Assembly (NCBI RefSeq): GCF_964355755.1
Contig: NC_092670.1
Coordinates: 11,766,795 to 11,830,794 of the forward strand
DNA from: Antedon mediterranea
Taxonomy: Eukaryota > Animalia > Echinodermata
DNA length: 64,000 nt
Reading direction: 5' to 3'
Position 1 is the first letter of the stretch, and the number at the start of each line of letters is the position of its first letter. Of the stretch, positions 1-64,000 are shown in pieces. A program made the translations under genes and the position numbers. The notes beneath the pieces were generated by a model. The model was given only the letters and a program-made list of their open reading frames with translations. It ran no database searches and was not told the DNA's origin.

Positions 1-165
1 AACTTGTCTCTTAGGGATCCACAACAAAACACATTACTAAAAAAAATTAAAAAAACCTAGAATATATAATTACATAATTTAGGATAAGAAATTACAGTAT
101 AATAACATATAACTAACATCTTCTTTATAAAAATTATTTAAATTATGTGATTTAAACGCACTTAC

Positions 166-290
166 CGATGTTAGATTATACAGGCATCTTATTTTTTCTG
201 AAATTTCTTTCCAGTCCGATTGATTTTTGTTAGCTAGTGCTACAATGTTATTGTACTGGCTATCTCGGCTACATAATACGAGCCTATGAT
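166..290 (-). CDS. Candidate internal exon of an unidentified minus-strand host gene
   Basis: Minus strand shows acceptor acattttcAG, then 125 nt open in phase 1 (HRLVLCSRDSQYNNIVALANKNQSDWKEISEKIRCLYNLTS), then donor GTAAG. No recognisable domain. Confidence 0.4.
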
Positions 291-504
291 CTGAAAATGT
301 GTTAAATAGAAATATAACTTAAGATGATTTTTATATAATAATTATACACAAAACATGGACCTCTAACATGTTATAATCTGCTAGCCATGGCCTAGCCTGC
401 TTCTTAAACATACATTCTGCACACATGCATTTAATGCCTAAAATAATATTGTAATTAAAAGCTTTACATTGTTACATTACCGGCCGTATTATATAATAAT
501 AAAT

Positions 505-2584
505 AGAAGCCGGTTAACACTAAACCGTTCGTTATAGGTAATGTTTATAGACCACCAAATTCGTGTACTGGATTTGTTGATATAATGCATGATCAAATAT
601 CTTTTATACTAGATAGTATAAGAGAGATTATTGTTGTTGGTGACTTAAATTGGAATATATTTGATAAACAGCATTCTCGGAACATTAAAACCCTCCACCA
701 AATTTTCCAATTAAACCAGTATATTAAAACTCCAACGCGCGTAACAGAAAACAGTAGTAGTTGTATTGATTTAATTTTTTCAAATAGGGATGACTTTATA
801 AGCAAAACTGGAGTTGTACCAATTGGAATTAGCGATCACTCATTGATATATGCAATACGTAAAAAAATTAAAATAAAATTGCCCCCGCGTATTTACATAC
901 GAGAACCTTCCGGAAATTTAACAAAGATTTGTTTATTTCTGATCTTGCATCTGCTCCGTGGAGTATTTGTGAGGCGTCCGAGGATGCTGACGAGGCTTGG
1001 GACATTTGGAAACACATACAGGAGGATGTAAACATGAACTTAACAACTACCGTCCAATATCTGTTATACCTATTGTTATGAAAGTTTTTGAAAGATGCAT
1101 CCATAATCAAGTTATGAATCATATAAATGAGTTTAATTTATTATGTAAAAATCAATCTGGTTTTAGGTCGTTACATTCAACTTCTACTACACTGATAGAT
1201 GTATGCAATTATATATATAAAAATATTGATAATGGCTTGGTAACTGGAGCAATTTTTCTTGACCTAAAAAAGGCGTTTGATACGGTAGACCACGATATTT
1301 TATTACGTAAATTATGCACCTTTGGAATGATAAACACTGAGCTTGCATGGTTCAGTAATTATTTAAAAAATCGCAAACAATTTGTTAATTTTAATGGAAA
1401 AAAATCTGAAATTTTAAATGTCAACTATGGGGTACCACAAGGCTCAATGCTTGGTCCTTTGTTGTTTATTTTATACATAAATGACTTACATGATAGTGTT
1501 GATGGGATTTGTAAAACAGTCCTCTATGCAGACGACACTGCGCTTTTTTATGCATGTAAATCAAATGAAGAGCTTACAACAGTTTTAACTGAACAGTTGG
1601 AAAATGTAAAACAATGGTTAGATAAACATAAATTAACTCTAAACATTGATAAAACCAAATACATGCTTTTTGGTACTCATGCACGTGTTAATAAAACAAC
1701 AGATGAAACAGTAATTTTTGATAACATTCCGATTGAGAAAGTTGAAACGTTTAAATATTTGGGACTTACATTTGATGAACAACTCTCATGGAAAGTACAT
1801 ATTGATTCTATATGTGCAAAACTATCAAAAATTCTACATCTATTTTATAGATTGAAAAGTTTTACATCTCCTAAAATTATTAAAAGATTATACAATGTTC
1901 TATTTTTATCACATATTGACTATTGTTCAACAGTCTGGGGTACTGGTTCAAACGCCCATATTTTAAAATTGCAAAGGGTACAAAATAGAGCTGCGCGATT
2001 AATACTAGGTGCTGATATTCGAACTCCTGTTAGACAAATGCATTATGATTTAGGTTGGCTAACAATTAAGACAAGAATTGAATATCATACAATTTGTACA
2101 ATATTTAGATGTTTACAAGAATCTGTACCTTCATACTTATGTGATGTTTTGCAATATATTAGTAGTGTACACAATATTCAAACCAGAAACTATGAAAATA
2201 ATCTGTTGTATTTGCCCAGATGTAACCTCGAAATATACAAACGTAGTTTTGTTTATTATGGAAGTTCACTCTGGAATGGCCTACCTTATGAATTAAGAAA
2301 ACAAAACAATTATAACCGTTTTAAATCACTTGTTAAGATTCATTTATTGTTGCCGGTGGTCTAGGATGGTTCCAGTGAAATATATTTAAATATGGTATAA
2401 AAGTTATAATAATAATGAGAACATGCATTGAAGTTTAGTTTTAGTTTAAGTTTTAGTTTAAGTTTAGTTTAAGTTGTTTTCAAATTTTGTTTAAATGTGC
2501 CGTAGGGCCCCTCGGAAGAGCAGTTTTATTTTTACTGAGAGGGCTACCCTACTGAAAGAAAACGAAATAAATAAATAAATAAAT
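505..2584 (+). mobile_element. 5'-truncated, internally deleted L2/CR1-clade LINE (APE endonuclease C-half, RT, 3' UTR)
   Basis: Endonuclease motifs IGNVYRPP, VVGDLN, TPTR, CIDLIFSN, ISDH. RT motifs YRPIS, QSGFR, FLDLKKAFDTVDH, GVPQGS, LYADDT. 3' stem-loop at ~2502-2551 and (AAAT)n tail at ~2565-2584. Confidence 0.92.
997..2364 (+). pseudogene. LINE reverse transcriptase ORF2 fragment (open RT and C-terminal region)
   Basis: 455-aa ORF with complete RT motifs. It is separated from the endonuclease by a frameshift near 900 and a large linker deletion near 1015. Confidence 0.88.
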
Positions 2585-3254
2585 AGAAGAGTATTCAAAT
2601 TAATAACTTACCTTACATCTTGTTGCACTATAGTTTACTTTTGAAGACATAATTATGCTGTTGAGTCAATTTCATTTGACAGAACGCTGTAATGAACACT
2701 ATGTGGTATAGTGTACTGTATTAAAAAGGTACAGTATTAAAAGCTTAAACTGATTTCAGGTTTGAGGTGTTTCAAATGTGGGAGAACTCGACATTGAGGT
2801 CAGTTTATGTTCCATTGGCCAATGGCAATGGTTATTTTACTATGGTCATCATATTGGAATGTGCCTTAACAGTTAATGCTCGGTTAGGGAATACTGTACT
2901 TGCCTTTGAAAGTTGACCTCGGATTGTTTCATTGTCAAAGATTCCCAATCATTATATAGTGCATGCCTATATAAAACATTATGAATGCATTGATTTTAGT
3001 ACTTAGTTTGTTTTAATTCATATTGGTCGATAGGTATTGTATTGTTTAATACTGTATCGTGCCACCCAATCTTCAATACTTTTCATTCCCATACTTCAGT
3101 AATTTTATCTGTCTGTAATATTGAAATGTATATCTTAAATCTTTTCAGTACTGTTAATTACACCATCTTTATGGAAATGTTTACATATAGTAGGTTCATG
3201 TACGTTTTATACGTTTTTACGTTTTGTGGGTAACAAATAATTTACCAGGGCGTT

Positions 3255-4316
3255 TCTTATCCCATATGTGGCAACTGCATGCCCATATATTTTACAGATG
3301 AACCCCATGTATGTTGTGGGTGTACCAAAATGCATTTGTAATGGGACCCATATGTATGCCCATGCTTTTCGCTTACGAATCCCATATGGACCACAAATGG
3401 GCAACCCATATGTATTTGCCCATATATTGTACAGATGGGCCCCATGTAAGTTGTATATGGGCATACCCATATGTATCAGCCCAGGTTTATGGCATATGGG
3501 CCCCGTGTATTTTTTGTGTGGGCAAACCCATATGTATTTGCCCATGCTTTTAGCTTATGAATCCCATATTAGTCACAAATGGGCAACCCATATGTACCTG
3601 CCCATCTATTGTATAGGTGGGCCCCATGTACGTTGTATATGGGCATACCCATATGTATCAGCCCATGTTTATGGCATGTGGGCCCCATGTATTGTGTGTG
3701 TGGGAAAACCCATATGTATTTGCCCATGCTTTTAGCCCACGATACCCATATGGCAGGCCTGCCATATGGGTAAAAAATGGGAAACCCATATGACCAGCCC
3801 ATAAATTGTATATATGGGCCCCATGTACATTGTATATGGGCATACCCATATGTATCAGCCCATGTTTATGGCATGTGGGCCCCATGTATTTTTTGTATGG
3901 GAAAACCCATATGTATTTGCCCATGCTTTTAACTTACAAATCCCATATGGGTCACAAATGGGCAACCCATATGTATCTGCCCATATATTATACAGATGGG
4001 CCCCATGTACAGTATGGGCATACCCATATGTAACAACCCAGGTTTATGTCATATGGGCCCCATGTATATTGGGTGTGGGCAAACCCATATGCATTTTCCC
4101 AGCTTTTGGTTTATGAATCCCATATGGGTTGAAAATGGGCAAGCCCATATGTATCTGCCCATATATTTTACAGATGGGCCCCATGTGGGTAAAATGTGGG
4201 CAGGTTATATGTGTGTTTTCCCTCCTGGGCCCCATATGGGTTGAATATTCCATAGCCAACATAAACTTGCCCAGGTAATTTATATATATGGGCCCCATAT
4301 GGGCTTGCTACCTGGG
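3255..4316. repeat. CCCATATG/GGGCCCC palindrome-rich tandem repeat (~182-bp unit), probably the arm of a CCCAG...CTGGG-type non-autonomous DNA transposon
   Basis: cacaaatgggcaacccatatgta recurs at ~3392, 3574 and 3953. gcatacccatatgta recurs at ~3461, 3643, 3840 and 4018. The block ends in ctacCTGGG at 4316. Confidence 0.75.
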
Positions 4317-4452
4317 TGGGTTTGTGTCGATAGAGTTCAGGCACGTTCACAGACAAATATTTTTTTTTATTATTGTATCAATGCAGCTAGAAATGTTTAT
4401 GAAAGGGTGAAAAGAGCTATTGGGAGGCCTATAGATAATACCAACAATGCTA

Positions 4453-4570
4453 TTTTTAGTCGCGAGCTCACTATGTCGGTTGGTTGGTCGGTCGGTTGGT
4501 AAAAACACTAACTTGAGCACGCTACTGCAGCCATATTGTTGGTAACAGATTCTATAATAGCATGGCTTCG
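4453..4570 (+). mobile_element. Short DINE-1/HINE-like (Helentron-associated) element, related to copies at 45588 and 48514
   Basis: tttttagtcgcg, then tcactatgtcgg plus a GGTY microsatellite, then gagcacgc(t)act. The 5' core is shared with 45588-45794. Confidence 0.6.
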
Positions 4571-5094
4571 TATAGAAGTCATGCTGATGATATCGCATAA
4601 TTATACACAAGTCAATTGTATGTCAGTTTAGATCATAGGTCGGAGGATGATTTATCTGCTGCTACACACAAACTTACTGGGTGCATTGATGAAATACGTC
4701 TTAGGATGGTTAGCGAAACAAAACAAAAAAAACAGAGCTCTTCTTGATTTTAAGCAATAGCCATATTCAATCTTTATCTCACCTTAATTTAATCAAAATG
4801 TGCTATTCTAGACTGGCTTATGAGTTATTGTTTGTATTTTTATGGCACTGATCATATCTATCTTAGTAGAAAACTCTCTTCTAGACTTACTATCACGCAA
4901 AAGAATATTTTTGTATTCCAAAGAAACTTGACACGTGTGTTTCCTTGTTTATTTCGTCTCCATGACTACTTGCTGTAGCTAATATCATTTATGTTGCCAG
5001 TGTGTTATACAGTAATTTGATATTTGGATACATGACAGTCATAAACACTGGACACGAAACACTAACGGGGAAATCTATCAATTACATTTGAATT

Positions 5095-5371
5095 ATGAGT
5101 AGTGGAAAAGAAACAAATGGAAACACAGGCGTTGAGGCAATCACTATTTCAATTCACGGAACGGCAAACGATAATACATCGGGTGAAATAAGATGTGGGG
5201 CAACCAAACGTTTTGTCTTTCAAGATGTAAAGCAACAAGATAGGTCAGGGTGCAAATCCTGGATTGAAGAACATATTATGGCCATTATTGTAGGAGCAGT
5301 TATGTTAATATTAGTAGTTGTTGCAGTCACTGTCACGTTGTGTCTTCTTTCCATTGACTCTACTTCCACTG
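5095..5371 (+). CDS. Probable first coding exon of a single-pass (type II-like) membrane protein
   Basis: ATG, ~60-aa hydrophilic N-terminus, strong hydrophobic helix IMAIIVGAVMLILVVVAVTVTLCLL, short S/T run, then phase-1 donor G|GTAAGT at 5372. A candidate acceptor tactttgcAG ends at 6130. Confidence 0.6.
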
Positions 5372-5836
5372 GTAAGTACTTCATAAGTACTTCAACATGG
5401 TCGCCCACGACCGGTAAGCACCTCCGGCGGGGCGCTCCCCTGTGGGGTACGGTGAAAAATGTCTTCTACTTTAATAGTGACCACCACAGGTGAGTATAAA
5501 AGGACAAAAACAGGATGAATCCTGTTTGTCCCTTGGAAGCACTATGCCGATCGTGAGCGACTCAGTAGGCATAACAAGTATGTACTCAATATCATTTCTT
5601 TAGTTTCTTTTTTAGCAGAGTAGGCCTATAGAGATTTTGAGCTATTGGTTTTATAGAGCGCGTTCCATGTATTTGGTCCGTGAATGAATATGAATCTGTG
5701 TGACTTATTGCAAGTCTGGAGAATGGTATGCACATTTTCGATGAATTTCTAAGGGTTTTTGCGCGTTCACTTTTTAAACTTTGATCAAGTAGGCCTAATT
5801 GTCGAAGATGATATTGAGTCATAAAACATATTGTCT

Positions 5837-5917
5837 ATTTAACCTACTCACAATTTACGATTTAAATAAGTTACAGCCTGTAACTTATTTAAATCGTAAA
5901 TTGTGAGTAGGTTAAAT
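5837..5917. repeat. Perfect 81-bp palindrome (40-bp arms, 1-nt centre)
   Basis: atttaacctactcacaatttacgatttaaataagttacag-c-ctgtaacttatttaaatcgtaaattgtgagtaggttaaat. Confidence 0.95.
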
Positions 5918-6199
5918 TGTTTAAATAAGGGTACGTGATCTAGTATCTCTTTTCGAGTTCGTTATTATTCTAACTATTAATTTTTGTGACTTATGTAGTT
6001 TTTTCAATTCAATGTGTTGGGTATTCATTTGCCCATATAATGTTTCTATATTGAAGATGTGGCAAGATAAGAGCGTTATAATATAGATTTATTAATATAT
6101 GTGTAAAGGAAAAATATTTTTACTTTGCAGATGATACCAAAGGCCTTAGAAATCTCATTACATATATATTTGATGTGGGGTTTCCAGCTTAAATTTCGT

Positions 6200-6522
6200 T
6201 TATCTCTTAGTTTTAAATATAGATATCTTAGTTTTAAATAGAGATATCTCTATTAATAGAGATATCTTTGTTAACAGAGATATCTCCATTTAAAACTAAG
6301 ATATCTCTATTAAAAACTAAGATATCTCTAAATAAAACTAAGATATCTTAGTTTTTAATAATAGAGATATCTCTATTTATAGAGATCTCGATTAATAGAG
6401 ATATCTCTATTAAAAACTAAGATATCTTAGTTTTAAATAGAGATATCTTAGTTTTTAATAGAGATACCTTAGTTTTAAATAGAGATAGGCCTATGTCTAT
6501 TAATTAGTTTTAAAGATATCTT
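6200..6522. repeat. Low-complexity AGATATCT / TTAGTTTTAA direct and inverted repeat block (MITE-like interior)
   Basis: More than 10 (a)gatatct units interleaved with ttagtttt(t)aa and ttaaaaactaa in both orientations. Confidence 0.7.
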
Positions 6523-8294
6523 TATTTCTGAATAAATGACAGCTTGGCGCGCCATACTCTACTGTTAGATATATAAACACATAATATACAAATAAACTTT
6601 ATTAGTGACAGTTGCAACGTTTTAATTAATAATCATAAAAAATATAAACGTTGTAGTGATGTATCGTTACAAAGTTTACAATTTCAATCTACTATAACAG
6701 AGACAGTTTTAATAATGTATTAAATCGCAAATGTTTTGCTTTATTTAGTGGTATGTTATTTATGGTTTATGGTTTTATGGTTTTAAATTTATATAGCGCA
6801 AAATACAAATATAGTCTCTATGCGCTGTTTAGCACAAGTGTGAAAATGAAAAAATGTTGATGTAAAATAAACCATGAAATAGCCTAAAAACCGAATAAAT
6901 TGACCAAGACAACAGAAAAAGTCCGAAAACGGAATCTCACATCACCTATCACCACACTGTTTCACTAACTTGTCAAGACATTGTTCATAGTGATGTGAGC
7001 ATCTGACTATCCTGCCTAACAAACAATAAAATTAATAAAATGTATATTTATAGGCCTATAAAACATGAAACAATATTTCGTTACTAAAAGTAGAGCAGTT
7101 AATGCCATGAGGTGTGCATGAAACTTGGCACAACATTTCTTTGATGTATATAGATTCAAAATATCGGGGGTGCCAAAGTGTCCAATGTCCGGTATGGCGG
7201 CCATCTTGATTTCAAAATGGCCACCACAAAAACAAAAAAAAATGTTCATATCTTGGTAACTATACACATTAGAGAATTAACTGGTCTCAAATTGTTCACA
7301 AACTATATATTTCTATTTGCTCTAATAAAAAATTTCGTCCAAAAATGACTAGAAATGACATTTCTTTCAGTTTGACCATTGACCTCGTATTTGTATATTA
7401 TCTCTATAACTACTGGTCATTTTCAATCGATTTTGGTGTCATTTTGTTCAGAATAAATACATTTATATTTGTAGTAATGAAACGTTTTCACATAAAATGA
7501 CCGGAAATACAATTTATGACCGTTGACGCCAATTATGAACACACTGTATGTGGTTTACATTGGTATAAATGCACCTAATTTGACTACATAAATCATATTG
7601 TCTATTTATTCGTTTATGAAAACGACAATGTATTATCCTGCGATACGTACATTTGAAATCACAAGTTTTTTTACGCTGGAATTACTGTGTATTCGAGAAC
7701 CATGTGTGGAGAGGGCGCAATCTTGAGAAGACGTACCTGGGAAACTACTGACGTGAGTCCATGCTAACATTAATAATATAATTATAAATCCATATAATAA
7801 TGATTTAAAAAGTAATACCGACGTGTATTTATTTGAACAAACCACATGGGCTTTATTTTCGTCACGAATAAATACGGTACGGTACGAATGTACGCCTAAA
7901 ATGTCTACGAAAAATCAATCTAAAAAAAGGATCATGGTTGAAATTACTGCAAGTCAGAACTACATGTACTAAATGTAATCAATTGCAGACATTTATAAGG
8001 AGGTTGTGGCCTATTAATTAATTATTAATATCACAGGCGACAGACTTGGGGCTAGAAGGACTAAACCACGTCTTAATAATTATAATCTATCAAATAATTA
8101 CTAAAAAGACGGTAGAAAATTTAAAAAATATTTAAAATCGTTTCGTTCATGTTCGGATTTAAAATATAAAGTTATACATCACCAAAATGTATCTAATTCA
8201 TCACAATTAATCGAAGATATCTAGTATGAACACAAGTTAAAGTTGTTTAGCATATTATAAAATATATACGCGGGTGATGACGCTTTTTTTCTTT

Positions 8295-8600
8295 TTCCAC
8301 TGCAGGACATATCACTCCTTCAAAGCTCTCCATTTCTCTCTTTTTCTATTCTCAGTCTGAGAATAGAACTCAGTTGCTTTTATATTTGCTCCGGTTATCT
8401 CTCATCACATCTTTTATTGCCAAGCCGTAATCCTGCTTGTCCATCTATTGTCATGGAGTTTTGCAACGTGGCCTGCTCATCTCTACTTATTTTTAGCAAT
8501 AGCTTGAAGAAGATCTAGGTTTTTTTTATCTTTCCTTATTATTCGCATGGTACCTTGTTCATTATATGCCAAGCATTCACCATTGCATAGCATGGGTTGA
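8295..8600 (-). mobile_element. Degenerate 3' end of an RTE-clade LINE
   Basis: Minus-strand translation gives AMQRxMLGI...DLLQAIAKNKxRxAGHVAKLHDNRWTSRITAW...YVLQW, matching the RTE ORF C-terminal pattern W-AGHVAR-DNRWT. Confidence 0.65.
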
Positions 8601-10297
8601 TACTTATCATAGTTCTTATTATTCGCATGGTACCTTGTTCATTATATGCCAAGCATTTACCGTTCTATAGCATGGGTTGATACTTATCATAGTTCTTATT
8701 ATTCGCATGGTACCTTGTTCATTATATGCCAAGCATTCACCGTTGCATAGCATGGGTTGATACTTATCATAGTTCTTATTATTCGCATGGTACCTTGTTC
8801 ATTATATGCCAAGCATTCACCGTTGCATAGCATGGGTTGATACTTATCATAGTTCTTATTATTCGCATGGTACCTTGTTCATTATATGCCAAGCATTCAC
8901 CATTCTATAGCATGGGTTGATACTTATCATAGTTCTTATTATTCGCATGGTACCTTGTTCATTATATGCCAAGCATTCACCGTTGCATAGCATGGGTTGA
9001 TACTTATCATAGTTCTTATTATTCACATGGTACCTTGTTCATTATATGCCAAGCATTCACCGTTGCATAGCATGGGTTGATACTTATCATAGTTCTTATT
9101 ATTGGCATGGTACCTTGTTCATTATATGCCAAGCATTCACCGTTCCATAGCATGGGTTGATACTTATCATAGTTCTTATTATTCACATGGTACCTTGTTC
9201 ATTATATGCCAAGCATTCACCGTTGCATAGCATGGGTTGATACTTATCATAGTTCTTATTATTCGCATGGTACCTTGTTCATTATATGCCAAGCATTCAC
9301 CGTTGCATAGCATGGGTTGATACTTATCATAGTTCTTATTATTGGCATGGTACCTTGTTCATTATATGCCAAGCATTCACCGTTCCATAGCATGGGTTGA
9401 TACTTATCATAGTTCTTATTATTCACATGGTACCTTGTTCATTATATGCCAAGCATTCACCGTTGCATAGCATGGGTTGATACTTATCATAGTTCTTATT
9501 ATTCGCATGGTACCTTGTTCATTATATGCCAAGCATTCACCATTCTATAGCATGGGTTGATACTTATCATAGTCCTTATTATTCGCATGGTACCTTGTTC
9601 ATTATATGCCAAGCATTCACCGTTGCATAGCATGGGTTGATACTTATCATAGTTCTTATTATTGGCATGGTACCTTGTTCATTATATGCCAAGCATTCAC
9701 CGTTGCATAGCATGGGTTGATACTTATCATAGTTCTTATTATTCGCATGGTACCTTGTTCATTATATGCCAAGCATTCACCGTTGCATAGCATGGGTTGA
9801 TACTTATCATAGTTCTTATTATTGGCATGGTACCTTGTTCATTATATGCCAAGCATTCACCGTTCCATAGCATGGGTTGATACTTATCATAGTCCTTATT
9901 ATTCGCATGGTACCTTGTTCATTATATGCCAAGCATTCACCGTTGCATAGCATGGGTTGATACTTATCATAGTTCTTATTATTCGCATGGTACCTTGTTC
10001 ATTATATGCCAAGCATTCACCGTTGCATAGCATGGGTTGATACTTATCATAGTTCTTATTATTCACATGGTACCTTGTTCATTATATGCCAAGCATTCAC
10101 CGTTGCATAGCATGGGTTGATACTTATCATAGTTCTTATTATTCACATGGTACCTTGTTCATTATATGCCAAGCATTCACCGTTGCATAGCATGGGTTGA
10201 TACTTATCATAGTTCTTATTATTCGCATGGTACCTTGTTCATTATATGCCAAGCATTCACCGTTGCATAGCATGGGTTGATACTTATCATAGTTCTT
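8535..10297. repeat. Minisatellite, 80-bp unit x ~22
   Basis: attcgcatggtacc recurs at 8541, 8621, 8701 ... 10221. Units are near-identical with few variable sites. Confidence 0.97.
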
Positions 10298-10600
10298 TTA
10301 ATCATATGCCCTATTCATATATCGACATTGTTATTTTCTGTATACGTACTTACTCATCTATCATTACCATTAATCACTAAAATCATCTTTTGTTTTTATT
10401 TCAATAATTATACTATCACTATCATAGCATGTTTACATTTTCTCTATACTTCACATTAATATTATTATTATTATAGTAAAAGTGATACATTAAACATTTC
10501 TGTAAATTTAATATGGCCATTTCACAATAACTTAATCGTTTTATTTATTTTGTAAGCATTGATTCCATCAGGAAATATATTTAAGGTTTTCAAGTTTGGT

Positions 10601-12591
10601 TTACTATACTATTTCCTTTCATCTTTATTCTCCCTATACCTACACTGGTTGTAAGTCGTACATCTTACTATACTATTTCCTTTCATCTTCATTCTCCCTA
10701 TACCTACACTGGTTCTAAGTCGTACATCTTACTATACTATTTCCTTTCATCCTCATTCTCCCTATACCTACACTGGTTCTAAGTCGTACGGTACATCTTA
10801 CTATACTATTTCCTTTCATCTTCATTCTCCCTATACCTACACTGGTTCTAAGTCGTACATCTTACTATACTATTTCCTTTCATCCTCATTCTCCCTATAC
10901 CTACACTGGTTCTAAGTCGTACATCTTACTATACTATTTCCTTTCATCTTCATTCTCCCTATACCTACACTGGTTCTAAGTCGTACATCTTACTATACTA
11001 TTTCCTTTCATCTTTATTCTCCCTATACCTACACTGGTTCTAAGTCGTACATCTTACTATACTATTTCCTTTCATCCTCATTCTCCCTATACCTACACTG
11101 GTTCTAAGTCGTACATCTTACTATACTATTTCCTTTCATCTTCATTCTCCCTATACCTACACTGGTTCTAAGTCGTACATCTTACTATACTATTTCCTTT
11201 CATCTTTATTCTCCCTATACCTACACTGGTTCTAAGTCGTACATCTTACTATACTATTTCCTTTCATCTTCATTCTCCCTATACCTACACTGGTTCTAAG
11301 TCGTACATCTTACTATACTATTTCCTTTCATCTTTATTCTCCCTATACCTACACTGGTTCTAAGTCGTACATCTTACTATACTATTTCCTTTCATCTTTA
11401 TTCTCCCTATACCTACACTGGTTCTAAGTCGTACATCTTACTATACTATTTCCTTTCATCCTCATTCTCCCTATAACTACACTGGTTCTAAGTTGTACAT
11501 CTTACTATACTATTTCCTTTCATCTTTATTCTCCCTATACCTACACTGGTTCTAAGTCGTACATCTTACTATACTATTTCCTTTCATCTTTATTCTTCCT
11601 ATACCTACACTGGTTCTAAGTCGTACATCTTACTATACTATTTCCTTTCATCCTCATTCTCCCTATACCTACACTGGTTCTAAGTCGTACATCTTACTAT
11701 ACTATTTCCTTTCATCTTCATTCTCCCTATACCTACACTGGTTCTAAGTCGTACATCTTACTATACTATTTCCTTTCATCTTCATTCTCTTTATACCTAC
11801 ACTGGTTCTAAGTCGTACATCTTACTATACTATTTCCTTTCATCTTCATTCTCCCTATACCTACACTGGTTCTAAGTCGTACATCTTACTATACTATTTC
11901 CTTTCATCCTCATTCTCCTTATAACTACACTGGTTCTAAGTCGTACATCTTACTATACTATTTCCTTTCATCTTTATTCTCCCTATACCTACACTGGTTC
12001 TAAGTCGTACATCTTACTATACTATTTCCTTTCATCCTCATTCTCCCTATACCTACACTGGTTCTAAGTCGTACATCTTACTATACTATTTCCTTTCATC
12101 CTCATTCTCCCTATAACTACACTGGTTCTAAGTCGTACATCTTACTATACTATTTCCTTTCATCTTTATTCTCCCTATACCTACACTGGTTCTAAGTCGT
12201 ACATCTTACTATACTATTTCCTTTCATCTTTATTCTCCCTATACCTACACTGGTTCTAAGTCGTACATCTTACTATACTATTTCCTTTCATCTTTATTCT
12301 CCCTATAACTACACTGGTTCTAAGTCGTACATCTTACTATACTATTTCCTTTCATCTTCATTCTCCCTATACCTACACTGGTTCTAAGTCGTACATCTTA
12401 CTATACTATTTCCTTTCATCTTCATTCTCCCTATACCTACACTGGTTCTAAGTCGTACATCTTACTATACTATTTCCTTTCATCTTCATTCTCCCTATAC
12501 CTACACTGGTTCTAAGTCGTACATCTTACTATACTATTTCCTTTCATCTTCATTCTCCCTATACCTACACTGGTTCTAAGTCGTACATCTT
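10601..12591. repeat. Minisatellite, 64-bp unit x ~31
   Basis: Unit cttactatactatttcctttcatcttcattctccctatacctacactggttctaagtcgtacat, e.g. starting at 10861 and 10925. Confidence 0.97.
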
Positions 12592-14899
12592 TCAATGTTT
12601 TACCAAATACAGTACCAAATTGTTCATGAGTTTGTTCGAACCCACGGCGTTACTTATTTTTCGCAATTCCATTTTAAGATGTATGTTAATCGGCCTGCTA
12701 CTCTGTTTAAATTCTATTATACGATGTAGGCCTACCTTTTCTGTTTCATATCTAATACGATTTTATCTCTTAGTGTACACGAGACAAAGAACAAGAGACA
12801 AAGACAAAAAAAAAACAATTTATAAAGCTTTTTTGACGGACTGTCGAATACGGGTTCATATTCGATGGTTGAAATCACAACTACGCATGCGCTCAACAAT
12901 AAAAATACAATACATAAACAACGCGCGCGTAGAAACATCAAACAGGTAATACGGGATATATTACCCTTCTGATCCGCTTGACTGAGTAAATGGGCGTAAT
13001 ACGGAATTATATCTCATACATAATTATTGACCAATCGGATTACAGAATTCACGTACACTAAGAGATAGAATATATATGGCTTTTGACCAGATTGTGACAA
13101 TGATCCCTTTTGATAATTAAAAAAAAACCACGTTTTACATATTGCAATTTTATTCCGTAAAAAAAAAGCGACAAAAGCGCTGTATACCTTGAAAACGCGG
13201 CCAAATTGTGCAAAAATCCCCATTTTCCAGCGTGTTTTTTAGTTCTCTCCACTAATAATCGTCGGATGTATCTGATTCAAACGGTAAAATGTTTAGAAAT
13301 GAAAGCTTCATATTATTTCATTAATCACATCACTTAAATATGTGTTATCTCATCGGAAATCACAATGTTGCTACCTTTTACAGTGTAGCCACCCATACTT
13401 CGACGCGTAGAGTCCATGCACTTAAAAAAAAATTATATTGCGTGTCCGCCGTCGAGAGGGACTAGCAGGTCTTCAACCCGATTGTAAATTGGCTATACAA
13501 ATATCACATCTAATTATACATTTAAAATCACATATCATTTTAAAGTCCAAATATTGAGGAAACTAAAAAGTCTAATTTTGTTTTATATAATTAAACAAAA
13601 CATGATATTTAATTGGAAAAATAATTGGGTGTCCATGTAAATTTGACTAGCGCAGCGAGACAGATCCACACGGTTTACACACATATGCCTGGTAACTTTC
13701 ATTATATCAGATTGTAATCGTAACACAAGTAGTGCAGATAGGGTTTTGTGTAACAACGGTTATCACATATTTACCATTTGTACAGTATATTATGCATTAG
13801 CATTGCTTTACTCTACTATTAAACTTGTGTTTGAATTATCTGATCCCGTGTTCATGACACCGCTATAATGTGACTATCCTATCAATAATGTACACTGTAA
13901 AAAAAAAACTGTTAAATTTACAATTTTTTGACTGTAAAAAATTACATCCGACGACCGTTTTTACTAATTACAGTCGTTTACTGTTAATTTCCGCCTTTTT
14001 ACAACTATTTACTGTAAGTAATAATTTTTTGTACCAATTCGTTGGTGGCGCTGTAATTAAATTAATCTGAGCATGCGTCGTCTGTGTTCAGATTTGAAAT
14101 TTACCCGGGCCCCCGCGCGGGTCGCGATTTTTTTTTTCGTACATAAGTTGGGGACCCCTCATGAAACGTCACAAAATAAACATGAATAATTCATCAGTTA
14201 AATGTTCTTGTTCCGTGTGCACCCAAGCGTATAGCAACAAGAAGTGATTACACAAGACTAGTGCGGTGGTACGATTCTAGGCCTATCTCCGCGCTGTTGT
14301 TGCGGCGTGCGATTTCATAGAAGAATAGCGGCGTTTTGTGTGGATTGTTGTCGAAATAATTAGCCTTTAGTTTATGATAGTGTTTTTAATATAATTTATT
14401 ACTAAAGAATTACGTGTTAAAATTATAGTTTCTATTAATACTATTAGGCCTAGGCCTAATTATTAGTCTCTAAACATATGTCTATTCTAGTAGAGCTGTG
14501 TGTGTGTGTGTGTGTGTTAGGTATGACACAATCCGAGTAATAAGTCAGCAAAATTAAACAATAAACATTACACAAAAATACAGTTTTTATTCTCGTGGGT
14601 CTAATCTTCCCATCTCATGTGTTCATAAAATACGCGCATTTTTAAAGTTCCTTTGAGTACATGCATTGTTTGATAATAAAATAGCAGAATTAAAAAAAAT
14701 ACAGTACACAAATTATACACATTCTTTATTCTTGTGGGTCTAAGCTTTCTTTGGGCTATGTCCAATGAATTAGGCTACTTAGTTTAATGTCTTGCCTAGC
14801 TGTCGATTAGCCTCGACTCGACACATTTTGTGTGAAGAAGAGTGCGCGAAGGCAATCGCGTGAAGAATCCTAGGCCAACTGTAGAAAGTATCGTATCGG

Positions 14900-16921
14900 G
14901 TAGTAACAAAGTGCGAGGCAGCGAAGCAGGGGAAGGCATGCGAGGCAAGTCAGAAATTTATGCGAGGCATCGTTTTACCATCATCAAAAAATGCGAGGCA
15001 TCATTTTATCATTTCTCAAAATTGCAAGGCAGGTAATCACCGAAATTGAAGTAGCCTAGGCCTAGGCCCGCTAGGCTAGTTTCCTTTTGCACCTGCCTTG
15101 TATTTTAACCAACTTTATCCTGAATACCACAGCTTAGAATTAGTAGGCCTACTTTAATGAAGAAAAATCACATAAAAGTAACAATAAATCCATTAAATTG
15201 GTGATTTTACAGACGTTGTTTTTCTCGCATTTCGCACACTCAATGTTCAATATTTTGGTTTCTATGGAACGCCAAAAGAGCAAAATTAATTAGAGGGCTA
15301 AAAACTCTGTGGAATCCATTTATATTTAACGCATTATTTGGTGAAAATCAAGTACAATTTCAATAGATTTTGTCACTGTCAGTAAGGAAAAATGTTACTG
15401 TTGATAATGTACACGGTTTCGTTAACCTTTTAAAGAATAAAATAGAAAAATTCATCATAATATCCTTAGTAGGATGTCCTAGGTCTAGACTAGGTAGTGA
15501 TGTTGATTTAGGATCGATTATTATTCTTTGAAGAAAACAGAACAGTATCAGCAGTAACATATTACAACATTTTTATTGACAAATTAACAAATATATTGAA
15601 ATAAAACGTGTTTTTCACCAATAAATGCATGAGAAATTGACGCATTCTACTGAGTTTTAGTCCTCTATTATCGTTGCTCTTTTGGCGCTCCATAGAAACA
15701 AAAATATTGAACATTGAATAAGTGAAATTCGCGAACAGTGTGCGAGAAACACGCCTGTAAAATCATTAATTTAAGGATTTATTTGTTACTTTTTATGTGA
15801 TTCTTTCATTAAAGTACTCATGAGGTATACTTCTAAGGTATTCACACGATAAAGTTAGTTATCAAATTTGGAGTAAAAATACAAGCGAAGGAAACTAGCG
15901 CCACGTTTATTAGTACGTACATGGACAACAATAAATAAAAATCGTTCGTAATATACTTAGCTTACTAAAACAGGAATAGTGTATCATTATTAAATATTAC
16001 ACCAATTATTATTATATCAAAATTGATTAAATTATTTTCTACATAGGCCTCTTATCTAGGTTAGGGCTAAGCATAATAAAAATTATTAGCTAAAGTTTAA
16101 TTTTAGGCCTAGTATTACAATTGTCGGACGTAAGTCTTTTTTCAAAGGCGCTCCAGAATTCTGTCGCAATTTTTTTCTTTGCGGCATGTTATTGGATCGG
16201 CATATCAGTTACCTTTTATTCACCGCCAGTTATTGAACTTGTCCTGGCAATCGCTGTTCACCTTATTTGCGAGAGAGGTACACGTGTTGTTCCTAGAGAA
16301 TGGAATGTCAAAAATGTCTTTGGCACGCCGCTCAGAGAGAAGTCTGTGCGTTGCTGCTGAAACCACGTGCTATAGTAGGGGAATGCACCACAATCCTCTG
16401 AGCTGAGGGCTGAATCATTCCGCTACCTGCTAATAGTAAAGAGGGATTTTCCATCTCTCGGGTCTACCGGATCTAGGCGCAGGGGTGTGACAAAATATTA
16501 TTTTCACTCTGCTATGTTCGAGAGACATGTGAGTGAACACGCTCGAAATGCCAACAAACATTGCAGTCATTTGATGAGTGTGTCGCTATAACAATTATTG
16601 TTTATCGAAAGTTGAAGACTGTCGTTCAGATTTTTTAACCGTAGTTTGGGCACTTTTGTAAAAGTAAAATTTGACACGATATGACTTGAATGAAAAAACA
16701 ATCGTTACATAAAAATAAACAACATGATGAGTGTATACACGAATCTATTTAGATACGCTTGTATCGATTGATTATTAGGCCTATAATATAGCATACATTT
16801 AGCACGTTAAGATATGCCTCGCACCGTTTTGAAATTGTAAACTATATGCCTCGCACTTTTGGAAATGATAAAATGATGCCTCGCACAAATATTTGGCATG
16901 CCTCGCACTTTGTCAACACTC
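14900..16921. mobile_element. Nested foldback-like element with TGCGAGGCA subterminal repeats and an inner long inverted repeat
   Basis: tgcgaggca x4 at 14912-15000 mirrors tgcctcgca x4 at 16815-16907. Inner imperfect IR ~15075-15340 vs ~15620-15900. Confidence 0.6.
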
Positions 16922-17768
16922 TAAATGTAGGCCTATATTATGTTAAAACTGTTAAAGAGAGCCAGGCTAGGCTTGACTTACTCTCAGACTCTGGCCTGAC
17001 ATAGCCTACTGTACACAATACAGGCCTGCCTAAAAAGCCTCTAGCTAGACCAGGACTCAGCAGTCAGGAGGTAGGCCTAGGCTAGGCCGTACAGTACAAA
17101 ATACAAATGCTTGGCTAGTAGTAGGCCTAGCTAGGTCTTGTTGTTGATGAAAGTGAAAGGGAGCCGTAGTAGTAGTAGTAGACCTATAGGATCCCGACCT
17201 ATATAGGCCACCATGTTAAATACGGTATACTTTCACTGTTCAGGAATTTAACATTATTCAATAAAGTAATTAAAATGTACTTTTCTATTTAATTAACCTA
17301 TAGTATATTAAATATTATTATTCCACCATAAATTGTATACAAGTAGGCCTAGGCCTGCCTAGTATCTTTTCAGGAATTGACATTATTTATAGTTATTAAT
17401 TATTAAATAACAATAATTATGCCTATTAACTACTATATAGGGCCTACAGTAGCTAGGCCTACATACAACTTTTTTTTTAATGTAATTGGGACCGGCGGCC
17501 CCTCCCGCCCTGGGTTGGTTAGTGCCTACTAGCCGAGCTAGGATTCACTAGTCCAGACTATGATGCCCACCCAGTAGTAGTAGTAGAGTATGTTAAAGTG
17601 TTGCAAACTTTAAATGAAAAGGAGAAAGAAAGCCAGTCCTTGCATTGTTTATTTTGGCATTGAAACATCTTGAGAATAAGGTTCTCTTTTTTTAGACTTC
17701 TTCTTGTATCAAATAAAAGTGTGCTTGTTATGTTGTAAAAAATTATTAGGTTTTTTCTTAATTTACAG

Positions 17769-18356
17769 AGGAAATTTTAACAACATCAAAGTGGATGCTG
17801 GCTGTTGTGGCCATGTTGTATTAATAATAACATTGTTACGTGTGTGTGTGTCTGGATTAGAAATGCTGTTCGCTGCATACTACTGTTTTGGAATCCAGTA
17901 TAATGCTGAGATGTTGCAGCTACGATGGATTTTTTCAAAGGTATGTTTTGCATACTTATTGTATAGTTTCACTGGCTTTTATGCTGCTACTGGCTTGAAT
18001 TTGAACATCTACAGTAGTGTTTTTAATTATTTTTAGACCAAATGTAATATAACACTTGGTGATATTAATGTGTCTTTCATTTGAAAGTGACTATAAAAGC
18101 AAGCTTTTTAACAGTTCACAACTATAAATATTAGAATGCTTTATTTTTTTTCCTAATAAAATGCAATTTGCTTATTCTTTTCCAGTATCAAATTTATGAT
18201 AAACTACATTATTTTGTTTCTTTCAGATGCTTTATGCTAATGAATCCTGACAAAGGTTCAAAATCAGCAGTCAGAAAAAATAAGAAGAATTATTCAATAC
18301 ATCCTAAGGTTCTCACCATAATCAACAAAATGAGTGACCTGGAATGGACTACATAA
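17769..18356 (+). pseudogene. Two-exon C-terminal remnant of an EnSpm-type accessory gene (exons 17769-17940 and 18227-18356)
   Basis: AG/GT-bounded exons encode GLEMLFAAYYCFGIQY and CFMLMNPDKGSK...IHPKVLTIINKMSDLEW*. This resembles from memory the second-ORF C-terminus of animal EnSpm elements. A frameshift is apparent before the donor. Confidence 0.6.
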
Positions 18357-20554
18357 AAAGTAGGTGGTTTAAATATTTATTTTGAATTTAATCATGATTT
18401 ATTTTGAGATTTAAAATGACTTAATTTGGGTAAAAATTACAACAATCTGGCTCAGCCCATTTACACTTTCTTTTAATTAATTAAAATTGATTGTTTGTAG
18501 AACCCCTAGCAAAGGTACATTTATCAGTGTTTGCATACATAGAAACCGTATTTATTCAAAGAAATGTTCAGAAGGGAAGGAGGGACATTTATTTTTAGGG
18601 TGTAAAATGGTAACATATATTTAGTCAAAATCTAACACCCCTTCAATTTAAAACCTACAATACAAGTAATATTAGGATATGATAAATACAGTACATACTG
18701 TATTTTTTAAATTTTTAAATTGTAGATCATTTGCAGTTAATATAACTACCAAGAAATGTGTAATAACCCTGGCTATAAAAGTATTGTGTGTATTATATAG
18801 CTTTAAAGCAACTAAAGTGTTCATGTTATTTTTACAACACTGCAAGCCGGCCATGGGTGTGAGTTACCTGTGCTTTATTGTAGTAAGCACTTTTGATTTG
18901 CTCGAACAACAATACGCTTATGATTATAATTATACAGTTTAAATAATTATAATTAACCTTGAATTGAAGCTAACATTTCATTACAGTTGTATCGCCTGAT
19001 TCATCTGTAATATATGTTGTGGAATAATTAATATTTAATTTTATTTATAATATATTTTTATAATTTTGACAGGCATGTTCATCAAGCAACATGACAATGA
19101 GCATTGACTTGCCAGGATAGGCTCCTGGACTTTGATCTTTGACGATGCAGGCCACTGTTGTTTTTTTTTAAATCAATAATAATCTTTTTGCAATTCATAA
19201 TCAAATTTAAGTACATTTCATTACATTTATACATTAATTTAAAGAAAACTAGAATTTGTTTAGTTTTTATACAACAGACAGACAAAAAGTACAAATCTAT
19301 TACGTGTAACAATAAAATTTGGTTTGTAATATGTGATTTAGGACTTTATCCTGTAATCTGGTAATAGAATCGTAGAATGTGTAATAAATAGTGTACCTTG
19401 TTAACCATAACAATGCTTTGCTTTATTCATTTCAGTCTTACATAGTAATGTGAAAATACAAAGTGTTGTACATTTCGGAGTAAAAATCTAAATATTGCTA
19501 TCGTAGATGAAAAACTTGTTTCCTGATGCACTGTATGTGACTCATCTGTATACAAAGAAAAGAAAACATTGAAAAATTTACGGTAAAAGGCTGGCAGCAG
19601 TTTTGCCAAGGAAAAACCGTAAAATACATGGTTATTTTTGGAAAACCGTAAATTCTTTAACAGTTCACTGTAATTTAATTTACGGGAAACTGTTTTAATA
19701 CAGTCTACTGTAAATTATTTTAAATTTCAATGTAATTTTGTTTACAAAATCCTGTAAATTGAAAATTTTTTTTACAGTATATTGTAGAACAAAATACAAT
19801 TAACCGTAAAATAAATTACAAACAAATGTTAGTTTTGCGGTTTTTGACCGTTACACAATTTACAGTTTAACCGTAAATTTTACGGGTTTTCCTTGGCAAA
19901 ACTGCTGCCAGCTTTTTACCGTAAATTTAACAATTTTTTTTTACAGTGTAAGCGTCCAAATCTTCAAGCGGTAAACAACTGCGTACGAAGTCTGCAGTGA
20001 AATTACTGTAGCGTGAAAGCTGCGAACACTGCAGTTTGTGCACTGAATTAAACTGTATAGTGTACCTCTTATTAAGCTAGGGATTATCATACAGTTTACT
20101 AAATATTTAGGGCTAATCATTGGTTGCGGTGTTAAAATTCCTGGAAACATTTGTGTGAACAAAACTAGATCGAATTGCTGTCATGAGTACTGATTTGTTG
20201 GGCCGTGATTTCAGACGCCTAAGTTATCTATCTAGACTTATTTTTTCGAATAAATGTACGTACCTATCAGATACACTTGTCTTGTGTCGTATAACAAATA
20301 AATACTGTAATAGTTACTGAAGTTACTATTACAACCTCGTCAATAAAAAAACAAATATGTACTGTATATGTTTATTCACCTATTTTTGAAAACGCATACT
20401 ATAAAGTTTCCTTTGTCTATAAAATGACGTAATCATCATAATGCACATTGTTTACAGGAGTAATTAAAAACCAAATTGTAGTTGGAGAAAAGAAACTACG
20501 AAGCATGTTTATGTTATGTTGTGTGCCGTTATGTTTTCACCATTGACAGCCATT

Positions 20555-20691
20555 GGAGTAGAGCTGTATCATAGAGGTTGGTGTTTGCCTTCCAATCCTA
20601 AGGTCCGGGGTTCAATCCTGATTTAGTGCCGCCATATATGGTTATAACTCACACTCTTTCACTCCCTAAGCCTCAAATGAGACATAGTTTA
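20555..20691 (+). mobile_element. tRNA-derived SINE
   Basis: A-box-like gagctgtatcatagaggttgg, anticodon-like gccTTCCaa, B-box ggttcaatcc (20609-20618). Body is shared with 61678-61815. Confidence 0.7.
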
Positions 20692-20874
20692 ACTGAATGA
20701 TGCTTATTATATACTCTACGATAATTGATTTTTTTTTTTTTTCTATTCTTGTTTACGTAACCATGTATATATACCATATATATACCAATATCACCAACGA
20801 CAGCAACCAATGTTATATGATTTAGCACATTGTAAGGAATACGAAATGACCTATTACACTATCCTTGGCCCAGG

Positions 20875-21086
20875 CAGAACCCTCTAAAGTTTAACTAGAG
20901 ACTCCCCTTACCATAAGTATACCATATGTAACCTTAGATATTGTAGATACCATCAGCAACCAACCTGTAATGAATATGAAATGGCCTATATAGACAACCA
21001 CTGCCTTGGTTGCTGGTGGTATCTACAATATCTAATCTATGCCAGTTGGGGGAAGGGGGTCTCCAGTCAAACTTTAGGGTGTCTGG
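20875..21086. repeat. Imperfect inverted repeat / MITE-like hairpin
   Basis: tagatattgtagataccatcagcaaccaa vs ttggttgctggtggtatctacaatatcta, and ctaaagtttaactagagactcccctt vs aagggggtctccagtcaaactttag. Confidence 0.65.
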
Positions 21087-21704
21087 CACTTGCGGTGCAG
21101 CAGACAATTAGTCTGTCGTTACCCATTTAGTATTGTATGAACACAACTTGTTCATTTGGCATTAATTTTGAGTGGTACCTTACTATTCTATGCTAACCCC
21201 ATTTTTAGGCCCTCCCTCGGCGGGTCTGACGGGCATTGCAGCAGACAAAATGTCTGTCGCTGGTGGTATTGGTATAAGGATGTCAATGGGCATCCCATGA
21301 TAGTGAAATTAGGTGGTATCTCTGTCATCTAAAAAAATGTTAATTCCACAAGCACATAAACAAAATAAAAGTAATAGAAAACGTAAAAGACAGTTGATAA
21401 TGATGACACACAAATCGAAAATACGATGTGGATGTATATAAATGCTTATAAATACTATCTAATTCAATTTGAGCGTATTTATTTGGGCCACTTCCTTGAA
21501 AGTTGGTAAAGAGATGGAAACTTACGAATGGCCATTTGGTGGTCCCTGGACCTTAATTGACATACTTTATTTTAATGTACTCCCAATGCTAAACAAATTA
21601 ATCTCGGTGACTGAGGGTCGAGAAACGGTAGGGATTAATATTAATTTTATTTTATAATTTATCTCATCTTCATAACTTTCTTTCTCTTTAGGAAACTTAT
21701 GCTT

Positions 21705-21818
21705 AACAGAGTCTTATTACAAGTCTTTGGGAGTGGAGTTGTAATTTGTCATTAGAAAAAATCCTGACATATGACAGGACTTGAACCCAGGGCCCTTGAA
21801 TTGGTAGCCACAACTCCA
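21705..21818 (-). mobile_element. Diverged tRNA-derived SINE copy
   Basis: Reverse B-box ggacttgaacc at ~21777, and gggagtggagttg shared with the 61678-61815 copy. Confidence 0.5.
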
Positions 21819-22709
21819 TCAATTCTATAATATATAATATTCTATAATAATTCCTGGATGTCGAAAAGGTTTAGTTAGTCTCTGTCCGAAATTAAGTGCA
21901 GAAAATACGGTAAACTATAACTGTACACACAGCATATATACAATTCACATGCTTAATAAGAGACACCGTAGATGCATACATACAGTATAGTTCTATTGCA
22001 ATATTTATTCATACAATATTCACACATGCTTAATAAGTGTCAAGCTTCCTCGTCCTGGTGGCCCCGTTATTGGAATATTAGAACTGTTCTTGTAATTAGG
22101 CCTATGGCAACAAAATGTTATTTGTGGTACATTGTATAAGTTTAGATTTTGAATTATTTTCAAATGTTTATAACTGACTAAGATCGGTTGGGACGGCTGA
22201 CGACCTATAATACTAAATCACTGGTCGGTTGCTCGATACGAATGTTATAATTAGGTACTGTCCCACCCTAAAATTATTTAATTGTTGTAAGACAATGACG
22301 TGTGCGATACCATGCAAATAAACACAATTGTATATTTTGTTGATATTTGATTCAAAGTTTCAACTTAGGGGTGATGATTGTCGTCAATTTGTTGCTACTC
22401 ACGCCGAATGAACTAGAAGTGTGAATAATCTCGTTCTAAACATATAGAGTAATATAATGTAGAAATAACATACCTTTTATCTGCTAACCAATTGAACATA
22501 AAATCACTATAAAGTAAAACGATTAAATCCAAATAATTGTATTTGAAAGTAGCCTGGGTAGCGTTTGTAAACTTGAATAACACTGTAAACTTACATGTAA
22601 CATAGAACTAAACTTGACTTGAACAATCTTGAGACAGGATAATATCCGCTAATAACCTCTGACTTGGACGAGATGGTAGCAGCAACTGTAAACTTACATA
22701 GAACTAGGC

Positions 22710-23669
22710 TAGACTTGCCCCAAGTCTGTATTTATTGTCTTTTTTTTTATTTATTTGTTTTTATTTCGACCGCGATTTTTGTCTGAAAATACAGACTTGT
22801 GAAACACGTATAGAAATCGATTTGCAAACCGCAAACATCCAATAAGAATGACGTGGTTATCATACCGTATTTGGCTATATGGGGCGGGCGGTATGTAAAT
22901 ATGGATTTCGAATCAACCAATGATCATTTTGTTTCAAAATGAAAAAGATCGAGTACGTACGTACAGTATGCTGAATGTACGATGAGACTGAACAACTGTT
23001 GAAATATAAAATCGTGTTGCCAAGTTGTTTTGTTTATTAATTGTTTAGTCCTGGCCTAGGCCTCCTTCGTAGGGCTACTCAACTCGTACGTATGACCTTC
23101 CAAATAAAACGCCAATAAGGTAGGCCTACATACCACCACCGACCGGCACACAACAGGCTACACCACCACACAGAACAGGACAGGGTCTGGGTGGGAATTA
23201 AATCTAATTTTTTTCGCATAATAAATGATCCATTCAATGTTTGATTTGGCGGAGAAGCTAGCCTATCATATCAAGACGAGTTTTCATGTTCTTGGGAAAA
23301 ATCTCATCAAATGTTTACCAGACTACTAGGCATATAAAATCATTTTTAGCCTTCGGAAACTTTCATCAATGTACCCGGCCAAGTACACATTGTCTAAACG
23401 TAACATAGCGCATGCGCATCGTCTTAGACGTTGAGTCTTTGAAATTCTGAAATATGAATATTAAAACGATGTACGAGTGAGTAGCCAATGGCATGCGGCT
23501 GAAACTAGTCAACTGGATAATTTATGCACCAAGAATTCTTGGTGTCAAACCACGTGACTTATGCGTGTTTCCCCAGACGGAGTATCCAAACTCAAGTAAT
23601 ACACGTATGAAACGCCATATGTGCAAAAATATTTATATTTTTACAAAACTCCGTCTGGAGCCCAGACTA
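22710..23669. mobile_element. TAG...CTA-terminated non-autonomous DNA element inserted in a local tandem repeat (22583-23821)
   Basis: Flanked by direct repeat agaactaggc (22700-22709 and 23670-23679), with imperfect termini tagactt.../...cagacta. The host repeat aaacttgacttgaacaatcttgagacaggataatatcc occurs three times. Confidence 0.5.
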
Positions 23670-25275
23670 AGAACTAGGCCTAAACTTGACTTGAACAATC
23701 TTGAGACAGGATAATATCCACTAATAACACGATGGTAGCAGCAACTGTAAACTTACATAGAACTAAACTTGACTTGAACAATCTTGAGACAGGATAATAT
23801 CCGCTAATAACCTCTGACTTGAAGGTCGTGTTTATACAACACCCTAAATTTGAACATGGCTTTAATTTTTAGCGTGTTGTTGGGACCGAGGTCAACCCAC
23901 CTTAACGTTTGCTGTTGTTTACTGTACTATACACTAGAAATCACGATACCGTGTTGTACCGGAAGTTTCATCAACACACAGTGCATGCTAGGATAAAAGG
24001 TCAAATCGTTGATCGCTTGAATTGGCGGAGTTGTCAACAATCATCGTCGCCTCCTCGCTGTCCGATGTATTCGCGCGGTTTTTACCATTTTCATTATTGT
24101 ATTCGTTCACGTTTGCATTGTGTTAATTTTGTTCTCGGTTCATTTAATAAAAGTTATTTTAAGGGTTTCATTGTTTCATCTATACACTATGGAAGAAGAT
24201 GCCATTTTTGCGATGTTATTTTTTCTTCTGTTTGGAGTTGGAAATGATAGAGGCCTACTACCACTACGAACGAGTTGGCCCTGTCACGCCAAATGAGGTA
24301 CCACTGCCAAATGAGGTACCGCACTTAATTTGGCGTCTAAGGCGCCAAATTAGGTACTATTGCAAAATGAAGTTCTATTGTAATTTTGTAAAATACAGTT
24401 TATATAAAACAAACATATTTGAGCCAGTATTAAACTACAATATGTATTCTGTGTTGTTACGCCTGTTATTAGATCAAGCTATTACATTAAATTAATATAA
24501 AGCAGAAAATAGTTATCCTTTTTTGATTTTCGTCGAATAGATCGAAGCGGAAGTGCTTCGGTCATGGTCCGCAAATTATATGATACGCCTTGAAGTGTGC
24601 CAAAATGTTTTTACTACTTTTAGTTGAATCACCGCGTGTACAGTTAAAACCAATAGATTGTGCTGCAGTGCAGATTGTCTGTACAGTAATGTGGGCTGTC
24701 TGCTTGGGGGTCTGTCTATCAAGGTACAACATTTCGACGAAGCCAATTTAATATTTTCATTTTGTTTTAATATCTGTAGAATGCGTCGTCATTTATTCTG
24801 AAGCTAATACTGTAGGCCTATATACCGTAATCAGGCGGTATTATTAAGGCTAGCTCACGTACAGCAGAATTCACGTAGAATTAGGGTGTGTAGAAAGCGA
24901 CGACCTCGAATTGGACGACCCGGGCGACCTAGAATTGGACGACCTAGAATTGGACGACCCATAACACGAAACCGACGACCCCTATAATAGCCTAGCCTAG
25001 CCTAGGCCTAAGTATGGTATAACATCCCGAAGCCGAACATAACCAAAGATCTTTAAACCATACCTTATATAATACTCGCAAGCAAGCAATTGATTGAAAA
25101 AATACAGAAATATCGCCATTTGATACTGAATGTGCCGACACGAACAAACGAACAGATATGGAACGCCAAGAGTGCATCATTAAAACTGCATTCGACTCGA
25201 TTAGCACACGAAATATCATAAACATGGCAACCTTTTCCAGCGGCAGGTAAGGCTATTTTACCTCCATGGTTTGAC

Positions 25276-25309
25276 CATGGAGGTATAAAAATATTTTTAT
25301 ACCTCCATG
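25276..25309. mobile_element. 34-bp perfect palindrome with CAT...ATG ends and 7-bp TSD (P-superfamily footprint or minimal MITE)
   Basis: gtttgac|catggaggtataaaaatatttttatacctccatg|gtttgac. Confidence 0.75.
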
Positions 25310-25369
25310 GTTTGACCGTATACAATGCATGTGTGAAATGTAAAGCTTTCTTATGGCCCTCCCCATGCA

Positions 25370-26172
25370 GGATTAGGCCAAGTTGAGCCGCCGACAAGTT
25401 GAGGCGCCGCCAGAAAAACGTTATTTTCTATGAAACGCCAAATGCTTACTTTCGCCGGTGCTCGTTTCTAATTAATAGAAGTTCTATTTATATTAATTAT
25501 TAGATATAACGATGTATATTCCAAAGTTTATATATCACGGTTTTTAGTATATATTATTAGATATTATAATTAAAGAGAAATAATTATGAATATCTGACTT
25601 GTAAATTCCAAAATATAAGGCCTAAAACATGACCGAAAATGATCGTTTTTAGCCAAAAATGACGTAAACATGTTGCCCCCTCAGGCGGCAGTTGAATTGA
25701 AGTAAAATAATTGCATAAAATCACCGTTTTTTAGTAAAATATTTTGTGTATTAACATTGTAAAATTCAATAAAATATGATATTAAAAGATAGTAAATAAA
25801 AAATAATAATTATTTAACCTCATTCGAAGAATATCAATACTCTATTAGTCCTGAGAGACAACGTGATTTTACGTGGTAGGCATACACGCGAGAAAAATAT
25901 TATGGAGTGCACTGCACTGTTTTACCTTGAAAGATTAAAAACAATTAAATTATTAAATATGACTACTTTCCTTTGCTGTTTCAAACCAACAAAATTGTAG
26001 TATGTAATTGTTATTTATTTTCATGACACAATAAACCTAAAGACCATGAACTTATGTAGGGCCTACTAGGACACCACTCTATCACTACGCGAAATGTCGT
26101 AAAAGACGCACTGGCCGTTTCATAGAAATTACCGGCGGCTCAACTTGTCGGCGGCCCAACCGGTCATATCCC
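25370..26172. mobile_element. Nested MULE-like MITE
   Basis: 9-bp TSD ccccatgca (25361-25369, 26173-26181). TIR core gttgagccgccgacaagttgag vs ctcaacttgtcggcggcccaac. Confidence 0.75.
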
Positions 26173-28069
26173 CCCCATGCACATGTTACGCTGCTTGGTA
26201 GGCCTATAGTGTTCGTTATAAGAAGACGAGATGTTTATACGTCCATGGTTTAAGCATGTATTGTATAATATTTATTTCTTTTTAATTTATTTTTAATATG
26301 TCGAATGCAGTTTTAATGATGCACTCTTGGCGTTCCATATCTTTTCGTTTGTTCGTGTCGACACAATCAGTATCAAATGGCGATATTTCTGTATTTTTTC
26401 AATCAATTGCTTGCTTGCGAGTATTATATAATAAGGTATAGTTTAAAGATCTTTGGCTATGTTCGGCTTCGGGATGTTATACCACACTTAGGCCTAGGCT
26501 AGGCTATAGGGGTCGTCGGTTTCGTGTTATGGGTCGTTCAATTCGAGGTCGTTCAATTCGAGGTCGCCCGGGTCGTTGGGGTCGTCCAATTCGAGGTCGT
26601 CGCTTTCTACACACCCCGTAGAATTATGTGGTGTTGTTGCTTGATTGTAAATTGCCCAGATTCTTCATTAGAAAAGAACTGATCAATTTGAACTGATATT
26701 AAGGAGTCTTTAGAACATGACAGATATTAAGATGTCCTCTATAAACGGAGTCCTCACAAACTCATATAAGAGGTCCTCTTGTAAAATCAGGTTCCCGTCG
26801 AATTTATTTTAGATAAGTAACTAAATTATCATGGATTTCGTACCCACCATTCCATCGATAGCTTTTTTTTTCTCTTTTGTGGTGCAAACACCACTTTTAT
26901 CCACATTCATTATATTATCTCATGTCATTACATAAAATCATATTATTTAACACATTTGTTAATTCCCAATGTCGTTACAATTCATCAGTAACATTTTTAC
27001 ATTTATGAATTCCGTATTGCCTCCTATTTTCATTAATGTTCTTCGTTTTAAAATATTTTACACATAAAGAATTTGTGAGATTTTCAATTGTTTGTTTTAA
27101 TTTTACAACCCGGATTATACAATGTATTTATATACAAGATAAAACGAATTAAATCAGATCAGCACCACCTGTAACTCGTATCACTGTGAATTCCTTTTCT
27201 GATAATCGAGCAAATTAGAATTTATATTAACATAATAGTATTTCTTAAAGCTACCCATTTTTCTATACTTGTTTCTTTATTGTTATATCTTTCACATTCA
27301 ATGTTAAGCATATTGCTTTCCTTTTGAATGAATTCCATAAAGATTTACCCACTGGCTTATTTAAAGATGTATTGTCCCCCTGAACAATTTTTTTTTTTAA
27401 AGGCCATTTTAATGATACATAAAAGTTATTCACTTTGAAAAAAAATTGGATCAAAAAAAAAATTATTTACCTTAGAAAATCGTAATTTCAAGTAAAAAAT
27501 AGTCAACCGGAAGTCGGTTGGCTGGCAGCCAGCTGGCTTCCGGTTTAATTTAACCCTTGACCTGAATTAGCTTATGAATTATGCATATTGTATGATTCTT
27601 GTGCGTGTATGTGACCTCTAGGTCATCAGAAAAAAAATACGACGTGATATGGCGAGACGACGATGTGGGAAAGTTCTGTAGTTTAACAACAACAAAAACA
27701 ACTCCTACTTGAAGAAAAGACTATGGCTAGGCCCTAGCAGATTGGTAAGTAAGAACTGTAGTTTCTATGGTGCAGCTTTGTTAGTTAGTATAGGAAGCCT
27801 AGCTAGCCCATTACAGCTGTACTGGCTATCTAGTGTACTATCCCCTATCTATTGGCTAGTCCTAGAGTAGTAGCTAGTCTAGTAGTGGTAGTAGTACTAG
27901 GCCTAGTTGTAGGCCTGAGTGAGGGTTCACCCTGAGTGAGTAGCAGGCCTAGCTAATACTTATAGATACAACTTGTAAGCCTTATTAATAGTTATAGCCA
28001 ACCTAGCTTTAAATAGGATTAGGCCTATAACATTCATCTGTGAGCATGGAGTAAGGAATAAGGTTTTAG

Positions 28070-28108
28070 CATGAGAGGTATAAAAATAAAATATTTTATA
28101 CCTCCATG
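28070..28108. mobile_element. Near-palindromic 39-bp P-type footprint, same family as 25276
   Basis: gttttag|catgagaggtataaaaataaaatattttatacctccatg|gttttat. Confidence 0.6.
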
Positions 28109-28180
28109 GTTTTATTGTGACTTGTGTGAATTTCGACACCACCAACTCGTCTTATTTTTAGTATAATACTATAATATTAA

Positions 28181-31100
28181 TGTAAAGAAGACCCGTGTCA
28201 CACGTTAACGTTTCCAAACAACTTTAATTCAACAATGATCAGATGTTCGAAATCTGCACCAACAATAACAAATTACATAAACACATGCATAAAGCTAGGC
28301 CTAGACCACTGTATAAAGCTCCCAAAAGCAAACTAGACAAAAAACTCATTAGAGCTACAGTATATAATAATATCAAAGTACAATACAGTGAATGCACTAC
28401 TCAAAGAACTTACACTATTACGTCTACATTAAGGTTATATTTCACGGGAATTCTCATAAGATGTGCGTATCAATCACCAATTCAAAGATTCACATGGTCA
28501 ACATGACCTCTGACCCACTCTTATTATCTAGAACTAGAGAGGGCGCTAAACCATTAAACAAGATATAAAGTCAAACTTTACATTCCGCCCCACGAAACAA
28601 ACTATTCATTAATGCCGTCTACTGCCACTAGAACGATCAATCGTTGCACTGCACGAGTTACAGTCTGCTTCGCATTTCTATCTTCATTTCTTAATTCAAC
28701 TTGCACCGTTCTCACTTTTCCGTTTATGTCTGGATACACACTGGAACCCAATCCCATCCTCCATTTCCCACGGGCGGTGTTGCTATCCTGCACCAACACG
28801 ACATCTCCGATCTGCATATTTCTCTTCTCATGATGCCATTTTTGTCTAACTATTAATGATGGGAAGTAATCTCTGTTCCATTTAACCCAGAAAGACTTTA
28901 TTAAGCTTTGTACAAATTCGATACGGTTTCTAATGTTATTGGTAGCTCTCCATGGTCCACTCGGTACTCTGGTTGTAGCACGTCCCAATAAAATCGTATT
29001 TGGACATAAGTATGCCCCATCTTCGGGATCGGTTGGATGTCTCCCAATTGGCCTTTCGTTAACCAAGTTGGCTACCTCAAATAGCACGGTTTGTAATTCG
29101 TTAAATGGAAGAACTTGTCCACCAATGGCATGATGTATACCTTTTTTATACCTTTGTTCAGTATCTCTGTTACTCCATTTTGCCAGGGAGAATCCGCGGC
29201 TGAAAACTTCCAAGTAGTACCTTTGGTGATGCCGAAATCATGAAGATCACTCTCCTGCCATCCGTCAATTACCCCTTTTAACTCCTTCGAAGCAGAAACT
29301 AATTGATTGTATATCTCAGTGGGGTATCCTCTTATGGACACAAATCTACGAAATGCTTGTAGAAATCCAGTTGTGCTGTAGTCCGTGGCGAGGTCTAGAT
29401 ATACGGCTTGAGTAACAAAACAGGTGAATATGATTCCATAAGCTTTTCCTCTTGCTCTCTTGTTTACTTCGCCACGAGTTATAAATGGACCAAACAAGTC
29501 AACACCGATGAATGACCATGGTGGAGAGGGCTTCAATCGCTCAATAGGTAATTGTCCCATCTGTTGTCCGGACATGTCTTTCTCTCTCTTCCTACAAGGA
29601 ACACAATGGTGTCTGATGCTTTTGGCTAATCTCTGTAAATTCAGAATCCAATACCTCAAACGAACAAGGGATACGGTAGACTGTACACCACAATGACTCC
29701 TATTATGTGCATGTGTAACATATAGTTTCGAAAATCGATGGTTTGCTGTCAATAGCGGTACTTCTTGGTTGTTGTAGCTAAAGTTAATATGCCTCTGCGC
29801 ACGAGCTCCTACTACAATCACACCATCATCTTGTACTCTAGGTGATAGCTTAGCATACTGGTCATCGAATCGTTTTTCATTGTTTATGAGCAAGTCCATT
29901 ATTGGTTTTTGGCACTCGATAATCCACAAGAGTTCGGCTTCATTGATGTCATTTGCTGTTAGAACATTTAAAGCGCCGGCAATTTTTTTCATTTTATACA
30001 TGTTTTTCATTTTCGTGTTGTATACAACAGCCTTCTCTGGATCCTTTTTTAACCTATTCTCAAGAGATTTTAGAGCGAAAAGTGCGGCGTTTCGATTATT
30101 TGGCAATTCAGCTGGGTCTTTAATCCAGGGATATTCTGCAATCCAATGAGAACCACAAAATTTGAGATTTTTCTCGATCAACGCCATTTCCCTTTCTTCC
30201 TTCAGTGTGTATTCCTTTGCGCCAACGGGACATCTCCCACAACGACAGCTACCACATTGAGGGTTGCACTGAACACCCATTCCTGCCATCTTAATAAATG
30301 AATCCAAACTGCAAGTTGTAACATGATGTATTAATGCTGCAGTCTTTACAAGCGTTGTTGTATTTTCTTTTAGGGTTGGATGTGAACCGCCCAAGCATTT
30401 TCCAAATCGGTTCTCGAGCAAAAGTAGATGTTCCGCAGCTTCCATTCTTATTGGGTGATAACCTGCGTACTCGTATCCTACAAGCAAGTCAACTTGGCCA
30501 GTTGGTCGCTTGATCTCTTCAAATCGGACTTTACTGAATAGTCCCACTACATGCTGCACTGCTATGCATTCTATATTTGACGTAATCTGGTCAATACCGT
30601 ATGCAGATATGTTGATCACGGATCCCTGTTTGTCGATTAGAGGTACAATATAATGGAAACTGTCTATTTCCTCTGTTAGTCCTCCAATCTTCGTAATGGC
30701 AATTTTCAGAGGCTGACCCTTAAGCTTGGCTGCCCTTGCCGATTTGTTTGTTACGAGAGATGCCGTTGCACAGCCATCAAACAAGACATTCATATGCCCA
30801 GCTCCCACCTTTATGCTCATCAACTGCAAAAGGCAGGCTCCAGTTTGTTTAGAAGTGGCGACCCCCGTGTGGTGATTTAATGTTGTTTTGGGTTGACTAT
30901 TGTCTCCAACAGTATCGTCATGTAGGCTTGAGTGGTGTAAGCGTGAACATTCAGATACACCACATTGTCGTTTGTTTTTGCATTCAGCTATACGATGCCC
31001 TCTTACTAGGCAGCCAAAACATGCACCCTTGGCCCTAACAAGTTGTGTTTTGTCAGATAGGTTCATTGCAATGTAAGCCCGGCATTCAGGCGTGGTATGC

Positions 31101-33031
31101 TGGCCCATGTCATGGACTAAGCAGTTCTTGTTGTTTTCAGATTTGGGTGCGTCGTTTCTCTCTTCAATGTTTGTGGTGTTAATGGTAAAGCGCGAAGACG
31201 GCTTCGATCTCACTCCCGACACTTCGTATTCTACACTTTTCTTTTCCCTCACTAAAAATTTAAGAAGCGCAGGAAATCTGTCAGTTCTATCAATTACTGC
31301 TTTTTCATCATATAATGACCGTGACCATTCTCTTCGAATAGCAGGTGGCAATCTCCTCTCAATGTCACTAACCACTCTGGTGTTGGACATTTCCTTCTCC
31401 ATTCCTAATTTCCGTAGGTCATTATGACCTCTCTCGATGATGTCGACAAACTCAACAAATCTTTTGTCGTCTCCGTCCTTGAGTGAGTCGATACTTTCAA
31501 AGTCATGCATAACGGCATCTGCTAATTTTATTGGGTCGCCATACCGCTCATCCAATCGCTTCCATATTTCGTTGATATCATCATCTACGGCGCCTACAAC
31601 TTGTAGAGGTTTTTCTCCAAGAGATTTCCGCAAAACGAATGCTGCTTGATCCCTTGTGGTCTCAGGCAAAATGAATTTTAGAAAGTCTGTTTTGAATCTA
31701 GGGTAGGCCCTTACATCTCCGTCAAAGGTTGGCAATCGCATTTTTTCCAATTGTATACCGCCTTTTTATTTCTCTTTTCATCTACTGTCTTCTGAGTTTT
31801 GCTTTTGTCGAGGTGCTCCAAAAATATAGCAACAGCACTACTGGTCTCGCCGTACTTATCACGTACTGACTGGAGCCACAGATTTTCATTTATTGCCTCT
31901 TCATTGGGAAGCATGGAAACGTATTGCATATGTGCAGTTTTTACGTCTTCCATCAATTTTACAAGGTCAGCCCTTGCAGCTTTAACACCCTCAACAGAAT
32001 TCTTGTTAATCAATTGGATTATCTGATCGCAAAGTTGTTGAAAATCATCATGTTGTATGCTACGAACGTTTTTCGCTCTCATTGCTGATATTTGGACTTC
32101 TTCCTCCTGCAGATGCCTTCTGTCAATTGCCTCAGAATCTATGTGCTGTTCATTAATGCGTGTTTTGTGTCTAAGTATCATTTCTCTTACTTCATCATAT
32201 GTCTTCTCTAGTTGGCCAATCCAATTCTCATTCTCCTCTTCGTCCTTTGCAGACTGTAAAACTACTGATTCATGTCGATCGTTTACTGATTTCCAGGCTT
32301 CCTTCAAGTCAGCATTCAGCATATGTACATATTCTATTGTTTTATTCTGGTCAATTGCGGCGACGATAGAATTACAAATTCTTGTAAAACGTCCCTTGGC
32401 AATACGTCTCAATTTCTTATAATCGGGGTCAGCCATGTTTTATAGAATAAAATTAAAGTCGGTGATTCAAGTGAATACAGTTCTGTGTATACAGTAATAC
32501 AAGGATGTAGCTCCTGGCGCAGTCAAATATTGGTATCACACCGAAAGAACGGTAACTTGAGTGCGTGATGAGCAGGTTCATAAACAGGTCAGCAGAGTGC
32601 TGTCACTTCTCACTGTGCACGTAGAACACAGTATTTCGAATGTAAAGAAGACCCGTGTCACACGTTAACGTTTCCAAACAACTTTAATTCAACAATGATC
32701 AGATGTTCGAAATCTGCAACAACAATAACAAATTACATAAACACATGCATAAAGCTAGGCCTAGACCACTGTATAAAGCTCCCAAAAGCAAACTAGACAA
32801 AAAACTCATTAGATAATAATATCAAAGTACAATACAGTGAATGCACTACTCAAAGAACTTACACTATTACGTCTACATTAAGGTTATATTTCACGGGAAT
32901 TCTCATAAGATGTGCGTATCAATCACCAATTCAAAGATTCACATGGTCAACATGACCTCTGACCCACTCTTATTATCTAGAACTAGAGAGGGCGCTAAAC
33001 CATTAAACAAGATATAAAGTCAAACTTTACA
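28181..33031 (-). mobile_element. BEL/Pao LTR retrotransposon, defective (gag-PR-INT; RT and RNaseH deleted)
   Basis: TG...CA LTRs at 28181-28582 and 32641-33031 differ by an 11-bp indel and about 1 substitution. 5-bp TSD attaa. PPT gtggggcggaa. Gag LPTFDGD and triple Cys-His knuckle, integrase HHCC, GVDLFGPF, SPWQNG, C-terminal RAVQRLIVL. Confidence 0.95.
28602..32436 (-). pseudogene. BEL polyprotein in three frameshifted pieces (32436-31711, 31750-29072, 29213-28602)
   Basis: ORF track shows the three pieces. No YVDD-type RT motif or RNaseH DAS motif lies between LENRLKKDPE and INEAELLWI. The integrase core reads YPTEIY-NQL and lacks the usual SDNG. Confidence 0.9.
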
Positions 33032-34052
33032 ATTAATAATAGTCTTTAATTTATCATTATTCATATCACTTTTCATTCACTTTAAAACATTTAATTTTCT
33101 TTTCTATGTAGAGTTTGTGATTAAAAAAAATTATACATAAGAGCAGCGAAACTCAAAAAGCGAAAACTTGTGAATGGCTGCCAAAAATAGAAAATAAGGT
33201 CACCACCAGGGCCAGGAGAGATTATGGTGCTTGGTTTTTCTTTCATGATTAATTAGATTTTAATGCTAATATAAATTTGTGAAAATTGTAACTAGGCCTA
33301 TACTGTACATCCAATAATGTAATTATTTTAGAGAAAATGACCAAATAATCTAAGTTGAATATTTTTTGGAATGTGTACTTTACAGTACTTAGTACCGTTA
33401 TGTTGAAAATTCTTCCAAAGCAATAACGTTCAAACCAACGTTCACACAATTAAACTTTTTATGTACATATTTTAATAAATAATGTCTTTCTTTTAATAGG
33501 TATTAACACACTTGAATGAACAATATGAGCAAGTAGTGGAAAATGGTGAAGAAATCAACACAAAATGTGGTAGCAACATTCACAATATTTATTTGAACGT
33601 TTCTTACTATGACACTTTAAAATGGATGAACAATCACAGAAGACAAGTGTCATATTATTTATGTTGTGATTCTCTGTGTTTAGAGAAGGATGCTTTAGAC
33701 CAGGTCCGCCTTATATTATTAGCCAATCAAAATCGTATAATTTTTGGAGGGAAAATGTTATCCTCCTCTGAAGCCTAAAATTTGCATATCCAGTATAAAA
33801 GTGGAATGTAATAGATATTAGAGAAGAAGAGAGAATAAGATCAGAGTAGATAAACGGAAAGATGATAAAGAGAATATTAACGCTTGACTGGTAGTGGTAG
33901 AAAGATGTATTAATCGAATTACAAGGAATAAAAGTTCTAGTTGAGTTAAATATACCTTTTGTATGAGTTATCATTCAGAAACAGCTGTGTACGTCGCGTG
34001 GAAATATATACGCCTGAGAAAGCTCGGAACCAACTAAAATAAATTCACTACA

Positions 34053-34066
34053 TGGTGGCAGCGGTG
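34053..34066 (+). promoter_or_regulatory. Primer-binding site complementary to the tRNA-Leu 3' end
   Basis: TGGTGGCAGCGGTG directly follows the 5' LTR and is the reverse complement of CACCGCTGCCA-CCA, the 3' end of metazoan tRNA-Leu(AAG/TAG). Confidence 0.85.
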
Positions 34067-34585
34067 AAAATTTTTGTTTACATGATTTAAGTATCAAGAA
34101 GAAGAAGAAGAAGTGACAGTGCCTACTCTACGGGCCTGTTAAATCAGTAACCAAAAAGTTAAATGGTTACGAAGATCTGGATTCCTGACAGTTTTTATAC
34201 CGTGCGTTGTTTGGATATTACAACGAAGAAGAAGTACTGTTGAGCTCAAGGTACCTGCTCAAGACTGCTGGATATTCATCGGAGATACTTATATATTCAC
34301 CGAGGTCTGAAAGAAGAAGACTGAAGTAACAGAAGGAAGCCCAGTAAAGTTGGAGAAGATTTGCAAAGCTGACTTTGTAAACTATTTTTTATTTCGAAAG
34401 TAAATATTTGTACGGAGCGAACTTGGAACGTTGTTTGTGACTTTGAAGTAAATTAATGTCTTATATTGTATTGCATTTAAGAATTTATGTGGATTTCATA
34501 TTAATCAACAAGGTAATACAAATACTTTTATAACATATTTTGTATACATAAGTTTACATATTTCATTAGTAAAATTGTTATTAGC

Positions 34586-37500
34586 ATGACAACTTTAAGA
34601 TCGGGTAAAAATATAGATAAGACTATGTCAGAAAAAGATACTAGGGAAGATATGGTTGACCAAGAAGAGGTTGACCAAGTCAATGAAATGTATGATAACA
34701 TGGCTAGGGATATTGATTTGCCCGAAATACCCGGCGGTATGCCTAAAGATATGATGCTCGAATATTTTCGAATGAAGTTCGAGGCCGAGGCCGAAAACAA
34801 AAAGTTAGAATTACAATACCAACAAGACCAATTAAGATTAGAAGCAGATATAGAGCAAAAGAAAATAGATATAGAGCAAAGAAAAATTGAATCACAAGAA
34901 AGAGTGAAAATGATGGAATTAGAAAATAGGTCTAGCTACAGTAAAGCTAGGAATATAATAGATGAAATGAAGGTAAAGGTTCCTACTTTGAAGGAATCAG
35001 ATGATATTGATATATATTTTAGAACATTTGAACACTTGGCAGAAGCCACAGGTTGGGATAAGAATACGTGGTCCGCTAGGTTAGCACCTGAACTGTCTGG
35101 TAAAGCTAGGACAGCATATGCATCCTTAACCGTAAAAGAATGTGTAGATTATGATACCTTAAAGAAGGCAATCTTAGAAAAGTATGATGTGTCCGCAGAG
35201 ACCTACAGACTTAAATTTAGAAATTCAAACAGAGTTAAAGATATGTCCATCAGGGAATGGCTGAATGAGCTCTCCCATTATTTAAAATGTTGGATGAAAT
35301 GTGCTAATGTAAAAGAAGATGATGCTGCAGGCATTATTGAAATGATTATAATGGAATAGGCACTTGATAAAATGCCTGAAGATCTGAGGCTTTATCTTAG
35401 AGATAAACAAGTAAATAAGAGCTATGATATGGCTAGGATAGCCGATGATTATATAGCTAATAGAGGTGGCCGTGGCTATTGGAATGCCGTAAATTCTGAA
35501 AATAAGCCTACGTATTATAAGGGCCAAGAAAACAGTAAACCCAAGAATAGTACGACTCAGAATAACCCTGGAGCTAGGCAGCAAGGATACAATAGGTATC
35601 GCGGAAGGGGAGGCAAATTCCATAACTATGGTAGAAATTTCCAACAGAGAGAACCTTCAAATGAATGGATTAATGGCCTATGCTTCAATTGTAAGGAGAA
35701 GGGACATAAAATAGGGGATTGTCCTAAGATGGTAGCAAAAGGAAAGACTAGTGACACTAAGAAGGGCCCGAATGTGAAAGATGGCTTAAGATGTGAAGAA
35801 ATAAAATCAGATAGACCCCAAGTAGTTATGGATAGTGTAGAAAATAAAATGGAGAAGTGTACAATACCAGGAAAATTAGAAGGACTGGATATAACTATGC
35901 TAAGAGACTCGGGATGTACCCAGTCAGCTGTTAAGGAAAGTCTAGTGCCAAACAAATGTTACTTGCCAGGAAAATGGGTTACGTTAAGAAGTATAGGAGG
36001 CGATATTACCGTCCCCTTAGCTGAGGTAGCTATAGAAAGTAAGATAGTGACAGGAAAAATGATTGTAGCCGTAATCGAAGGATTACAGAGGGACATGTTA
36101 TTGGGTCATGATTTGGACCAGAATTGTGGGGAAACAATGGCTAAAGAAATGTTCGTCCTAACTAGGGAGCAAGCCAGAATAGAAAATGATGTTAGAATAC
36201 AAGACGAAATGATATTGTTAGGGAAAGATAGTAACTTTAAGCCGATAGAAGAGCCGCCTAAAGAAACTAATGTACAATTGTTGAAAACAGTAGTAAATGA
36301 CAACAAAGTAAATAAAACAAAGTGTTTAGATGATATGAATGGAACAGAAATGAATAATTTGTTTGACGAAAATGAGGATAAAGCTAAAGATAAAACAGTC
36401 AAACATAAAACTTATGAACAACAGCACAAGCTGAACCTAACTAAACAAGAACTGATCAAATTGCAAACTAAGGATGACTCACTCAAAGGAGTGTTTGACA
36501 GGGTAGTCCCTATAGAAGAAATAGGTCAGCATAGGGTGTGTTTCTTTATGAGACAAGGTATATTGATGAGAAATTGGAGTAGTATTAAAGATAAGAATAA
36601 CCAAGTGGAACAGATTGTATTACCCACTCAGTGTAGACAGGGTGTATTACACTTAGGTCATAATGTGCCATTTGCAGGTCACATGGGTGTTAAGAAAACT
36701 AAAAGTAGGGTCCTGAACCAATTCTATTGGCCAGGTATATTTAAAGATGTGGTAGTCTATTGTAAAGTCTGTAAGGAATGCCAAAAGGTAGATAAGGGTA
36801 AAAGTAAAAGGAAACATACTTTGATACCATTACCGATTATAAGTACACCATTTAAACGTATAGCGATAGACATCGTTGGACCCTTATCTAGAACAAGCCG
36901 TAATAACAAATATATGCTTACTATAATTGACTATGCTACGAGATATCCGGATGCTATCCCGTTAGAGCTGAAACAGTAGCCAGGGCTCTAATAGAAGTCT
37001 TTACTAGAGTAGGATTACCCGAAGAGATTGTACATGATCAAGGAACTAATTTCATGTCTTCAATTATGCAATATATATGTAGTATGTTGGGGATTAATCA
37101 ATTAAAGACTACAGTGTACCACCCCCAAAGCAATGGGCTTGTTGAAAGATTTCACGGTACATTGAAAAATATGATACGGACACTTATAGTAAAGCAAAGA
37201 AAAAATTGGGATAACTACATACCCCCCTTTCTGTTTGCATACAGAGAAGTTCCTAGTAAAGCGACGGGCCATTCACCTTTTAAATTGCTTTATGGTAGAG
37301 AGGTGAGGGGACCCTTGAGTTTACTCAAAAGTAATTGGGTAGAAGATGAAGAAACATCTACTGATGTTATCAAATACATGTTAGAAATAAGAGAAAAAAT
37401 GGAGGAATTAATGAAAGATGCTAATGTAAACAAACTTGAACAACAAGAAATTATGTCCCACAATTATAACAAGAATGCTATTGATAGAGAATTTGTAGAA

Positions 37501-39198
37501 GGGGACAAAGTGTTGATATTCCTTCCAGTAGGAAATAGTAAGTTAGACAGTAAATGGCAAGGCCCCTTCACTGTTACAAAAAAGGTCAATGATGTAAATT
37601 ATGAAATATACATAGGAGGTAGAAGAAAAGAAAAACAAATTCTACATGTTAATATGTTAAAGAGATGGTATGATAAAGTAGAAATAAGTAAAGATGGTTA
37701 TTATGTAGTAACAAATGTTCAGTCGATAGAAGTCCATGACAATGAGTTAGATAGTGAAATAGACATAGGATTGTCTTATCATCAATCACAAACATGGAGA
37801 GATGTTAACGTTAGTAGTAATTTAAATGATACACAAACTAAACAATTAACAGAATTGTTAAAGTACCAACAGAATGTATTCTCGGATGTACCAGGTAGAA
37901 CTCACTTAGTGACACATGAAATTAAGACTAATGGTGAAATGCCTATAAGGCATAGGGCATATAGAACGCCCCAAGCATTAAAGGGTAAATTGAAAGAGGA
38001 ATTAGAAAGTATGTTGGCTATGGGTATAATAGAACCTACTGTTAGTGCCTATGCTGCACCTATTATTGCCCTGAAGAAAGGCCAGAATCAAATTAGAATG
38101 GTGACAGATTTTAGATCACTAAATAAGACTACACAATTTGACCCTTATGTTATGCCTCGCATAGACGAATTGTTGGATGAGGTATCATCCGCAATATACT
38201 TAACTACGTTAGATCTAACTAAAGGATTTTACCAGGTGCCTCTGGATCCTAAGACCAAAGACAAATCAGCATTTATTACACAATTTGGACAGTATTGTTA
38301 CAATGTACTTCCATTTGGTATGCAAAATAGCTCTAGTACTTTCCAAAGATTAATGGATAAGGTATTAAAAGGTACTGAGGGATATGCTAAGGCATATATA
38401 GATGACATATGTATTTATAGTCAAACTTGGAAAGATCATATTTTTCATTTGAATGATGTATTAGAAAGATTAAGTAGTGCTGGATTGACAGCAAAGCCTT
38501 TGAAATGTAAAATTACCTATGCACAGGTAGAATTTCTGGGGCATAAGATTGGTAATGGAGAAATTAGACTCATGATTGATAAGGTTGAGGCTGTGGAAAA
38601 GTTCCCCAGACCTTTGTCTAAGAAACAAGTCCGATCATTTCTCGGATTAACTGGCTATTACAGAAAATGTGTACAGAACTATGCCGATATTGCTAAACCA
38701 TTGATTGATTTAACTTTAAAGAGTAAAAGTAATACCGTTAAGTGGAATGAACAATGTGAAAATGCCTTTGTAACTTTAAAGAAACGACTTACTGATGATA
38801 ATGTATTAAAAGCCCCAAATTTTGATAAGATGTTTTTATTGCAAACCGATGCCTCAAATTATGGCATAGGTGCAGTGCTGAGCCAAATAGATGGTGAGGG
38901 TAATGATTATCCCATTGTGTACTTAAGTAGAAAGTTATCTGTACATGAGCAGAGATATTCTGTGCCAGAAAAAGAGTGCCTCTCTATTGTTTGGGCTATC
39001 AATAAACTTAAGTATTATCTGTATGGTTGTGAATTTCAAGTTCATACTGACCACCAGGCATTGAGATGGATGGACTCAATGAAGGGTGCCAATGTTAGAC
39101 TTATGAGATGGGCTCTGTTTTTACAAGGATATAAATTTAAAGTTATTTACAAGAAAGGATCATTAAATGGAAATGCAGATGGATTAAGCCGTGCATAA
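34586..39198 (+). pseudogene. Gmr1 gag-pol with one in-frame stop (35357-35359) and one frameshifting deletion (~36962)
   Basis: ORFs 34586-35359 and 35372-36979 share a frame (ME*ALDKMP). After PDAIPL the integrase continues in another frame (RAETVARALIEVFTRVGLPEEIVHDQGTNFMS). Confidence 0.92.
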
Positions 39199-42100
39199 AT
39201 AATATTATAGATGTGTTATTTGTAGATAGTTTATAGTAAAATGGTTTTAAATGTTAAATTTTGGAAAGATTGACACAATCTTTTTCCCAAAAAGGGGAAT
39301 GTCATATTATTTATGTTGTGATTCTCTGTGTTTAGAGAAGGATGCTTTAGACCAGGTCCGCCTTATATTATTAGCCAATCAAAATCGTATAATTTTTGGA
39401 GGGAAAATGTTATCCTCCTCTGAAGCCTAAAATTTGCATATCCAGTATAAAAGTGGAATGTAATAGATATTAGAGAAGAAGAGAGAATAAGATCAGAGTA
39501 GATAAACGGAAAGATGATAAAGAGAATATTAAGGCTTGACTGGTAGTGGTAGAAAGATGTATTAATCGAATTACAAGGAATAAAAGTTCTAGTTGAGTTA
39601 AATATACCTTTTGTATGAGTTATCATTCAGTGACAGCTGTGTACGTCGCGTGGAAATATATACGCCTGAGAAAGCTCGGAACCAACTAAAATAAATTCAC
39701 TACAACAAGCTATTGCTGTAATGCCACAATCAACACATCAATTAATAGTTGAAAATAAATTGTCAACAATAATGCAGAAATTCAATGAAATATACTAGTA
39801 ATTAACTCATTTTTTACTGTACTGTACTGTAAATCTTCACACATTAAAATTATGGTGATTTTATCTCATGTACTGTAGTAGTATTTTTTATTTATTTAAT
39901 GCTGTATACAAATGTTATTGCTCGAATTATGAAAACTATACAACATTTTAAAAGCTGGAAAACAACCAACACATTTGCCTAATGCTTTATGATAGTCATC
40001 CAATATTTATCTTGTGTTCCACTACCGAGTCTACTGCCAGTTGCCTTTAAAATGCTGTATGGGTGTAACTTCTGTTCCAGTCTTCATTAGCTTAAGTCTA
40101 TAAATTGAAAAACAATGATGTATAAATACAAAAGTCAAATAGAAAAGTTAAATATTTCACAATTTATTGCATACATATAATTATTATTTCTGTACATGAA
40201 TCTGAAGTTTTCAATTTGGGGTACTAATGTACAGTAAGGAATCCCTGAAAAGTGCATCTCCTCCCTAAAAAAGGCCTAGTCTAATTACTAGTGTTTTCGT
40301 TTTGGTTGCTATCAACAACAATCTATTCTACCGTCAACTTCTTTGGTACTGTATGCTGATCATTTTCCAAATGTTCGTTTTTTGTCATCAGTCTTTTTTA
40401 GACTTTAAAATTAATTCGAGCTCCAAATGTATATCAGTGGTACATCAACATAGTAGGCCTATTTCCTGTAGCTAGTTGTGGAGTGATGGCTTAGCTAGGT
40501 GAGTACGACATATATGACCTAGCTAGGCCTCAAAGTGGGTTCCCGTCTACTTTTCTGACCCGATTATCTGCCTGCCTACAGCTGCTGCTACACTACACTA
40601 CACAGTAGTAGTAAACTACAGTACTAACTAGGCCTAGTAGGCCCTACTAGATAGTAGAAGTAGGCTTATATTATAGCCCTAGCCTAGATAGCTAAGCCTA
40701 TAACTATACGCCAAAAACTATTATAGGAGGATGTGTCATTCATCTAAAATAGAATTCTACTTACCAGCAAATTAACGGCAGAGCTTTTTACATCATACGA
40801 TCAGGGAAACCCCAGCACTTTCTTCTGTTCTTCGCACATGTTTGTTTACGTGGTGAACAGATCGTATCTCCCCTGTTTGGATACTCATTAACATATCATG
40901 AATATTTATGAGCTGTTAGCTAACCATCGTTATTTTGGAATTTCTGAACTTATGAGTTCGAAAAAATGGTAAACTTATTTTGATTTTTTATAAGCGAAAT
41001 CAATATTTTTTTCGGATTTTTTTTCGGCGAAAGTGAATAACTTTATTATAACTACAAAATGGTCTATTCAAAATTTGATTTTTTTTCATCTTTATTTTTC
41101 ATGTTTTGGGGGACAATACAACTTTAATGCTGATTTATGGCTAGGCGTAAAATAAGACGTGGTAGGAGGATGATTGCTGGCAGCGAAGCAGCAATAAATG
41201 GGCCCAATCTTGTTAGCAACGTCGCATGACATGATTTATATTACGACCTGTTTTAACGAGAGGTCAAAATATACCCTGAGGACACTTCCAACACGGTAAC
41301 GGCGACCGGGAATCCACCAAATGTTAGGATTCAGCCAAGTAGCCTTTTTTGCAATTAAAATCTCATTACACGGAATCTCTATGGGCCCGTTTGCGATTTT
41401 TTTTTTCGTACATAAGTTGGGGACCCCCTCATGAAACGTCACAAAATTAACATGAATAATTCATCAGTTAAATTTTCTTGTTCCGTGTGCATCCAAGCAT
41501 ATAGCAACAAGAAGTGATTACACAACTGCGATACGATACTTTTACAATTTATTGCATACATATAATTATTATTTCTGTACATGAATCTGAAGTTTTCAAT
41601 TTGGGGTACTACTAATGTACAGTAAGGAATTCATGAAAAGTGCATCTCCTCCCTCAAAAAGGCCTAGTCTAATTACTAGTGTTTTGGTTGCTGTCAACAA
41701 CAATCTATTCTACCGTCAACTTCTTTGGTACTGTATCCTGATCATTTTCCAAATTTTTTTTTTTGTCATAAGTTACTCTTTTTTTAGACTTTAAAATTAA
41801 TTTGAGCTCCAAATGTAATATCAATGGTACAGTAACATAGTAGGCCTATTTCCTGTAGCTAGTTGTGGAGTGATGACCTAGCTAGGTGAGTACGATATAT
41901 AGGACCTAGCTAGGCCTCAAAGTGGGTTCCCGTCTACTTTTCTTACCCGATATCTGCCTGCCTACAGCTGCTACACTACACAGTAGTAAACTACTAACTA
42001 GGCCCTAGATAGTAGGCTTATATTATAGCCCTAGCCTAGATAGCCAAGCCTATAACTATACGGCAAAAACGTCTAGTTTGCGATATATAACTATTATAGG

Positions 42101-42211
42101 AGGATGTCTCATTCATCTAAAATAAAATTCTACTTACGTTACCAGCAAATTAACGGCAGAGCTTTTTACATCATACGATCAGGAAAACCCCAGCACCTTC
42201 TTCTGTTCGTC

Positions 42212-43843
42212 CATGGATTAAAGAATAGATGGATATGCATCGACGTGAGATCAAGGGTTCTTCGACTCTCGCCGACAGACCGCGAACCGCCCACAATGTT
42301 ACAGTTTAATTAACCGCATGGTAACATCGAAACGGTCGCGTGCCCAATATATTGTTTACTGTACATGTGCAACGACATTTAACCTTGTTGGCTACGCTTC
42401 TTTCGCGCGTTCTTTGGTGGCATGATGTTTTTAGCGCTAGCAACAATACATATTTGAACAGTATAATCAGTGGCGTAACGGCTAAGTGCGCTCACTGGCT
42501 AAACCCAGGGGCCCTGAAGCTTGGGGCCCATGAGCAGTGCCCAGAGGAACAGGCATAAAATATGTCGAAAATGCTAAAAACGTCCGAGGCCTCGATCTTT
42601 GAAACTTGGAGGGCCACTTAGGTTTCCTAAACAAGTGGCTTCAGGCCTCTGCCTCACGCCACTGAGTATAATGTTTATTGAAAACAGTTATTAAATTACA
42701 TTGTATGTTATTGTGAAGACCCTAGTGTAGGTCTACTTCATCAATATACCAGATAAAAACAATACTATATTGTTATTGGCTTAGAATTGTAGATGCTATA
42801 ATTGTAATTAGTATAGGTTTCTGCCGCAATTGATCTACGCTAATGTTTTTATGACATTAAAGTAGCATTTTATGAGACAATAACTAGTTGTTGTCTCAGC
42901 GCGCCTACATGTAAAATTACAAAATCAGCAAGGATACTAGGCCTTCTAGGCTTACTAGTAAACCATATGATTTGCCGACATTGATACTGCCTAGGTAGGC
43001 CTAGGCTAATCTTAAGTGTAGTAGATACAATGCGTAATCATGATCTATATACTCACCGTTGTCTTACTTCTTGTGTGAATAATAATAGGTACTTCGTTTG
43101 TTCGTGATTAAGTTTGCTCTGCGTTTACTTTTCAAAACGACCGCTAGGTAACGTATCGCAACTATACATAGCCAGCCAATCCCGGATCTGGGATCGCTGT
43201 TTTCATTCAATTAGGCCCGGTGATTGGATGTGATGTGGATGACATAACCATTAGCCAATCACCAGGCACTACAATTTAAATATAATCACATCGATAATTA
43301 AGGAGATTTATGAAGAAACCACTGCTTAGCCATATTTTAAAAACACGATTGTTGTATGTGTGAACACCGGCCACGCTAACAACATACATGGTCAAATGCA
43401 TAATTTAATATTCTATAGATTAACGCAATTTTAATGACAGAAGATGGCAGGCAAATAATAATAATTCAAATAAAAATTGCATATTTTATTAATATTACCA
43501 ACTACTTAAAATTACCAGTCGTAAGAAAGTGAACTTTTCGTAGTCCGATTGTGATGAAACTAAAACAGAATTGTTCAGCAATATATTTTTGTTGTCAATT
43601 AATCATCGACGCAGACATGTCAATAGAACATTCAGACTGCGCATACGATTTCTACATGGTTACGTTTTGGTCTAAAAAAATGTAACAGTTGATTCGCAGC
43701 GTTCTACAGAGGGCCGCGGTTAGAGACACGGAGTTCAATGAGCGTGTTTGTTTGATTGGCAGCAGTGCTTTAGTATAGGCAAGCGCGTTATAAAATCATT
43801 TGATGTCACCGTCGATGCATACCCTTCTATTCTTTAATCCATG
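42212..43843. mobile_element. P-superfamily-like non-autonomous element
   Basis: 34-bp TIR catggattaaagaatagatggatatgcatcgacg (2 mismatches) and 7-bp TSD gttcgtc. The empty site is visible in the paralogue near 40827 (gttcttc-gcacatg). Confidence 0.85.
42468..42664. mobile_element. hAT-type MITE nested in the P-like element
   Basis: CAGTGGCGT ... ACGCCACTG with 8-bp TSD agtataat. Confidence 0.85.
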
Positions 43844-44232
43844 GTTCGTCGCACATGCTTGTTTATGTGGTGAAGATAACAGATCGGATCTCCCCTGTTT
43901 GGATGCTCATTAACATATCATGCATATTTATGAGTTGTTAGCTAACCATCGTTATTTAGGAATTTCTGAGCTTATGAGTTCGAAAAAATGGTAAACTTAT
44001 TTTGATTTTTTATAAGCGAAATCAATATTTTTTTCTGATTTTTTTTCGGCGAAAGTGAATAACTTTATTATAACTACAAAACGGTCTATTCAAAATTTGA
44101 TTTTTCTCATCTTTATTTTTCATGTTTTGGGGGACAATACAACTTTAAAATATAAGCATAGGTGTTAGATAATTATTATCCAGCACGTTTGTTTTTAGTC
44201 ATATTATAATAAAGTTGAAATAATGCTGTAAC

Positions 44233-44274
44233 CAGGGAAGAGTTAAATTACAATTGTAATTTAACTCTTCCCTG
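44233..44274. mobile_element. 42-bp perfect palindrome with CAG...CTG ends and 7-bp TSD (duplicate at 47159-47200)
   Basis: ctgtaac|cagggaagagttaaattacaattgtaatttaactcttccctg|ctgtaac. Confidence 0.75.
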
Positions 44275-45587
44275 CTGTAACTGAGTTTAGTGATTATTTA
44301 ACAGTCGGAGAGCCGCGTTGGGAAATATGACCGTTATCGCTGAATTTTCGACTTCGCATGACGTCATAAATTTTAGAAGCCCTCTCTCGGCACAGAAGCG
44401 TCAACGTTTCGCGCGAAAACATTAGTATAAAGTATAGGCTACGTCATTTTATAGCTGTTTAATAAACATTAATAGGCGTAAAATTAACCATATATGGTAA
44501 GATCAGTTCCTTATATGTTTAAGATGTCACAGGTCACCTAATTTTCTGAATAATTTGTTGGATTTGTTGTCAGTGACAGTTTCTTTCCAAAGTTCGTGTG
44601 CAGCCGTCAAAACTGAAGTTTTCTAACAGTTGTTTGTTTACAAATTTCCCATTAGTGGGATTTGCATCCCATACAGTGAATTACCAAAAACTCGACGTAT
44701 ATGGATAAAGTAAGTATCAATAGTCTGTTTTACGTTAAAATTGGCTTGAAACCCTATTTAAGCTTCGATTACAGACTGTGCTTGTTATTAGCTGAAGGGT
44801 CAGATCCCTTCCTGGAATTGACATTCGTTATATTTTAGTTACCTAGGAGTACGTTATGTTGTAATTAATAAATAAAAATAATTCTGCTCTTTAGTGCTAC
44901 TTTAAATCGTTGGGAAGAATTAATGATGCCTGTCTATTTAGCTTAAAATCAAGAAATGTCGTTGTGTCGCGACAGTTTGTTATAAATAAGTTAATCTTGT
45001 ACATTAAAACTAGTATTCAGTTGTGATTGATAATTGCTATACAGCTGCAAATTATACAACAACTTGTAGTGCTGGTTTATCTATTCTAAACTTATATAAA
45101 CCACAATGTATTCTTGCTAGTAACAATATTCATAAACATAAAGTTATAAAAAGTACAAGAACATTATTATCGATATTTTTCGTAACAAATAAATCGATCT
45201 GGTAAGGCTTACAAGCAAACTGGAAGTTTGATAAAGCAAGCATTCATTGTTCTGCTTTAGGCCTACACACCTTGAGAAAAAATAATGAAATCGTGAATAA
45301 CAAACAGTGATACAGAAACTGGTGGTGCTTGTTTTCTATCTTTAAGTTTTAAATAGCACAGTGTATTATTGCTCCAATATGAATAATATAAGGAAGTACA
45401 AAGTACAATAACAGGCCTCTCATTGTTACCGATCTTTTTATCTAATGAACAAATCTTTCTAGTACCGGTAAATCGGAAGTGTGGTAATTGTAAAAGAAAA
45501 AATGAAACAAATTTATGCTCCAAATATTATTTGTTTTACAGCTTTATATAAGGCAGCTTTAAAAGTTCAACAATATTTACTGATTAA

Positions 45588-45794
45588 TTTTTAGTCGCGT
45601 GGACGCGACTCAATAGTTCACTATGTCGGTCGGTCGGTCTGTCGGTCTGTCTGTCGGTCCGGTATCACTATGCGTTTTATCGCTTTTCTGTACTTTTTGA
45701 ACTGTTTTGATATACAGAAAAGTTTTAAAGTACATTACTTTTTGAAAGTTCATTTTTTTCTGAGAGCACGCGACTTATGGCTGTTGGCCTTGTT
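45588..45794 (+). mobile_element. DINE-1/HINE-like Helentron-associated element
   Basis: 5' T-run, subterminal IR agtcgcgtg with adjacent acgcgact, (GTCG/GTCT)n microsatellite, 3' subTIR cacgcgact, short ggc...gcc hairpin and TT end. Confidence 0.75.
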
Positions 45795-48513
45795 CATCAA
45801 TGTGTAGCTTATGGAGTAACAAAAAGGAGTCTTGTAAATCAAAATTGCCCATGTTTGACCATTTCAAATTTACTTCATTGATGTCATTTGTAACATTTGC
45901 TACAATAGTGTGATATACTATACAATTATTACATGTTCTTTTAATTTTAAATACAGTTTCATGACAATAAATATCAGCTTTATTAAGTATTTCTTAGTTT
46001 TCATTGAGAATTACCTTCCAGTTCATTGGGATAATGCAGAATCGCACCATACAAACGAAATTTTAATTACTTTCAATTAATTCCATACTTTGTTTCAAGA
46101 TCATTCTGCAAGAGGAAAGATCCTTTGGAATTAGTTACATCTTTAATTGTACGGATACCTGCATTCCACCACAAGTTTTGAATATTAAAAGTTCTTTTAA
46201 CGAAACAGCAATTGTAAAGTACCTGACAATTATATTTCATTTGCAGTATCTGGATTTAGTGAATAATGGTATACACTCCAGGCTAGCAGTACGGTTCTAG
46301 GACACCTACCCCCTAGACAGTTACCCCCGGATGTTTACCACCCGGACAACTACCCCCTTAGGACAACTACCCCCCGGACAACTACTCCCCGGACAACTAC
46401 CCCCTTAGGACAACTACCCCCTTAGGATAACAACCCCCCGGACAACTACCCCCCGGACAACAACCCCCTTAGGACAACTACCCCCTTAGGATAACTACCC
46501 CCCGGGTAACTACCCCCCGGTCAACTACCCCCTGGACAACTACCCCCACCCCAGACATCTAGGACTATATTTATGTTCAATCTTTTACTTTTGTGGTCTA
46601 AAAAAATGTAACAGTTGATTCGCAGCGTTCTACAGAGGGCCGCGGTTAGAGACACGGAGTTCAATGAGCGTGTTTGTTTGATTGGCAGCAGTGCTTTAGT
46701 ATAGGCAAGCGCGTTATAAAATCATTTGATGTCACCGTCGATGCATACCCTTCTATTCTTTAATCCATGGTTCGTCGCACATGCTTGTTTATGTGGTGAA
46801 GATAACAGATCGGATCTCCCCTGTTTGGATGCTCATTAACATATCATGCATATTTATGAGTTGTTAGCTAACCATCGTTATTTAGGAATTTCTGAGCTTA
46901 TGAGTTCGAAAAAATGGTAAACTTATTTTGATTTTTTATAAGCGAAATCAATATTTTTTTCTGATTTTTTTTCGGCGAAAGTGAATAACTTTATTATAAC
47001 TACAAAACGGTCTATTCAAAATTTGATTTTTCTCATCTTTATTTTTCATGTTTTGGGGGACAATACAACTTTAAAATATAAGCATAGGTGTTAGATAATT
47101 ATTATCCAGCACGTTTGTTTTTAGTCATATTATAATAAAGTTGAAATAATGCTGTAACCAGGGAAGAGTTAAATTACAATTGTAATTTAACTCTTCCCTG
47201 CTGTAACTGAGTTTAGTGATTATTTAACAGTCGGAGAGCCGCGTTGGGAAATATGACCGTTATCGCTGAATTTTCGACTTCGCATGACGTCATAAATTTT
47301 AGAAGCCCTCTCTCGGCACAGAAGCGTCAACGTTTCGCGCGAAAACATTAGTATAAAGTATAGGCTACGTCATTTTATAGCTGTTTAATAAACATTAATA
47401 GGCGTAAAATTAACCATATATGGTAAGATCAGTTCCTTATATGTTTAAGATGTCACAGGTCACCTAATTTTCTGAATAATTTGTTGGATTTGTTGTCAGT
47501 GACAGTTTCTTTCCAAAGTTCGTGTGCAGCCGTCAAAACTGAAGTTTTCTAACAGTTGTTTGTTTACAAATTTCCCATTAGTGGGATTTGCATCCCATAC
47601 AGTGAATTACCAAAAACTCGACGTATATGGATAAAGTAAGTATCAATAGTCTGTTTTACGTTAAAATTGGCTTGAAACCCTATTTAAGCTTCGATTACAG
47701 ACTGTGCTTGTTATTAGCTGAAGGGTCAGATCCCTTCCTGGAATTGACATTCGTTATATTTTAGTTACCTAGGAGTACGTTATGTTGTAATTAATAAATA
47801 AAAATAATTCTGCTCTTTAGTGCTACTTTAAATCGTTGGGAAGAATTAATGATGCCTGTCTATTTAGCTTAAAATCAAGAAATGTCGTTGTGTCGCGACA
47901 GTTTGTTATAAATAAGTTAATCTTGTACATTAAAACTAGTATTCAGTTGTGATTGATAATTGCTATACAGCTGCAAATTATACAACAACTTGTAGTGCTG
48001 GTTTATCTATTCTAAACTTATATAAACCACAATGTATTCTTGCTAGTAACAATATTCATAAACATAAAGTTATAAAAAGTACAAGAACATTATTATCGAT
48101 ATTTTTCGTAACAAATAAATCGATCTGGTAAGGCTTACAAGCAAACTGGAAGTTTGATAAAGCAAGCATTCATTATTCTGCTTTAGGCCTACACACCTTG
48201 AGAAAAAATAATGAAATCGTGAATAACAAACAGTGATACAGAAACTGGTGGTGCTTGTTTTCTATCTTTAAGTTTTAAATAGCACAGTGTATTATTGCTC
48301 CAATATGAATAATATAAGGAAGTACAAAGTACAATAACAGGCCTCTCATTGTTACCGATCTTTTTATCTAATAAACAAATCTTTCTAGTACCGGTAAATC
48401 GGAAGTGTGGTAATTGTAAAAGAAAAAATGAAACAAATTTATGCTCCAAATATTATTTGTTTTACAGCTTTATATAAGGCAGCTTTAAAAGTTCAACAAT
48501 ATTTACTGATTAA

Positions 48514-48720
48514 TTTTTAGTCGCGTGGACGCGACTCAATAGTTCACTATGTCGGTCGGTCGGTCTGTCGGTCTGTCTGTCGGTCCGGTATCACTATGCG
48601 TTTTATCGCTTTTCTGTACTTTTTGAACTGTTTTGATATACAGAAAAGTTTTAAAGTACATTACTTTTTGAAAGTTCATTTTTTTCTGAGAGCACGCGAC
48701 TTATGGCTGTTGGCCTTGTT
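48514..48720 (+). mobile_element. Duplicate copy of the HINE-like element
   Basis: Same sequence as 45588-45794 at offset +2926. Confidence 0.75.
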
Positions 48721-48729
48721 CATCAATGT

Positions 48730-51700
48730 GTAGCTTATGGAGTAACAAAAAGGAGTCTTGTAAATCAAAATTGCCCATGTTTGACCATTTCAAATTTACT
48801 TCATTGATGTCGTTTGTAACAATTGCTACAATAGTGTGATATACTATACAATTATTACATGTTCTTTTAATTTTAAATACAGTTTCATGACAATAAATAT
48901 CAGCTTTATTAAGTATTTCTTAGTTTTCATTGAGAATTACCTTCCAGTTCATTGGGATAATGCAGAATCGCACCATACAAACGAAATTTTAATTAGTTTC
49001 AATTCCATACTTTGTTTCAAGATCATTCTGCGAGAGGAAAGATCCTTTGGAATTAGTTACATCTTTAATTGTACGGAAACCTGCATTCCACCACAAGTTT
49101 TGAATATTAAAAGTTCTTTTAACGAAACAGCAATTGTAAAGTACCTGACAATTATATTTCATTTGCAGTATCTGGATTTAGTGAATAATGGTATACACTC
49201 CAGGCTAGCAGTACGGTTCTAGGACACCTACCCCCTGGACAGTTACCCCCGGATGTTTACCATCCGGACAACTACCCCCTTAGGACAACTACCCCCTTAG
49301 GATAACAACCCCCCGGACAACTACCCCCGGACAACAACCCCCTTAGGACAACCACCCCCTTAGGATAACTACCCCCCGGGTAACTACCCCCCGGTCAACT
49401 ACCCCCTGGACAACTACCCCCCCCAGACATCTACCCCCTCCCTTAGGACTATATTTATGTTCAATCTTTTACTTTTGTTTACAATAATGAATAGTAATTC
49501 CTCAAAGTAACGAATTAAAATATAGTTATTAATTCCTATTATACACTGTTGCAGAGTCAGGTTGTTGAATGGTCTGGGTGGTAGTTGTCCGTCCGGGGGG
49601 TAGTTGTTCTAAAGGGATAGTTGTCTGGGTGGTAGTTGTCCAGGGGTTAGTTGTCCTACGGAGGTAGTTGTCCTAAAAGATTATTTGCCCTCGGAGTATT
49701 GTCCAGGTCCAGGAGGTAGTTGTCCTACGGGGAGTATTGTGTCAGAGGTAGTTGTCCGCGGGGTAATTACCCGGGGTGGGGGAGAATTGTCCTGGGGTAA
49801 TTGTCAGGGGGTAATTGTTCCTAGGGGGTAATTGTCCGGGGGGTAGTTGTCCAGGGGAGTTGTCCTACGGAGGTAGTTGTCCTAAATGATTATTTGCCCT
49901 CAGAGTATTGTCCAGGTTCAGGAAGTAGTTGTCCTACGGGGAGTATTGTGTCAGAGGTAGTTGTCCGCGGGGTAATTACCCGGGGGGGGGGTAATTGTCC
50001 GGGTGGTAATTGTCCGGGGGGTAATTGTTCCTAGGGGGTAATTGTCCGGGGGGTAGTTGTCCAGGGGGTAGTTGTCCTAAGGGGGTTGTTGTCCTAAGGG
50101 GGTAGTTGTCCGGGGGGTATTTGTCCGGGGGGTAATTACCTGGGGGGGGAGTAATTGTCCGAGGGATAATTGTCCGGGGGGGGGGGTAATTGTCCGGGGG
50201 TTATTTGTCCGGGGGGTAGTTGTCCTAAAGGGGTAGTTGTCCTAAGGGGGTAGTTGTCCAGATGGTGGTTGTCCGGGGGTAGTTTTCCGGGGGTAAATGT
50301 CCAGGGAGTGAATATCCGGATACGTAGCGATACATCTCTATAAAATGTGGATAATTTTGTAAGCAGAGGAGAATATGTTTTTCTCACAAATGGCCTCAAA
50401 CTCTATGGTTAAAAAAACTTTCCATTTTGCATCCCCATCATCCAGGTACCGTTTTATCCAACACAATTTAAGAGAATGGATGTAACTCGAAATATGTGAC
50501 ATTTTTAAACCGCCCTTGTTTTGTTTTCCATCCCAAAGAAAATCAAAGAACACATTTTGTAGTTTGTTAATATATTCTACATCAGGTGTTGGTAAATTTG
50601 AAATTGAATTATATGATAAAATTGGTAATGCCAAAGACTTGATTATTAATACTTTTCTAATCAAAGATAAACCTCTTAGTTTTCACATGTTGAGAACGCT
50701 TTTTATTCGATCCAATTTATTTTCAAAGTTAAGTGTAACAAGTTGATTAGCGTTCCCCGAAACATATACTCCGAGGTATTTGATTGGCCCATCTGTCCAA
50801 AACAAATTCTTGGTACAATTTTAAAATTGGTATTGGTAAAAGTGCCTAGTCTTAAAATATTACTTTTATCAAAGTTGTCATTTAGACCAGAAAATGTAGC
50901 AGTTATCAAGAATTTCTATTGCTGTATTCAGTAAATATTCATCCTGCAAGAAGAACACACAGTATCATCTGCTAGTTGATTTATTCTTATCAGTATTTGT
51001 AATGGTAATACCTTTAAAGTGTTTATTTTGTTTCACTGATATCTCAAGCAATTCTGCCGCAATAAATAAATAAATATGGAAATAAGGGCAACACTGTCGT
51101 AGTCCCCTCGATGGTTAAATAATTCGAGGTAAAGCCATTATTAACTACACAGCTTGAAATATCAGTATACAACATTAATTTAAACCAGTTTTTTTTATCA
51201 TTTCTCCAAACCAAATTTGTCGAGGAATTCTTTAACAAACTTAATCTTATCGAAGGCCTTTTTGAAATCAACAAATAATAACAAATTATTTAAAAAAAAA
51301 CGCTAAAGAAAAACATTTAAAAATGTTTTTCTATAGCGTTTTTTTTTTTATCTAATACAAGACGAATATTTTCTCTATGTAGCGATTTAAAAAAAAAAAC
51401 GTTTGGTCCAGGTTTATTATATTTGCCAACGTTTCTTTCATTCGTGTAGCAATTAGTTTTGCTATATTTTTGTAGTCTACGTTTAGTAGCGATATTATTG
51501 GACGCCAATTTTTTAACTCTGTTGGATTTTTTTCTCCTTTTGGTAATAAAGATATAACTCCTCTTCGTTGAGATAACATACCTGTATGTTGGGAATATGA
51601 AATTGATTGCATTAAACATACCTAACAACATTCCAAAACATTTTATAAAATTCTATAGGCAGAATATCAGTACCATAAGGAGACTTATTATTTTTCATAG
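48730..51700 (-). mobile_element. Highly degenerate Tx1/L1-clade LINE ORF2, interrupted by a MITE
   Basis: RGVISLLPKG..LKNWRPI.SLLNVDYK, SCVVNNG, QLADDT, KVLIIKSLALP, FFDFLWDGK..GGL, and FYRDV/LLAW split by the insertion, then WWNAGFRTIKDV. The 3' part is duplicated at ~45800-46290. Confidence 0.85.
49214..50324. mobile_element. TA-flanked foldback MITE with (GGACAACTACCCCC)n left arm and (GGGGGTAGTTGTCC)n right arm
   Basis: TA|CGGTTCTAGGACA ... ATCCGGATACG|TA. The Tx1 sequence resumes on both sides. A left arm alone is also present at ~46292-46565. Confidence 0.8.
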
Positions 51701-51799
51701 ATGTTATGGCTGCTGAATATTCTATATCTAGAAGTTCCGAATTACATTTTTTTAAAGTCATTTTCTGAGATTCTCTCGCACTCATGCTGCTCAGTCTTG

Positions 51800-52250
51800 G
51801 GTTCTAACTCTAATACTAACCTCTGTATAGTAAACTACAAAAAATCCAAAACAGAGCTTTACGCTTTATTCTCAAACTTAATCCTATGTCACACCTCTCT
51901 GATGATCACTTTAGACTAGCCCATACCATTCCTCTTCAGAAAAGACTCAACTACCAACTTGGTTGTCTTACTTTCAAAACCCTAAATCTTCTTGCTCCTC
52001 AATGCTTATACCATCTCCTCACTAACATTACTGCCAATGGGAGGATGACTACTCGTCAAATCTCAAAAGGAAATCTTCACATTCCTAAACCCTCTCTTGA
52101 AATTTTCAAACTCTCCTTCAGGCCCCTCATTTCTACAATGATCTTCCTCTATCTATCCGCAATTCCTTATGCTTTTCCTCTTTCAAAACTAGACTTATGA
52201 CTTTTCTCAAAACTATGTAATCCTTTTCCAGATTTTAAATTGTAAAATAG
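51800..52250 (+). mobile_element. 3' fragment of an L2/CR1-like LINE
   Basis: LQKRLNYQLGCLTFKTLNLLAPQCL...NLHIPKPSLEIFKLSF parallels the C-terminus of the 997-2364 ORF. Confidence 0.65.
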
Positions 52251-52285
52251 TAGGTTTATTTATATATATTTTATATTTTGCTTAA

Positions 52286-52630
52286 AGATATATTGTCCCC
52301 CTAAAAAAATATTTTTTTAAATTTTTTTGTTCAATATGTTATTTTAATGTCACATAATAATTATTCACTCTCATAAAAAATTGGGTCTGAAAAAAATGTA
52401 CTTACCTGAGAAAAATGTAATTTAAAGCAAAAAATGGTCAAATTGTCTGGAAGACAATAAGTTTTTGGGTAATTTAACTGTTTATTTTGTCTTTTTATAG
52501 GTGAAATATTTTTTTTTCCCCGTTTTTTTTCTTATGGAAGTAAACAGCTTCATTAAAACTGCAAAATGGCCTATTCAAAGTCCGATTTTAAAAATCTTTA
52601 TTTTTCATGATTTTGGGGGACAATACATCT
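52286..52630. mobile_element. Kolobok-like MITE (345 bp)
   Basis: TTAA|AGATATATTGTCCCCC ... GGGGGACAATACATCT|TTAA. Confidence 0.8.
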
Positions 52631-53494
52631 TTAATTTAACATATCAGTTATTTTCTATTTTTTAAATTTTCTTACTCGGATTTTTACGCCCGTATTCTTA
52701 AACCGAACTTTAGTCGTAGTTCGAGCTAAAACTTTAAAAATGACGTCATTTTAATTCATAAACCGAAATTCAACAAATCGCCGACTAAATCAGGCCAACC
52801 TCGACTAAATCGAGACGGATTTTGATCGATTTTTGTAGTCCTGGAGTGGGCAGGCTAAATGGTCGACTAAATGGTTTTTAACCGATGTTTATGAAAAACG
52901 TAACAGTCATTGAGTTGTTATATTGGCCAGATATTGAAGAATGAAATATCTATTTTTATATTAGATTTATTAAACATACATTGGTATAAGTTATAATAAT
53001 GAAAAACATCTTTATTTACAACCGTATACAAATTACATTATTTTCTTCGAGCAAGTCCGACTTGAACTACGTCACGCCATAGCGACAATGGGAGATGCGG
53101 AAATTCACCACGCGATGGAATGTTTAGGGGGCCTAGCGCTTTCTTGTCACGCTATGAAGTGTGTGGTTCGTCGCAAACATACTTTGTTGGAGGCCTAGAA
53201 AATATGAAAGTTACTGTACCACCATGATTCTTAAATATATTTTGAAGATTTTGTTTGTTGTTAATCGAAAGTACTTCACTGTTAAATTATACTGATCTTG
53301 TTCTAATAATTAACGATTACAATTATTTTTCATTTTATATAGTCCTGATGCGTAAAAAGTTTTGTACGAAAATGGAAAATTTCGTCTGCTCTCTTGTCAT
53401 TGGCCAATGTATAGCCTTTGTTACCCAGACGTGTGTAACTCGACTAAAAGCTCGACTTCATTAAGTCGAACTGCAAACTTCGACTACTTCGTTT

Positions 53495-55113
53495 CAGTGG
53501 TGGCGCCAGCGGGGGGGCTACGGGGGCTCTAGCCCCCTCGTCGGGGAGCCTAGCCCCCCCGTCGGGGAACACGGGTACTTTTTGTCGGGGAATATAATAT
53601 ACAGTAAAAAATGTTCGCGTTCACTTCATATAGCTTCAGCGCCTAGAAAACCACGTTCCATTGACCGTGAGAGTACGTCAGAGGGCTATTATGCACTTTT
53701 ATGCATTCATTTATTGCCAGCGATCTAACTTACTACTAAACATTAGCTAGGTACGCACTTGTCTGGCGGTATCCCTTTGTACGAATCGTTCAACGTTGGG
53801 TCAACACACGTGATATCAAGTTCCATCCAGGGACCAAAATGTGTAATGTAGTTATTTTCCAGGCGAAGTTTACCGACGGTTACCGAAGGGAACACGGGTA
53901 CTTTTTGTCGGGGAATAAATTATAATATACAGTAAAAAGCGTTCACGTTCACTTTGTAGCTAGCTTCAGCGCCTAGAAAACCGCGACGTTTCATTGACCG
54001 TGAGAGTACGTCAGAGTGATATTATGCACTTTATATGCATTCATTATTGCCAGCGATCTAACTTACTCCTAAACAATAGCTAGGTTCGCACTTGTCTGTT
54101 GGTATCCCTTTGTACGAATCGTTCAACGTTGGGTTGAGACGCGTGATATCATGTTCCATCCAGGGACCAAAATGTGTACTGTAGTTATTTTCCAGGTGAA
54201 GTTTACTGACGGTTACGTCGTGTACTGCGTCGACGTACGCTACACTACAGCAGCAAAAACGAATTATGTTAATTGTTCGTATGTTCACCAATTTTTTAAT
54301 TTACAAGTAACCTTCTTTACCGTGGGGCACCTAAAATAAATTTTTCATCCATTACTAAACAAAAAAACATGCCATTTTCGCTTAGCCAACATCTTATTAT
54401 AGCTAAGTTATTACATTTTCAATGTCCTGTATGTCATGAATTTCTCACCACTCGGAAGTCCAGATGGTACGCACGCATACACTTGGGAGGAATAAACTTA
54501 TTTCCCTGACTGAAAAAGGTCTACGCTTGCGTTTTTTAAGCCTCTAGGCCTGATGTTTCCAAAGTATAAAATGCTATTTTTTGAAGACCTGCAGCTCTAG
54601 TTTTAAACAGTTTCTTAGCTCAGCCCCAACAATAAAGCTGGTCATATTTCGAAGTACAAGAAGTGCATTTTCCGGGACCTAACATCTCTATTTTTCAAAC
54701 ATTTCTTAGCTCAGTCACAACCATGATAGGGACTTATATATTTTGTTTCATGTTTTGAAGTATAATAAGTTCAATTTCCGGGACCTCCAACTCTATTTTT
54801 CTAAATTTTCTTTGAACTTTTATTTTTTAAATTGTAAAATATGGATTGAAACAGTCATCGCGCATCGTTTTTTTGCACGCAGTATTTTATTTATGCATTA
54901 TAAAAAATGGAAAAAATGGCTACCCTAAATCTGATTAAAATGACCTCAAATGACGCTAGAACGCGTTGCTTCCGGGGGCTTCGCCCCCTGGACCCCCACC
55001 GGGGGTTCTTGGCGGCCCCCAGGCCCCCAGCCTAGTGATGCTCGCTTCGCTCGCATAGCCCCCTCGTCGGGGAATGTAGCCCCCGCGTCGGGAAGATCCT
55101 GGCGCCACCCCTG
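53495..55113. mobile_element. hAT-type non-autonomous element with an internal ~325-bp tandem duplication
   Basis: CAGTGGTGGCGCCAG ... CTGGCGCCACCCCTG with 8-bp TSD cttcgttt. Internal repeat ~53566-53885 / 53888-54215. It sits inside an older IR element (agtcgtagttcgag ~52712 vs ctcgaactacgact ~55145). Confidence 0.85.
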
Positions 55114-55210
55114 CTTCGTTTTTTAATCGAATTTGAAGTAACTACTCGAACTACGACTTTTTCAACTCCTCACTTTTCTTAGGATGTTTACCCTGTCTTG
55201 ATAATGAAGT

Positions 55211-56994
55211 AATCTTGCATGGATTACTCTCGGTTTTCCATCTTGTTTAGGCTTACTGGGTGCACGTTTATGTTGTTTATGAAATGGTTAAAAGAGCTAT
55301 TGGGAGGCCTAATAGATAATACCAACAATACTAGTTTTGGTAGATTTTGTTACCGTAGGCGTCCATCATAAATAAATTACAAATTTTGTAGATACTGATG
55401 TTCCTTTATTTATTCTCTGAACTATCTCTTGTATCTCTACAGATTACAGTATCATTAGCAACTTGAATAAACACCGTGAAAACTTGTAGCCTTATTGGAG
55501 CCTATGGTAAAGATACTTTTAACAATGATTATCTCTAAACTTTATGTCATAACAAAATGTCTTATTCTCTCTTATCACTTTTTATCTATCTGAACTCTAG
55601 AGGGCCTCCTGTAAGTAGGCTGCAATTACACTCCCACCCAAATCATCTATGATTTAACCTTAACTCCCACCCTTGCCAGAATAAACACAAGTAATGCAAA
55701 ACTGGAAGTATATTAACAATATTTACCAAAACTATAAAGAATAAGTTAACAGTTTGTATTTTTGAATTCTTTTCGTTCACTTGTTGAAACTCGACTTTTA
55801 TATTTACAATTTGTTCCTTTAATTCTTTTCCTTGATTTTCAATCCAATCTTTATTCCGATTCTGCTCCGTCGATACCTTCTCTTCAGATATATCATTTAT
55901 TCCTTTGAAGAGCTTTTTCGTTTCTTCCTCTAGCATAATCTCATGCTTTTCAGTTAATTCATCTGTGATTTTCTTTGTAACAGCTTCAATCTCTTCTGCA
56001 TGAGATTCTGCTAACTGCTGTCGAATGTTCTGGAATTCTTGAACAAATTCGTTCTCTTTGTCCGATTTTTCAGTACAGAATTGAACCTTGAAATGGTCTT
56101 CAATCTTGCATGGATTACTCTCGGTTTTCCATCTTGTTTAGGCTTACTGGGTGCACGTTTATGTTGTTTATGAAATGGTTAAAAGAGCTATTGGGAGGCC
56201 TAATAGATAATACCAACAATACTAGTTTTGGTAGATTTTGTTACCGTAGGCGTCCATCATAAATAAATTACAAATTTTGTAGATACTGATGTTCCTTTAT
56301 TTATTCTCTGAACTATCTCTTGTATCTCTACAGATTACAGTATCATTAGCAACTTGAATAAACACCGTGAAAACTTGTAGCCTTATTGGAGCCTATGGTA
56401 AAGATACTTTTAACAATGATTATCTCTAAACTTTATGTCATAACAAAATGTCTTATTCTCTCTTATCACTTTTTATCTATCTGAACTCTAGAGGGCCTCC
56501 TGTAAGTAGGCTGCAATTACACTCCCACCCAAATCATCTATGATTTAACCTTAACTCCCACCCTTGCCAGAATAAACACAAGTAATGCAAAACTGGAAGT
56601 ATATTAACAATATTTACCAAAACTATAAAGAATAAGTTAACAGTTTGTATTTTTGAATTCTTTTCGTTCACTTGTTGAAACTCGACTTTTATATTTACAA
56701 TTTGTTCCTTTAATTCTTTTCCTTGATTTTCAATCCAATCTTTATTCCGATTCTGCTCCGTCGATACCTTCTCTTCAGATATATCATTTATTCCTTTGAA
56801 GAGCTTTTTCGTTTCTTCCTCTAGCATAATCTCATGCTTTTCAGTTAATTCATCTGTGATTTTCTTTGTAACAGCTTCAATCTCTTCTGCATGAGATTCT
56901 GCTAACTGCTGTCGAATGTTCTGGAATTCTTGAACAAATTCGTTCTCTTTGTCCGATTTTTCAGTACAGAATTGAACCTTGAAATGGTCTTCAA
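55211..56994 (+). repeat. 891-bp tandem duplication spanning the flank, 3' LTR and ORF end of the second BEL element
   Basis: 55211-56103 is repeated at 56102-56994 with AA microhomology at the junction. It creates a third LTR at 55348-55630. Confidence 0.93.
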
Positions 56995-59838
56995 CTTCTT
57001 CTACTTTGGGTTTCATTTTGCGATCAATTTCAGCAACAACTTCAGAACGCTGTTGGTTTAATGCAATGCGATGGATATCTTCTTGATGGGCACTTTCATC
57101 TTCAAACCTTTTCCGATATTCATTTTCCAATCTTTCTTTTTCATCAATAAACTGGGTAACTCTTTCATCTAACTCTGAAGTTTTCTTCTGCTTTTCTTGG
57201 TTAGCTTCATCAAGCTCTCGATGAAGTTGCAAATTTACATCTTCTTTTTTTCCATTTTCTCTGTTAGTTCCTTGTTGTGATTATTAAGAAGTGCAACTTG
57301 ATCTTCGAAGTCTTTTTGGATGTTCTGACAAGCCTCTAAGTCCATCTCTTTCTCATCTAATTGGTCTTGGAGTTCCTTTAAATTCTGTTCTAATGCATCT
57401 CTAATTTTGTTATTAGTTTCAGCATCTTCTTCACATTTCTTTTGCAATTCTTGCATTTCATTCTGGTGTCTTTCCTGCAGCTATGACTTAATCATAACAA
57501 TTTGTCGTCCATAAGTCTCATCAAGTTCTGCATGTAGTAAAGCCAATTGTTCACTAATGTTAGGTGGATTAGACGCTACAGCCTGTTGAAGTTGTTTGTT
57601 CATATAAGCAAGTTCGTCATCTGATTTCCTTTTAACCAGATCTTTTTCTTCTTTAATTTCTGCTAACTCATCATTTTTCTTAGCATACTTTGTGGCTAAA
57701 TCCTGCAATAGTGTCTCTTTCTTAGTGACAGTCTCTTGTAACTTGATAACCTGCATTTGTGCTTCAGTCATCTCGTGAGCTGAATCTCTCTCGTTTACAT
57801 GTAGACTTGTTGGATGTCTCCTTTGGCAAATTTTACAAATACTTTTCTGGTTACAGTTCCTTGACACATGGCCATGTTGTAAGCAGCTGAAGCATAGACC
57901 ATTTTGCTTGATGTATTGCTGTTTTTTGGTTTCAGGTTTTCTGGCAAACGCTCTGCAGTCACTTAGGTGATGGTTATTCATTTTACACATGAAGCATGAT
58001 GGCATTCCACTGATACTGGTGGCTAGCGTTTGAGATTGGTTTCGATATCTTGAACTTTTTTCTGTGAATTTTGTTTCATTTTCTGGTATTAAGGTAACAG
58101 GATCGCAAACAATTTCAGCTTCGGTCGTCAAAAATGTGGAAAAGTCATTGAATGTTGGATAACTACCCTTGATTTGCATAGCGCTCACTGCGTTTCTTCG
58201 CCATCTATTCACTAACCAATCTGGTAATTTTTGAAGAATTTTCCGATTTTCTCTGCTGTCATTAAGAACTTCCAAGCCTTTCATTTCCTTCATTGCTATG
58301 TTGCATTGGTTCAGAAAGTCAGAGAGTCGCCTAAGGCCATTGTAATCTCTTGCTTGAATCCTTGGCCAGCTGTCTAATTTGTCTCTAAATGCTTCGGAAA
58401 CTATAAATGGATTTCCATATCTTTTTTCTAAAACTGCTTTAGCGTTTTCATAAGCATGTTCACCTTGTAGCAGAAGGTATCCACTGACAACTTCCTTTGC
58501 TGGGCCTCCTATGTATCTCTTAAGGTAGTGAATTCTGTCTGCTTTAGAAATTCCTTTATTTTCGATTAAACATCTAAAGGATGCGTTCCAATCATAGTAC
58601 TTAAGAGGATCGCCATCGAATATTGGTGGCTCTGGTGCTGGTATGCGGTTCATACTGAAGGCTGAAAAAAAGGCTTCTGCTAAAGCGTTTAAGTCTGTGG
58701 TACTGCTAGATTGATTTTGAGGCATTGTCGGTTGGGCTGTTGTTGCTTGTGTCTGTGTCATTAGAGGTTGAGGTTTGGTTAGGTTGCGAAACCTTAGTGC
58801 ATGATCATTTGAGGTTTGGTGTGGTGTGGTCATAATTTCTCGATATCCGTTCTGAATTTCCTGTTGAATTGCATCAACTCGTGCATTCTCTACAGCTGCA
58901 GCTTGTTTAGCCTCTAAAACTTTGAACTCTGCTTCAGCTTTGGCATGTTCTGTTCTTTGCTGTGCTTCCCGCCTTATTTCTTCAAGCCTTGCTTCTGCTT
59001 TCTTAATTTCCATTTCAGCTTCCTTTGCTGTAAGGTCTGCTTTCTGTTTAGCCATTTTTTCAGCAAATTGAGCAGTTTTGTTGGCTGCAGCAGCATTCGC
59101 CACGGCTTGAGCTTTAATGCTAACAATAGATCTACATGAACTCTTTGATGCTGCAGATTTTGAGGCTTGACACTCAAGGGCTAATGCATGTGCCTTATCC
59201 ATAGCACTTGTTATACTAGCTTTGATGGAGTTGGCAATGGTGAGATATATGTTCTCATTCTCCAGGTGATCTTTGCGATGAATACCATCTCTATCTTGTG
59301 CATACAATTTATTCAATACGCACCAAGCATCACTATATTCCTTTAATGCAGCTTTAGCTTTGCATAATGCAGTTTGTATCTCAAATACGTCGCTTGGAAC
59401 ATCTTCTAGTTCACTTGATGCTTCTTGAGCCTTTCTCTGAGTTTGACTCAACAGTTTTACTTCAGTAGCAATGCTAATTGACAGGTCCTTATCTGTAGGG
59501 CGTCTCTCACTCTGTTCTCTTAGATTCATTGAGTTTTCATCAGCTAAGTTTTCACTGTTACCGTAGGCGTCCATCATAAATAAATTACAAATTTTGTAGA
59601 TACTGATGTTCCTTTATTTATTCTCTGAACTATCTCTTGTATCTCTACAAATTACAGTATCATTAGCAACTTGAATAAACACCGTGAAAACTTGTAGCCT
59701 TATTGGAGCCTATGGTAAAGATACTTTTAACAATGATTATCTCTAAACTTTATGTCATAAAAAAATGTCTTATTCTCTCTTATCACTTTTTATCTATCTG
59801 AACTCTAGAGGGCCTCCTGTAAGTAGGCTGCAGTTACA
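56239..59838 (-). mobile_element. Non-autonomous BEL/Pao LTR element, gag fused to a captured coiled-coil segment, no pol
   Basis: 283-bp TG...CA LTRs at 59556-59838 and 56239-56521 (3 differences). 5-bp TSD gattt. PPT tgggtgggag, and GTGAAAA after the 5' LTR. Gag has PPIFDGDP, RYGNP, KLPDWL and C-C-H-C/C-C-H-C/C-C-H-H knuckles. Confidence 0.93.
56534..59577 (-). pseudogene. Gag / coiled-coil (AKAP9/pericentrin-like) fusion ORF, ~1010 codons, broken by one stop (57481-57483) and one homopolymer frameshift (~57245)
   Basis: ORFs 59577-57481 and 57456-57235 are in one frame (KS*LQERHQNEMQ). One extra A in the A-run joins the third piece (EKKEDVNLQLHRE). The coiled coil starts right after HPTSLH. 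Confidence 0.8.
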
Positions 59839-60200
59839 GATTTGTCCTCTGAATTTGGCACGATAGATCACGACATCCTTGTCAGTCATTTTTAGAGGGA
59901 ATTTGGTATTACTGGCTCTGTTTACATTGGGTAACTAGCTACCATCAAGACCGTTATAGTAGAGTTTGTGAACTTGGTGAATACTCTAGAAACCATATTT
60001 TCCAGTACGGTGTTTCTCTGAGGGGTCTATGGTTGAACCTCTTATTTTCACTGTGTATGATCAACCTATCGCTGATATTATTAAGCGTTTTGATGTAGCT
60101 TATCACATATATAATACGCTGACGATACACAATGTATGTCAGTTTTGATCATAGGTCGGAGGATGGTTTATCGGCTGCTAAACACAAACTTATTGGGTGG
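59839..60200 (+). mobile_element. Old L2-type RT fragment, the target of the BEL insertion
   Basis: ILVLV|DLSSEFGTIDHDIL reads across the TSD, followed by YGV..GS..PLIFTVY and YADDTQ. Confidence 0.75.
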
Positions 60201-61040
60201 AACATATCACATGCTGTCGTGTAAACATGGTATATATTAAACTAATTTGTCATTTTGGCTGGTGGTCGTGGTACACCATGACTGAATTATTCAACATTTT
60301 GACTAATGTACGAGCATGTTTGAAGTTATGCTATATAAATAAATGAGTTATTAATGTGAATGGTTGTAAACAAGTTCTGTTGTAGTATTCTTTGATAGTG
60401 GGTTATATTTGTGAGGTGTGTCTGAAATGGGGTTTTGTTAGACGACCATGGCATGATACTAAGGTGTATTAATCAGTTTCGGTAAACGAGCTCTGTGACG
60501 GATTTAATAGAAGAATGAGAGTCAGCAAGGTTGGCAGTAATGCCAGACAATGCCGCCTCTCACTTTGTTGTTAAATAAAAACAGACCTAATCAGGCAGAC
60601 GTTTCAGAATTAACTAATAGTGAAATAGCCCATGTGGTGTACATATAAATGTGTACGAGGGTATGTGTGTTTCTGTACCGTAGGCTTTTGTCATGAAAGT
60701 AAAAAAGCACATACCACCTAAATCGAAACAAATAGATGTAGAAGTGAGAGGTACGCTTTCTTTCAAATTCTAAATCGAAATTTGCTATTTCTAGACTGGA
60801 TTATGAGTTATTGTTTGTATTGTTATGTCACTGATCATATCTAAGATAACTACTTTTGTATAAGGTTCGTATCAATAGACAAATGGTGTCTTGTACCACC
60901 ATGGTACTAATACAATTTATTACTGATTGTAAAGAGTCATTCACAATAGTTTCCTAGTCAGTAGAAAACTTCCTTCTAGACTTACTATAGGCAAAACAAT
61001 TATATTTTTGTATGAACATTTCAAAGAAACTTCACTTGTG

Positions 61041-61374
61041 CACTGTTAAAACAATTCTTGTAAAAAAACGGTAAATTACTTGCAATCTGGACGCCAGTAA
61101 TTTACCGTAATGTAGAATTACAGGTACTGTTGAAAATAAAATACTGTAAAACTACAGTAAATTACTGTTGGTCATAAAGTCGGTTGTCTACCGCAATGTA
61201 GAATCACAGGTACTGTTGAAAATAAATTACTGTAAAACTACAGTAAATTACTGTTGGTCATAAAGTCGGTTGTCTACCGTAATGTAGAATCACAGGTACT
61301 GTTGAAAATAAATTACTATAAAACTACAGTAAATTACTGTTGGTCATAAAGTTGGTTGTCTACCGTAATGTAGG
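61041..61374. repeat. CACTG-initiated EnSpm-like arm with an 86-bp tandem repeat x3
   Basis: taccgYaatgtag recurs at 61103, 61189, 61275 and 61361, preceded by cactgttaaaa at 61041. Confidence 0.75.
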
Positions 61375-61677
61375 ATAGACTTGTGACATGAGTACTTCAA
61401 CTATAGTGAAAGGAGTGGTGCAATTCTTCTAGAAAATCGTCATAGATTGGCTCTGTACGGTACAATTTAGAAAGTCAGACATCTAGTACAGTTCAGTTTT
61501 AAGTATTAATGTAAGTTGTGCAATTTATGTAACAGTAGGCCTACTTTTTTTCCAAACATTTATTGATATGATAGGTATAACTCTGAGTTTATTTTTCTTA
61601 TTTCATACACATCCAACAGCTAGCACAAACTCGCCAATCACAGAATGGATAAACTATTTAATAAATTATTGTGCCCT

Positions 61678-61815
61678 AAAACTAAGTCTTATTTGAGACT
61701 TAGGGAGTGGAGTTGAAAGAGTTGTGAGTTACAAACCCTGCACTAGGTCCGGATTGAACCCCGGTCCTTGGGATTGGAAGGAAAGCACGTCAACCACCAA
61801 ACTACAGCTCCACTG
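61678..61815 (-). mobile_element. tRNA-derived SINE
   Basis: Reverse complement ggagctgtagtttggtggttg...ccttccaatcccaaggaccggggttcaatcc...cactccctaagtctcaaataagac is homologous to 20555-20691. Confidence 0.75.
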
Positions 61816-62470
61816 CATTGTATAATTGATACGCTAGATGACAGACAGGAAGAGAGTGGGGTTGAAATGGCTTGTTGCCGTTAATTTTACTTAGGCCTAT
61901 ATTACTTATACAATCATGATGGAAACCGCCATCGTTTATTGTCGCAACAATAAACAAACAGATACAATTCTACTGTTTACTGTTTTCACTTTTAAATGAC
62001 AGTTCTAGTAACAGTACCTTTCATGTTTTAACTTAATGGTTAACATTCAATTTGTTTGTTGGTTCTTTCCTCTGCAACCGTTCTCAGCTTTCTTTTCCTT
62101 GTGAAAAAGTAAATATAATATTGTTCAATGAAGATCATCAATCATTCAAAAGGATAAATTGTCTTAATCAATGAGAATGAAAATGAAAAAATAATTTAAA
62201 ACATTTTGACAATGACGAATTCTCATAATTTGATAATATTTGTCCAGTATTATGCAAATTGGATGGTTCTTCCATGTTAGGTCCTCTAAAGTTAGTTTTG
62301 TATAGGTAAATTTAGCCTAAACATATAGGCGAATATTAAATTTAGTACTTTACTTTTTGATAAACTTCCGATAATGTTACTTTGCAAAACAAGATGAATT
62401 GATCCATAAACAGTTTATTTTAAATACAACAAATTACATTTTTCAGAAATGAAGACAGAAAACTGACAAT

Positions 62471-63085
62471 ATGGCAACAGGTAATGTTAAAGATTGAAAA
62501 TAACTGATTTCATCTTGCATACCACCAACATTTCAAATTAAATTTCTTTAAAATGTTCTCTTTTAAATAATTTTATAGATTTTACTGTGAATTTAGTGAA
62601 CGTTTCAGGATGGTATGATGACCACAACCTCTTTCGACAGCTGAAAGTGTTATACCACGATTTAATTACAGTAGCGAACATAGACAAAGCCAAGAAAACA
62701 ATAGACTTACTGCACCAATTAATGACATCAGGATATTTGAGTTCAGACAAGCCTTCGTTACTTTACGAAACAATCAAAGTAACTCAAACATTTGAAGTAA
62801 TGAAAGTTGTCCAACAATCTTTCTTCGAAGATCAAGAAATCAAAATTACAACGTTCACTCCATATCGACACTGGATTTTAGATTTCGGAAATGGACTTAC
62901 ACAGGCTGATGTAGAAAACATTGATGCACTGTACAATGGTACTGCGCTAAAGAAATACCAAGATGCTTGGAGTATGATTTTGGATTTTGAACACAGACAA
63001 ATACTTTGTGAAGACAAAATTGAAGAATTTATTACCAGTCTTAACAAAATTGGACTACACTCAAAGGTGGAATGCCTGACTAAAG
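62471..63085 (+). CDS. 5' part of a gene encoding a tandem death-effector-domain (DED)-like protein (coding exons 62471-62480 and 62579-63085)
   Basis: ATGGCAACAG|GT, a 98-nt intron, then AG|AT give MATDFTVNLVNVSGWYDD... The 507-nt exon is symmetric phase 1-1 and ends AAAG|GTATG. It has two helical repeats with DED-like patterns (LKVLYHD..TIDLLHQL..GYLS..LLYETI; FTPYR..L..FG..LT..DV; DAWSMILDFE). Confidence 0.7.
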
Positions 63086-64000
63086 GTATGTTGTAGGACA
63101 AAATTTGCAAAACCATGTTTATTTGAGGAAAACTATGAAAATAGTGAAATCCACATTTTTTCCGAATAGAAGTACCTAAATAATGTAACAAACAAATAAA
63201 ACAACTTAAAAAAATTGTTTGTATAGTTTTCACATTGACCGACTGGCTTCCAACGTTTTATAATCTTCTTAATTATAATAATTACTAATGTTTAATGTGA
63301 ATATTTCTGAAATGGAAACATTGGAATTGTATTTTTATCAATGAAATGGATAAATGGTCTGAATTTATGATTCGAATGATAGACTTGTCATGAGGTAAAA
63401 TATTAATCTATTCTTATTATTTATTTATCAGGTCAAACAGTAGATAAATAAAAATAGACGTTTTTTCCACTCTATCACAGCTCACCTTTGGCATGGGCGT
63501 CTCTATTTGTCATCGAATATGTTCGATTCAAATCTAAATTCTTTGATATTTTTTACGATTAACATTGGACGATCATAACAGTGGTGATGATATCGTGATT
63601 AGGGGATCTAGGATTCTAGCCTGAATTACGGTTCTGACGTGCTATAAAATACTAGTTTATAGTGTTTCAAAAAGAGCGACGTTTCGGAACCATCATGGAA
63701 CCATTCTCAAGATCAAAATGAGTAAAGAAATTATAGTAAATGTCTCTTAATTCGTTTTTGTATTGCATCGAGAACAGTTTAACACAAATAACATTTTCAG
63801 ATGAGTATACCACTAGTATGAACTTTTGCCAATGAGCTATGCTCGACGCGATTATGAGGTCATGTTCCGAATATGAGTACTGTTTCTATAATTTGACAGT
63901 ATGATTTATATATAATTTACACAGTGCTACGCAACACAATTGATTTATATATTCCGTACCACGCCGAGAATGTTGAAGAGTCGCTATCCAATCGAGTTTG

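Follow-up and report, generated by a model that had tools for sequence, protein, structure and literature searches.

A 3.6-kb element derived from BEL/Pao retrotransposons lies at positions 56239–59838, on the minus strand, of the window analysed here, a stretch of 64,000 nucleotides of DNA from Antedon mediterranea. It belongs to a small family, of which it is a broken copy. We consider it fairly probable that in this family pol has been replaced in frame by a piece of a likely AKAP9/pericentrin gene, that the piece was captured by template switching and that the chimera then spread in trans.

Structure of the element and its sister copies

The two LTRs are 98.9% identical (3 substitutions in 283 bp) and have TG..CA termini, and a comparison of contigs revealed the empty insertion site in a related organism, here called organism B. 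A preliminary description of this DNA had reported LTRs of about 99% identity, a 5-bp target-site duplication and a polypurine tract, and all of these were recovered (Table 1). Downstream of the 5′ LTR there is no canonical primer-binding site, TGG being absent from the next 26 nt, and no tRNA gene was found in the 64-kb window. Next to the element there is also an 893-bp tandem copy, 100% identical to its source, that had been missed earlier. It was not seen in the contigs of three runs (X1, X3 and X5), and it is either a private event or an assembly artefact.

The earlier reading of a full BEL Gag without pol is upheld by a DUF1759 region, three zinc knuckles and the result of a Pfam domain search, in which none of the element's three reading pieces matched a pol domain. 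This Gag is 28–52% identical to those of 55 Gag-Pol proteins, each of which carries PF05380. Among the 51 full-length relatives that have the same triple of knuckles, 50 exhibit a protease-like motif at most 150 residues past it, and these run on for 1216–1443 residues further. Because protease, reverse transcriptase (RT), RNase H and integrase are absent, the element is a non-autonomous BEL/Pao derivative and not a full member of the Belpaoviridae.

The reading frame passes without a break from Gag into host sequence, at a junction 5 residues past the last zinc knuckle. The preliminary description had placed this junction directly after the knuckle and had regarded everything beyond it as a single coiled coil. 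The in-frame fusion and the host coiled coil both stand, but the junction is 5 residues later and the post-Gag part is composed of three parts: a main piece of 1073 bp, a second piece of 65–74 bp and about 130 bp from the 3′ end of the element itself. Compared with both host versions, the main piece lacks 18 nt. The second piece likely derives from the same host gene, about 390 nt further down; its comparison with AKAP9-like proteins was not significant, with 17, 32, 21 and 240 of 300 shuffles scoring equally high. Where the parts join, they share only short stretches (2 nt, 9 nt and up to 6 nt), as read from contig ends. The two small lesions proposed earlier are both present in the window copy, as one in-frame stop and one frameshift.

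Read-through of the element's 3′ end yields a 37-aa tail, and 37 open codons arise in 4.4% of shuffles. A hydrophobic 19-mer (hydropathy 2.24–2.4) lies at the end of each of the four copies and might serve as a membrane anchor. Among control tails, 8 of 555 have a hydropathy as high, in a test that was chosen after the tail had been seen.

Sibling copies, whose existence had been left to be checked, were found. The same fusion is encoded at three A. mediterranea RefSeq loci on three chromosome-scale contigs (31.7, 36.2 and 28.6 Mb), with junctions identical to those of the window copy; the siblings are known and compared as proteins only. Two of these three loci encode open 1014-aa proteins, which are ascertained in that RefSeq lists open frames by choice. 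The sibling P0006 lacks the first 125 residues.

Table 1. Positions of features in and beside the element
Feature	Position	Strand	Remark
Target-site duplication AAATC, 5′ side	59839..59843	-	outside 5′ LTR
5′ LTR	59556..59838	-	283 bp; holds first ATG of the ORF (59577)
BEL/Pao Gag, residues 1-597	57786..59577	-	55/55 protein matches carry PF03564 and PF05380
DUF1759 (capsid region), residues 320-463	58189..58620	-	E 1e-14
Three zinc knuckles, residues 528-593	57799..57996	-	last knuckle 5 residues before the junction
Captured host piece 1, likely AKAP9/pericentrin-type N-terminal coiled coil	56713..57785	-	1073 bp; in frame with Gag
In-frame stop	57481..57483	-	in window copy; absent from siblings
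Frameshift in A-rich run	57240..57250	-	in window copy, near 57246
Captured piece 2, likely same host gene	56648..56721	-	65-74 bp, in frame; 8 differences/74 in contig record; depth arithmetic
3′ end common to likely parent element	56522..56653	-	read through to stop 56536-56534
Hydrophobic 19-residue stretch	56588..56644	-	predicted possible membrane anchor; hydropathy 2.24
Polypurine tract	56522..56530	-	just ahead of 3′ LTR
3′ LTR	56239..56521	-	283 bp
Target-site duplication AAATC, 3′ side	56234..56238	-	outside 3′ LTR
Exact 893-bp tandem copy of 56102-56994	55211..56103	-	contains third LTR (55348-55630)

Donor of the captured sequence and route of capture

Sequence comparisons suggest that the donor is likely an AKAP9/pericentrin-type scaffold gene of the host. 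Apart from self matches, the captured part has 3 matches among 1.84 billion (1.84e9) proteins, with E-values of 1e-9 to 2e-11. These include one sea-urchin protein and one sea-cucumber protein named AKAP9; by the names given in the source, P0008 is the only match called AKAP9, and P0007 is called trichohyalin-like. Alignment scores were 305–319, versus maxima of 192–213 for block-shuffled sequences (100 shuffles each). In a profile search, the captured piece attained an E-value of 3e-24, while the best of 55 Gag N-termini reached only 0.002, and the piece aligns to positions 299–450 of the urchin profile, i.e., to the N-terminal region. By both the shuffle and the profile controls, similarity to AKAP9/pericentrin family members exceeds that expected from coiled-coil composition. 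An AKAP9/pericentrin-type donor, as first suggested by a resemblance to the human protein, is thus supported by echinoderm matches, shuffles and profile.

Other searches were less specific. An atlas search returned a cluster of AKAP9 fragments at rank 3 (score 0.90), which we treat as a lead, and otherwise generic coiled-coil clusters; with P0007 as the query, no AKAP9 cluster was among the matches listed. For the captured part, Pfam gave sub-threshold coiled-coil matches only, a PDB search gave 6 weak matches (E 0.34–0.97) and none with the profile, and a word-index search against proteins of 1776–5000 aa gave 0 of 7468 candidates, which is weak evidence. None of the protein searches found an Antedon donor protein. 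The centrosome-targeting domain PACT is C-terminal in the AKAP9/pericentrin family, and no match to it was found in P0007–P0009, which are possibly partial models.

The donor sequence is contiguous in contigs of X10 and X11, organism B included. The X10 contig set is probably DNA rather than RNA, because the intergenic empty site is present in it. Both cuts of the captured piece are inside coding sequence, and no exon junction is crossed. Since the donor is contiguous in host contigs, an intronless piece need not have come from mRNA, and the mRNA fragment that had been invoked is not demonstrated. The chimera junction was not found in the contigs of organism B, which cannot prove its absence.

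A parent or helper element bearing pol likely exists, as pieced together from separate contig ends. In X1, a 4339-bp contig joins the element at 56653 and then continues for about 4250 unlike letters, which is the size of the missing pol, and X5 contigs show the same loose end at 56653. In the X1 contig of Gag, which stops at 57784, the branch falls 2 nt into the host piece. The branches at 56653 and 57784 give the earlier idea of mobilisation in trans a likely helper. No Antedon Gag-Pol was found among the 55 Gag matches.

We propose that reverse transcriptase would have left the parent RNA just past the nucleocapsid, switched to a single large host exon, of which it copied a part, and rejoined the parent close to where pol ends. 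About 387 nt of host sequence would have been skipped in frame, either at capture or later. Because both LTRs and the purine tract were kept, proteins acting in trans could package, copy and integrate the product, which likely spread afterwards through the enzymes of the parent element. Open copies would make a single 1014-aa protein consisting of Gag, coiled coil and hydrophobic tail. The frame was likely kept open because translation that reaches the 3′ end of the RNA, as it does in the native element with its single gag-pol frame, may stabilise that RNA or improve its packaging, and the captured residues themselves would drift meanwhile.

Age of the chimera, its open frame and rival readings

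The captured piece differs from its counterpart in organism B at about 55 of 1073 positions (~5%), compared with 7 of 660 (~1%) in the flanks (Fisher p 3e-6), and because of this difference the chimera has probably been moving for a long time. Among the changes listed in the piece, which number at least 21, 7 are silent and 14 are replacements, where 5.05 silent changes are expected (p 0.22); these changes look close to neutral, with no amino-acid selection found. In the four copies, 11 of 380 columns vary in the piece and 26 of 598 in Gag, which is no clear difference (pairwise Fisher p 0.38). A frame would remain open past three frame-sensitive events, one of them inferred, with a chance of 1 in 27, and past at least 21 substitutions with a chance of 0.30 (0.06 if there were 50). 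The combined chance is about 0.01 or lower, where ascertainment is not yet allowed for and the odds were computed after the fact, since being in frame is what drew attention to the case.

It had been suggested that the fused piece could target particles to the centrosome. This suggestion is weakened because the piece is N-terminal, is not the C-terminal PACT domain and sits behind the nucleocapsid in Pol's place, and we consider such targeting unlikely. It is somewhat unlikely, in our view, that the piece and the tail do a specific job, anchoring Gag at Golgi membranes or at microtubule-organising sites of particle assembly, or close to the germ-line nucleus. The N-terminal position of the piece in the urchin profile is consistent with this, given that residues 159–463 of human AKAP450 bind GM130, target the cis-Golgi and dimerise according to excerpts of PMC3105543, an overlap with the crinoid piece in residue numbers only. 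The hydrophobic end of all four copies and the open frame over a long persistence also fit. However, the changes in the piece are near neutral, its variability is not clearly different from that of Gag, it would probably lie inside the particle, and the tail test was picked post hoc. Equally unlikely is the idea of a parasite of a parasite whose golgin-like Gag, with its new membrane tail, was selected for steering assembly to a favourable site and so out-competes or exploits the helper. It is unlikely, in our estimate, that the piece is a pure passenger, with a frame open by luck and without selection, and with only LTRs and packaging signals mattering. The neutral-looking changes, the two breaks in the window copy and the truncated P0006 agree with a passenger, as does the observation, in excerpts of PMC5131818, that the parental protein's reading frame is preserved in 14 of 17 young Drosophila LTR retrocopies, perhaps only because they are young; but no break is common to the family at ~5% from the host, and the combined chance of the open frame, before ascertainment, is low.

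We consider it very unlikely that open copies serve or harm the host, either through a Gag with a dominant-negative effect on parent particles or through small RNAs against the AKAP9 gene. An intact Gag joined to a bulky foreign sequence would suit the former, and excerpts of PMC13534243 describe captured pieces that gave piRNAs on host genes in Drosophila, within a range that includes the ~95% host identity of our piece. However, several dispersed, slightly different copies suit mobility more than one domesticated locus, and the Drosophila cases are piRNA-pathway genes. With regard to origin only, and in combination with any of these readings, it is somewhat unlikely that the capture was at the DNA level, by break repair from the host locus, or that the element arrived from another crinoid. 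The contiguous donor, the lack of intron loss and the junction not seen in organism B argue for such an origin, and arrival from another crinoid would account for the 5% difference without requiring a long stay. On the other hand, the replacement of pol, the return near its 3′ end and the short overlaps form the pattern reported in excerpts of PMC5131818, a functional gene from a foreign crinoid should differ mainly at silent sites, which 7 of 21 does not show, and the contigs of organism B cannot prove the junction absent. Misassembly of the junction, a doubt raised in the preliminary description, receives almost no credence from us. Although the adjacent 893-bp copy is identical and unsupported by three runs, and an X5 contig spans the junction by just 30 letters, one under the bridging threshold, the same junctions occur in three RefSeq proteins on three contigs, the target duplication is clean and organism B has the empty site; we therefore take the junction to be real.

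Relation to known systems and significance

Host-sequence capture by template switching in LTR elements is already known; a lasting, multi-copy fusion of Gag to a host protein is a new form of it. Defective transducing retroviruses carry a host-protein piece where pol would be, joined in frame to Gag, and depend on a helper. The crinoid fusion resembles them in its Gag-host protein in place of pol, but it has no env and no sign of infection or a growth effect, and its cargo is a structural coiled coil instead of a signalling enzyme.

The LTR-mediated retrocopies of animals (Tan et al. 2016) include, in excerpts of PMC5131818, chimeras of Pao BATUMI and of mosquito BEL18_AG. As in the crinoid element, the internal ORF is replaced, not interrupted, by partial host sequence between two LTRs. 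The retrocopies also have short overlaps at switch points, which the crinoid contig ends suggest too, and more than two switches, and some of them, as the crinoid family likely does, move on as non-autonomous copies with common differences from the parent gene. According to the same excerpts, Drosophila retrocopies are <1% diverged, versus about 5% from the host here, and their frame was judged against the parental protein, whereas here a whole Gag is fused in frame. In addition, the crinoid pol is wholly replaced and several copies hold the 1014-aa frame, and RNA origin was there recognized by intron loss, whereas the crinoid donor is contiguous in X10 and X11. Maize Bs1 (excerpts of PMC5131818 and PMC7264820) is likewise an LTR element with transduced host coding pieces and further rounds of copying, but it belongs to a plant and its pieces come from three unlinked genes, in contrast to an animal BEL/Pao element with one likely donor.

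Compared with the Belpaoviridae (PMC8742986), the 283-bp LTRs fit the range of 0.2–1.2 kb, and the purine tract and a Gag with capsid and nucleocapsid are shared. Unlike members of that family, the crinoid element has no protease, RT, RNase H or integrase, is smaller (3.6 kb versus 4.2–10 kb), and lacks a canonical counterpart of their 18-nt primer-binding site, to which the 3′ end of tRNA-Arg or tRNA-Gly binds. The captured piece is like the AKAP450 fragments AK1 and AK1B (excerpts of PMC3105543) in being an N-terminal coiled-coil part, without PACT, of the same likely gene family; those fragments are engineered human ones, and the crinoid piece begins later, at about residue 299 of the urchin protein.

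For an animal LTR element, the capture of a host gene is documented here with unusual completeness, as donor boundaries, empty site, open siblings and likely helper are all in public data, and one family thus makes it testable whether captured host pieces benefit an element or are simply carried by it. Were the coiled coil and tail to give Gag its location, a retrotransposon would have gained a cell address from its host. Otherwise, the family shows for how long a piece of a host exon can remain open and keep moving, as a source from which new genes may arise. Should the steering reading be true, the family would be an animal retrotransposon counterpart of the retroviruses with Gag-host fusions.

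Structure of the element and its sibling copies

By the criteria of PMC8742986, the BEL/Pao-derived copy at 59838-56239 is a non-autonomous derivative and not a full member of the Belpaoviridae. The differences between its LTRs amount to 1.1%. The first ATG of its ORF (interval 59556-59577) lies inside the 5' LTR, and the RefSeq models of two sibling fusion proteins, P0004 and P0005, start at this point too. No canonical, TGG-type primer-binding site was found after the 5' LTR.

Features of the element and of other parts of the window
Feature	Position	Strand	Details
LTR pair	bounds of 59838-56239	minus	283 bp each; 3 substitutions; TG..CA ends
Target duplication	both outer flanks of 59838-56239	minus	AAATC
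Polypurine tract	immediately ahead of 3' LTR	minus	
Gag		minus	DUF1759 in the element's frame (domain search)
Three zinc knuckles	Gag residues 528-593	minus	
Captured piece 1	57785-56713	minus	1073 bp
Captured piece 2	56721-56648	minus	
In-frame stop of window copy	57483-57481	minus	
Frameshift of window copy	near 57246	minus	
Tandem duplication	55211-56994		exact, 893-bp unit; extra copy downstream of element carries third LTR; 2-nt overlap at joint
Gypsy-type LTR element	33648-39704		405-bp LTRs, 99.3% identical; ACAAG target duplication; order protease-integrase-RT-RNase H
Second, unrelated BEL/Pao element	28181-33031		LTRs 97% identical; ATTAA target duplication
Open stretch	62545-63093		death effector domain, E 1.8e-7, under Pfam's cut-off
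LINE-type reverse transcriptase remnant	507-2364		RVT_1
Tandem arrays	8535-12591 and 43660-49478		80-bp and 64-bp units, plus 2.9-kb tandem duplication, 97% identity

Among proteins of 1776-5000 aa, all 55 Gag matches contain the Pao-specific domain PF05380. The knuckle triple is present in 51 of them, which continue for another 1216-1443 residues after it; 50 of the 51 have a protease-like motif there. Comparison of the element's post-Gag part with the pol parts of these 51 relatives gave zero matches. The last 37 residues of the fusion protein come from the element's own 3' end and include a hydrophobic 19-mer, whose hydrophobicity is equalled by just 8 of 555 control tails in a test chosen after the fact.

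The preliminary description had claimed two small lesions in the long ORF, and these are indeed one stop and one frameshift. Its question of whether sibling LTR-gag-coiled-coil copies exist can be answered from the proteins. With the captured part as query, one of 1407 candidate proteins matched, at 97% identity: P0004, an Antedon mediterranea protein of 1014 aa. P0004 clusters with two other proteins, and the three loci lie on contigs of 31.7, 36.2 and 28.6 Mb. Two of the proteins have 1014 aa; the third starts later and has 889. All three have the same junctions and tail, as read from the protein sequences. Any two of them differ at 5-16 Gag residues and at 0-6 residues of the captured part; the window copy has 17 Gag differences from P0004 and P0005. 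The element is thus part of a multi-copy family, with the fusion at three or more loci, probably four.

The adjacent tandem copy is not seen in contigs of runs X1, X3 and X5, which cross one or another of its branch points unbroken; it is therefore either confined to the assembled animal or artefactual. Elsewhere in the window, the Gypsy-type element has the domain order of Gmr1-like elements. In the second BEL/Pao element, Gag and protease are followed in frame by integrase, and neither RT nor RNase H gives a match; this element is internally deleted.

Identity and boundaries of the captured sequence

A HMMER search over 1.84 billion representatives gave four matches, one being P0004 itself. 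The others are a protein of the sea urchin Lytechinus pictus labelled trichohyalin-like (P0007, 1940 aa, E 2e-11), a sea-cucumber protein labelled putative A-kinase anchor protein 9 (P0008, E 1e-10) and the unnamed P0009 (E 1e-9). Identity to these donor-like proteins is 37% over 120-153 residues, a match that contains the motif named in the preliminary description. Alignment scores are 305-319; the highest values among 100 seven-residue block shuffles of each were 192-213, and reversed sequences scored 148-195. With a profile of five donor-like proteins, the captured piece scores E 3e-24, and the strongest of 55 Gag N-terminal regions reaches 0.002. These three controls rule out a composition effect as the source of the match. 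The donor is likely AKAP9, a name based on one submitter label, an atlas lead (rank 3, score 0.90) and the likeness of the start of P0007 to AKAP9/pericentrin.

We read the boundaries from contigs of five of the 11 listed runs. The empty site is seen in the related organism B, where a 650-bp contig links 55341 to 59838. In two samples of organism B, contigs of 4479 and 4890 bp match precisely the span 56713-57785 (62 differences, 19 gap letters) and continue past both ends; organism A has the same upstream loose end. The 30 host letters past each end of piece 1 are open in the element's frame, as read by hand, and the upstream ones resemble P0008 immediately ahead of its aligned part, so both cuts lie within coding sequence. 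Because the donor is contiguous in X10, an organism B run that is probably DNA, piece 1 likely derives from a single large exon, in which intron loss cannot show. The mRNA source suggested in the preliminary description thus gains no support.

Piece 2 matches a 4948-bp contig in X1, with 8 differences over its 74 letters. The bin depths agree only on the assumption that this contig spans 56713-56742 too (158.93 versus 158.9 reported in X5; 154.1 versus 153.9 in X1). The contig would then be the host's downstream sequence, and we infer that piece 2 arose from it through an in-frame 387-nt skip at a 9-nt overlap. The protein match of piece 2 is not significant, and the organism B contigs do not show this piece.

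A 4339-bp X1 contig joins the element's 3' end at 56653 and continues for ~4250 letters unlike the element, a length that matches the missing pol. The same loose end recurs in X5, and the X1 Gag contig stops at 57784. We read these ends as pieces of the parent, a presumed pol-bearing BEL/Pao element not seen whole. Against window 59555-59839 and 57986-58309, run X10 of organism B has only diverged LTR and Gag relatives with many gaps, and the family itself is not among its contigs.

Age, selection and origin of the fusion

Between the piece and host B there are ~55 differences in 1073 sites, not counting the 7 by which the window copy departs from the X1 contig; the flanks have 7 in 660 (p 3e-6). 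At 21 or more sites, and in one 18-nt gap, the element is unlike either host (B or the X5 minor contigs). Given this excess and the LTR divergence, it is likely that the capture is several times older than the window insertion, or that copying errors accumulated across many cycles. A donor allele that was itself divergent could also account for the gap between piece and host, since X1 and X3 are without a separate host path.

Of the 21 sites listed, 14 are replacement changes and 7 silent, where 5.05 silent ones would be expected (p 0.22). The count does not take in 51 further table rows, nor the break site and the rows that are B-only (2), mixed (2) or copy-private (6). No amino-acid selection on the captured piece is seen in these sites, at low power. 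The frame nevertheless survived the Gag junction, the 18-nt gap and the inferred skip, for which the chance is 1 in 27. For a frame open despite at least 21 substitutions at 5.6% stop risk each, the figure is 0.30 (0.06 for 50), ignoring how the case was picked.

The origin judged most likely agrees with the remainder of the earlier proposal: the parent element would have captured the host piece by template switching, with later movement in trans. We regard this origin and mobility as probable. The frame has likely been held open for RNA stability or packaging, the captured residues themselves not being the reason, and the account with this addition seems reasonably probable overall. PACT is a C-terminal domain, and the captured piece is without it; the piece also sits behind the nucleocapsid and drifts. 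These points leave centrosome targeting as the least supported of the earlier ideas. They also argue against the main rival, in which the piece would have a specific Golgi or membrane role; we consider this unlikely, although human AKAP450 residues 159-463 bind GM130 (PMC3105543).

Comparable cases have been described. PMC5131818 describes capture by LTR elements including Pao/BEL, with multiple switches and onward movement, and PMC3597677 surveys host-derived segments that became fixed parts of transposon consensus proteins, naming one BEL case. Extra ORFs in rotifer LTR elements (PMC5408684), piRNA-gene capture (PMC13534243) and Bs1 (PMC7264820) have also been covered. In mostly open-access literature we found nothing on this element or on AKAP9 capture; the supplementary chimera tables of PMC5131818 and PMC3597677 may contain similar Gag fusions. 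The case itself is real, multi-copy and well bounded, an unusual product of an already known mechanism.
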